Source: Heteronotia binoei
Taxonomy: Eukaryota
Direction of reading: 5' to 3'
NCBI RefSeq assembly: GCF_032191835.1
Contig: NC_083233.1
Span: 34,720,001-34,784,000 of the forward strand
DNA: 64,000 nt
The translations under genes were made by a program, and so were the position numbers. Below are positions 1-64,000 of this stretch, piece by piece (within the stretch, counting starts at the first letter, position 1; every line of letters starts with the position of its first letter). The notes under the pieces are model-generated. The model searched no databases and had not been told where the DNA came from. It worked only from the letters and a program-made list of their open reading frames with translations.

Positions 1-32
1 CAGGGGCCTCAATGTGGTACAATACCCTAGAG

Positions 33-303
33 CAGAGGTGGCCAAACTTGCTTAACATAAGAACCGCATAGAATAAAGGTCAGATGTTTGAGAGCAGGCA
101 GGAAGGAAGGAATATGGGGAGAGAGTGGTGGAAAGAAAGCAACTTTAAATGCATTCTCTAAGCTGCCAGGTGGCTTGGCGAAGTGATTTAAAGAGACAAA
201 TGCCTTCACCAAGCTGCACGGAGGGGGGGGGGTGCTTTGAGAGTCACACAATATGTGCAAAAGTGCCACATGTGGCTCCCGAGCCACAGTTTGGCCACCC
301 CTG
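33..303. mobile_element. hAT-type MITE (family A)
   Basis: TIRs CAGAGGTGGCCAAAC / GTTTGGCCACCCCTG; perfect 8-bp TSD CCCTAGAG (25-32, 304-311). Confidence 0.88.
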
Positions 304-890
304 CCCTAGAGTGCACCCTCCAAAGCATCCATTGTCTCAAGAGGAACTCTCCGTAGTCTTCAGATCAGCTATAATTCTGGGGGGTCCCCAGGTTCCATGA
401 GGAGGCTAGCATCTCTATGGGAGATCCAGGTTCAAATCCTCACTTCATCAAAAATCTCAGTGGGTAAGCCAGGGCCTATCACACTCTCTCTCAAACCTGT
501 GTGTTGGGAAATACCTGAAAATTTGGGGGTGGAGTCTGGAAAGGGCTGGTTTGGGGAGGGGAAGGACCTCAGCAGAGTAAGAGGGCACGGAATTTGCCCT
601 TCAGAACAGCCGTTTTCTCCAGGCGAATTGATCTCTGTCGTCTGGAGATCAGCTGTCATTCCGGGAGATGTCCAGGCCACACCTGGAAGGTTACTAACTC
701 TACTCAAAACCCGCACAGGATTGTTGAGGCGATAATGTGGGGTAAAGGAGAACAAGGAGCGCCGCCCTGAGTTCACTGGAGAAGGGAGGGGATAAAAGTG
801 TGCAACAGAGAAAAAGCAAGACCCAGCTAGAGAGTAAAACGGGAGCTCTCTCGCCGCCAGATCTCACCACGGCCGACTAGCCAGACATAC

Positions 891-992
891 CTTTCCTCCG
901 TTCGTGTATCTCTGGATCCAGTAGGTGCTGATCCCAGGGATAGTCAAGCACACATACATGATAGTCAAGGAAGGCAGGATCTCATACCACAT
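891..992 (-). CDS. NDUFA1: NADH dehydrogenase 1 alpha subcomplex subunit 1 (MWFE), coding exon 1; later exons lie upstream of position 1
   Basis: ATG at 992 reads [34 protein letters not shown] (34 codons), matching the known MWFEILPGL...TNGGK N-terminus. It is followed by the donor AAG|GTATGT at 890. Confidence 0.96.
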
Positions 993-1463
993 CGCAGCGG
1001 CACCTGCGCACTCCTCCAATGCGACCACCTTTTTTCTCTCTGTCCTCAACACACACAGTAATCACTACGCATGCGCGAAAATATCTCCCCGACCGCCAGG
1101 CCTTTCCCAGAATGCGTAGCGCACTACGGTAGTAGTCGGCGGTTTTGCTATGGATCCAGTAGGTGCTGAGACCAGGGAAGCGAATAAAACAAGTCGGCTA
1201 GATCCGTGAGTGGCTAGGGCATGCCGGGAACGAGGAGGTCTCTGGAGCATGCTGGGAGCTGCAGTCCCTCCCGGGGTATGTCGGGAAGAGGAATCTCCAT
1301 GACAACAATGAGGCCTGGCGTGGCGGTGCGTCCCTGTGCCGCTGGAGGAGGTGTTGCTTTGGGGGCGGCTCTTTTTTCGCTACTCGCGCGAGAGGAGGGA
1401 TGGCCAATGCGTGCCCCAGTCAGAGCTGAGGCGGACGGAGGACGAAGGCCGGTTTGTTCTGCG

Positions 1464-1622
1464 ATGAAGGAGGATAAGGAGAATGCCAGGCCGAAGGAGA
1501 AGCGAGGCGGGCCTCTCACCCCGACGGGGCTAGGAGTTGCCATGGCCGGAGCGGACGCCAAAGGGGGCGGTGAGCCTGATAAGCTCGAGCGGCCTAAAGA
1601 AAAGAAAGAGACGCTCAGCAAG
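1464..1622 (+). CDS. UPF3B: UPF3B coding exon 1
   Basis: MKEDKENARPKEKR...KEKKETLSK; donor AAG|GTGCGG. Confidence 0.93.
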
Positions 1623-4600
1623 GTGCGGTCCTGCCTGCGCTCAGAGGGGCTGCCCCAGGTGGATGCAGTCGGGCGGTGGAGCTGTTCAGTGGACTCTGCT
1701 TATCCGGGCTGCGTTGTAGTTAGACTGTTTCTATGTCTGTAGAAAACTAGCACGTCAAGATGGACTCATCTCCTCGACGTGCAAGTTTTCTGGCTCTGAG
1801 GATTTTTGTTGCTGTTGGCGGGAGAGTAGACAAGCATACGAATTCCTGTGGCGCCTTCCGTACATTCAGTTGCTAAAACAGGGGTGGCCACACTTGCTTA
1901 ATATAAAGGCCATACAGAATAAATGTCAGAGGTCTGGGAGCCACAAGACAAGCGTTTCAGATGCTTGAGAATTCCAAGACAAGGAAGGAAGGAAGGAAAA
2001 TAGATTGGGAGAGGGGAGGGAAAAGAGGAAAGAAAGCAACTTTAACGTTAAATATAGTGATTTAAAGAGAGAAATGCCTTCTACAAGCCAGCCGACCAGG
2101 CTGTGGGGGCTTCAAGAGACACATGTGGCTCCCGAGCCAGTTTGGCCACTCCTGTGCTATAATGTGGAGCTTTTCCTGAACTGTATTGTTTTTAGCTGCC
2201 CTGGAATGGTGGGTTTTCATATTTGACTAGTTGCATGTAGAAAGATAGCAAGGAGAATGCTAGGCCAAGCCTAACAAGGTAGTTTTCCACGTGCAGGAAA
2301 ACGGTGGACAATATATTAAATTTTTCCCTGCCTTAAGCATCTGATTTTGTTGATCTAGCTTACAGGCAGCTGCTGGAGCTGTCCCTTGACATTACTCTTT
2401 CAGGGTGAGTTAAAATATGTTTCCATTTTTGACGAATTGTGTGTTAGCAACCAGCACACCAAGTAGGAAAGGTAGGATGAACCCCTTTCCCTGGCATGGC
2501 TGTTTTTCACTAGAACAAATCAGGAGTCAAGTTGTACCTTTAAGACCAACAAAGTTTTATTCAGAATGTAAGCGTTTGTGTGCTAGAAGCACACTTCATC
2601 AGACCTTCTAGCACACAAAAGCTTACATTCTAAATAAAATTTCATTGGTCTTAAAGGTGCACCTTGACTCCTGATTTGTTCTACTTCAGACCAACATGGC
2701 TGCCCACTTGGATCTGTTTTCCAGTAGAACTGTGTGTACTACATTGAGGACATATAAACTCCCTATTGGCATCGTTAGTAAGCTTGAAGTTGTGTGATCA
2801 AAGTCAAATTTTGATTGATTTTGTTGACTTTGTATACCGGCCTCAAGTTGTGCCCCTTTCCTCTGTTAGGCTTTTGGAGAGGTGAGGTCACAAATGAGCT
2901 GTCTTTGCCTTTGGTGGTCACTACTGCAAGGTACTAAAGTGGCACACACTGGGCTCTGTAATAACAAAATACAATCATAGAGCCCTTTTGTGTATATCTG
3001 CTTTCTAGTTGTTGTACAAAACCATTTATAAATGATCATTCTCAGTCTATCATCAGTGTGTTTTAGTTGGGAGAATATGGTCTGAGAAAGTTTTCTACCC
3101 ACATTTAAGTTCTTAATTTCCACCTGTGGTGTGCTTTTGGTAGCACTATAGATTTCTAAAAAGTTAGAAGTTGCCACCAAGAACCTGTACCAATTTTAAT
3201 CCTCTCAGTAATTCCTTCTGATTGTTCCAGAATTCAAATATATTAGATCAATAGCAGCTCAATGATTTGATTTTTGGTTGTCACACCATCTATTTGAATC
3301 AGCTTCCCAGAAGTGTTCAGGAAGATACCCTTCCCCATTAAAGTATGTAAAGCAATATTGGTCAACAGTATATTTGGTGGGGATTGATATCCCCCCCAGT
3401 TTCTGGGGAAGAGGCATTGTAATAGTGATGCTTGGTATGTATCTTAGCTGATCTTTCTGTTTTAGTTGTGCTGTTTCTGTTCTTCGGCACACACTTTTGT
3501 ATGTTGGTTTGAGAGCCAGTTTGGTGTAGTGGTTAAGTGTGCGGACTCTTATCTAAGAGAACTGGGTTTGATTCCCCACTTTTCCACTTGCAGTTGTCCT
3601 TGAAAGGGCAGCTGCTGTGAGAGCCCTCTCAGCCCCACCTGTCTGTTGCAGGGGGAGAAGATATAGGAGATTGTAAGCCTCTCTGATTCAGAGGGAAGGG
3701 TTGGGTATAAATCTGCAGTCTTCTTCTGACAATGGAGTGAAAGGTAGAATACATATATTTTAATTAATACATACCTCAAAATTCATACATTTTGATTAGT
3801 AAATATTTAGTCCCTTTTTAAAAGAACCCTGCATGGTCATTTTAGTTTATGAGCCCTGTGGCAGAGAGTGGTAAGCTGCAGTTCTTCAGTCCAAGCTCTG
3901 CTTACGACCTGAGTTAAATCCCGGCGGAAGCTGGGTTCAGGTAGCCGGCTCAATGTTGACTCAGCCTTCCACCCTTCCAAGGTTGGTAAAATGAGTACCC
4001 AGCTTGCTGGGGGTAAAGTGTAGATGACTGGGAAAGGAAATGGCAAGGAAAGGAAAGGTCCCCTGTGCAAGCACCAGTCGTTTCTGACTCTGGGGTGACA
4101 TTGCTTTCACCTTTTCATGGCAGACTTTTTACGGAGTGGTTTGCCATTGCCTTCCCCAGTCATCTATACTTTCCCCCCAGCAAGCTGGGTACTCATTTGA
4201 CCGACCTTGGAAGGCTGAGTCAACCTCGAACTGGCTACTTGAAAACCCAGCTTCCGCCGGGGATCGGACTCGTGAGCAGAGCTTAGGACTGCCGTACTGC
4301 AGCTTTAACACTCTGCGCCACGGGGCTCACGGGGCAATGGCAAACCTCCCCATTAAAAAGTCTACCAAGAACACATTGTGATGTGACGTCACCCCATGGG
4401 TCGGTAACATCTCGGTGCTTGCGCAGGGACTACCTTTACCTTTTTTAGTTTTAGTTTGTATTACTAGCAACAAAAATATGTCTTGCTAACTTTTTCAAAG
4501 GTGATTTTGGGTATTGTCAACTAACTGGTGTAAAGATTTTAGATATTTAGTTTTAGTATTATTGAAGGGAAACACCTTATCTGATAGAAAGGACCACTGA

Positions 4601-7600
4601 ATGCGAATGGTATTTATGCAACAGGAACATTAAATATGCACTTACAAAAGTACATTAGATGCTGAAAAAGCATTAGGCTCCTATGAATAACATTTGTAAA
4701 TGAATCTGTAACCAACTGACCATGGGTTGGATCCATCACCAAACTGTAGTTTGCGCTAAAGCTCTTACTGCAAGTGGAAATGCAAGAAAAAGACAGTGGT
4801 ACCTGGTAGCACTAAGCAAGACTTACTATTTTCCCACTTGTGCAAGATTTTGGTGTAGCCTATTTCCAGGCACTAGAATATATAGGGAGAAAAGCACTAG
4901 GTGTTGCACAAGATCTTGCTTAGACAGAACTTCTCAAAGTTTATGTTAACACTTGTGCATCACTGGATTTAAGCTTATACATGGGGGATTCCCTTAAAAG
5001 ATCTATAACTTGTTTTGAGAAGTAATAAAATGTCAGAAAAAGAAGTTTGTAGAGTATACCTGGAAAGACATTTGTAAAAAATGAAACTTTTCCTCCCCTT
5101 TAAGGTAGTGATTCGACGCCTGCCTCCCAGTCTGACCAAGGAACAGCTTGAAGAACATCTCCAGCCTTTGCCTGAACATGACTACTTTGAATTCTTCGCT
5201 AATGATTCAAGGTAAAAGGAACTTAGGTCCCTTGGTTGTGCTGCATGTAGCAATGGCATGTCATGAATGTCTTTCAGTTTTACACCCGTCTGTGTTGTGT
5301 ATATATACGATCATCACTCAGCAACGTTTCCTTATACATTGCCATTTTTTGTCCTTCTGCAGTTTGTATCCACACATGTTTTCCAGAGCATACATCAACT
5401 TTAAAAACCAAGAAGACATAGTTCTATTCAGGGATCGCTTTGATGGTTATGTTTTTGTTGATCACAAAGGCAAGTAAGCCTAAAACTTGGTTCTGTCTAT
5501 CATATCTTTAATCTATTTATATCTAGACATATATTAATTGAGAAGTAATGACTGCAATTTTGGAAGCACCCATGTCTTTTAACCAAGATTGCCAAACATA
5601 ATTTACAGTCTGTGCGAGCTAACTTGTCAGTAAGTCCCACTGAGTTTCAATGAAATTTATTTGCAGGTTAGTTTAGTATTTCCGCCTAGCTGCCGCAATA
5701 GCCCTTATGTATTTTCCTAAATGTAAGTCCTATTAGCATCAGTCAGTAAGTAAGTATGTCAGGACATTCAGGGCAGGTGATCCTCTCCTTCTGCAGTTCT
5801 GAAGCTGTGACGACCTGAACCCATCCTAAAGGTTCTAGCTTGGGAGCCACTAATGCAAGATCTGTAAAAAATTGTGTTTGTTTGGTTGTGGGTGTGGTGA
5901 AGGAACAGAACTAGTGCCAGCCCTCTTGCTCAAGATCCAGAAGGGCTGTCTTAGGGGCCCCAGAATTTTTCAGTAAACATTAAGATGCATTGAAAATTTC
6001 TGATACAGAACTAAATTGCAGTGGCATGCATGCAGGACTCCAATAGCATATCATAGGATGCTGCTTCAGCATCCTCCACTTGAACAGCAGCAGTTGAGCC
6101 AGCACTACAGGATCATTCTTCTTGTATTCTTTTCTTTACCATTCTTCATATAACCAAATTTATTTTTATAAAGTAGTGCTACGGTAGTCTCTGTTGTTCA
6201 AGAAGCTCTTGTTCACTTAACTTCAACAGTTAATCCATGTTCGTCAATTCATTATAATAATTTTCCCATTTGAAAAAAAATACATAATCTGCTGTGTCAT
6301 AGTTTCATGGGCAATTCACAGGACACATTTCTTGCCTGTATGAGCAGAACTGATACGCAGTAGAATCTGGCCTGCTCGTGTGGGTAAGCAGTGTGTTGTA
6401 TGAAACTGGTCCTTGAACACATTTTATAAATTGGGGGTGGGGAGTGGGTTTCCTTGTCTTTAAAACCAATTATGATATTAAGAAATTTTTTCAATGTATG
6501 AATAGGTCTGGAGTATCCTGCCATAGTGGAATTTGCACCATTTCAGAAAGCTGCCAAAAAGAAGAGTAAGAAAAAGGATGCCAAAGCTGGGACCATTGAA
6601 GATGGTTAGTGACAATTGTTGCTTATTGTTTGTCATTACAGTGTATTGGTGGACTTTGTGAATGGACATGGCAGCTGTAATAATAGAAAAGATGATTAAA
6701 ATTTGTATGTATAATGTATCACCTGACAACTTCAGACCATACTGCCATATCATGCATACTTTTTCTTTTTGGTCATAAGCTTTCTGATCTTATGAGGCAG
6801 ACACAGTACAGAAGCAACAGCTTCTTAAGGTTATTTTCATGATTTTAGTCACAGTAATTACCCAAAGTACAATTAAAATGTGGGATGTGCTTGTTTTTTT
6901 ATTACATTGCTTGCCTTCCAATTAATCTGATGCATTTCAGAGTTAATATGCATTTAGTTTTAGGGCTTGTTGCAATGCAAGCTTCAGACCTGCATTCTTA
7001 ATAGTATCTAAAAATAGTCATTTGAAGGAAAGCTGTCTTGGGTAGATAATCATCTGACATTGCTGCTAGGACTATTAACTTGGGGGAGGGGTTGTGTTTT
7101 GCTGAACGACGTGCAAAAGTATGTGTTTATGATGTGTACACTTTTTCTTCCTCATCAGATCCAGAGTATAAGAAATTCTTAGAGACCTACAGTGCTGATG
7201 ATGAAAAGCTAACATCCACTCCTGAGACTCTACTGGAAGAAATAGAGGCAAGAAACAAAGAACTGATAGGTACAAAAAGAATTTTACCACTATGATTCCA
7301 AGTATGCTTCCTTGAGAATATTTGGTATGTTTTTGTGTACATTTTTTAAAAAACAATATATTGTTATCTCTGCTGCTTTTTCAAAGATCATATCTTCTGA
7401 GTGATTGCTTTCATTTTGACAGGAAGAAAATGTATTAAACATTGTACATCTTTGTCATGGTGCTGCTTTAGTCTAAACTCCTTGCTCCTTCATTCTAGCT
7501 GTACTTAGTGTGTAAGTGGAGTTAAATGCACCCTTACCTGCATGAAAAGGTAGACAGATATTCAGGGCAGAACAAGCAGCTAGAATGTAGCATCAACAGA

Positions 7601-10600
7601 TTTCTTGATTGTTGCAAGTTTGCTCCCTGTGTATGTGCATTCAGCAGGAAATACTTAGGAGGGAGATAGACAGACAGACAGACAGATACGTATATATTAT
7701 GTATGTGTATACACACACACGCACATATCCACTTAAATAGGAAATAACCTGGATTTGAAAATTGTATTTATGTAAAAAGAGTACCCCCACACTCAGCCAA
7801 AAGCTTGTGAGGTAGTTTACAAAAGTTTAAAAACAATACCGGTATCACAATATAAAACAAATCCACAGCATCAAATCTCAACAGAGGCCACAATATTAAA
7901 TCCCATCATATAACTGTATTTTCTTAGAGCTAAATAAATAAAATTAGAAAAAGTAGAACAAAAATCCAAGTCACTGAAAAGGTTAAAATAGACTAAAGCA
8001 GGGGTCCTCAAACCCCAGGCAGTGAACCGGTCTGGGTCTGTGTCCTGTTAGCAACCGGGCCACAGAGTGAGGCAGAGACCTTCACCTACCCCTTATTTAA
8101 AAGACCCCAGGGAGGGGCAGGGATGGGGTGTGGACTTGGGGACAGCCTGGGGCAGCAAAAACCCAGCACCCCCACCCCAACTGGTCTGTGGAAAAATTGT
8201 CTTCCACAAACCTGGTCCCTGGTGCTAAAAAGGTTGAGGATCACTGGACTAAAGCAACTACTTGCCTTTGGTATCAAAACACAAATGCCTGAGAGAGAAT
8301 TGGTTAAAATTTAGTAATCATATTTGGGGAAAGAGTTCCCAAGGTGAGCTGCCATAGTTTTTGAAGATGGTTGTATGGCGATTAGGCCCTTTTTAACTAT
8401 TGGATGGATTTGTGTTGAAGAAGTTGATTCTTCAGACACCTTGATTCCAGGCTGTCTAGGTATTTCAAGATTAAAGTCAGCACTTTGAATTGTATCTGGA
8501 AACAAACAGGCTGCCTTCAACAGGAATGGGTCATGATGCTTGTCACCTACATCAGATAGCATTCTTTCTGAAAGTATTTTAATATTATTAGGTGATTGTG
8601 GTTTCTGCATATGTTACCTGCAACAGCGTCCTTTGCAGATAAAAATGACAAGAGTGGAAGGTTTAAGTACATTCAGTGGGATTCTTTCTAGCATTACATT
8701 ACAAACTGCTTTTGAAAATTTTATCTGTTTCCATACCATCCTCTAATGTACGTGGGAAGTTACCTAATGGTTATTTTTGAAGGAAGCATGCTGGTCTGTT
8801 TGTCTATGAGCACATTTCTTTCAGAAATAATAAGTGCTGTAAAGCTCTGTCTCTACTAGTTTACTTCTGTTGTTCTAGTTTCATTAAATGACCTATCAAT
8901 ATTACCAGCTGTGGTATAGTAGGCAGACTCTTTATATACTGAACTGTACATTGACAGCCCTGGATGTAATCAGTTCACAACTGCAGTACCTGAAAGTAGA
9001 TACAACAAAAAAAAGAGTTGTAACCAGCGATTGTAATAAGCCCCAAATAGATTTTCTCAGGCAAGGTAATCTGGTTCTCAGAACAAAATATCTGAGCCCC
9101 CATTAAAGGAGCTTTCTGAAATATGCCCCAGGAAATTAGTCCGTCTGAATCTAATGTGACTTTCTCCTGAATTAACTGTGCAGACTAGTAGGATAGATCT
9201 GTGGTTTACTTTTGTGTTGGGAGATCTTAATCTAATTTTTATAGTTAGAGTGGCAATAACATTTTCTCTCTTTTCAATGCGTAGCAAAAAAGACCACTCC
9301 TCTGTTGAACTTCTTGAAGAACAAGCAGGTGAGTATTCTTCCAGAGCTAGAGAGAGAGATTCCCCTACTCTATTCTGTATATGTGTAAGCTGCATTAAAA
9401 CTTCTACAAATAATTGGAAGAGAAAGTGCTGGACTTTTCTAATCTTGTTGTAGGCTTATAGATATTTTCCACTTTGTTGGGTTAGAAGATCACCCCTTTC
9501 CTCGTTTTAATAACTCTGGCCGCTCACTTTCAGTATTGAAGGCTGGGGTAAATACAGTGCCATTAGACATTTCATTCAGTATTTTTGTGGGTTAGTAACT
9601 TTTTCTAGAAGTATATTTGCCCTTTTAAAAAATTAACCATAATTGTGTATTCAGTTCACTTGAACAGTCAGGTGCGGGGGCGGGGGGGGGGATGCACACG
9701 TGCACTTTCTTAACTCAGAGCCTGGAAGGGTTTTTGCTCTCATTTCATTTTTTCCTTCCAGAGGCTGAGAGAAGAAAAACGAGAGGAGAGGAGGAGGCGA
9801 GAACTAGAGAGAAAAAGGCAAAGGGAAGAAGAGAGGAGGAAATGGAAAGAAGAAGAAAGGAGGAAAAGGAAAGAAGCTGAAAAAACAAAGAAGGTGGAGA
9901 GATGTCCAGAGAAGGAAAGGGACAGATCCAAAGATGAACCAAAGATTAAGGTATCGTTTTATTCCTGGAGGATAAACAGTGCCTGCATGCACACATATGT
10001 AAAATGTTATGACAAGACAAATGTGTACCTTGAATGTGGCCTGGTAGTATTTGCATGCCATTGTTTCATATGTATAAATACAGTCCTTTATAATTGCCAT
10101 CCTGTGGATGTTTTCTTGAGAATAAATTCTGAGGGAGCCTACAGATTGACTGCTCTGTAATAAAACCATAGTTATGCTGTTGAGTAGCTTTGGTTTATGT
10201 CCTAACATGGAGAGTCCATGTTACTGTCTTCTCAGTATATAGCCTGGTTGAAGCCAGTACTTCAGGTGCACAGAGTGAAATGACTTCCAGTGCAATCCTG
10301 TGCAGTTACTCCAAGCTAAGCTGACTGAAATCAATGAGCTTAAGAATGGAGTCAATCAACATAGAATTGCACTTCTTCTCTCCCACTCCCCCCCACCACA
10401 AAGCTTTCAGTGTCTGCATTTGCTCACATTCATCCCTTGTTTTCCTGCCCTCTCTTAAGTTGTCTCTTCCACTGGTTGAAATCTAGGTTGCAGACTCCCG
10501 TGAGTGGAGATTTGACTTTTGCACTTGCTGATAATTTGCTGCTCTCAAAAGTGCAATGTATGTTGTTGGCACTGCAAAAGCAAACAGAACATGTCACTAA

Positions 10601-12823
10601 CATTATAATCGGGAGCGACTAGATCATCTTTATTTCACTAGCAATTTGTTAAGAGTATAGAGAAAATAGAATAAATTCATGCAAAACACAGGTAAGTTCC
10701 CAGCTGCCATGAATAATAGAAATAACTAGTTCTGGTGATATCCCCTGCTCTTGTATTATATAATAGGCCCCTCCTTGTAATGAAAGACTGTCCCCTTAGC
10801 ACAGGTTAGCGCTAGAATTAATTTAGTAAGGAAAAAAACTAAATTTGTTCTCTTCCTAGCTACTTAAGAAGCCAGAAAAAGATGAAAGAGACTTTGAAAA
10901 AAAGGAAAAGGCCAAGAAACTGGAGAAAGAGAGTCTGAGGGAGGAAAAGGCTGCCAGTGCAATCAGCAGTGCACCAGCCAAGCGCTCCGAAGGGGAGGTT
11001 AAAGAGGAGAAGGCCAAAAAGTTAGTGTTCTCTTCTCAGTACGTATCCTTGTTTAATAGAATATGCTGGTTAATTAGGTTGTCTTATCCAGGAACTGCTC
11101 TTGAATTAAAATCTGCTAGCTGTCCAAAACAACTGCGGAGGGTAAACACATAATCTCTGGCAAATCACAGAACAGTTCACCATTTGGTCTTTCAAGCAGT
11201 TTACAAATGTCTCCAAGCAGATAGTGAATGATGTAACTAAATTAGGGCCTCTTCACAGTGACTGTAAGAAGCAGGTCTTTGAACTATGTGTACCATATGC
11301 GTACATTCATCAAGATGGTGGGACTGGCTCATCACTCCCTATTGAATGTACATATAATAGCAAACTTGGGTTTGTTGTTGTGTAATGTGTAGAACAGTCC
11401 TGAGAAATCTTAAATCTGTCAGACTGGTCTGTAATTTATCTTGTCTAAATTACAAGGGACAGTTTTGTCTTGTGGCTTTCGGTACTGCAACTTGAACTAA
11501 TACCTAAATTTTGCCTGGAGTTGTCATAATGTTTAGTTATCTGAGCCGATGCTTTCTTGTTTCACCTTAATTGAATTTTCAAATGTCTTTCTTCACGCAG
11601 ATTGGAAGATGATTGTGGCAAAGATTACAGAGAAAGAGAGCGAGAGTATGACCGGGACAGAGAGTATGAGAGAATCCAGCGTGAGAGGGACAAGCTTAGG
11701 CGCCAGGAAGATGAACGGAGGAGGCAGAAAGAACGCTTTGAGAAAGAGAAGGTTTTCAGAAGAAAAGAGGAAGATATGAAAAAGGAAAGAGACTCTTTGC
11801 GAGAGAAAGGAAAGCGGTCTGAACTGCCTGACTATCTAGGCAATATGGAGAAACCCGAGAAAGTAACCAAAGAGGATAAAAAAGAAGATTTGGCTAAGAG
11901 GGATCGCATTAGAAACAAGGTACTGATTCTGTGATCTGTTTTCACTCTTTGCCATGTTGTGCACTTAGCTTTTGTGATAAACTGCTTAGGGGGGAAGGGT
12001 TCGATGAACTGCCACAAATTCATCTGTATTAATATCCTGTTAAGGTCTAAATGTTTTATAATGCAGTTTATTTCTAGCTAAAGATGGACACAATTGTAGT
12101 TAACGTCCCTTTTCAGGCAAATGTATTTTAAATTAAAAGTTGTCATTATTATGTAACAACTAAACATCTGGATTGACACTTGAGTTGCCAGAATGTTTGT
12201 TTAGACCCTGCACACTGCAGTTTATGCTGGAATACCTGGCTGTGCTTTAAAAGAGTCATCTATAGTTTCTTTGCTGTCCTCAGTTCAACAGCTCTACAGA
12301 TCACGGTCTTACCTGTTGCTTCTCATTTACACAGTTTTTTTTTAAAATCCTGTTCTTTCTCTGAAAAGTTCAGGGTGAGTCACAAGCAGTGTTCCCTCTA
12401 AGCTGAGTTAGCATGAGCTAGCTCACAGATTTTTAGCCTCTAGCTCACACATTTTTGTCTTAGCTCAGGAAAGATGACCCCAGAGCACAATAATTTATGC
12501 AGTAGCTCACAAAGTATAATTTTTGCTCACAAGACTGCAGCTTAGAGAGAATATTGGTCACAAGTGACTGTCCAGTCCTTGCTTCCGCCCCACCCCAGTT
12601 AGGCTGAGATACAGTAAACCAGCCTAAAATGGAGCAGAAAGTTTCATCACAACATAATATATTGTTAATGTTTCAGGATCGCCCAGCCATGCAGCTCTAC
12701 CAGCCAGGGGCTCGAAGTCGGAGTCGTTTATGTGCGTATGATGAGAGCTCTTCAAAGTCACCTGATAAAGCAGTGGATAAAAAGCTGGAATGTGAGATGA
12801 TAAATGCGAAAGAGGAAGACTGA
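1464..12823 (+). CDS. UPF3B: Regulator of nonsense transcripts 3B, full gene model (10 coding exons, 1443 nt, 480 aa)
   Basis: join(1464..1622,5105..5211,5363..5469,6506..6604,7159..7269,9285..9328,9762..9950,10860..11020,11601..11919,12677..12823) gives one uninterrupted ORF. It contains the RRM-like start VVIRRLPPSLTKEQL, YPAIVEFAPFQK, a charged coiled region and the EJC-binding motif RIRNKDRPAMQLYQPG. All introns are GT-AG except intron 3 (GC-AG). Confidence 0.96.
1879..2154. mobile_element. hAT-type MITE (family A)
   Basis: Same TIRs and body; TSD TGCTAAAA/TGCTATAA. Confidence 0.85.
2511..2714. mobile_element. Penelope-like element end forming a long inverted repeat
   Basis: ~79-bp arms (2511-2589 / 2605-2683) carrying the ACCTTTAAGACCAACAAAGTTTTATTCAG motif; a related fragment lies at ~37252-37300. 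The family assignment is from memory. Confidence 0.55.
3511..3727 (+). mobile_element. Squam3-like tRNA-derived SINE
   Basis: GAGAGCCAGTTTGGTGTAGTGGTTAAG (A box), GGTTTGATTCCCC (B box), L2-like tail and TCT repeat; internal deletion. Confidence 0.8.
3851..4445. mobile_element. Nested Sauria SINEs: a - copy (4048-4328) inserted inside a + copy (3851-4047 and 4329-4445)
   Basis: tRNA-like head, GTTGACTCAGCCTTCC core and BovB-like GGCAATGGCAAACC...GTGCTTGCACAGGGGAC tail. AATGGCAA is repeated on both sides of the inner copy. Confidence 0.85.
5105..5211 (+). CDS. UPF3B: UPF3B coding exon 2
   Basis: Acceptor ccctttaag|; VVIRRLPPSLTKEQLEEHLQPLPEHDYFEFFANDS; donor AAG|GTAAAA. Confidence 0.96.
5363..5469 (+). 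CDS. UPF3B: UPF3B coding exon 3 (ends at a GC donor)
   Basis: Acceptor ccttctgcag|; LYPHMFSRAYINFKNQEDIVLFRDRFDGYVFVDHK. Only AAG|GCAAGT keeps frame with exon 4. Confidence 0.92.
6506..6604 (+). CDS. UPF3B: UPF3B coding exon 4
   Basis: GLEYPAIVEFAPFQKAAKKKSKKKDAKAGTIED; donor G|GTTAGT. Confidence 0.95.
7159..7269 (+). CDS. UPF3B: UPF3B coding exon 5
   Basis: DPEYKKFLETYSADDEKLTSTPETLLEEIEARNKELI; canonical AG/GT boundaries. Confidence 0.95.
7999..8246. mobile_element. hAT-Charlie-like MITE
   Basis: TIRs CAGGGGTCCTCAAAC / GGTTGAGGATCACTG; perfect TSD GACTAAAG. Confidence 0.85.
9285..9328 (+). CDS. UPF3B: UPF3B coding exon 6
   Basis: AKKTTPLLNFLKNKQ; donor CAG|GTGAGT. Confidence 0.94.
9762..9950 (+). 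CDS. UPF3B: UPF3B coding exon 7
   Basis: RLREEKREERRRRELERKRQ...KDEPKIK; acceptor ttccttccag|, donor AAG|GTATCG. Confidence 0.94.
10860..11020 (+). CDS. UPF3B: UPF3B coding exon 8
   Basis: LLKKPEKDERDFEKKEKAKKLEKE...EEKAK; acceptor tcttcctag|, donor AA|GTTAGT. Confidence 0.92.
11601..11919 (+). CDS. UPF3B: UPF3B coding exon 9
   Basis: LEDDCGKDYREREREY...KRDRIRNK; acceptor cttcacgcag|, donor AAG|GTACTG. Confidence 0.95.
12387..12556. mobile_element. hAT-type MITE (related copy at ~29430-29625)
   Basis: TIRs CAGTGTTCCCTCTAAG / CTTAGAGAGAATATTG; perfect TSD GTCACAAG. Confidence 0.85.
12677..12823 (+). CDS. UPF3B: UPF3B last coding exon
   Basis: DRPAMQLYQPGARSRSRLC...KEED then TGA; acceptor tgtttcag|. 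Confidence 0.95.
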   Translation, partial: DRPAMQLYQPGARSRSRLCAYDESSSKSPDKAVDKKLECEMINAKEED

Positions 12824-13607
12824 TGAGTCGTGGGTTTTTGGACCGACCTGTTAACAGCCAAAGAGCATGAACTGCGCTGTCCAGAAGTGCCTTGGAGGAG
12901 AAAGGGGGACAGTACTTTTGGATGTCTCTGGTTTCAAAGCCTCAATGCAGAGTCAAGACTCAAACTGTATTCTCTCAGTTCATTGTCACGGGTGGGAGGA
13001 GGAGGTGGTGATTGTGGCAGTGAACTGCAAGGGGGGAAAAAGCTTTCCAGTTCCTTAGAAATAGGCTTAATTGCCCCCCCCAATAAGTCATGTGACTAAG
13101 GGTATCCCAATGCCATGCTCTCTTTGAAATAGTAGCCATGTACCAGTATTTGCACTTAAATACAGCCATCTTGAACCCTCAGGATTGCTCAAGTGTTAAT
13201 GCCTTTATCACTGCGCTGTGTGGAATTTGTAACTAACCAAGGTGGGAGGAAGTAGTTCTAGCATTGAGAGAGGTTTTGTCTGTGGAGCTGCTTGCAGCTG
13301 ATAGCAGAAATGCATTTTTAGATCAGGAGGCAGCTAAGCTTTGTTTCCCCTTCCCCATCACAGCTATAAAATCTTCACTGAAATGAAAGGATTTTTTTGT
13401 TCATATCTTGTGTAATATCCAGATACTGATGCAACTTTATTTAGCTGTGTAGTAATTTCCAGCTTTTCCTGGTACTAGAGGGGGAAATGTTCCATTTCAG
13501 TTCATTGTCTTTCCTGAGGCATTAGAGCGTCTTGCAACCCAGGAAGAACTTTTACTAAGAGTTGTGGCTCCTCCTTTATGCTAACACAACACAGCTATTT
13601 TGTACTA

Positions 13608-13613
13608 AATAAA
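13608..13613 (+). terminator. Probable UPF3B polyadenylation signal
   Basis: First AATAAA downstream of the stop (~790 nt). The cleavage site is inferred. Confidence 0.6.
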
Positions 13614-15054
13614 ACTTGAGAGAAACCATTTAAAACTTGCTTAAATTATTTCTGGCATGTTCCAGTGTGCATGTGGTTTCCAGTTTTCATTCTGATACGA
13701 TCTTCCTCTTGATGCGTCCAGAGTGCCTTTAAGTTGATGTTCCTGTTCCAATTGGTAGTATATTTAAATTTGTATATTGCCTCTGACTGCTAGTGCACTA
13801 TTGAAGTCAGTTATTCACACTGCACCTCCTGTGCATTACTTTGACACAAGTCATTGTCCTAAATCTTTCCTACAGAATGCAATACAAGGGTGTGTCAAAA
13901 TTATAAATTTACGTATCTAATGCCTTTTGACAGCTCTTCAGTAGTAGTAATATTTTAATGTCAGGGCTGCTGCAGCACAGTAGCTAAGCAGGGGAGCTCT
14001 GCCTTTCAAAGTCATTGCTTCAAATGTCAGCTCTGCCATGAACTCATCATGAGAAGAAGAGCTGGTTTTTGTACCCCACTTTTTTCTACTGTAAGGAGTC
14101 TCAAAATGGCTTACAATCTCCTTCACTTCCTGTCAGTATAACAAGCACCTTGTGAGGTAAGTGGGGCTGAGAATTTTGAGAGAACCGTGTCTGGCCTAAG
14201 GTCACCAAGCAGGCTTTATGTGGAGAAGCAGGGACTCAAACACAGTCTGCTGCTCTTGACCACTACACCACACTGGCTGTCACACCAGCTTAGGTAGCTT
14301 GAGGCCAATCCACTCAGAGATGAATTCAGTCTTCCATTTGCAATGTGAAGATAGTAGAAATTGCTGACATTTACAGGCCTGTCTGTAAGGATGTAAAAGC
14401 TAGAAGCAGCTTAGAACGCAGAAGAGTAATGCATAAATAGTTAACAGTATTAGTAAGATCCACCTTGTCCCATGAACAAATGAGGCAGATCACATTTGAT
14501 CTGCAGACTGGGAGAAGTGCTATCTATGTGACTGCTGTACGACACAACTGTGAAGGGCCCAGTTAAAGCTCCATGAAGCTCCAGTCCTGTTCTCAGCATG
14601 TTTTTTAACCTCCATACAGTTTACATACTGCCACTGAGTTTTGGGGCTTTTCCATCTAATAGTAAAATTCCAGCAGGTTGCTGTGTTAGGCTGACAAATA
14701 TACCCATTTAGACTCCTAGCCAAATTTGCTTTCTCAAAGGGTTGCCAAACTCCAGGTAGTGGCTGCAGATCTACTATTACAACTGATTTCTAGGTGACAG
14801 ATCAGTTCACCTGGCAAAAACAGCTGCTTTGGAAGGTGGACTCTATGGCATTACATCTGACTGCTCTCCCCAAACCCTGTCCTTAGGCTCCACCCCCAAA
14901 ATCTCCAGGTAGTTCTCAACCCAGAGCTGGCGACCCTACTTTCTTACAACAAGCAGGGTTTGATTTTCAAAATGGGTGCTGCTCCTCTATCCCATAATCC
15001 TTGTGAGTGAAGGTTTGTGCCCCACCAAAAAAACTATTAGAGCTTCAGTAATGA

Positions 15055-15245
15055 ACCCTGATCTGGATAGCCCATGCAAGCCCAATCTCATCAGATCTTG
15101 GAAACTAAGCAAGGTCAACTCTGGCAAGTACTTGTTCGATGAAAGACTTCCTTGGAATACCAGGAGGCAGGGGCAGGCTTCACTCAGCCACCCCTCTGAA
15201 TGACCTCCATGCTCCCAGTAGGGGTCAGTCACCAGTGGCTGCCAT
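15055..15245 (+). mobile_element. 5S rRNA-derived SINE (SINE3-type)
   Basis: The head GCCCAATCTCATCAGATCTTGGAAACTAAGCAAGGTC...AGTACTTG...GGAATACC resembles 5S rRNA and is followed by an unrelated body. Confidence 0.75.
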
Positions 15246-15901
15246 TTAAAAAAAAAAATTAATAATATGGCTTGAGCCCTGGTACAAATTGAGTTCCAAC
15301 CAAAAGTGCTAATACACTATATTTGAACTATGGCTTCAGAGCACCGTCAGCCTGTGTCTCATTGCTGGTGAGACATTTGCCTAAACTGCTGCCTTTGCTT
15401 TTAAGCAAGGGAAAATGCCACTGTTTTTTCTTCTGTTCCTGCAATCGGAAAACTTGTTTGGTACCCAGCACCAATTGATCTAATTCAGTTTTGCTTGCAG
15501 CGTGGCCTCTTTGCTACTTTAGGACTACAATTGCAGACTTTGTCACTGTGTCTTCAAACCCAACCCCCCTTTTTTTGTACCAAACATCCAGCTTAATGGA
15601 GAATTCTAGAGAACTCAAAAGCTTGCAGGCTATTTTGTGATATATTTGGTTCATCTGATAAAACAGTATTTACACTTCTGTTCTTGAAACTTGTCCACAA
15701 ACAAGTTACTTGTGACCTGACCTTCAATCATATTACAAATCCATTTACATGTGTGTGTGCACAAAAGTATAAAATAGACAGTGGCCAATTGTATCGTGGT
15801 AAGTAGGAAGTATTAAAACCAGAACATTACATTAATCTTGGTGGAAGAGCTCTGCAGATTTCAGAACTGACTGCCTTGAACAGTTGATGCCAAATGAGTG
15901 T

Positions 15902-16080
15902 AGGAAAAGGAAAGGCACCCTGTGCAAGCACCAGTCATTTCCAGTCGTTTCTGGGATGACGTTGCTTTCACAATCTTTTCACGGCAGACTTTTTACGGGG
16001 TGGTTTGCCATTGCCTTCCCCAGCCATCTACACTTTCCCCCCAGCAAGCTAGGTACTCATTTTACTGACCTCAGAAGGAT
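15902..16080 (-). mobile_element. Sauria SINE (remainder at 17226-17265, after the CR1)
   Basis: Same consensus as the other Sauria copies; resumes GAAGGCTGAGTCAACC right after the CR1 tail. Confidence 0.85.
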
Positions 16081-17225
16081 GACTTTTGATAAAGGTTTTT
16101 GATAAAGTTCCACATACTATCCTAGTTGACAAGTTGGTAAAATGTGGTTTGGATCCTGTTACCATTAGGTGGATCTGTAACGGGTTGAGATCACACCCAA
16201 AGAAGTGCTTGTGAATGGTTCCTTATCCTCTTGGAGAGGAGTGACAAGTGGAATACCTCAAGGATCTGTCCTGGGACCTGTTTTGTTCAACATCTTTATC
16301 AATGATTTGGATGAAGGAATAGAGGGAATGCTTATTAAATTTGCAGATTATACTAAATTGGGAGGGGCTGCAAACACAGAAGACAGAAACAGGATATAGG
16401 ATGACCTTGACAGGCTGGCAAACTGGGCTAAAATCAATAAAACAAATTTTAACAGGGATAAATGTAAAGTTCTGCATTTAGGTAGGAAAAATCCAATGCA
16501 TGGTTACAGGATGAGGGAGACTTGTCTTAGCAGTAGTATGTGCGAAAAGGATCTAGGGGTCTTAATTTATCATACGCTGAACCTGAGTCAACAGTGTGAT
16601 GCGGTGGCTAAAAAGGCAGATGCAATTTTGGGCTGTATCAACAGAAGTATAGTGTCCAGATCACGTGATGTGATGGTATCGCTTTACTCTGCTCTGGTAA
16701 GATCTCACCAGGAATATTGTGTTCAGTTTTGGGCACCACATTTTAAGAAGGATATAGACAAGCTGGAACGGGTCCAGAGGAGGGTGACAAAGATGGTGAG
16801 GGGTCTGGAGACCAAGTCCTATGAGGAAAGGTTGAGGGAGCTGGGGATGTTTAGCCTGGAGAGGAGGCGGCTGAGAGGTGATATGATCACCATCTTCAAG
16901 TACTTGAAGGGCTGTCATATAGAGGATGGTGTGGAATTGTTTTCTGTGGCCCTGGAAAGTAGGGCAAGAACCAATGGGTTGAAATTAAATCAAAAGTTTC
17001 CGGCTCAACATTAGGAAGAACTTCCTGTTAAGAGCGGTTCCTCAGTGGAACAGGCTTCCTCGGGAGGTGGTGGGCTCTCCTTCCTTGGAGGTTTTTAAAC
17101 AGATGGCCATCTGACAACAATGAAAATCCTGTGAATTTAGGGGGAAGTGTTTGTGAGTTTCCTGCATTGTGCAGGGGGTTGGACTAGATGACCCTAGAGG
17201 TCCCTTCCAACTCTATGATTCTATG
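16081..17225 (+). mobile_element. 5'-truncated CR1 LINE inserted into a Sauria SINE
   Basis: RT peptides [47 protein letters not shown]; 3' tail CCAACTCTATGATTCTATG. Confidence 0.93.
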
Positions 17226-17389
17226 GAAGGCTGAGTCAACCTGGAGCCGGCTACCTGAAAACCCTTTAATAACATACGTATTTCACAGGAGCAGAAATGT
17301 TCCTTGAGCAACACCAGGGGTCGCTGTAGCTGAGGAGCATCTAGCCCGCTTCTTCCTGTCTCTGTTCTCTCCCATCACTCAGTGCTCCA

Positions 17390-17408
17390 CCTTTCCTTTC
17401 TCTCTTCC
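17390..17408 (+). promoter_or_regulatory. 5'TOP/TCT polypyrimidine initiator of RPL39
   Basis: 19-nt pure pyrimidine run CCTTTCCTTTCTCTCTTCC ~40 nt upstream of the ATG, as is typical of ribosomal protein genes; local CpG enrichment. Confidence 0.8.
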
Positions 17409-17446
17409 GCTGCGACATAGTGGTGACTGGTTGCGCGGTCTTCGCC

Positions 17447-21789
<4,343 letters not shown>

Positions 21790-21948
21790 AGAGAAGCCGC
21801 TCCAGCCCTTGTAGCGCATTTCAGCCTGCATCGAGACTTCATATGGCCCTTTGCCACCAACCTGCCACAGCCCTGTTTTCAAAGCTGACTCATGTTGTGC
21901 ATATTTTCTTTTACAGACCTTTATTTTCACAAAGGGTTTTTTGAAAGA

Positions 21949-21954
21949 ATTAAA
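21949..21954 (+). terminator. Probable RPL39 polyA signal (ATTAAA)
   Basis: ATTAAA 160 nt after the stop, preceded by U-rich sequence. Confidence 0.55.
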
Positions 21955-22770
21955 ACCAAATAATGGAAAGCTTTGTGTACAATTAGTGCCTTTTTAGTTC
22001 TCAGTGCATCTATGTTCAAGGAATTCTTGTTGCTGGTTGAGAGAGGTTCATTAATAAATATGAGATCACACAGAGTCCAGTGAATTAACAATTTATGGTT
22101 GGATTTACTGTTTACACTCGCTGCATACGGGGGAGTTGGCAACAGTACAAAAGGCTAATGGCTGTGAAATTGGCACCTATTTGAGAGAGGCTGGAAGCTG
22201 CCTGCTGTGTTTTAGTGAGTGCATAGCTTGAAACAAGCAGGGGACAGTCCTCTGTGCCAATGTGGTGCTGAGAAACATATTTCTCAGGGACTGGAAATGC
22301 TGTTTGATCGGCTACAGAAGGCCCAAGCAGAGGCTGGGGAGAGGAAAACTAAAAGGTATAAGGCTTAGCGGAAGCTGTGAAGAAGTAAGTCCTAGGGGCT
22401 TGATCTGTTAGAGGAAAAACTTAATTCAGAAAGCATGGCCACTCTGAAATTTTTTAAGAGACTCAAACCACTTGCTTTCTTGTCAAAACCTGCTGGGACA
22501 ATGCTTAACTTGCTGTTAGAAGTAGAAAGTGTAGCTAATTTTTTTCATATTAATTTCACCCAGACATAGCTTGCAACCAAGAAACCTGGCCCCTGTAGTT
22601 CTGTGAAGTTTCTAGCAATCTCCCAAGAAGCCTTAGTGGCCACATAAAATAATTCCCAGATTGCCTTTGGGTAGTTCTGGTTACCCCATATAACTGACAG
22701 CAGCCAACACAGAAGATCAGAGCCCTGAGAACATTTAAAGATCAAGCATGATGCTGAGGTTTTTTTCCCT

Positions 22771-23130
22771 AGAATCAGAATCATAGAGTTGGAAGGGACC
22801 TCCAGGGTCATCTAGCCCAACCCCCTGCACAATGCAGGAAACTCACAAACGCCTCCCCCTAAATTCACAGAATCTTCATTGCTGTCAGATGGCCATCAAG
22901 CCTCTGTTTAAAAACCTCCAAGGAAGGAGAGCCCACCACCTCCTGAGGAAGCCTGTTCCACCGAGGAATCGCTCTAACAGTCAGGAAGATCTTCCTAATG
23001 TTGAGCCAGAAACTCTTGATTTAATTTCAACCCATTTGTTCTGGTCCTACCTTCCAGGGCCACAGAAAACAATTCCACACCATCCTGTATATGACAGCCC
23101 TTCAAGTACTTGAAGATGGTGATCATATCC
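22771..23130 (-). mobile_element. CR1 3' end
   Basis: Reverse complement of the same 3' UTR as 16900-17225 (AGAATCATAGAGTTGGAAGGGACC...). Confidence 0.88.
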
Positions 23131-23691
23131 CTATAAGAAGCATGTTTGTGCAACGAAGCATGCGCTGCTAATTCAGCAGTGTGCGATCCAGATTAATTCA
23201 GTGAGTGTTCACAGCTCTTAAACAGAAATTTTAACTCAAGCTAGTGCTTATGCTGCTGTTGTAGTGCAATTAGGATGGTAACTGTCATTGTGTCACTAGC
23301 CCGTATTGGCTTGTAACTGTACTTCACTTTTCCAAAGGTACAACTCCTGACCCCTTGATAACTTCCTTTGTTGAATGTTTATGTTTTGTTATTTATAAAT
23401 TACGTTTTGAAGCATAACAGCCTTGCAGAAGGGGAACATTCTCACCTACAGTTTAAGGAGAAAACGTTTATGAAAGGCTATCCTCAGTCCTAGCAGATAC
23501 GGTTTAATTTTAAGACCTGTCTTCTGTCCTGTCAAGTTGTGAATCCCTCCTCTCCAGTGTTGGAATGCACATGGTCCTTGTTTTTAAAACACAGAAACAT
23601 CACAATAGGTTGACAGCAGCTCTATAAGCCCACCTAAAGTAGATGAGATCTTGGAACACACACAACACTCCAGTTAATCTGCTTTTTGTTC

Positions 23692-23697
23692 TTTATT
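23692..23697 (-). terminator. Probable SOWAHD polyA signal
   Basis: TTTATT on + (AATAAA on -) ~600 nt past the SOWAHD stop. Confidence 0.5.
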
Positions 23698-24291
23698 TGA
23701 AAGTGCTCTGATTGTTCCAAATTTGCATCTGTATTTTTAGACATGCAAATCTCTTGAATTTCTGATTACAAAGATACTTATCAAAATGCATGGATGGTGC
23801 TTATGAGAAGCTTTGTAGCCAAAGGGGGTGCCTGCCCCAGATTTCCAGGGGCTTAGGTGTGGGGTTTTACTGTTCAGCATTGCTCCTTGCCCCACCCAAA
23901 GCCAGAATAAATTACGCAGAATAAAAACCTATATAAATCAGTAAAATTTGCTTGCCCAGGTTGCAGAATTTCTCTTTTCCTGGCTCAGTACTTAAAAGGT
24001 TAGTTTGTCTTTTAAATTGTCTATTGTTTTCCCTATGGATGGACTTTAGCACAGCACGAGATGGGTCTTTAGTTCATGTACTACCACTCCTTCATTTTCT
24101 TCCAAGACCTTGGACTTCTCACACCTAAGGCTAAACTACGAGTCTGGGCGGGTTGGCTGAAGCCAGCATCTTACAGATAACCTCACCTACCTCCCAGGCT
24201 TCCTCCTGCAGCATTCCCACCCTTTCATGATGGCTTCTGTCACAATCCACCCAGTCAACAGACTCAAGTGCCTCTGCTACTGAGCAAATGT

Positions 24292-25335
24292 CTACCGCTC
24301 TTGGAAGAATGCGATGGCTTGCCTGAACAAGTTCCTTAAAGTGGTCAGTCTGGCAATAGGCCTGCGGCTGTTCTCTTCCTCTTGAACACCCTCGCAGCCT
24401 CTTTTGAACCCGTTGCTCCTACTGCGTCTGGATGACACACAGTTGTTGTTGGTGTTGAACACTCCTTGGAAGGCTACGTCTTCCTCACAAGCCCCCAAAA
24501 GCTCCTTCAGCTCCCTTGGAGCATCTGCTCGGAGATACTGCCATGCTTGGCGGCCGTTATGATCCCGGAGGCTCGTGTTGGCCCCATAGGCCCCCACCAG
24601 CACCTTGATGACCATCTCATGTCCCTGAAGAGCAGCCAAGTGGAGAGGAGTTAGCCTGCCACTAGCAGTGAATATGTTGACATCAACCGGATAACGCTGC
24701 TTCTCAGCAAAAGTGATGACTTCTATCAAGTCCTCATGATGACCATGTTTGGCCAACCAGTGGAGGACAGTGAAACCGGTCACAAAATCTGTCCTGGAGA
24801 GCAGGCTGGGATCCTGGTCCAGCAACCGGAGGATACTCCTTGCATCTCCTTGGGCCACGGTCAGCATCCACTCATGCTCCAGCGGGTCTAGCACCAATGA
24901 CAAGTCCTCCAAGTTGGCTTCCACAAGAGGATCATGGCCTTGCTGCCCATCAGGGACCTCTCCCTTCAGCAAAGCCGCCAGCCACACAGGTTTGGCTTCG
25001 CTGCTCTGCAGGAGGATCTCCTTCAGTCCTTTCCTCCTCGTGCTGCTTCCAGCCGCAGAGAGCCTGGCTGTGTCTGTTCCTGTTGCCCAGTTCTGTGAAC
25101 GTCTGCTGGCCCTGCTCAGGCTCCTGTTGAAGTTGGACAACTGTGCCCGGCGGCGCATCAAGCTCTCAGACCGGACACTGGGGCTGGGGGATTGGCTGCC
25201 CACAGCCACCTGCGTTTGAGGTTGGGAGCTGTCCTCTTGTGCACATGTCCTCTTGCACTCCTGGGATGTCTGCTGTCTATCTAAACTTTTGTCCCTTTGC
25301 TGCTCTGACATGCTCTCTCCACCAAGCTCCATCAT
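24292..25335 (-). CDS. SOWAHD: Sosondowah ankyrin repeat domain family member D (347 aa from first ATG)
   Basis: Ankyrin repeats TGFTVLHWLAKHGHHEDL and RLTPLHLAALQGHEMVIKVLVGAYGA, the SOWAH-type LVLDPLEHEW motif, and C-terminal LRNLFRQ...FQER. Syntenic between RPL39 and SEPTIN6. The ORF-track start at 25446 is TTG; the first ATG is at 25335. Confidence 0.9.
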   Translation of the reverse strand: MMELGGESMSEQQRDKSLDRQQTSQECKRTCAQEDSSQPQTQVAVGSQSPSPSVRSESLMRRRAQLSNFNRSLSRASRRSQNWATGTDTARLSAAGSSTRRKGLKEILLQSSEAKPVWLAALLKGEVPDGQQGHDPLVEANLEDLSLVLDPLEHEWMLTVAQGDARSILRLLDQDPSLLSRTDFVTGFTVLHWLAKHGHHEDLIEVITFAEKQRYPVDVNIFTASGRLTPLHLAALQGHEMVIKVLVGAYGANTSLRDHNGRQAWQYLRADAPRELKELLGACEEDVAFQGVFNTNNNCVSSRRSRSNGFKRGCEGVQEEENSRRPIARLTTLRNLFRQAIAFFQER

Positions 25336-25993
25336 TCCTCCAGAGTTTTCTACATTTCTGTTGACGTTAACCAGTTGGGTTTTATTTTTTGTAAACCCAC
25401 AAGTGCTGCCTTCCGGCTGGTGAGATGGGCGCTCCCGAGCTTTCAACAGCGCAGCTTCCTGATTCTGCCTGCAAAGGAGAAGAAACAGTTTCGGTACTCA
25501 GGAGGAAGAAAACGCTTGTGGTGAAATGGGCTGCATGAAAGGCAGCAATTGCCTGGTCTGCGAGAGAGCAGACAGGCACAATTGCTTTTGTCAGTGGGCG
25601 GGGGGGGGGGCTTGCACAGATCCCTTGCTCAGAGCTGGTTGGTATAACCCTGCCTGTAAATTTCTCCGCCTCCCAGCCCTTGCCTAATACATGCTCCAAA
25701 TACAGCCCCCCCTCCACATTTCTAAAGCCTGAGTTAAACTTAGTACCGGCCGAAGCCAAAGCACTTCCCCCTGGGACTTCACATGCACCTGGCATCTCCT
25801 TTAAAGGGGGCCCCTGCCTATGAAAAGCAGCTACATGGCACAGGTAGCTTCTTTGCATGGATAGGAGCTCAGTTCAAACACAAACTGCAGCCTGCACAGA
25901 GTTTCACAGAAGAATGTTTTTGCCTCGTCTTCACCTGGATGACTTTTGAAGTTAGAACAGAAGCATGTTTTTTAAAATATCGAGACAAATAAT

Positions 25994-26175
25994 CAGGGCT
26001 TTTTTTGTAGCAGGAACTCCTTTGCATATTAGGCCACACCCCTGATGTAGCCAGTCCTCCAAGAGTTTACAGTAAGTCCTGGATTAAGAGCCCTGTAAAC
26101 TCTTTGAGGATTGGCTGCATCAGAGGTGTGTGGCCTAATATGCAAAGATGTTCCTGCTACCAAAAAGAAGCCCTG
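25994..26175. mobile_element. Fully palindromic (fold-back) MITE; partial copies at ~38630-38750 and ~52660-52745
   Basis: Arms CAGGGCTTTTTTTGTAGCAGGAACTCCTTTGCATATTAGGCCACAC... and their reverse complement extend over the whole ~180 bp. Confidence 0.8.
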
Positions 26176-27715
26176 CAGATAGTAGTTTTGATCAAAGCAG
26201 CTGCAGAGAGGCTTCACTGTCCAGAGTCTACACACATTCATATTTCTATTACCTCTGGGGTTAAACAAACCTGACAGGTTTGTAGGATACCAAAACCAGT
26301 GTGGTGCAGGGATCGAAGTGTAGGGCTTGGGAGACCAAGGTTGAAACCCCCACTCGGCCATGGAAGCTTATTGGGTGATCTTGGGCCAGTTTTTCCCTCA
26401 CAGCCCTACTCTACCTCACAGGATTGTTGTGAGGATACAATGAAGGAAGGGAGAATTATGCTGCATGCTGCTTTGGAGTGACAAGCAGGCTATAAATATC
26501 CAAATAAATAAATACAATGCTAACACCAGTCAGGATGACTGAGCAAAAAAACAGGCAGTAGTTAGAATGTTGGAGTAGTTACTAGTACCTGAAATACCTG
26601 GGTTCAAATCCTTTCTCAGGCCTGAAGCTCACCTTGGGCCAGTTCTCTCTCAATTAGCTTGCCTCACAGGGTTGTTACAGGGATAAAATGGAGGAGTGAT
26701 GCGCCACATATGGTACTTTGAGGTTATAAGAAGGAAAGTGAACCCTCTTTCAAAGTGGGAGGGGGGGCAGAGGAATCTGTCTCCAACCTGAAAGTAGCAT
26801 GAATATTCAATGTTTCTGAGTTTTTCCCCTGAATGGCACAGTATCTTAATATGAAATCTATACAGACTTTCATATTTCACCACAATTTTATTATTTTCCA
26901 AGGCTTATTGTTGATTCCAACCCGCCTCATTCTTTTCCTGAGTATCCCGATTGCTGCTTTAATACATTTTTCTCAGTTCTGGTTTTATCTGCTTGCTGCT
27001 TTAATCCCTTTTTCTTTTATACCAGGCTTCTTTCTTTTTGTACTGAGATGTGTTTTAATTACTTCGTTGTCAGGCTGCCCTGGATGTTTGTAATGAAGTC
27101 CTCAGAATATAAAATGTTTTAAAAGAAATTCTCACAACTACCCTGTAAGGCAGGCGCTGCAGTTCGATTCCGTTCCATACTACAGACAGCAACAGACCAA
27201 AAGAGAGGCTAGCTTTGAGGCAACCTTACAAATTCATAGCTGAAGTGAGATTTTTAACAGTCTGTTAATGCTTTGCACTCACCTGTCACTTTATTTAACC
27301 ATAAATTCCAACTCTCAACTGTACTGATTCATTTCTTAAATAAACGCAACCTGCACCTTGCCAAGGACACACTGCTATCTGCTCTGACTTCACAACCTTT
27401 CATGAACTGAGACCCACCACTGAAGTTCTGACTCCAGGCAAGGGTCTAAGTCAGAATTCTGGTTCTTCTATTTGACATGACATTGAATGAGCTTTTGATA
27501 CTTGGTGTGAAAGAAAACAACAATTTAAACAAAATGCTAATTCTACATTCATAATTTATTTATTTACATTATTTTTAGTCTGCCTTTCTCATTGGGACTC
27601 AAGGCAAATTATACAGAGCATAATGTGTAGCATAATGTGGTTTTTAAAAAACATGTTATGCTTATACTATTTTAGTAACAAGGACATCCCTGTAAGGTGG
27701 GTCCAGGTTATAGCC

Positions 27716-27979
27716 CAGGGGTGGCCAAACTTGCTTAATGTAAGAGCCACATAGAATAAACATCAGGTGTTTGAGAACAGACAGGAAGATAGATGGGAGA
27801 GGGAGAGATGGAAAGAAAGCAACTTTAACTTTCAATGCATTCTCCAATGCACTTGGAAAAGTGATTTAAAGAGAGAAATGCCTTCTCCAAGCCAGCCAAT
27901 AGGGTGGTGGGGGCTTCGAGAGCCACAAAATCTCTGTGAAAGACTTTCATAATTCTCGAGCCGCAATTTGGCCATCCCA
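27716..27979. mobile_element. hAT-type MITE (family A)
   Basis: Same body; TSD TTATAGCC on both sides. Confidence 0.85.
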
Positions 27980-28659
27980 TTATAGCCCCATATTTAATTG
28001 CTGGCAGGTAGAGGCTTCTTTAAGCCACTACAATAATACTTAATATCTGTACAGCCCTTTTTTGTGTCCAAAGTGTTTCACTTTAATGAGGTTGATCCTA
28101 TGAACACTGATAGCAGGGGGAGCCATGCCTAATTTGTTTCTTTGTTGCCGCCCTTTAGATTTTGTGGCCTTCTGTTTCTCTCGAACCGAGCAATACCCTT
28201 CCAGGAGTCATAGGGGACAGTGAGAGGGGAAACCTACTTTTGCAAGTAGCAGGTTCATCCACCCTGAACCACGATCACCGTACTCCTGACAACATCCCTA
28301 TAAGGCAGATCATACTGGAGCCTGAGCCACAGAGAGATTTGCCTAAAACCAGTTATTAAGTTTAGGACTGGGGCTTAAACCAATGCTCTTGGGGACTGCA
28401 GCACGAAAACTGGGTTTGTTAACCACTGTGTTAAACCAGCTCACTAGCTGAGGTTCACAGGGGCTTCCCAAATCACAGTTTATACTCTCAGTCCCTCTTC
28501 TACGCTGGCAGGCTCCGATCCAGGAAATGCAACCTTTCATTTGTGTGTCACATGTGACTGTTGCTGCTTCCCTCCTAGTGAAACATTTCTCAAGGTGTGT
28601 TTTAAAAAAAAGAGTTAATGTTGTCTTTATTTGGCCCCTGGTAAAAAAAAACTGTTGCT

Positions 28660-29350
28660 CCCACCCGCGCGCGCACCCACCCCTTAGCTAGCATTTTGGA
28701 GGCTGCTGCCACCCGGCCGGGATGATTCCTCACGGGGCAATCGGAAGGACCTTGCAAAAGCAACCAAGATGGCCCAAGAAGCGTCACAGGGAGGAAGAAA
28801 GAATGACAGTCCCCTTCGCTAAGCTACCTTTCCAAATGCACCTCCAGGGCTGCTGGGAGGACGCGGCGACCGGCACCCCCAGCCTGGAAAGCCTCTCCGC
28901 GGACACCTGCACCGGCGCGGCCGACCGCGGCGCTCCCGGGTGCCTCCTGCAGCCGCAGCTCCTTCCGCGCGTCGGCGCCGCTTCCAGGCAGCTCCTCCTC
29001 GCCCTGCTCCTTCGGGCAAAGTTTGCCATCGGGGAGTTGCGCCGCACGCTGGAAGTTGAAGCCGCGCCGCCCGGGTGACCTTTGCTCTGCCGGGGTCGAT
29101 TCTAAGCCCGCTCAAGCGGCGGCGGCAGCCTGGGATTGGCAGGCAGGCCGGCTGGGAGGCGAGAAGCGACCCCTCTCGTGGGGAGAAGGAAGGGAGCGCC
29201 GGGGCGCCGCCAGCAAAAGGGACAAACAAGCACCCGGGACCGCAGCCAGCAGGCCACGAAGGAAGGAACCCGGAAAACCGGTCGGGTCGGACACGCCGCA
29301 AGGAGGCTGTTGTCCAAGGTCGACTGGGGGCTCCCTCGCCGGAGGCAGCG
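28660..29350. promoter_or_regulatory. CpG island, probable SOWAHD promoter/first exon
   Basis: CpG-dense, non-repeat block 3.4 kb upstream of the SOWAHD ORF. CCAAT on the - strand near 29138; candidate donor AAG|GTAGCT at 28828/28827 (-). Confidence 0.6.
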
Positions 29351-30888
29351 TGTCAGGCAGGGATGTACAATGGTCAGAGTGGTGGACGAGGATCTGGAAG
29401 ACCCAGGTTGGCATTAGGGTTGCCAGGCCCAGTGCTCCCTCTAAGCTGAGCTAGCCCGCCGTTTTTTAGCCTCTGGCTCACACATTTTTGTCTTGGCTCA
29501 GGAGAAATGGCCCCAGAGCAAACTAATTTATGCAGTAGCCAGATTGCTTGCTTGCAACTTTAATGCCAGTAGCTCACAAAGTAGAAATTTTGCTTGCAAG
29601 ACTCCAAGGCCTAGAGGGAGTATTACCCAGCCTCCCACCTTTGGCAACCAGTGGTAAGGTTGAGGGGGGGTAGGGCTGCTAGAACCAGCTTGGGAGACTC
29701 CTGGAGATTTGGGGGATGGAGTCTGGGGAGGGCAGGTGCCTCAGTGGGGTACAATGCCATAGAGTCCATCCTCCAAAGCATCCCTTTTCTCCAGAGGAAC
29801 CGATCTCTGTAGTCTGGAAATGAGTAATTCCAGGGGATCTCCAGGTCCCACCTGGAGAGTGGCATCTGTAGTTGGAATCACCCCATCCCTCTGCCTTGGA
29901 AGCTCACTGGGGTGACCTAGTCGGGCCTGTCACACTGGCAGCCTAATCCACTTCACAGGGATGCTGTGAAGAGAAAGTGGAGAAAGGGGAAATGTTCTAA
30001 GTCATTTGGGGTCCCCATTGGGGAGGCAAGTGGGATATACAGTTCTAAAGGAAAATAGTTGTGGGGGGGGGGGCGGTAGAGCTTCACATAGCCAGTGTGT
30101 TGGACAAGGACCTGGAAGACCCAGGTGCCAATCCCCACTCTATCCTGAAACTCACTAGGTGACTTTAGTCAAGTAATTTCCTTTCAGCCTGACATGCTTT
30201 ACAGGGTTGTTGTGAAGACAACATTTACTAGGTGAGGGATATGTACACTTGAAGGAAGGGCAGGATAAAAATAAGATTGATAGGAACAAATAGGAAAATA
30301 CACTGAGACGATAGGGGTTTCTTGTAGAGAATTCTTCAAAATTGGATGCCAAGTTGTTTCAGGAAATGCTGTGATAAGCAATGCTATTATCAGCGATGCA
30401 TTGTAAAACTCTGGTAGGTTTGACCAGTGGATGGATGGATGGCCATTCAGTGACTGTAAATTGTCCTTGTATGGCCATTCATCCATTCAGAATCCTTGTA
30501 CATTTCAAAATTATCATCCAGCAGAAACCAGATACTTACACATTTAGAACTTTCTTTCTGTTCTTTCTTTAGATAATTATACCTTTTTTTCCTCCTTGAT
30601 GAGGACCCAAAATAGCTTCCAATAATGTTTTTCCTTCTCCCATTTTATCCTCACAACAACCCTAAGAGGTAGGTTAAACTGAGAGAGGGTGTGTGACTGG
30701 CCCAAAGTGACCTAAGAAGCTTCCATGGCAGATTGGGGAGTCAAACCTGGGTCACTGACATCCTTATCCTACTATCTAATGACTAGAGCATTCTATTTCT
30801 CAAAAATGAGCACCAACAGCGGGAGAAAGTTGAAAGGGGTACATCTGAATTTAGCCTAAACCTCTCATAAACTATCTTTAAGTCACTT

Positions 30889-30965
30889 AATCCTAAAGAG
30901 AGTTACTCCAGAGTTACGCCTATTCATTTCAATGGGCTTAGAACGGAGTAACTCTCCTTAGGATT
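30889..30965. repeat. Short palindromic interspersed element (decayed copy at ~10291-10350)
   Basis: AATCCTAAAGAGAGTTACTCC...GGAGTAACTCTCCTTAGGATT inverted arms. Confidence 0.7.
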
Positions 30966-32247
30966 GCATTGTAAGCATGTAAACCAAAATAGGGTTGTTA
31001 TTGGGTAGAACATCTTACTTCAGTGATGATTTCCTGGTTGGTCTGAGGTCTTTCACGCTCTCTCGAACTATCCTTTGTAGAAAGAATTAGATCGTCTACC
31101 TTCTAAGATTGTTGCTGACATAACGGATGAGAAGCACACTAAGGACTTAAGCAAAAAAAAATACCCTTACATACCAAGTATTGTTATTTGCACATGCACA
31201 CATTTCTATGGCTGCAGATTCCAGAAGATTAGCCATTTTAGGGTGTGGCAGAAACTGAAGAGAAATCAAGCGCAGTATAAGGGGTTTGAGAAAAAGAGTT
31301 GATCAAACAAGAAGTTAAATCTCTCCACGCTGTATTAAACAAACTGAGCAACTTTAGTATTGTGTCAGCATCCCCCACCCATCATCATAGTGGGAAATGA
31401 AACTGATCTAATGGGGAGGGGGAGATCTTAAAGTGGATTACAGAGATTGTGAACGGGAAACACTTTGAATGTTCAAAACTGCTAAAGGCGAGTGTTATGA
31501 AGTGCCTGTGGTTTCTGGTGGCCACGGTTTTGGTAGCCATCTGCATGCAGGGAAGTGAAACCTGGATTTCACTTCTAAGGCACTCTTGGTATAGATCTCA
31601 GGAGGTTCCCCATCTCCACCCAAGCTTAGCAACAGGAAGGCCAGTGCCTCATGACTCCTGCCAACCAGACCCCAGTGATCTGTCCTCTGTGGGTTTCTTG
31701 CATTGCTGGGAAGTCAAGCGTTTCTTGAGAATAGCGCTGCCACTTTCTCAGCAAAGGAGAATTGTTTAATCATTATCCACAGTTCCTGGTCTGCAAGGAG
31801 ATAACAGTTACCAACTGCCTTTGGTGAGGCCTGAGGGAGAAGAGGAAGCAGCCAGGCACCCCTCCACTGTGCCCAGAGCTTGCTCCAGTGGTAAACCCCT
31901 TCCTCCCAGCTACCAAGTGCATAACTAGCAAAAAGGAGGGAGTTTCCCCTTTTTCATGCCCCCAGGGATTCAGTTGCAGCTTCCAACTGCCACCACTAAA
32001 GACAGAGAGAGAAGCAACCAGCCACCCTTCTTTCAGACCTCATTTGAATGTCACTGAAAATCTCTCTGTGGGTGCCTGTTAAAATCAGATTTTAGTTTTC
32101 TCTGTCATTTTGGAATTGCTGTGTGAGCTGCCTTGGGAACCCAATTTTGATGAAAGCAGAATAAAAATATGACAAATATTTCACATGTGAATGAAAGTGA
32201 GGGTCAGGCATGTCCCAAGAGAAAGAAAAGACAACGTTTAGGATGGT

Positions 32248-32528
32248 GGTGCCAGTTTGGTGTAGTGGTTATGTGTGTGGACTCTTATCTGGGAGAACCG
32301 GGTTTGATTCCCCACTCCTCCACTTGCACCTGCTGGCATGGCCTTGGGTCAGCCATAGCTCTGGCAGAGGTTGTCCTTGAAAGGGCAGCTGCTGTGAGAG
32401 CCCTCTCCAGCCCCACCCACCTCACAGGGTGTCTGTTGTGGGGGAGGGAGATAAAGGAGATTGTGAGCCGCTCTGAGACTCTTCGGAGTGGAGGGCGGGA
32501 TATAAATCCAATATCTTCTTCTTCTTCA
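32248..32528 (+). mobile_element. Squam3-like SINE, full length
   Basis: Same consensus, with (TCT)n tail. Confidence 0.82.
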
Positions 32529-32564
32529 TTCATGCCTGTCTTAGAGAAAACCTCAATAGAAACA

Positions 32565-32874
32565 GGAAAAGGAAGGGAAAGGTCCCCTGTGCAAGCACCA
32601 GTCATTTCCAACTCTGAGGTGACGTTGCTTTCACAACGTTTTCTCAGCAGACTTTTTATGGGGTGGTTTGTCATTGCCTTCCCCAGTCATCTACACTTTC
32701 CCCCCAGCAAGCTGGGTACTCATTTGACCAACCTCGGAAGGATGGAAAGCTGAGTCAACCTTGAGCCTGCTACCTGAAAACCTGATCAAACTGATCGAAC
32801 CTGATCAAACTCAGGTCGTGAGCAGAGCTTAGGACTGCATTACTGCAGCTTTAACACTCTGCCCCACGGGGCTC
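32565..32874 (-). mobile_element. Sauria SINE, near full length
   Basis: Matches the other copies head to tail. Confidence 0.85.
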
Positions 32875-34544
32875 TTTAAACAGGGGTTTAAAGGTAGGTA
32901 GAAACAGGGGTAGCATAAACTTAAGGTTTCACACAAGCCTATTCCTTTTGCAGAGTTGATTAGCTGCAGTGCTCTCTAGTGGCCAAGCTCTAAGTTGCAG
33001 AGAAATCCAAAACAGCAGTTACGCATGAAAATGGAAAGGATTTTGGCAAAATCACAAAGGACAAGCAACTATATCCAAACAAGGACACTGAATTAATCCT
33101 CCCACATATAACTTCACCCCAGTATAGGATGGACCATTAATAATTTGTTATGTTGTATCCCCTAGCCCTTATATACTTAGCCAGAGGAGGAAGTGGGAAA
33201 GCATAGCTGAACAATCTCATTTGCACAACAACCCTGTGAGGCAGGCCATGCTGAGACCGATTGGCCTATGGTTAGCCAGTGAGCTTCATAGCAGGATGGG
33301 GATCTGCAGCGAGTCTTCTGCAGTCCAAATCCAACACTTCAACCATTTCTTCACATTGGCTCTGAAAAGCATTGTACTTATTTGTTCAATGGATTTATCA
33401 GTATACAAAGCCTTCCAAGCTGTTTATAAAGCAAAGTAAATCCATTTGAGCAATCAAAACACCCCCCCCAAACAAGCAGAACTAAACAAGAAAAGGAACA
33501 AATGGTTCCTTTAAAATGCCTCCCCCCAACGCAATAAAGATATCTTCACCAGCCTTTGAGAAACAATGAGAGAGAAAAATGGGGAAAGGAATACTTAAAG
33601 AAGACACTTCACCTTTGAGGAATGTACCAGGATTAGGGTTTTATTTGCATATGTCAATAGCATGATCTGTCTTTTGCAGTTGACAATTGCTCAAAACTTC
33701 CATGTGACCAAGTCCTGGTTCTCTCAGATGTCAGATGAAGTGTTAATTTTGATTCCAGATGGAACCCTTTCTACTGAACATTCCTTTTTATATTAAAAAA
33801 ATGTTTGTATGTTATGTTGCTAGCATACTAGGTAGAAGAATTCTCACCTACCTGTCTCACTGACGTGGTTTTCTGTATGCAGGGAGGGACACAAAAGGCT
33901 AGAGACTTTTTAAAACGCAAGCTGGGAATTCAGAGCTAGTACATTGTGGCAATAAGTCATTATAACTTCATTGCAGTATAGCGATCCAGCAATTACCAAC
34001 TTTTTTAAAAGCCAGAAAAAGTCCTCTGGTGACAGGGAGCAAGGAAGTGCTGTGCGAATGCTCCATTGGCAACCTGAAAGCAGAGGCACTTGCAGCTTAA
34101 CAGGAGCTACACAGAGAATTGTCTCCTTGTGGAAGCTGCCCAATCCCAACTGAAGAATCATGCTGTTGAAAGCGAAGACTCAAGGTACTACTTCTATCAT
34201 CTTGAAGCTGAAAGATGACAGGAATTGGGAACTGGCTAGTGCCAGGCATGATGTTATCTAACTGCAGAACTGCATCCTTTATCCCCCGCCCCCTCCCAAG
34301 CATGTTATTTATTGATTGGTTCTTATTTAAAGTACTTGCATTCTGCTTTTTTAATTTATGTATGTCCAAAAGATGGCTAACTAAAACCAGATCAATAACA
34401 GGTCATAGCAAAGGCAGAAAGTAGATACATTTAAATGAGGGCCCAAATTGCTGTTCTAACTGTGTCATCCTGGTGACTAACACTTGGAAGGAAGCAGTTA
34501 TTCCCCCCCCCCTTTTTTTTGGTATATTGTGTGTGTGTGTGTGC

Positions 34545-34960
34545 ATGTGCGTGCACCTGGAAGTCATAGTGACTTCTGGTGACTGACCCCTACTGGGGGC
34601 CTGGAGGATATTCAGAGAGGTGGCTGAATAAAGCCTGCCCCCGCCTTTTGTAAGGATGCTTACAACATCAGCCCTTAAAGACATTTGGTGATTGCACTGT
34701 TCCTTCCTTCCTTCCTTTTGTTTTCATGGGGGTTGTGTGTTTTTTGTGTGAGTGCACTTTGCAATCAGGCAGCTTCTGGTGACTGACCCCTACTGGGGGC
34801 CTGGAGGTTATTCAGAGAGGTGACTGAATAAAGCCTGCCCCCGCCTCCCGACTGCTGGCATTTCAGGGAGGTCTCCCCTCCAAGTACTTGCCAGAAATGG
34901 CCATGCTTAACTTCCAACATCTGACAAGATTGGGCTTGCCTGGGCTATCCAGATCAGGGC
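34545..34960 (-). mobile_element. 5S rRNA-derived SINE (34770-34960) plus a duplicated body fragment (34545-34650)
   Basis: Reverse complement of the 15055 copy; a ~75-nt body segment occurs twice. Confidence 0.72.
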
Positions 34961-35709
34961 ATGATTGCACTGTTTCTATCCTGTAATCTGCCTTGCGTTT
35001 TAGTGAGAAAGGAAATTTCAGTGAGAAATGGAATAAATTAAAACAAAAACAGACTCCTATAAAAGCTTCAGGGTCAAGCTTGTTCACTTGTTCCTTCTGA
35101 AAGCTGCGCAACCTCCAGCACCGTGCTCTCCTCAGCAGGAGCTGAATATTGCACACAGCACTGTGACACCCTTTGGGTGGCATCTCCCAGTTCCCTGGTA
35201 TGTTGCAACCACTTCTGCTGCACTTTAAGTCCACAGGTGAGACCAGAAAAGCTTCAAAATGGTAATGGGTGTATATGTTTATCTTTTTAATACATTAACT
35301 TATGTGTACTCCACCTTTCTCCCCAATGGGAACCCAGGGCAGCTTATGGAATTATCTTCTTCATTTTATCCTCACAACAATCCAGCAAGTTAAAGTAGAC
35401 TGAGGGTGGGTGACTGCCTCATGGTCCCCCCCCCCGCAGCTTCCATGGCAGAGTGGGGATTTGAATTAGGTCTCCTAGATCATAGTCTGGCACTCTAATC
35501 ACTATGCCACTTTGGTTCTCCTTTAATTCTTCCAGGGTGCTGCCATCCTGAACATCGCACATCATGTAGTCATATCTTCCAATATTGCACAGAAGAAAAT
35601 TGGGACCTGGTTGTAACTCCTATTGTCACATGCTACCCTCCCCACTCCTTACACATCACTGAAAGTTCTCATTCACTGCTATATGCTTATTCAGTTACTG
35701 TTGGTGGTT

Positions 35710-35991
35710 GAAGAAGAAGAGTTGGATTTATACCCCACCCTTCACTCAGGGGCAGAGCGGCTTCACTCAGGGCTTACAATCTCCTTCCCTTCCCCACAAC
35801 AGACACCCTGTGAGGTAGGTGGGGCTGAGAGAACTCTTTTGAGAGCTGCTCTTGAGCAGAACAGCTCTGAGAGGGCTATGACTGACCCAAGGTCATCCAG
35901 CTAGCTGTATGTGGGTGGAGGCATGGAGAATCAAACCCAGTTCTCCAGATTAGAGTCCACCACTCTTAACCACTACATCAAACTGGCTCTC
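35710..35991 (-). mobile_element. Squam3-like SINE
   Basis: Reverse complement of the same consensus. Confidence 0.78.
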
Positions 35992-37504
35992 AAATAAATA
36001 GTTTTCATATGCAGTTTTTCCCCCCCTTCACCATTGCTTTCAAACATGATTGCTTGGGGGGGGGGGAGAGCACTGACCATCATCCTCTAATTGGCCTCAT
36101 TCCAGATGTCCCCCATCCTTCTCACTGTACTCTTTCCAAAACCTGATTTTCTATTATCTTTTTTTAGGAAAGCATAGTCCAGGTACTTCCTACCACATTA
36201 TCTGGATGGGAAGGTGCCCATTTGCAAAGGTCCCACCCACACAATTTCCCTACTACCGTTTGCCACACTCTAATTGCTGTAGTGTTCTTATGCTGAAGCC
36301 CTATAACAGTTACCAACACAAAAAGCTGGCAATGCAGCAGGGAAAACAGCAACTGCATGAAGCTGAGGTGGGAAAGCATGTGGAAATTCCCATGTGGACA
36401 CTTCTTTGCCCTTGTGAAGGAGAACGACACATAGCATCCTTGTTATATGGAATCATCCTGTAACAGCGTAGCCCATGCTTGTAAAAGCCAAAGGGGCCTT
36501 TAAATTTTACCACTCAAAATCAAGCATGTACTTACATGTACCATAAATCCACCTGAATATTGGCCTGCTCCTCAACTGGAGCCTCCAGTCATAAAACTGG
36601 CCTCAGAAATCCAAGGTGAAGAAACTTCCTTCCTCCTGGGGTCAATAACTTGTCTGCAGACCTTGCTTGCTCAGACTTTAATACTAGCTGAAGTAAAATA
36701 TCTTAGGAAGCAGTACTCCTGAATGCTTCCCTAGGCCTAATAAACGCTTTAAAAACCCCAATTAAAGCAATAACCCACATACCAGCAATAATGATAGCTG
36801 ACTGATGAAAAGTGACATAGGGGCAGAGGCTTCCAAGGAATTTAGAGAGATCCCAGACAGAATAAGAATCAAATACATCAAAGGGAAAGAATACCTGAAT
36901 CACTGGGAGGGACCTCTCAGTGCTGGATAAGAATAATCCCAAACCACTAAGTCAGTCAGCAAGACATACTTCATTGAGATGGAAGAGCAGATAGTGAAAG
37001 AAGGCAGGCGGCAGAGGGAGGACAGGATATGGCAGCTGCCCAATCTTGGAGTCCAGTAGAGAGTTCAATAGGGATGAAGGAAGGCCCTCTCTATGTGTGT
37101 GAAAGAGATACAGGTTACTGGATTATGGGTGTGGCTTCCTGAGGTAGTAGACATATTAACTTGGTTTAAAGTGATAAACGAGGATAAGTTGATGTCTTCT
37201 GTAGCAAAATGCCTACTAACTGATCATATTATTGGAAGTTTCTAACTGTGGTCTAGAACAATGTCTGAGTCCAGTGGCACCTTTAAGAACAACAAAGTTT
37301 GATGAACTTCTTCAGGGTTTTCCCTCCCTGTTCCAGGCTTGTCTCAGACCACTCCCACACAACATGATCAAATTAGGCATGGCCTCATTCTCCATTTCAC
37401 TGGGCAGAGTCTCTCTTTTAGTTCAGATTCAATTCATATCTAGGGTTGCCAACCACCCGGAGATCTGTGATGGTATCACTTTGCTCTGGTTAAACCCCAC
37501 CTTG

Positions 37505-38215
37505 AGTATTGTGTTCAGTTTAAGAAAGATATAGACAAGCTGGAATGCATCCAGAGGAGGGCAATAAAGATGGTGAGGGGTCTGGAGACCAAGTCGTATG
37601 AGGAAAGGATGAAGGAGCTGGGTATGTTTAGCCTGGAGAGGAGACAACTAAGAGGTGACATGATCACGCTCTTCAAGGACCTGAAGGGCTGTAATACAGA
37701 GGATGGTGCGGAGTTGTTTTCTGTTGTCCCAGAAGGTCAGACCAGAATTAATGGGTTGAAATTAAATCAAAAGAGTATTTGACTAAATATTAGGAAGAAC
37801 TTCCTGAGCCTCTCAGAGTGGATGCTCAGTGGAACAGGCTTCCTGGGGAAGTGGTGAGCTCTTCTGCTTTGGGGGGGAGGGGGCGTTAAACAGAGGCTAG
37901 ATGGCCATCTGACAGCAATGCTGATTCTGTGAACTTAGGCGGATCATGGGAAGGAGGACAGGAAGGGTTGCATCAGTGCTTAGTTCTCATGGACCTTTCT
38001 TACATGCCCAGGGAAATGCTATTTGCCACTTTGGGGTCAGCAATTTTTCTCCAGGCCAGTTTTCCCAGGGATCCTGGAGGGGGGTTTTTTTGCCATCTAC
38101 TGAGCATGGAGCAGGTGTCACTGGGAATGTGGGGGAGGTATTTGTGGATTTTCTGCATTGTGCAGGGGATTGGACTAGATGACCCTGGAGGTCCCTTCCA
38201 GCTCTATGATTCTGT
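37505..38215 (+). mobile_element. CR1 3' fragment
   Basis: [22 protein letters not shown] peptide, 3' UTR and CTCTATGATTCTGTGA tail. Confidence 0.88.
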
Positions 38216-39939
38216 GATCTCCCCTCTATTGCAATTGATCTCCTGACAACTGAGATCAGTTCCCTTGTAGAAAATGGTTGCTTTGGAGGGTGGATTCTGT
38301 AGCATTATATTCTGCAGAGGTCCCTCCCCTCCCCAAACCCCGCCTTCCCCATTCTCCACCCCCAAAACCTCCAGATACTTCCCAACCAATTCACATGGGA
38401 GTTGGGAGGGAGAAGAACCAGGGCCTCAACACCAAAAAATAGGAAGTGGGGAATCAGGGTAAGAACTGATACACTTTAAAAAAGCATAACTGTCCAACTT
38501 TAGAGACCCTATAAAGGGAGTTGAGCCTTGAGAGGAGAAGAAGACTAAAGTAAGAATAAAACCTCTAGCAACTCACACTAACAACAGCAAAACTAGGGAC
38601 AGTCAGGACTTTAAAAAAAAAAAAGCAGGAACGCAGTTTCAGGTGGTTTGGCATAGGGGTGTGGCCTAATATGCAAATGAATCACTGTGTGAAACAATGG
38701 TGATGTCCGGGTGTGTGGCCTAATATGCAAATTAGTTCCTGCTGGCAGTTATTAGAAATAGAGATGACCTTTGGATGAGACAGTCATTTGCTGCATATAT
38801 GTTGTATCCATACATGAATTATAGACCCAATTTCCTGTCATGCATCTGGGATTTCCGGATAATTGATTGGTGACAGCACTTACCACACACACACAAGTAA
38901 AAAGTAAAAGGTATATGCATGGAAATTATGAATCAGCTAAATTGATACATGAACTCAGAGACTCGAAATGTACTGTAATGCAACATTTAGGAACTATGGC
39001 AACAATATGTTGCAGGAAACTGCTACAGTGCTGGTTACACAATCCGGATCCCCTGGAATTACAGCACATCTCTACCCTACAGAGATTTGGAAATGCCTAC
39101 TTTGGAGAATGGACTCTGTGGAGGCTCCATTCCCAAATCTCCAGGAGTTTCCCAACCTGGATCTGGCAACCGCACTCCTCCAACTGTACACGTTTAGGTG
39201 CTTTTCCAAGTATGGCCACTAGGGACAGTAGCTTCTCCTGAAAGCCCCGCATGCTGCAGTCCCTAATCACATTTGACCATGAAAATAAATCTCATGGCGT
39301 TCAGTAGGATTTACTTGTTGGTTCAGACTGTAAAGCTCGGGGCAGCTTCTCTTGTTATAGTTTCTATCTGAGAACTGAACAGTGACATGCTAAGACAGTG
39401 GCATGCTAAAGACTCAAGTAAGACCCAGTTTGAGCACGGTAGGCTTCATGTGCTACTGGTAGCTGTTTTATGGTCTGCTTCTGATCCAGGGATTGTTTTG
39501 TATGCATCATTTAATTTTTTTATTTATTTACCTTGATATTTCACCTTTGTGCCTGACGAGGGACACTAAGGAGGTTGTTTTAGTCCTCTCGGTTTGTGCT
39601 TTATGCAACTGGTACACTATGGAACTCAGAGAGATGAAACAGGAATTCAGATGACTAAAGCGAGTTTAGCAGCGAACTTGTGACAAAGCTGCAAGAACAT
39701 CTTAATGGCCATTTATGAAATCCCATGAGGTAGTGGTTTAGGTTGTTGAAAACAAATTTTATACAGCCTCCATCACATCTGCTAGCTCTTGCCCAACACA
39801 GGGTAATCAGATCCTTGACTTTTTTTACTGAGAGAACTCAAAATGTTAGGAATTCAGTCATTACCTATGAAGTTTTTGCAAGTTTCTTTGCCAATAAAGT
39901 CTTGTCTCTCCTCTATGACCTCCAGGCCAGCATTGATAC

Positions 39940-41775
39940 AATATGTGAACTGGAGGCCCCTTCACCATCTTTGGATTCAGTATTTAACAATTTCAGCCGA
40001 CTTTCCTGAGCTGATGTTGATAGGATTCTGGGTGCAGTTAGGCCACCTATATGAGACCCATGCCCCTCATGGCTGGTGAAGACCTGTGGTGATGGAATAG
40101 GGGGTCCCCTGGTAGACATTATTAATCTGTCCCTGGGTTCAGGGGCCTACCCAGAGGAACTAAAAGAACCTGTGGTTGTATCACTTGAAGAAACCAACTT
40201 TTGATTCCAATCCTTCTCATTACCACCCAGTCTCAAATATTTCATTTTTGGGTAAGGTAATTGAGAGAGCAGCAGCAGAGCAGCTCCAGAAATTCCTGGA
40301 TAACACATTGGTATTGGATCCATTTCAGTCCGGCTTACACCCCAGCCATGGGATGGAGGTAGCATTGGTTTGGTTGCCCTCACAGATGATCTCCGCAAAC
40401 AGTTTTACTGAGGCAGGTTGGCACTGTTGTTATTGCTTGATCTTACAGCAGTGTTTGACATGGTTGATCACAATCTTCTGACCCACCGCCTTTCTGATGT
40501 AGGAGTCTACAGGGTAGCCTTGAAGTAGCTAACCTCATTTCTCCAAGGTCAGAGACAGAAAGTGGTGCTTGGAGAGAGGGTGTCAACTAGGCACACATTA
40601 GCATGTGGGGTCCCTCAGGAGCCAATCCTCTGTCTGATGTTGCTTAACATCTACATGTGCCTCCTTGCCCAACTGATGCAGAGTTTCAGGGTGGGATGTC
40701 ACCAGTATGCTCAGCTGTATCTGTTGATGGGTAGCTAGCTGGATATCTCCCCAGTAAATCTGGCAGAGGCTTTGATGGGATGCTTGAAACAGAGCCGGCT
40801 GAGACTGAATCCTGTTAAGATGGACGTTCTGTAGCTGGGCAGCGGGGACTCAGGTTTGGGGTGCAGACCCCTAGCTCTTGATGGTGTGCCCTTGTTACTT
40901 GCAACAACTGTCAAGAGCCTGGGTGTGATTCTGGATGCCACCTTATCAATGGAGGCCCAGATAACAAACATTGCCGGACTAGTGTTTTTCCAGCTACACC
41001 AAGTCAGGCAGCTGGCCCCCTACCTGTCCCGCACTGACCTAGCTAATCCATGCAATGGTCGCCTCCGGACTAGACTACTGTAACTTGCTCTGCATAGGGC
41101 TACCCTTGAGACTGACCTGAAAACTCCAACCAATCCAGAATGCAGTAGAGCAGGTCTTCACAGGGACGCCATGTATGGCATGTATTCAACCTATGCTGTG
41201 TGAGCAGCACTGGCTTCTAGTGGAGTACAAGATCAGGTTCAAGGTTATGGTATTAACTGTTAACAGCCTGGGACCCATATATCTTTGGGACCACTCTCCT
41301 GGTATAACACCACCACCCCCAAACACCACACTCAGTTGTTAAGAACTTACTGGTGATTCCTGGCCTGAGATATATCTGGCGGTCCTCAACCAGGGCCAGG
41401 GTGTTTTCTGGCCAAGCCCCAACCTGATGGGACTCTCTGCTGAACAACATCCATGCCCTGCAGGACTTAATACAGGTCCTCAGGGCATGTAAAACAGAGA
41501 TATTACACCAGGTGTTTGGTTGAGGACAGCTACAGTTTTCCATCTGACTGGCACTCCTTTTTTTTCTGCCTCCACCCCACAAGGCAATGGCATATCCTGG
41601 CAGTTTTATCACCATCTTATTGGTTTTAGGCTATTCCTATTGTATTAATGTAAATGTATCTATTTTTATTATTTTAAGAGTGAAGTTGTATTATGTAAAT
41701 GTAATTTTAGCAATGTACACTGCCCTGATTTCTGTTCTACAGGGGATGGCGGTTTATAAATCTATCTATCTATCA
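39940..41775 (+). mobile_element. Old, degraded L2-clade LINE fragment
   Basis: Frameshifted RT motifs (GVPQGAILCLMLLNIY-like, RLRLNP, LGVILDATLSMEAQI, LQPIQNAV) in the same order as the 63 kb copy. Confidence 0.8.
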
Positions 41776-41790
41776 TCTATATTCTTCTTC

Positions 41791-41965
41791 ACCAGTTTGG
41801 TGTAGCGGTTAAGTGCGCAGACTCTTATCTGGGAGAACCAGGTTTGATTCCCCACTCCTCCACTTGCCGCTGCTGGAATGGCCTTGGATCAACCATAGCT
41901 CTCATAGGAATTGTCCTTGAAAGGGCAGCTGCTGTAAGAGCTCTCTCAGCCTCACCTATCCCACA
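41791..41965 (+). mobile_element. Squam3-like SINE 5' part, fused to a short L2 fragment
   Basis: SINE head and body, then sequence resembling 40725-40780. Confidence 0.72.
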
Positions 41966-42035
41966 GAGGATTGATGAGTGGCTAGCTGGATACCTCCCCA
42001 GTAAATCTGGCAAAGGCTTTGGTGGGATCCAACTT

Positions 42036-42037
<2 letters not shown>

Positions 42038-42093
<56 letters not shown>

Positions 42094-42104
42094 CCACCAT
42101 CATC
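42038..42104. repeat. (CAT)n microsatellite
   Basis: About 18 perfect CAT units followed by degenerate ones; the source of the poly-M/poly-I ORFs. Confidence 0.97.
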
Positions 42105-43829
42105 TGTATGCCCTGGCTTATTCTTTTAGTGTCTTGTTAGTGTAGTTCTGGCTTTTTTAGGGGCTTGTTTTAATCCCTTTCTCCCCAGTGGGGCCCAGGG
42201 CAGCTTACGCCATTCTCCTCTCTCCTCCTTTTTATCCTTACAACAACCCTGTGAGGTAGGCAAGGCTGAGAGAGATTGACTGGGCCAAGCTGTCTCAATG
42301 AGATTATACAGAACAAGTTAGGCTCAAACCTGAATTTCCCAGATATTTATCTTACACTCTTAACTGCTACACCACACTGAACCTCAATACTATACTAAAA
42401 ATGGGAAGTGGGGACTGAAGCTGCTAGAAATGTGACTTGTCTAAGGCAACTCAGTGTGTTCCTGCCTACGGAAGTTTGAACCAACTCACAGATCTCTGTC
42501 CTACTCACACCCAAAGTCCTCCAAATACACAGGCAAGCTGGAGGTTGTTTTTGTAAACTCTTTTATTTGCATGTTGCTTATATATCATTTGAGGTGACTG
42601 GCAACATGTTACAGACAATTATCCTGTGTAATGCTACAATACAATATCAGGAGGGGAAAAAACCAATAACATCAGCCACCCATTTGTTCCCAGTCCAGCT
42701 GACCTCACAGAGTGAGGATGAAGTGTGGAACCAGTTGTGCTGTTCTGTGCTCTCTGGGAGAAAGCAGGATACAAAGTAGAGCAGATGAACCTTGCCTAAT
42801 GCTTGCCAACTTCCTGAAGATCTCCCAAAATTACAGCTGATGTCTAAACTACGAAGATCTGTTTCTCTGAAGAAAATAGCTGCTGTAGAAGATGGATTCT
42901 ATGGCATTATAAGCTGCTGAGATTCCTCCCCTCTCCATACTGTTCTTTCCAGAATCCATACTCAACCCCCCAGGATTTTACCAACCTGAAGTTGGCAACC
43001 CTACTTTAATGGCCTGTGTAAGCTGTGTGGATGCCCAGCCAAAAAAGCTGCCCCAAAGGCCTTGGTGTGTGTGTGCGTGAGGCCCGGCCCAATGAAACTC
43101 AATAGCCATGCAGCTCTTTTGCCCGCAGAAAGTTTCAGGTTGAATTCTTGGCAGCTCCAGTTAAAGAAGATGATGCGAAGAAAGAAAAAAAAACCCTCTA
43201 CCAGATAGCTGGAGAGGCTGCTGCTGATCAGGTCTTGACCTTGATGGGGCAACGGTCTGGTTCAGTATAAGGCAGCATCATGAAGTCATGTGTGCTCAGC
43301 AACAAAGCAAGCACAGAGATCCCTTCTTAATTCCCAGGATGCATAGCTCAGCCCCTGGAACAGAGAGGAAGTTGCAGGCCTGGAAGTGATACTTTGGCTA
43401 GAGTGGCAGGGGAGAATAGAATATTTCCCCAAGGCATGACTGATGTGAAAGGCCAGCAGGATGGGTCCACTGCGCACAGCCCCTTGACATTTCAATGTTG
43501 TGTAGGAGTTCTATGGAAAGGCAGAGGAGCATGATGGAGAGACTCAGGCCATTTCCAGTCTTTCAGGGTACCAGATGCAAAACTGAGGGATTTTATTGCC
43601 CCAGAATCTCTTGCAGTACAGGGGAGATTCAGGGAAAGCAGAAAGATGGAGGGTTCCAGTGGGGAAGTTCATGCACTTCCCTAATGGATGGATATCCCCA
43701 CCCACCCCAGCTGTCAAAGCCCCCGAAACTCAGGAGCCAACCCCGCTCTCCCTTGATACCCCAGAAAGGCTGTGAGGGCGCTGCGCATCATTGTGTTAAT
43801 TGCAGGCTGTTCCATTCCCTTCGAGGGCG

Positions 43830-45140
43830 CATTTCCTAGGCAAGCGAAGGCTACGCTTCTGCGCGCACTTGCGCGGGTCTGGGCTCCCTTAGAAGCCTCA
43901 GACTTGGTTTCCGAGCCGGCAGCCGGAAGGCTTGCAATTGTTGTATTCATGCAGAGGATGGAGTTGCGCTTGAGGAGGGCGGGGAAGGGAGAATGAGGTA
44001 GCCGGGGCCGAGCCCGAGGAGGCGAGAGCAGGGCCAGAGAGCACTCGACCTGGAAGTGGCGCCCTCCCTTCCCTTTGGCTCCCCGAGTCATTGAGAGCCA
44101 CCCGGGCAGGCGCGCGGACCCATTGTAGCCGCGCGGACTAGTCCCTCGCGCGGCTCGGCCTGCACCATTCCCGCCTGCCGGAGGGGGGGAGGCGCCGGGC
44201 TCTGCAGCCGCCTGGAGGGACGCCCCGCAGGGGACAGGAGCGGGCGAGGGGCCCTCGGCGGAGCCCTGCCCTGACGCGCCCTGTTGGGAGCCGCGCCGGG
44301 TCTCCGGCTCCAGCCCGCGGCCGGGAAGCGACGGCGTCCCCACCCCGTGTCTCCCCCCTCGCCAGTGCCGCAGTGGCCGGGTCTCTCTCCCCCGCCCTTC
44401 CCCGCCAGTGGAAGAGTGCGCCTCCCGGGCTGAAGAGAAGGGCGAGTTTGCAGCTCGCTCGGCTTCTGGAGGCGGCGGCGGCGGCAAAGGGGCCATGGCG
44501 GCCACCGAGATTGCGCGCCAGGTGGTGAGTGCCGGGCGGGCGGACGGGAGGGAGGGAGGGCGCGCACGGCACCGGGGTGGGCCTCCCTTGGGTGGCTGAG
44601 CTCGGCCATCTCGCCTCCTCCGTCGTCTACCTCGCCAAGGCTGCCGGAGCCGGGGCAGCCTGGCGAGCAAGGGGAGGCGACGGCAGATGATGCCGGCTCT
44701 CCGGCGGGCGAGCGAGAAGGATGAGGCGGGGGGGGGGGGCGCCCGCATGGCTGCTCCGAGGGCGCGGGCGAGGGGCTTCGCCTTGCAGAGCCGGGAGGAG
44801 GAGGGGGGGGATGGGGCAGACGGGGCGATCTTTTCCGCATGGTTTCCGCCGCGCGCGAGGCTGCTGCTGGGAGAGAGCCGCGGGTGGGTTGGTGCGAGCG
44901 GGCTGCCGGCTGCCGAGAGCAGGCGGGCTGCGTTGGAGGTGACTTTCTCGTGTGGGGGGACCCGCAGAGGGAGACATTCGCTCCCTGGTCTGTGTTTTTC
45001 CCTCCCCCAGGCTGGGTGGAGGGGGAGGCGGCTTTCAGGACCCGGCAGAGGGAGGGCTTCGTTGGGGGTGACCCGAGGAAGGCTGTGAATGATGCGCTCG
45101 AAGTGCGGAGGGGGGGGGCCGCGGTGAAGGATGCTGGAGA
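43830..45140. promoter_or_regulatory. CpG island / promoter of SEPTIN6
   Basis: Very GC/CpG-rich block with GC boxes and GGAAG (ETS-like) motifs surrounding the SEPTIN6 start codon. Confidence 0.85.
44495..44524 (+). CDS. SEPTIN6: Septin-6 coding exon 1; exon 2 not found in this window
   Basis: gccATGG Kozak, MAATEIARQV, then donor GTG|GTGAGT. Matches the known MAATDIARQV N-terminus and the synteny. Confidence 0.92.
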
Positions 45141-48100
45141 GCATATAGCATAGAATGTTTGGCGGGTGACTCTTTCCAAAAGGTAGGGTGGGCTTAGGTG
45201 TGGTAGGGAGCAGTGAGATCGAGGCAACTTTTTTTTTTTTGGGGGGGGGGGTTCAGGATACAAATGTGGGGTGGCAAATGATGGGTTTGTCAGACTTCAG
45301 GTGGTCTGTTAGGATGCCCTTAATTTTGTGCTCTGGTTAAACGGTGACTGGGAAATGTTAGTTTCCAGGAGGGAGGACTGGGCTTTATGATTATTATTAT
45401 TTTACTGTTGGTGATAGTCAAGGACCAAAGAATGCACTTTCATAAAGTGCTTTTGGGTTGATTTGGAAACCATGTCCAGACAAATTGATCTCCAGTGTCC
45501 TGCACTTCTCTCTGGATGCTTTTACTCCTGTGTAACATGAGAACACCAAGGCATCTCCCAATATCACACACAAACACACAAAAAAGGGGAGTTTTCGGAA
45601 CTGGAGGAGTGGAAGCTTTTGTCTCTGCACAAGCTCTGAAAGGTCCAGCGCTCACCTGCTCCTTGTCACGTGTGTCTTTCTCTGCTACAATGAAAGAAAG
45701 CTACACAGGCACTTCAGAGGCGAGAGATGGAGCCTTTCCTTTGTGCTCAGAATGAATGGGGAAACCTTACAGCCTCAGGAGCGGGTGAACTCATTGGAGG
45801 TTTCCTGTTTCTTTTGACGAGGAAAAGGATCTCCAGCATTGCTGATCTATCTTAGAGAACAGGGGGCATGTAGTATCAGTACTGTCTGTATGAGTGTGTG
45901 TGTGTTTTAAACCAGGTAGATTTTTGCCTTAAATCAGTGGGTTGCGCTGGGTGTCTCTGGCCAGAGTGAAGCAGTTTCAAGTATTGCAAGGAACCCAAGT
46001 TTTGTTAATTCATCCAGAGATAAACCAAGAATTTCACCTGCTTGGCTGGATAGTTATTTGATTAGTTCCAGAATGTGCGTTTGGCTTCATTTCTATAAAA
46101 AGAATGACATATATTTTGGTTTGAAATGGTGAGACCAGGATTCAAATTCTGGCTTGCAATGTGGATCTCACTGGGAAGGTTTGGACATGCCACTTGTTGC
46201 CTGTCTTAGCTTAGTGGAGTTTTGAAGATGAAAGAGGGGTAACTTCCAAGATGCTGCCTTGAGGTCCTTGAGATAAACACATTTGGCAGACATTCATTTG
46301 CATGCAAGGAAGGGTCACTGGTAGAGCATCCCCTTTGCTTATGTAAGATCCCTGGTTCCCCTTGTGTTGAAATTACGCCAAGCACAAAGGCACTTCCTGG
46401 GATTCTGGACCACTGATACGAGGCAAAATCGCACTACTGGGTCAAGAGGACCAGTGCCTGTAAGGCAGTTTCTTACATATGTTATCAGATTTCTAAACTA
46501 TCAAACCATCTGGTTTTCAAATCAATATGTTTTAATACCAGTTTTAAAGCCCCTCCTCCCTTGAAAAGGAAGCGGTTTCCGAAAGAGGCACTCTGGCTGC
46601 TTTAACAATCCTAAGGGGAAGGGAGCAGGATTTGTGCTGAGTCTTTAATACATCCTTTTGCAGCCTGATGTTCCATTTATAATGGTGGACTTGAATGGCA
46701 TGCAAGAAGAGTGTCTGTATGAATCTAAAATGCAGGAGAACTCTAGAAGGCTTTTGCTAGGATGGCATAGTTTGCCTTCCTTTGATGCTAGAAAAATACA
46801 GGAAATGTGATATGAAGCTATTGGAACTGTTGGCCTTTCATACTTTGTGGTACATTTTCCACAAGTGTAAATTACTTTTTGACATTTAGTGTTTTGCTGA
46901 AATTCAGCTCATTCTGTCTGTGGTCAGTAGAGTGCAGAGCAGCTCTATTGGAGGCCAGCATGGTCTTCCTCCTTCTCCACCCCTCTTGCTGTCCCAGTGC
47001 TTGGCGTACTGCTGGGTGTCCTTGAAAAGGGCCCAAGTATTAACTTCATTTGCACTCAGTGCTTACCTCTGCTTCTGCTAGAAGCAACCACACGTGGCGC
47101 ATTATTTTTATTTAGTTCATTTATATATCACTTTTCTCCCTGTTGTGAACCGCAAGCGGCTTACAACAGTCTCCCCTTCTTCATTGTATAATCACAACAA
47201 CTCTGTGAGGGGAGGTTAGGCTGTGAGTGTGTGAGATCACCCAACAAGTTTTCATGGCAGAGTGGGATTCGAACCTGAGTGTCCCACACCCTAGTCTGGC
47301 ATTCAAACCAGTATGCCATATTGAGGAGTGAGTCCCTGGAGGTTTCAAGACAAGGTGCAGGAGAAGAGTGTTCTGGTCACTGTGCCATATGCCCAGTAGA
47401 ACCACAGTGCAGTACCTGGACAATGTGGAAGGAAAGGAGGTGCTTGCAAAGGCAGCTTCACTCTCTGCATGAAAAATGAGTAGTGCTCCTCTCTCTTCTC
47501 ACGTTGGCAGCATAATTATTTTTTAAAAAATAGATAACACCTTTAAAGGACCCCTGATACAGTAAACATAGCTTTCTCTGATTGTACATCCTTGGGTTTA
47601 TTTAACATGCTTTGGCAACCTTTTATGGATCGTAGCAAGACTCGGTGGCTGCTCCCAGGCAAATGAGAATTAGCTGATTGTTTTGACGTGCGTGGCTTTT
47701 GACAAGCAAGAAGTGTATTTAGCACAAATGGGATGTCTTCATTCTGTGGGAATGACTCATGTTATCTTTCTTGGGCCTGGGCTGGAGAAACTGCACTCCG
47801 TGTAACTGGCCAGTGTAAGAGGTAGAGAGTACTTTATTGTTGCCATGGGAACACTACCCAAAATGGCTTCTCCCAGAGGCAAATGATCCCCGCATCATCT
47901 GTAATGTGTAGGAAAGGGCATCTTGTCACTTGGGCCCACACACTGCAGACATATTTGTGTTGCCAGTGCCTTTTGGGAGGGGTGCGAAACTCATAGTATG
48001 TTGGCTCAGATTTGTATAATAAGTATAAGGAATTTTTTGCCACAGGGGAGGCCATTTTGAGCTGTACCATAATGTGTGCTGCATAATACATGCGGCTCTG

Positions 48101-49364
48101 AAGAGCCAGAGCTGAGCACTACCATGAGATGAGGTGTAACAGCACACTTTGGACAGATTTGGAGCATCACTGAGATCAGCAAAGTGGGTGGTGGCTATGG
48201 CTCCTGGGGCACACTCCACCCAGAAATCCTCTTGTGCGTTGAAATACTGTCTACAGGAGCATGGGAGGATCTTCAGGCACAGTGGGATCTTGGAGGTGAA
48301 TGAGTCTTCCTTTGTATGCAACAGATGTAGTGTACCAACTGTGTATCTTTGAACAGGAGATGCTGGGGACCAAAAGAATGAAACGCTGATGCCTTCATGC
48401 TCTGTTTCTGAGTATCCCAGAGATAAATGGCTGGCTACTATTGGACACAGGATGCTGATCTAGATGGACCTTTGTCTTGACTCTTCTTATATTTTTAATA
48501 GATAAATATGCACACATGGGCTGAAGTGCTCTGGAGGAAAGGTCAAGTGAAACAGCTGACAACTAAAGTGTCTTTTGGAAAGCGCATCCATTCACCCCTC
48601 TAACTGTATCTAAAGTCAGCAGTAACTGACATTGTAATGGCTGGAGCATCAGGTGATCATATGCTTATAGCTGAGCCAAGGATCTTTGTTTTTAAACTAA
48701 TCAATTCCATTAAAATAAACTCAGTAAAGGTGATACGTTGAGTAGTGAAAGAGGAGGGTTTTTTTCCTTGTGTCAACAGAACATGTCGTTTTTTAGTTTA
48801 GAAAGAAACGCTGAAATATGTTGCCCAGTCAAGTGATTATATCTACCTAGATTATTTTATACCAGGAGGAAATCTTCTGTGGTGCTCCACAGGTTACTAT
48901 GTTGCTCCAGAAATTTTGCACGTGCATTCATTTCTACGAATTAACCTGAGTGTTTACTTTTGTGCATGTGTTGGCTCACTTGGAACCTACAGAAGACTGC
49001 ATACACCCTTCTTCTCATGCCCTTTTTTCAAGGGAGACGAGTTATGCTTGGCACCAAAGCATTTTATACAATGCTGCTTGCAGAAGCTGATTTCTCTGTG
49101 CAACATCTTTCTTATGAGATTATAAAAGCAGGTCTAATGGTGTTTTTTTAAGGATCCCATTTTTAAATGGGAGATAGTTCCACAAATGAGGTACCTTTCT
49201 GTGGGTCAGAGGGTGTTGGGTACTTGGTCCTAGATTTGCATGTGAACATGGAGAACAGCATCTTAATAAGAATATGTTCTGGTGTTCTGCTCAGCGAGGA
49301 CTTTGTGAAGTGTATGTATTTGTGCTGCAGAGAAAAGTTTGGAATTTAGTAAGAGGTTAAGCAA

Positions 49365-49674
49365 GGGTCCCCGTGGTGCAGAGTGGTAAAGTAGCAGTAC
49401 TGCAGTACTGTGGTCTGAACTCTCTGCTCACGACCTGAGTTCGATTCTGGTGGAAGCTGGATTCAGGTAGCCGGCCCAAGGTTGACTCAGCCTTCCATCC
49501 TACCGAGGTCAGTAAAATGAGTACCCAGCTTGATGGGGGGAAAGTGTAAGACTGGGGAAGACAATGGCAAACCACCCCATAAAAAGTCTGCCGTGAAAAT
49601 GTTGTGAAAGCAATGTTACCCCAGAGTTGGAAACAACTGGTGCTTGCGCAGGGGACTTTTCCTTTCCTTTTTCC
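49365..49674 (+). mobile_element. Sauria SINE, near full length
   Basis: Head GTGGTGCAGAGTGGTAAAG, B-box GAGTTCGATTC, tail GGGGACTTTTCCTTTCC. Confidence 0.87.
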
Positions 49675-52434
49675 TAAGCCGGAGTAGGGTGCTGCCCTGA
49701 CACCCTGTATTATGGGAAGGGGGTTACCTCAGACTGTTTTATTTTAATTACCTTATCTATAGTCCACCATTCTCACTGAGGCTCAAGGCAGATTATTCAA
49801 AACAATGTAATCAAATAGCCTGAGAGATCTAATAAACAATGCAATAGAGCTAGGACTGCAGATATTAAGAACACTTGATTGTACTATCAGACAAAATATG
49901 TCAAGCAATGCAGAAAATGGAACTATAAACTGTAGAAAACAATGCAGTAAGAGCAGAATAATACAAATTGATAATACAAAATGAATCTGTGAATCTTGCA
50001 GGTGGGGATCATGCTTGCCCATCCCTTCCTTTCCCGTGCAGCAGGCCCCCTCCCCACTGATGTGCCCACCTCAGCAGCCAAGGGTGGGGGAGAGGAGGCT
50101 CCTGTTCTTCCTCTCCCACCCATTCTCAGTGGTTGTCAGGAGTAGGAATGGGCACAAACCTTGTTGTGAACCTAATTTAGAGATGAATATCATTGGTTCA
50201 CAAACTGGAGGTTTGTGCCCATCCCTATGACCACAATCCTCCACGTGGTTTCAGAAGTTTGTGGGGTTCATGTTGGAGAGCAAGAGGGATTGCTGAAATG
50301 TCTTGCATCCATTTCAGCCTCTTAGGTTGAAACAGATGCTAACCATTTCAGCTCTCTCTTGCTTCCAAGCATTCCTTTTAAATGGCTTTTGCAAGTGGGT
50401 GCTGTGCTTCCAAGAGCCTGCTTGCAAAAGCCATTTAAAGGGGACGTTCTCTTTAAACGGTTTTTGCAAGTGGGCACTATGTGTGAGTGAAGTCCAAGCT
50501 TTTGCAAGCCATTTAAAGGGAATAATCCCTTTAAATGGCTTTTGCAAGATCTTCAACCCCTTCCATTCTGCTGGCCTCAGGAAGCCACCACCTGCAGAAT
50601 GGGGGGAGGGAAAATCCTCCCAAACCAGTTGGGCCGTAGGAAGGTTCATGGCTTGTGTGACGTCATGAACTGGGACAAACCTCCATTTCCCTGGTTTGTG
50701 CCCATCCCTAGTCAGGAGACAAAGCACAGACAACTGCTCTCGGTTTTTAAGGATCCCCCCCTCCATGTCCCTCCATTTTTGAGGTTTGGGAGTTTTATGC
50801 AGATTGGGGGGGGGGTTCCCCCAGTTCCAGAGAAAAATCTCAGTCTGGCCTCAATCCGTAGATTTAAGTATCCAGAGCTGGAGCTGTATTGACTTTCAGA
50901 TTTGTTGCTAAAACTTACACAATGGCACAAGCAAAAGCCCCAATTTTCTTTATAGTGGTACTTTTCTGAATCATTGTCATTATGTTGCCTGTTTTATGAT
51001 TAGTCTAAAGTTGCATTATGCTGTTACATGGTAGGATCAGGTCATGAAAATGGCAGCAAAGTTTCAGTAGGTCAAATACCATAAAGCATCAGCCCCACCC
51101 AGATATAGAATGGTTGGATTTATAGCCAGGCCCCTGTGCTGTGCTTTCTGGTCGGTCTCTCTCCTTGCCAAAACCTCTGCTCTGCCCTTCCTGTGATCTT
51201 GCAAAATCCAGGAAAAAGTCTCAACCCTTGAGAATTTCAGCACAGTTTTCTCTTTATTGCTGAGGCAGTCATAAGGATACCTTTATCTCTGTTTCCTGGA
51301 TTGTCTTGAGGAAAATGTTACTGGGAAACTATCCAGGTAGCTTGTCATTTCAGTGCCCTTTGTCAGGGATTTAAAAGAGTATTCAGTAAGAGCAGTTGGG
51401 ATCTGGGAGCTGAAATGGCATAGACTCTTCTGGGATGCCAGAGGGCTGAACAGGCATATAAAGATAATAACAAGAGTCCCAGTGTATGCATTTTGTTTTT
51501 TGCTGGTGGCTAGTGGTGTAGAACCCCTCTCCCCAATCTAATTTCCTCTTTCCATCCTCAGATCAATTTACTGCCTTTAGAAACACCAGGAAAAGAGAAT
51601 GGGAAAACTGAAGCTCCCCTCTGAGTTCAGAAGTTTCATGCAGTCACAGCAAACAGCATATGTGTCCCACCAGGGATGTTTGCCATCACAAAACAGCGTT
51701 TCCCCTTTGTAGAAGTCAGAGGCAGTCAAGAAATACGTTCCTTTCTTCTGATGAAAATTGACCACATTCTAAACTGAGAGATGATCACATACAGAGAGGC
51801 TTGCTCACAGGAAGTGGCATGGGTAGTCTCTTTTCTTGCTTGACAATGAATGGAAAAGTTTTGCCCCAATAAACTCCTAACTTGTTATTTTAGGGTCCTT
51901 TAGCTTTATATATCTTTTTTTTTTAAGCTATGTGGAATTTGTGTGCACCTCTATTTGGAAGAGCCGCTCGCTAGCAGTACTTTTTTTTTTTTTAAGAACA
52001 TTGTGGATCAATCTTACTTTGCAGTTCTCAGTCACTTCAGGGCTGCTGACTTGATGTGTTAGGAATGGCTTCCTGGCCACTTCTGCAAACAGGATGCTGG
52101 CCTAGTTGGAACCCTTGATCTGATGCAGAAAAGCTCTTCCTATTTTTCTTTTCAGTCTTTCCCATAGAATTTAGTGAAGATTGTATTACTGTATGCAATT
52201 AAGAACTTACAGCTCCTGGCTGAAAGCCATTGTTTGGAGGACAGAAATGCATTATGGGCCAAGGGACCTTTGCTTCTCTTTTTAGCTCTATGCTGCTTTG
52301 CTTGCCAGCATTGATTATCTAGTTATGACAGTGCTCAGTTTGAAAGCAGCTTATTGCATCCAAACATCATTTATCTTATGTATCATATGATATTTGTCGA
52401 CCACCTTCTGAGGCTCAGCATTGTTTCTGTATAT

Positions 52435-53007
52435 CAGGGGTGAGGAACCTTTTTTCTGCCAAGGGCCATATGGATATTTATAACATCATTCGCGGGCCAT
52501 AAAAATTATCAACTTAAAAAACAGTGCTCCACCAAGGGAGAATGATTCAGGCTGGGAAAATTAGTGCAAATAATTGTTTTTCTATTGAAGTCATGTGGGG
52601 AGAGCCTGATCTGGCGCGTGTGCATGCACACACACGGCCCACTACCCTAGGCAAATCCATAGGTACATGACTTCTTTGTAAAAAAAGCCCAGTAGCATAT
52701 TAGACCACATCCCCTAATATTAGCATATTAGGCCACACCATCTGGGATAATCAAGTGCAAATTGAACTGTGACAGTATCTTTTCTAGGCCCTGCAGCAAT
52801 TCTGGCTGGCCAGCCAGGCCCCAGGGAGGCTGCCACACAGTACATTTGGGCCCTGTGATCCCTGCCTGGCCTTGGGGAGGCTGCTGCACAGCGTGGCTGG
52901 GCCCCACGATCCTTGCTGGCCAGCCAGGCCCCAGAGGGGCTGCCACATGGCTCGGTTTGGCCCAGAGGGGCTACCACACGGCTCGGGACGGAGGTTCCCC
53001 ACCCCTG
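52435..53007. mobile_element. hAT-type MITE with internal GC-rich ~55-60 bp degenerate tandem units
   Basis: TIRs CAGGGGTGAGGAACC / GGTTCCCCACCCCTG; TSD CTGTATAT/CTGTATAC; repeated GGCCAGCCAGGCCCCAG...GGCTGCCACA units at 52800-52980. Confidence 0.8.
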
Positions 53008-53312
53008 CTGTATACAAAACATCTCTCTCTCTCTTTCTCGCCTGTGAACCGCCAGTCAAGACAACCTGCATGCCATTGGCTGGGTCTACTCCTCTCCCCA
53101 CCCGTTGTTGGCCCCAGGACAGATGAAGATTGGGCCACAGGGGCAGCTGCTAGGCAGTAGCTGGTGCTAGCCAGCCAACTTTGTTTCTGTCAGTAAAATG
53201 CAACCCACCATTTTCAATTTGGTTATCTCACTGAAAGGGACAGGGTGGGAAGAAGGCCCTTTCTGGGCTTCTTTTGGCCTTTGAGGGAGAATTCATTGGG
53301 GCCAGTCCTGAC

Positions 53313-53533
53313 TAGGGCTGCCAGTTCCAGCTTGGTGGGGAATTCCTGGAGATTTTTTGGTAAAGTTTTAGGAGGGTAGGGTTTGAGGAGGGGAGAGGTC
53401 TCAACTGAATATAATGCCATAGAGTCCACCTTCCAAAGCAGTAATTTTCTCCAGGTGGGGAGAGATCTGTTGTCTGGAGTTCAGTTGTGATATCAGGAGA
53501 TCTTCAGGCTCCACCTAAAGGTTGGCTACCCTA
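53313..53533. mobile_element. hAT-Blackjack-like MITE (many decayed copies, e.g. ~310-700, 14735-14940, 29650-29870, 38215-38390, 42800-43000, 59300-59485)
   Basis: TIRs TAGGGCTGCCA / TGGCTACCCTA with a shared body (GCCATAGAGTCCACC...TTTTCTCCAGG). Confidence 0.65.
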
Positions 53534-54907
53534 TGCCTGGCTGCTTTGCTACTATTCAGCAGCAACTCCACCCCCCGCCCCCTGACAGCCAGTATGGCAT
53601 AGGAGTTAGGGCTTCAGAGCAGGCTCTGCCAGATGGAGGTTCTTGCTTTAGAAAATGACTGGGTGATTTTGGACGTCACAGACTTTCAGCCTAACCTACC
53701 TCACAGGGTTCTTGTGCAGATCAAAGAGGGGGAGAGGAGAATGATGTAAGCTGCTTTGGTTTCCCCCACACTGTGGAGAAAGACTTATTTTCCTAGGTCA
53801 AGGCTACAGGGAGCGGGGAAGAGAGGGAAAGCTGAAGTCAGAGAGGCATATAAAAGGAAGAAGATAGGGTTTGGAAATTCCTGGAAATTTGAGGGGTGGA
53901 GCTTGGAGAGGGTGAGGTTTGAGAAGGGTGGGACTTCAGACAGGTACAGTGCCATAGACTCCATCCTCCAAACCAGCCAATTCCTTCTGGGAACCACTGT
54001 TGCCAAGAACTTCCAAGAATCAATTCTCCCACCAGTTTACTGGATACAATTTCAGACCTACCACCACAAAGGAAATGGAATATTTATTTACTTCACGTGT
54101 ATACCTTATCTTTCTTACCAAAGGGACCCAAAGTGGTTTATGTTGTTTTTCTCTCATCTTTTTATCTATCTTGCTTTTATCAATTTATGGTTTTAATTTT
54201 ACTTGTAAGTGTTTTAAATTGTAGTATTTGAATTATCATGTTGTAAGCCGCCCTGAGACACTTCGGTGCGAAGGGCGGGGTATAAATCCCAATATAAATA
54301 AATAAATAAAATAAATAAATCTGTTTTATCCTCACAGCAATCCTGTGAGGTAGATTAGTCTGAGAGTATGTGACGGACCTATGGTTTCCCAGCAAGCTCT
54401 TATGGCATACTGGTGATTCAAACCTGGACCTTCTCATTCAAGACTCTGACCATTTCACCACACTGCTGTTTGCATATGACAACTTTGATACTGATATAGC
54501 TGCTGTCTAAAGTGTGGGATGCATTATCTTAAGAAAGTGACCTTTGTGTAATGAAGTCGCTTTTTTGTACAATGAAGAAAGACCAAAAGACGTGCTTGTT
54601 GATGGTGCTCCAGAGATCAAAAACACAATGAGGTATTATCTTTCTCAGCAGGAACTTCTATAATTGGACTCCTGTAATTGGATATATTTTTCAGTAGGTG
54701 TATCTTGCAACATGCTCTCCTGCTAAAGCATAGAAGCAACACAGATGCATGCTGCTTATTTCTTCATGCAAGGAAGAAGAAACAGACAGAAGAGAGGGAC
54801 TGGAGCAAGGGTCTCCAGTTTTGTTGAGCCTATGACAGCTGGTAGTGGGCACCACTACAAAATGGCTGCCACTGGGGACAGTTACAGAATTTGGATAGGC
54901 TCTAAGC

Positions 54908-55396
54908 CAGGGGTGTCACTCATTTGTCATGAGGGCCAGATTTGACATAAATGAGACCTTGTCAGGCTGGGCCATGTGTGTCATAAAATATAATGCCAGG
55001 TAGCTGAGATATAAACTTTATAAAGGACACAAACACAATTAAAGATGTAAAAAAAATTAAATAAAACATGCTTGAAACATGAGCACTTGTTGGTCTTAAC
55101 GGTGCTTTCTTTGTATCTCTCCCATGTGATCTAGGGAACAGGGCAAAGGAAGCTAAGACTCTTTTCTTCCTTCTCTAGGGAACCAGGAGGGGGAGGATCC
55201 TCAGCCAATAGAAGAGAAGCTTGGCTCAGTAGCTCTGCTGTGTGATTGAGCAAGCCTGGCAAAGCAAGCTGTGATGCAGAAGGAAGCAAGGGAGAGGGAG
55301 AAGGAAGCAGATGACAGCCAGTTGCTGGGGGGGGGGGCTGATAGAAGCCCTTTGGGGGCCTGATTTAGCCGCCAGGCCGCATGTTTGACACTCCTG
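54908..55396. mobile_element. hAT-type MITE (family B)
   Basis: TIRs CAGGGGTGTC / GACACTCCTG; TSD CTCTAAGC/CTCCAAGC. Confidence 0.85.
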
Positions 55397-55419
55397 CTCC
55401 AAGCCAAGTGTTGTCCTAC

Positions 55420-55880
55420 TGTAGCAGGTAAATAACGAAGCCCCACACATTGCTTGGTTTGAAGCGAGGTATTTTACTTTGACATCAAAGTAGAATTTGT
55501 CAGCATAAGCTCAAAATGACTAAGTTAAAATCATCAGCCTTCTCACCATTTTTATTCATCCCCAAAACAAGCAGACAAGCCCCCTCTTATGTAATTCAAA
55601 TGCTCCACCTCCTGCTTTCCTTCCAGTAATTTCTTGTAGTTTCCCCCTGCTCTGTCCCTCTGTGTTATCAGCAAGAAGCTCCTTCTCTGCGGGGCCCCTG
55701 TTATCTTGGATTCACACCCTTAGCCTGTCTGGTTTTAACAGTTTAGCAGAAGCTCCTCTGAAGGGCCTCTTAACAGTCACTCTAAATGTTGCATCAGACA
55801 TTCTCTTTTGAAGGCACAGCCATATTTTCCATTGTTATTATTATTGAGGTATTCATTAATTATTCAGGGATCCCTCTTCA
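55420..55880 (-). mobile_element. 3' LTR (461 bp) of an ERV-like element
   Basis: On the - strand it begins TGAAGAG (55880) and ends CTGCTACA (55420), with AATAAA at 55556-55551. It is immediately preceded by the PPT AAAGGGGGGAA (55891-55881) and is 98.3% identical to 62520-62930. Confidence 0.9.
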
Positions 55881-57049
55881 TTCCCCCCTTTCAGTCTCTG
55901 AAAGTTTATTATTTTTTTTTAAATCTGAAGGAGCCTGACCATCATCATTATTAAACAAATCAATTCTGTATGCCCACTCAAGAAGGGCAGCTAGGTGACA
56001 GTTTGGTTTTCGACATTCACAAAAAAGACTGAAATGACACTACAATGGGGTAATGCAATAGTATATTAACAGAGATGGGGTATAGATGGGTCACGGGAGG
56101 AGAGACAGTGATGGGATTATCCATTCACACTGGCACATCCCAGTATTTTCCATCTTGAGAAGGTGTGTGGGTAGGGAAGAAGGTCACTCAGAGGCATGCC
56201 TTGGCTATGCAGCCCAGCCTTCCAATATGGAGTTTTCCTGGTCTCCATTTTGGGGCCTTTCTGGGCACACAGACTAGCTTGAGAGTGCCCCCCCCTTGTC
56301 TTTTAAGGCTACCCTCTTTATTTGGCAGCATCTGGTATCAATTCCTTCTCTTTGGCACTGTCCAGTCCTTGCAGGGTGTGTGTCACATTTCATGGTGCAT
56401 TGCTGATCAGACTTCAAACAACCAGGGTTGAGACACAGTTGGGACAAAGGAAAAGGGTTTTAGGAATGTCAGTTACCAAAAATAGGCTATGCCTGAGTTA
56501 AAAAATAATCCATTCATGGTATATGCATTAAATAATTACGTCCAGTCTAAATTTGTGAACATAGATCTTGGAAGGATCCTAGAGAACTTATTTCTTTATC
56601 AATAAAACATTATTAGTTATGACGCAAGAACACAAAAACTCATCTCATTTCTAAAACACACAAGAGACATATGCAAATGACATGCTATAAACTGAATCAA
56701 GTCATGTGCCTTTATGGCAAACACCTTGTTGTAGCCTAGGTGATTAAGATACACACATTCAGACATACTTGGAAACATTGCCAGTTGTAGGCAGTCCACA
56801 TTGGCCACATTATTACAATACAAAAACCATTTCGTGACTAATTCCTTATTCCCCTCCTCCCTTAGTCTAACAAAAGGTCTTCTTTCTTGAGTTCATGGAG
56901 AGTTAGCGTGCTGTATGCATGACAATCTTTTCACAGGGAAATCTGTTTCTGTTGCAGCCAAAAGGAATTCCTTTTCCTGGAAGCACAACTTGGAAGTGGC
57001 AGTGGGCTGCTGTTATGATCAGCTGGGGCAACCAGCCTTTTGCTAGGTA

Positions 57050-59210
57050 GAGGAATTTTCCGGGAAATAAGTTTTCTCCACAACTCAATTTGGATGGAAT
57101 TCTCGAGGAGGCCTTCCTTCCAACATCAATAAGGCATGACCAAGAAAATTTCAGGATCTCTAGGTAGATATGGAAGAGCCTGGAAAACATACTTGAAGAA
57201 ACAAACAAATAAAACAATAATAATAGGTGCTTTTTCCCTTTAAAGCTTTCCTTGGCTGTTCACAAATTGCCATAACTTGAGTCCAACCCTGTTGACATAG
57301 GTTTGCATACATTAGCTAAATTACCATACTTGTTTTGGACAGGAGACTTTCTCCTTCTCGCATGGTGTTTCAGTTTGACAAGGTCTCTACCCTTCCAATG
57401 TTAAAGGACAGATTTCATACAACATACATTATGCAGAACACAAATCCACAATATAAACCCATGCATCACTTCTCATGATTCAGACTAGTGCATATCCATA
57501 TAGAAAATGAGCACCTAGTGGTTCATGAGAGGCTTTTTATTTTGTTGCAACAGACATGAATCTAAAAAAGAAACATGAAATTGTGCACACAATTTGGAGC
57601 TCCAAAAAGAGATTACCAGAGTTGAAGTTACCCCTGGATTATGAAAATGGTCACAAAAAAGGGAAGAAGAACTTCAAAAACAAACAAAACAAAACTGAGG
57701 CCTCAATAGAACAATGCCAGCTTTAACATACATGTATGCGAGGGATCAGACCCAAAATGATTAGAGAACTGGATTAGAGAATTTAAACCATTGGACATCA
57801 GTGGTGTGTTCAAGTCCACTGAACTCCATCTTCCTCCATGTCAGCTCATCCAAAATTTGTTCTGTGGGTCTCACGTAGGTGTGAGAGTAGGTTTCATCAA
57901 ACTTTAACAACAAAAATCCTAAAAGCAAATAATAGTTAATCCTTAAACAATTCTTAGCAGACATACCAGTAATTCTTAAAATTACTATATAATAATGAGC
58001 ATGCACTAAACTTGAATTGCAGATCCCAATTTTCTTCATATATATAACAAAACAATCCTGGAAGGCAAATTCTAGTTAATACACCTTGACAAAGAAGGTT
58101 GAAATAACAGAGAGGCAGGAACTTAAAACAAATAAATGGAAATGTGTTATCCAGTAGCAAGCCTGGCCAGGACTGGAGACTGGATTGAAACACAAAATCA
58201 AACAGAATTGGAGCCCTACCATGATAAGAACATGAAACATAGAAAGAATTTTCTGAATAAAACACTCAGAAAAAGTCATGCTCTAACAAGATACTATAGA
58301 TGGAGGCATAAAATATGATAGATAAGCATATAGATGCCTCTTTCCACAAGTAAGAGGTTCACCATATAGCTGAATAGGAAGATTGATATGCACAGTTCAT
58401 AGATGGAATATAACTATAAATGACATCAAGAGAACAATTGAAAATATACATTTTAAGGAATGCAGAACATTATTAAAGTCCAGATTTCCAATGAAGACCA
58501 AGAGTTTTCAGGAATCCTGCCTACTAAATTACTAAGAAATCTAGAAAGGGTATTTCCATAGGAAACATGTCACTGAGAATAACTGGATTGCTGGTACAGC
58601 AAAGTATTAGTTTCTCAAGACTTAAGAAAGAAGGTGCACAGTGAGAGGGCAGTTCCACCCAAGGAAGGGTATAGATGTTCCTCTATAACACGTTATAACT
58701 TCAAATGGAAAGAGGTCTTGTAGAAACCAAAATTTATGAGGCAGAACTTCAAAACACTGCTCTAAACGAAAACTCAGTACCAAAAACCAAAGGAACCCCC
58801 ATATTCAAATGAATGAAAAGTTGGGAAGAAGCCCAAAGTAAGACAGAAAAACTGCCAGATGCAACACCGGAAGACCACATGCTTCTGGCATGAGATGTTC
58901 TTAACAAAAATCCCAAGAGAATAAAATTTCCAAAAGGTTGGATACTGTATTGCTTTAGCAGAATAGATGCTCCATATAAACCCAAGATTACAAATATAAA
59001 CTTCCAACCCTTTGTCCCAGATCAAAAAACTTAACAAGAGATCTGTTAGGTGCACCATTTCTTTAAAGCAAAGGAGATCACAAGCTAAATATCTTATAAA
59101 TATTCCCCTTAAAATTAAAGCTGCACAATCTAAGTACAAGGGAAACTAATAACGGCCACTAGAAAAATATTCTCAGACTCAAAAGGTAAAGCAAAAAAAA
59201 AGAAATAAAT
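57050..59210 (+). mobile_element. Heavily decayed L1-clade LINE ORF2 remnant inside the LTR element
   Basis: A-rich + strand with scattered ORF2-like peptides (KTIIIGAF resembling the EN IIxGDFN motif; YPVASLARTGDWI; CQMQHRKTTCFW), many stops and frameshifts, and an A-rich end near 59190-59205. Confidence 0.6.
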
Positions 59211-60085
59211 TATCAGAGGAATAGCTTCTAATCTAGAAAAACTCTTGCCTCAAGGCAGTTTACAGGCAGGTTCTTTTCTCTGGCAGGGAAAGATTAGCTG
59301 TAAGTGGATGCCAGCTCCAGGCTGGAGATTTCTGAATATCTGAATTAAATTTGAAGATTACAAGGCATGCAGTCCACCCTCCTGGACACTTTCTCTCCCA
59401 GAGGCACTAGCCTTAATGTTCTGGGCATTACATTATAATTTTGGGAGTGATCTCCAGGTTCCACCTGGAGACTGGCACCCTTGCAAAACAGTAATGTTTT
59501 GAGCAAGCCAAGGAGCTTCCAAACTGACTTGCTTATTTTAAAATATACACATCTTCCTTCCAGGCATCTAAAACTACTCATTTTATTTGTGGAGACATTC
59601 TTGCAAAATTTCAAAAGTTTGAATTTGTATCCTTAGACCTAAAACCAGGAGAATATGAGAATTCAGAAAAATATCTCAATTGTGCCTCCCCCCCCCCCTT
59701 TGATACCATGGGGCATATATATAAACACAAGATGGGGAAGGTGATGAGATATCTGCGTGGTATGGGTTCAGGTTTTACACTTCTTATTTTGGCTTAATTT
59801 GGCTAAGTGACTTCTCTTTCCTAAAACAGCTAAAGATTGTCTGCAAATTTTCCTAGCCAAAATCCAGTGAAAGTTGCTAGGACATAAATTCCTTACAAAA
59901 GAGAAAACTTTGACTCTTTGCAAAGATGCTAACAATTCTCTTTTCTGGTTATGGATCTGATTTATATAAAAAAAGACAGGTCTCTTTCTGTAAAGACACC
60001 TGGTTGCTTGTGCCTTCAAGAGGAGAGACTTGAGGTGAAAATTTCTTCTTAATATCTCAGGGCACTGCATTCTAAAAATTATTAT

Positions 60086-60259
60086 TCCTTCCGTAGTCAT
60101 CTACACTTTGCTGGGTAATCATTTTATTGACTTCAGAAGGATGGAAGGCTGAGTCAACCTCGAGCCAGCTACCTGATCCCAGCTTCCACCAGGATTGAAC
60201 TCAGGTCGTGAGCAGAGCTTAGGACTGCAGTACTACAGCTCTAACACTCTGTGCCACGG
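60086..60259 (-). mobile_element. Sauria SINE, partial, inside the LTR element
   Basis: Core GGAAGGCTGAGTCAACCTCGAG and head region. Confidence 0.8.
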
Positions 60260-61710
60260 TGTTCTTGTGGGGGGAGGGCAAGAAGACTGCAAATTTGCAA
60301 TCTTTAACTTCCCTATGCCAGGCTCCAATTTGAGGCTGATTTAGGCACTCTCTGTACATACTCAGAGGCCTTTCCTTGAGCCTGAAATTTATAGAACTAA
60401 AGCAGTAAATATTTAACAAAACTAGTTTAATCTCTCTTTCTCAGAGGATTTGGTTCTGGCATTTTAAAGGTGAAAATAAAGGTACAACTCTCTAAATCTC
60501 TTTCTCAATCATGGCAATAAATTGTATTTATTTAATTTGCATCCTGGCTGCATTTTAAAGGAGCTGAACCTCAGTTCTTTTGGGCTAACTGTAATGCAGT
60601 AGCCATGCACCACTGAATTGTAATACTGAGATAGCTGAATAGCCTTAGCTGGATACACCACGAGGGTCTGGGAGGCATAAAAATAACATAAGTACATTTC
60701 TTTGCCTAGCCTGACCTAGACTTGAGGCTATTTTGCTAAACAGCCTCCTGACATAATTCCATTCGGGGAAACCCTTAGATTCCATCTGGACATTTGAACT
60801 CTGTATGATAATATCTAGTTCTCTGAATTTATGCCCAGTTAGCTAGTTACATTGAATACTCACTAAAACCAATGCTTTCAGGGCCACCGCAATCTGAGCC
60901 AAACTTACCCACTAGCCTTTGGAAGTACCTACTATCAATTAGTGAAAACTGACTTGGGGAACCCCTTGCTGCAGTGGTGTGGCTTGGTTTTCTCTAGAGT
61001 TTTCCTAATAGGCAGAGGCTTGACTAGGGCCTCTGTGCTAAAGGATTTATCCAGTCTGGTGGCAACCTACCTTCCTGGTGTTTCTGGGGGAACTACTAGA
61101 CTTTGGACCTGTGTTGGACTATCAGTTGGCAAGTCTGCTGATGCACCTTGGCCAGACAGGTGGCAGACTTTGTCACACTAACAGAGATCTCATCTTTTGG
61201 GCAAGGCCACATTCTCTACAGTTAATTTTATTTCCTGAATGGGGTTGCCACATCCAGACAGGACAGATTGTTAGAGATCTAAAATGGAAGTCTAAAGAAA
61301 GATGAGATCCCAAGGGAACCAGGCTCTGAGCTCTCACTCACACCAAACTTCCATTACCCTGCAGAGAAAACTAAGTCTGCAGCCTGGAATCTTGTGCTGT
61401 GATTCTAGGAGATCTCCAGGCCTTCCCTTGAGAACTGGCATCATCTAATTTTAATCCAAATCATTGCTCTTCTGTTCTTTTTTTTATTAAAGGGAGAGAG
61501 GTCCTTGCTACCTTACAAAGCCAGGTCTCTCCATTCTAAAAGACATTCAAATCCAAAAGTTAGATTTTTCTTGAAGGGGAGGTTTAGGGACAAAGGAGTC
61601 TTGCCTGCCCATGTGGAACTACCATTCTCTAACATTTCCCAGAATTCTGGTTTCTAAGTTCCCCATGGCACCAAACATTTAGACAAGACAATTCTAGGGA
61701 AAACAGAAAA

Positions 61711-61979
61711 GAAGACATTGGATTTATATTCCACTTTCCACTCAAGAGTCTCAGAGCAGCTCACAATCTCCTTTATCTCCCTCCCCCACAATAAACACCC
61801 TGTGAGGTGGGTAGGGCTGAGAGGGCTCTCCCAGAAGCTGCCCTTTCAAGGACAAGCTCTGTGATAACTATGAATGACCCATAGCCATTCCAGCAGGATC
61901 AAGTGGAGGAGTGGGGAATCAAACCCGGTTCTCCCGGATAAGAGTCTGCACACTTAACCACTACCCCAAACTGGCTCTC
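61711..61979 (-). mobile_element. Squam3-like SINE inside the LTR element, with a 10-bp TSD
   Basis: Flanked by AAACAGAAAA at 61701-61710 and 61980-61989. Confidence 0.85.
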
Positions 61980-62496
61980 AAACAGAAAACAGGAGCTGCC
62001 ATTAAGGGGTCTGGCAGCCAGGGAGCCCTGAGGGTTTACACTCCCTTTCTCTCGTGACCCAGCAAGATCTCCCTACTGGGAACTACACAAGAGAAAATCC
62101 CTCTCACTTAGAGGCTTTCTCTCATTCACACACACACCACAGAAATCCTCCCAGTTCCTAGCCTTTGTGTTTCAGCGCCAGAATGGAGCCTAATGAACAA
62201 GGCTTAAGGGATGATCAGGCCCTTCTTCCCTCCTAAGGAGAGGTAATCCGATTTCCCAAACAATTCATACTCACAAACCTGAAGATCTTCCAATTCCCTA
62301 CACACGTCGGTTCAACCAGGCTCAGGTTCTTGATTGACTGACCGGGCACCCCACCACCACCACCACCACCAAGGCAGAGCGAGCTGGACTCAGTGAAAAA
62401 TGTGACCTTGGCGCCTAGTCCGTTCTTTCTGCCATGAGGGTAGAGGACAGACGGTTATGCAGTCATCCAAGGGAAGGAAAAATCCTTACCTCGTCA

Positions 62497-62514
62497 TTCA
62501 TGGTCAATGCACCA
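62497..62514 (-). other. Primer-binding site, tRNA-Gly-like
   Basis: TGGTGCATTGACCATGAA lies 5 nt after the LTR end and matches 15/18 to the recalled tRNA-Gly(GCC) complement TGGTGCATTGGCCGGGAA. A splice donor GAG|GTAAGG follows at ~62489. Confidence 0.8.
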
Positions 62515-62519
62515 TTTTA

Positions 62520-62929
62520 TGTAGCAGATAAATAACGAAGCCCCACACATTGCTTTGTTTGAAGCGAGGTATTTTACTTTGACATCAAAGTAGAACTTGT
62601 CAGCATAAGCTCAAAATGACTAAGTTAAAATCATCAGCCTTCTGACCATTTTTATTCATCCCCAAAACAAGCAGACAAGCCCCCTCTTATCTAATTCAAA
62701 TGCTCCACCTCCTGCTTTCCTTCCAGTAATTTCTTGTAGTTTTCCCCTGCTCTGTCCCTCTGTGTTATCAGCAAGAAGCTCCTTCTCTGCGGGGCCCCTG
62801 TTATCTTGGATTCACACCCTTAGCCTGTCTGGTTTTAACAGTTTAGCAGAAGCTCCTCTGAAGGGCCTCTTAACAGTCACTCTAAATGTTGCATCAGACA
62901 TTCTCTTTTGAAGGCACAACCATATTTTC

Positions 62930-62930
<1 letters not shown>
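62520..62930 (-). mobile_element. 5' LTR of the same ERV-like element, interrupted by an L2 insertion
   Basis: Gap-free match to 55420-55830 at an offset of exactly 7100 (7 substitutions in 411 nt). The PBS follows on the - strand. Confidence 0.9.

Positions 62931-62986
<56 letters not shown>
62931..62986. repeat. (ATT)n microsatellite = L2 tail
   Basis: About 18 ATT units between the LTR and the L2 3' UTR. Confidence 0.95.
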
Positions 62987-62987
<1 letters not shown>

Positions 62988-64000
62988 TATCCAGGTGGCT
63001 CAGGGCGGCTTACAACATATAAAACTAACATAAAATCTAAAATTAAGCATTAAAATCAACATTTCATAAGTTATAGTTAAAAATCTAAACATTTGTTATA
63101 TACATAGACATTAAAATCACAAAGCGGACCTACAGCTACACTCATCGGTTGCATGTTCAATATTCGATGTTCAGTACTCAGTGCTCTGTGCCGATTAGTT
63201 GTGGGCCAGCCGGAAGAGGGATGTCTTACAGGCCCTGTGGAATTGGGTGAGATCCCGCAGGGCCCTTACCTCTTCCGGCAGCTGGTTCCACCAAGATGGA
63301 GCCATTACGGAGAAGGCCCGGTCTCTTGTAACTTTCAAACGGGCTTCCTTTGGTCCGGGGACGACCAGGAGGTTTTGAGTCCCCGATCTTAGTGCTCGCT
63401 GGGGAACGTGTGGGAAGAGACGGTCCCTCAGATAGGCAGGTCCTAGGCCATATAGGGCTTTAAAGGTAATAACCAGCACCTTGTACCGAACTCGGTAAGA
63501 TATTGGCAGCCAGTGCAGAGCCCGAAGTCCCGGCTGAATGTGCTCCCACCTTGGGAGCCCTAATAACAACCGGGCGGCGGCGTTCTGCACCAGCTGCAAT
63601 TTCCGGGTTCGGCACAGGGGCAGCCCCATGTAGAGGGCATTGCAGTAGTCCAACCTCAAGGTGACCGTAGCATGGATCACCGTTGCTAGATCGTCACGGT
63701 CCAGGAAGGGAGCCAGCTGCCTTGCCCGCCTAAGATAGAAAAATGCGGACTTGGTGGTGGCTGCTATCTGGGCCTCCATTGTTAGTGAAGGCTCCAGAAG
63801 TACCCCCAGGCTCCTGACTCTGTGCGTCGCCGTCAGCGGCGCACCATCAAAACCCGGAAGGGGTATTTCCCTTCCCGGACCCCGACGGCCCAAGCAAAGG
63901 ACCTCTGTCTTCGCCGGGTTTAGCTTCAGCCCGGTCGTCCATAAGCAGATAAAGCTGGGTGTCATCAGCATACTGGTGACAACCCAGCCCGTACCTTCGG
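62931..64000 (-). mobile_element. Young L2-clade LINE 3' end with (TAA)n tail; continues beyond the window
   Basis: Open 258-aa RT C-terminal ORF at 63195..63971 (GLKLNPAKTE, LDYCNALYMGLP, KLQLVQNAAARLL), 3' UTR with a TGTAAGCCGCCCTGAG stem motif, and an (ATT)n tail at 62931-62986. Confidence 0.9.

Follow-up and report, generated by a model that had tools for sequence, protein, structure and literature searches.

A gene-less, gamma-like endogenous retrovirus family with a non-coding, likely host-derived interior in the gecko Heteronotia binoei

Plant LARDs are large non-autonomous LTR elements, derived from plant Gypsy/Copia, with long LTRs around a non-coding interior, and most of the interior of the mouse element ETn is non-retroviral. 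ETn is described, in the passages of two sources that deal with it, as non-coding, derived from and mobilised by MusD, and as having the LTR and internal ends in common with that element (PMC6466679, PMC12283350). Excerpts on mouse VL30 present it as a non-autonomous class I ERV, co-packaged with MLV and mobilised in trans, which has no intact gag, pol or env, a random 4-bp target-site duplication (TSD), a tRNA-Gly primer site in 57 of 86 cases and heterogeneous LTRs of 436-681 bp, with solo LTRs and truncated copies far outnumbering full-length ones (PMC4859993, PMC6466679). recKoRV, in the part of its description used here, encloses a foreign non-coding interior between a gammaretroviral 5' LTR with leader and a 3' end with its LTR, and it exists in many copies that go back to many separate recombination events (PMC6112702).

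We analyzed a window of 64,000 nucleotides from H. binoei (NC_083233.1, positions 34,720,001 to 34,784,000; "the window" is this whole stretch), which holds a member of a gecko family comparable to these systems. Like VL30, the family is without intact gag, pol or env and has 4-bp duplications, a tRNA-Gly primer and many solo LTRs. VL30, according to those excerpts, keeps stop-ridden gag and pol remnants, whereas the gecko interior has none detectable and contains MITE-like fragments and two hitch-hiking SINEs; the likeness is one of features, not of sequence. As with ETn and MusD, the non-coding gecko element shares its LTR and internal ends with a coding ERV family. However, ETn is class II (beta-like, with a Lys primer), is active today and has a known helper, while the gecko family appears to be class I, uses tRNA-Gly, has copies decayed by 2-6% and was probably mobilised in trans. 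By analogy, we suggest that it works like VL30 or ETn, while not being VL30, given that it has no gag or pol remnants. Gamma-like ends around a foreign non-coding interior, in many copies, are also found in recKoRV, although the interior there, PhER, is an older ERV already known, which has LTRs of its own, and the gecko cargo looks like ordinary host DNA in a family that is older and forms a ladder of subfamilies. The gecko element resembles LARDs in being large, non-autonomous and non-coding inside, but comes from a vertebrate gamma-like retrovirus. LTR-mediated retrocopy capture yields copies of spliced mRNAs, whereas the gecko cargo is non-genic and has been amplified to more than 100 places.

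A single provirus-like unit antisense in a septin intron

The unit and its surroundings comprise the following parts:

44495..44524, plus strand: first coding exon of a septin gene; the element lies antisense within this gene's intron
55416..55419: target-site duplication CTAC, 4 bp; its partner lies beyond the window, after the final piece of the 5' LTR (L001 2535-2538)
55420..55880, minus strand: 3' LTR, 461 bp, TG...CA, with one AATAAA at 55556
55881..55891, minus strand: polypurine tract, preceding the left LTR; at the same position in coding relatives
55882..55965, minus strand: retroviral 3' stub common to the gag-pol-env relatives; homology ends at ~55965, the cargo's 3' junction
61662..61710, minus strand: retroviral leader stub past the SINE site; coding relatives cease to be homologous at ~61662, the cargo's 5' junction in this lineage
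61980..62496, minus strand: retroviral leader (5' untranslated region)
62497..62514, minus strand: primer binding site, 15/18 to the 3' end of genomic tRNA-Gly(GCC)
62520..62945, minus strand: 5' LTR, main part; its final ~41 bp lie past the LINE, outside the window (L001 2494-2534)
62931..64000, minus strand: (ATT)n tract and later 5'-truncated LINE in the 5' LTR, ~1.55 kb, RVT_1; extends ~490 bp beyond the window

An earlier note on this DNA had described two near-identical LTRs 7100 bp apart without indels, with a primer binding site after the right LTR and a polypurine tract before the left one, as a single provirus-like unit on the minus strand. Our recount agreed, giving 7 mismatches in 411 ungapped positions (55420-55830) and 8 in 426 over a longer alignment. 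The primer site and polypurine tract were both located as described, the two LTRs are direct with TG...CA ends, and CTAC is duplicated on either side of the whole. The window unit is one insertion of an LTR retroelement, and its LTR family is high-copy and consists mostly of solo LTRs. The right LTR had been thought to end at 62930; in fact the (ATT)n tract and the LINE, which we take to be L2-like from its motifs, split it, and the remainder lies just beyond the window. At a neutral rate of 1-2 per 10^9 sites and years, the 1.9% divergence of the window copy's LTR pair would mean an age of roughly 5-10 million years.

The septin gene is on the plus strand, with its GTPase exons ~22 kb past the window end. 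A second copy of the region lies 348 kb away, either as a real duplication or as one duplicated in the assembly. Compared with this duplicate, the left LTR of the window copy differs at 10 of 426 sites, the right LTR at 2 and the interior by 0.6%, and these unequal LTR differences imply that some conversion or uneven mutation affected one LTR. After integration of the window copy, the LINE entered its 5' LTR and the region was duplicated 348 kb off, or is so in the assembly.

The interior and its copies across the genome

Between the two retroviral stubs and within the leader we distinguished:

55966..61661: non-coding cargo in place of gag-pol-env, ~5.7 kb; common to the family and missing in all 17 coding relatives examined
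57050..59210, plus strand: A-rich core, L1-like in composition, homology not detected
59359..59500, plus strand: decayed MITE-like fragment, 67% to a free copy at 29750-29864
60087..60266: Sauria-like SINE remnant; the 79% match to a free copy spans 60079-60281; name taken from the earlier note
61333..61456: second decayed MITE-like fragment, 72% to a free copy
61711..61979, minus strand: Squam3-like SINE in the leader, with a 10-bp duplication AAACAGAAAA

The interior had been said to hold no gag, pol or env ORF, and this was confirmed: its longest stop-free stretch in any frame is 123 codons, a six-frame Pfam search with X at stops gave no family below E 0.17, tblastx against the 17 coding relatives returned nothing except a shared SINE, and an Rfam search returned nothing usable. 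No coding capacity was found in the window copy or in the other cargo copies examined. Eight AATAAA motifs lie on the element strand within the interior, and a full-length RNA would have to read through them. Both decayed MITE-like fragments that had been pointed out were recovered, at the identities given above.

The A-rich core had been read as a decayed L1 remnant, with which only its A-richness agrees (39% A, against 33-39% in genomic L1 ORF2). Neither tblastn, a protein HMM, nhmmer nor two frameshift-aware profile runs rose above controls, and we rejected L1 identity. With 13 intact ORF2 and 10 C-terminal halves from the same genome as references, the frameshift-aware L1 profile score of the core was 16.2 bits against 17.1 +/- 1.5 for shuffles; in calibration, an L1 family kept out of the references gave 33-79 bits even when 35% decay had been simulated. 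A 62% match of L069, a SINE-free copy, to an L1 flank did not reproduce. The core may still derive from an L1 that is more distant or has decayed further.

The two SINEs that had been pointed out were also recovered, the partial Sauria-like one with its 79% match and the Squam3-like one, described as ~10% off the copy at 32248, with 28 of 271 sites different from the free copy at 32251. Squam3B3 SINEs are ~270 nt long with a (CTT)n tail (PMC7983390), and our label "Squam3-like" stands for these two features, both present in the SINE at 61711-61979. The SINEs had also been counted as part of the captured block, and here the outcome was different, since both have empty sites and each has its own target duplication. 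Among 36 family sequences with both probes, the Squam3-like site is filled in 32 and empty in 4, and it is empty in 10 of the 17 coding relatives. The Sauria-like site is filled in 30 family copies and empty in 7; the SINE is truncated in the window copy, while elsewhere in the family it is ~300 bp long with a ~15-bp duplication. When a tree was built from cargo 58620-59420, one branch (99/97) separated SINE-filled from SINE-empty copies. The SINEs entered the source lineage after capture and were then copied along with the element.

When the whole interior was searched against the genome, all of the best 24 places, on many contigs, matched at 84-100% per piece. With two unique cargo segments, family copies took all of the best 150 of 803 and the best 150 of 535 candidates, and the matches listed for the second segment represent ~135 distinct places (counted by eye), which puts the cargo family at more than 100 genome places. 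We fetched 54 family loci, picked from the hit lists of the two segments: at least 500 bp of non-SINE cargo is held by 49, at least 70% of it by 31 and at least 90% by 18. An exact 4-bp duplication, between unrelated flanks, encloses 13 of 16 two-LTR copies and is absent from the other three at the boundaries used; it is present at 26 of 29 fetched solo LTRs. LTR pairs diverge by 2.0-2.8% in eight sister copies of the same LTR type; where the LTR types are older, divergence reaches 6.3%. Since sister copies show equal LTR-pair divergence, there is no need to invoke gene conversion. At many loci with different target duplications, then, we found what the earlier note had suggested looking for, an identical arrangement of interior and junctions, and the main inference of that note, a cargo older than the window insertion and probably mobilised in trans together with the element, holds.

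The most distant subfamilies differ by 8-17% in their cargo. Across subfamilies, change in the cargo was two to three times smaller than in the LTR and leader, and the faster change of the latter is explained by swaps with coding lineages. Many copies bear private later insertions, and two (L084 and L080) are internally deleted while having both LTRs and the target duplication, with deletions that may postdate insertion.

RNA contigs from three runs of one study contained 19-22% of the element's words. Across two RNA contig runs and two raw-read runs, 29-30 of 30 bins were covered, mostly at below 99% identity, with both strands equal and depth low outside the SINEs, in coverage read without a control stretch. 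This coverage shows the family under two organism labels, not its transcription as a unit.

Coding relatives and exchange of leader and LTR

The LTR and leader are shared by 20 of 40 Gag_p30 loci, in whose natural ORFs we found Gag_p30, RVT_1, RNase_H, rve, MLVIN_C and a weak TLV_coat match. This gag-pol-env family has the LTR, primer site, leader and 3' end in common with the cargo family, in which all that lies between is replaced by non-coding DNA. The Gag_p30 and MLVIN_C domains of these relatives, together with the 4-bp duplications, point to a class I (gamma-like) ERV lineage. LTR pairs of six coding relatives are only 88-92% identical and hence older than the pair of the window copy. 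Between the element and its coding relatives the leader differs by 14-20%. No coding provirus with a window-type LTR was found among those sampled, whose LTRs are 27-33% different, so none could be named as helper of the youngest wave; likewise, the 11 uncharacterised top leader matches that we fetched included nothing like a coding provirus. At eighteen loci belonging to other gag families we saw no sequence in common with the element and no full LTR pair within the fetched stretches.

One stretch of the leader ties a coding subgroup to the young wave:

62155..62291, minus strand: leader patch from the gag-bearing subgroup, ~140 bp; 97% to gag-bearing L231 and L232, the adjoining leader 69-70%

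Within this patch, 25 of 27 informative sites agree with coding L163 rather than with cargo copy L075. Permutation gave p <=0.0013 in 36 of 36 triplets, which are non-independent, and p >0.1 in 6 of 8 control triplets, the two low values being 0.003 and 0.017. For the 147-column patch, however, a grouping of all SINE-bearing cargo copies was not rejected in a tree test (AU p 0.10), and the patch folds no better than shuffles (z 0.89). At five loci (L234, L243, L247, L249 and L252), cargo at ~61700 is joined directly to a coding-type leader without the leader SINE; over 840-1050 bp this leader shares 86-92% identity with coding L163/L170. Cargo locus L250 has a crossover near 62140. These mosaics suggest that cargo lineages took leader or leader-plus-LTR pieces from the coding subgroup several times, probably by template switching between co-packaged RNAs; DNA-level conversion between proviruses could be an alternative source.

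Origin of the cargo and its meaning

We consider it highly probable that the element belongs to a gene-less gamma-like ERV family whose cargo is likely host-captured and likely mobilised by the proteins of related proviruses. Its cis-acting parts (LTRs, tRNA-Gly primer site, leader and polypurine tract) are those of the gag-pol-env family, homology to which ends sharply at ~61662 and ~55965. On balance, we favor the view that host DNA with already old MITE-like fragments was placed between these two points once, when reverse transcription switched template to a host transcript or when a deletion was followed by read-through. The whole unit was then copied to many sites, each with its own 4-bp duplication, in successive subfamilies; two SINEs afterwards entered the source lineage and were carried along in copies, and leader or leader-plus-LTR pieces seem to have been acquired repeatedly from the coding subgroup. 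The best 24-150 places per search, all filled by family copies, included no donor locus, and host origin therefore rests on the two MITE-like fragments and the absent viral homology. The earlier claim of a captured block fails for the SINEs, which came later, and the L1 label of the core is unsupported; that the rest of the interior is captured host DNA we infer. Our opinion is evenly balanced on a more specific account, in which a single capture of plain intergenic or intronic DNA outlived its parent proviruses by repeated leader-plus-LTR swaps to active helper lineages, leaving a datable swap ladder, and two SINEs spread without LINE activity.

Instead of ordinary host DNA, the interior might be what is left inside another LTR element, older than the gamma-like family and unrelated to it, after recombination between the two in the manner of recKoRV/PhER. 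In favor of this, recombination of the lineage with other proviral RNAs is demonstrable, our searches turned up no free-standing donor, ~5.7 kb is a proviral length, and 55900-58300 is deeper in raw reads of two labelled organisms, as a second carrier would give. However, Pfam, PDB (three frames) and tblastx detected nothing of gag, pol or env, whether in the window copy or in L069, 319 long ORFs from all fetched loci matched only the family's own frames and a SINE, and all 20 of the more divergent core matches that we fetched hold other parts of the same family, 14 of them LTR sequence, leaving this origin unlikely. We give little credence to a deleted provirus filled, with no block capture, by DNA-level insertions (MITEs, LINE pieces, SINEs) before or between mobilisation rounds. 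Both SINEs did arrive in this way, and private later insertions occur in many copies, but the MITE-like fragments are 28-33% from free copies, which exceeds both the divergence among cargo subfamilies (8-17%) and that of the leader from coding relatives (14-20%). In addition, ~5 kb of cargo matches no repeat in a 0.64-Mb background, and nothing of the retroviral coding sequence is left between the two sharp junctions.

Retention of the cargo for a function (RNA export or stability, a small protein or a regulatory RNA) is very doubtful. It would fit the two to three times slower change of the cargo. It would also fit a reading frame on the element strand (~56900-57400) that runs for up to ~165 codons without a stop, is open in many copies and has a length that locally shuffled cargo attains in 1.7% of trials. 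Yet the shared changes in this candidate ORF, 26 synonymous versus 73 non-synonymous, are no better than in the other five frames, and we rejected it as neutral; the speed of the LTR and leader is explained by swaps, and the deleted copies L084 and L080 exist with LTRs and duplication, though their deletions may be later. Finally, old LTRs equalised by gene conversion around locus-specific DNA, or two solo LTRs 7.1 kb apart, would accommodate the greater difference of the left LTR from the 348-kb duplicate, but such readings are scarcely credible when one target duplication encloses the whole unit and sister copies are equal in LTR-pair divergence, and they are refuted by the same interior at other loci with other flanks.

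Among the entries listed by full-text literature searches, none described a lizard family of this kind, which may be catalogued in Repbase/Dfam as an internal consensus; the kind itself is already known from mouse (VL30, ETn) and koala (recKoRV). A gene-less ERV family with likely captured cargo represents a route by which retroviral machinery multiplies host junk several kilobases long, together with old DNA-transposon fragments and SINEs. The apparent copy number of such passengers is inflated, and age estimates and repeat annotation are confused, because an annotation would list the interior as a number of unconnected old repeats flanked by two young LTRs. In addition, the family is a rare natural record of recombination between parasite and helper, with single and double leader crossovers mappable within tens of bases, and the positions of these crossovers point to the part of the leader that is likely needed for packaging.

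Structure of the window copy and its recurrence in the genome

The LTR pair described in the earlier note was reproduced by ungapped comparison, its members lying 7100 bp apart and differing at 7 of 411 positions (8 of 426 over a longer alignment). Both priming sites are present on the minus strand where they had been placed, the primer site being an 18-mer that starts 5 bases past the right LTR and matches the 3' end of a genomic tRNA-Gly(GCC) gene at 15 of 18 positions. The right boundary reported at 62930 needs correction, since the right LTR is split by an (ATT)n tract and a ~1.55-kb LINE bearing a reverse-transcriptase domain and continues beyond them, with its final ~41 bp just past the window end. 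The four bases CTAC flank the entire unit, and it is therefore a single insertion, as the reading of one provirus had it. The absence of gag, pol and env reading frames also held, as no stop-free stretch of the interior exceeds 123 codons and we found no match of value in Pfam, PDB or Rfam.

Features of the window copy and its surroundings
55420-55880, minus strand: left LTR, 461 bp, TG...CA, preceded on that strand by the polypurine tract
61711-61979: leader SINE, with a 10-bp duplication, differing by 10.3% from the free SINE copy at 32251
44358-64000 and beyond: region duplicated on contig G000:C11 at ~35.11-35.16 Mb (fetched loci L003, L220 and L221)

The host gene is a septin, with its first exon at 44495, and the element occupies one of its introns in antisense orientation. 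Elsewhere, G000:C16:49954119-49954931 holds an intronless septin match that spans 274 of the 280 positions of the profile within a 432-codon open frame, a candidate retrogene. In several copies (window 62931-62987; L007, L010 and L018) the LTR's short ATT run has become a long microsatellite, and in the window copy a LINE with an ATT-type tail landed in the expanded run. The window also contains a hairpin-like element at 2511-2683, a 79-bp inverted repeat with arms 91% complementary and 15 bp apart.

A segment of at least ~38 kb that includes the element, the LINE within its LTR and the septin gene is present twice, 348 kb apart, at 98.8-99.4% identity, and is either a recent segmental duplication or an assembly duplicate; we accordingly treated L003 as a duplicate of the window region and not as an independent insertion. 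Comparison of the two duplicates shows 10 differences in 426 sites for the left LTRs (window 55420-55845, L003 995-1420), 2 differing sites for the right LTRs and 0.6% divergence for the interiors. In L003 the left-LTR changes are for the most part C>T and A>G, a hint of conversion with a different LTR copy.

An LTR search of the genome gave 1265 first-look candidates, and the 40 that were scored had 95-100% identity. Twenty-nine fetched LTR loci had no known interior; all are solo LTRs, and 26 of them are flanked by an exact 4-bp duplication. The whole interior matched at all 24 scored places, and translated searches with two unique cargo segments each filled the best 150 scored of longer candidate lists, the second corresponding by eye to about 135 distinct places, local duplicates among them. 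Among 54 family loci fetched from the interior and cargo-segment match lists, 31 retain at least 70% of the non-SINE cargo, and 13 of the 16 copies with both ends visible have their own exact target duplication and unrelated flanks. The interior thus recurs at other loci, which the earlier note had proposed checking. One stretch of G000:C5 (19.2-20.1 Mb) holds six near-identical cargo matches inside one megabase, which suggests that segmental duplication has built a local array there.

The similarity of the window LTRs could alternatively reflect gene conversion between old LTRs, as the earlier note allowed. The window pair diverges by 1.9%, eight sister copies by 2.0-2.8% and one sister by 4.7%; copies with older LTR types range from 2.3 to 6.3%. 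Because the sister pairs have mostly diverged alike, the youth of the window pair reflects the age of the family, not conversion. In one copy (L004, oriented 1422-1620 and 8305-8765) an older-type LTR at one end is paired with a window-type LTR at the other, likely through recombination of two elements.

Age and identity of the cargo and its SINE passengers

The proposal that the cargo predates this insertion stands for the interior as a whole, which is the same at many loci; both SINEs joined the lineage later. Two MITE-like fragments have 67% and 72% identity to free copies, a greater distance than the 8-17% cargo divergence between any two subfamilies, which suggests that these fragments were probably already old when the family arose.

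The stretch at 57050-59210, described as a heavily decayed L1 remnant, is A-rich with an L1-like base composition, and we detected no homology between it and the same genome's ORF2, represented by 13 intact proteins and 10 C-terminal halves. A frameshift-aware profile able to recover an L1 family that had been held out and put through 35% simulated decay gave the stretch scores like those of shuffles, both in the window and in nine further copies; a single copy came to 22.6 bits with one of two profiles (controls 14-20). An L1 identity is thus unsupported, the agreement being in composition only, and the stretch may be a more distant or more decayed LINE. Many genomic L1 copies (fetched loci L031-L050) have open ORF1 and ORF2 and fall into at least two deep lineages, with ORF2 about 30% identical.

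About 5 kb of the cargo had no match within a 0.64-Mb background, and no host donor locus was present among the best-scoring matches, which family copies fill. We somewhat favor the view that the interior arose by capture of plain host DNA. At the 5' junction, the SINE-free copies L060 (7244-7640) and L061 (6966-7370, both oriented) extend further than all other fetched loci, with ~400 bp of extra cargo and ~35 bp of extra retroviral leader, and likely represent the earliest form.

The distance measured for the leader SINE agrees with the difference of about 10% previously noted from the copy in the 32248 region, and its length and tail, the features on which it was judged, fit Squam3B3 of Gekkonidae as described in excerpts of PMC7983390, a fit that points towards a gecko. 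Its site is filled in 32 and empty in 4 of 36 family sequences with both flanks found, and it is empty in 10 of 17 coding relatives. The second SINE is truncated in the window copy; elsewhere in the family it measures ~300 bp and is flanked by a ~15-bp duplication, and its site is filled in 30 and empty in 7. A tree built from the 37 rows that cover at least 80% of cargo 58620-59420 has one branch (99/97) dividing SINE-filled from SINE-empty copies; the tree was not used for the direction of gain, which we took from the duplications and from the coding relatives. Given the target duplications, the empty sites and the single branch, we conclude that each SINE entered a source copy a single time and was later multiplied along the retroviral route.

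Coding relatives and exchange of leader sequence

We examined 40 of 463 candidate Gag_p30 loci and found that 20 share the element's LTR and leader, several with a Gly-type primer site. Seventeen of these were fetched at length, and the domains in these coding relatives are of gammaretroviral type (Gag_p30, RVT_1, RNase_H, rve, MLVIN_C and a weak TLV_coat). They are homologous to the element along the LTR, in the leader as far as ~61662 and in a stub of ~85 bp ahead of the 3' LTR; between ~61662 and that 3' stub, no sequence is common to the element and the 17 relatives. Within single relatives the two LTRs have 88-92% identity (six copies), which makes these pairs older than those of the cargo-bearing copies; compared with the window LTR, the relatives' LTRs diverge by 27-33%.

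Between subfamilies, LTR and leader are two to three times more different than the cargo because of mosaicism. In the window subfamily, 62155-62291 sides with the coding locus L163 against the cargo copy L075 at 25 of 27 informative sites, and the flanks on both sides group with L075. All 36 related triplets gave p of at most 0.0013, against p >0.1 in six of eight control triplets (0.003 and 0.017 in the remaining two); a tree test on this short stretch did not reach significance (AU p 0.10). A patch search run after the triplet result located the patch at 97% identity, on par with sister cargo copies (93-98%), in two loci that bear gag; next to the patch, their leader is 69-70% identical. It also turned up five cargo loci without the leader SINE, in which the leader has 86-92% identity to coding loci L163 and L170 over 840-1050 bp, starting at the shared stub near 61700; L019 contains the beginning of the same junction, and one further cargo locus has a crossover near 62140. 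The simplest cause of these mosaics, given established retroviral biology, would be template switching between co-packaged RNAs; DNA-level conversion may also have produced them.

Mobilization and comparison with known systems

That such a family exists and is mobilized in trans we regard as highly probable. Anatomy, copies, SINE history and mosaics are read directly from the sequences, and transcription, packaging, the capture event and the last helper's identity are inferences. The independent insertions bear out the suggestion that the unit spread together with its cargo, and for the trans step itself we infer the following route. The LTR would drive an RNA spanning LTR to LTR, which the leader would direct into particles made by the Gag of a coding relative acting as helper. 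Reverse transcription would be primed by tRNA-Gly and the polypurine tract, and the helper integrase would insert the element with a 4-bp duplication, most insertions later collapsing to solo LTRs.

Mouse VL30, a class I element with a 4-bp target duplication and mostly a Gly primer that is mobilized in trans, works similarly (excerpts of PMC4859993 and PMC6466679). Unlike VL30, our element has no gag or pol remnant, which rules out VL30 identity. ETn, a non-coding derivative of MusD, also works similarly (excerpts of PMC6466679 and PMC12283350), and in recKoRV, likewise, viral ends enclose a foreign interior (PMC6112702, in excerpt). Host RNA captured between LTR-element ends is described from several animals in excerpts of PMC5131818. 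Our literature searches, with repeat databases outside their scope, showed no account of a comparable family in lizards among the articles listed. The element is a new example of a kind already known, and its family preserves an unusually clear record of the passengers it gained and of the leader pieces it exchanged with a helper lineage.
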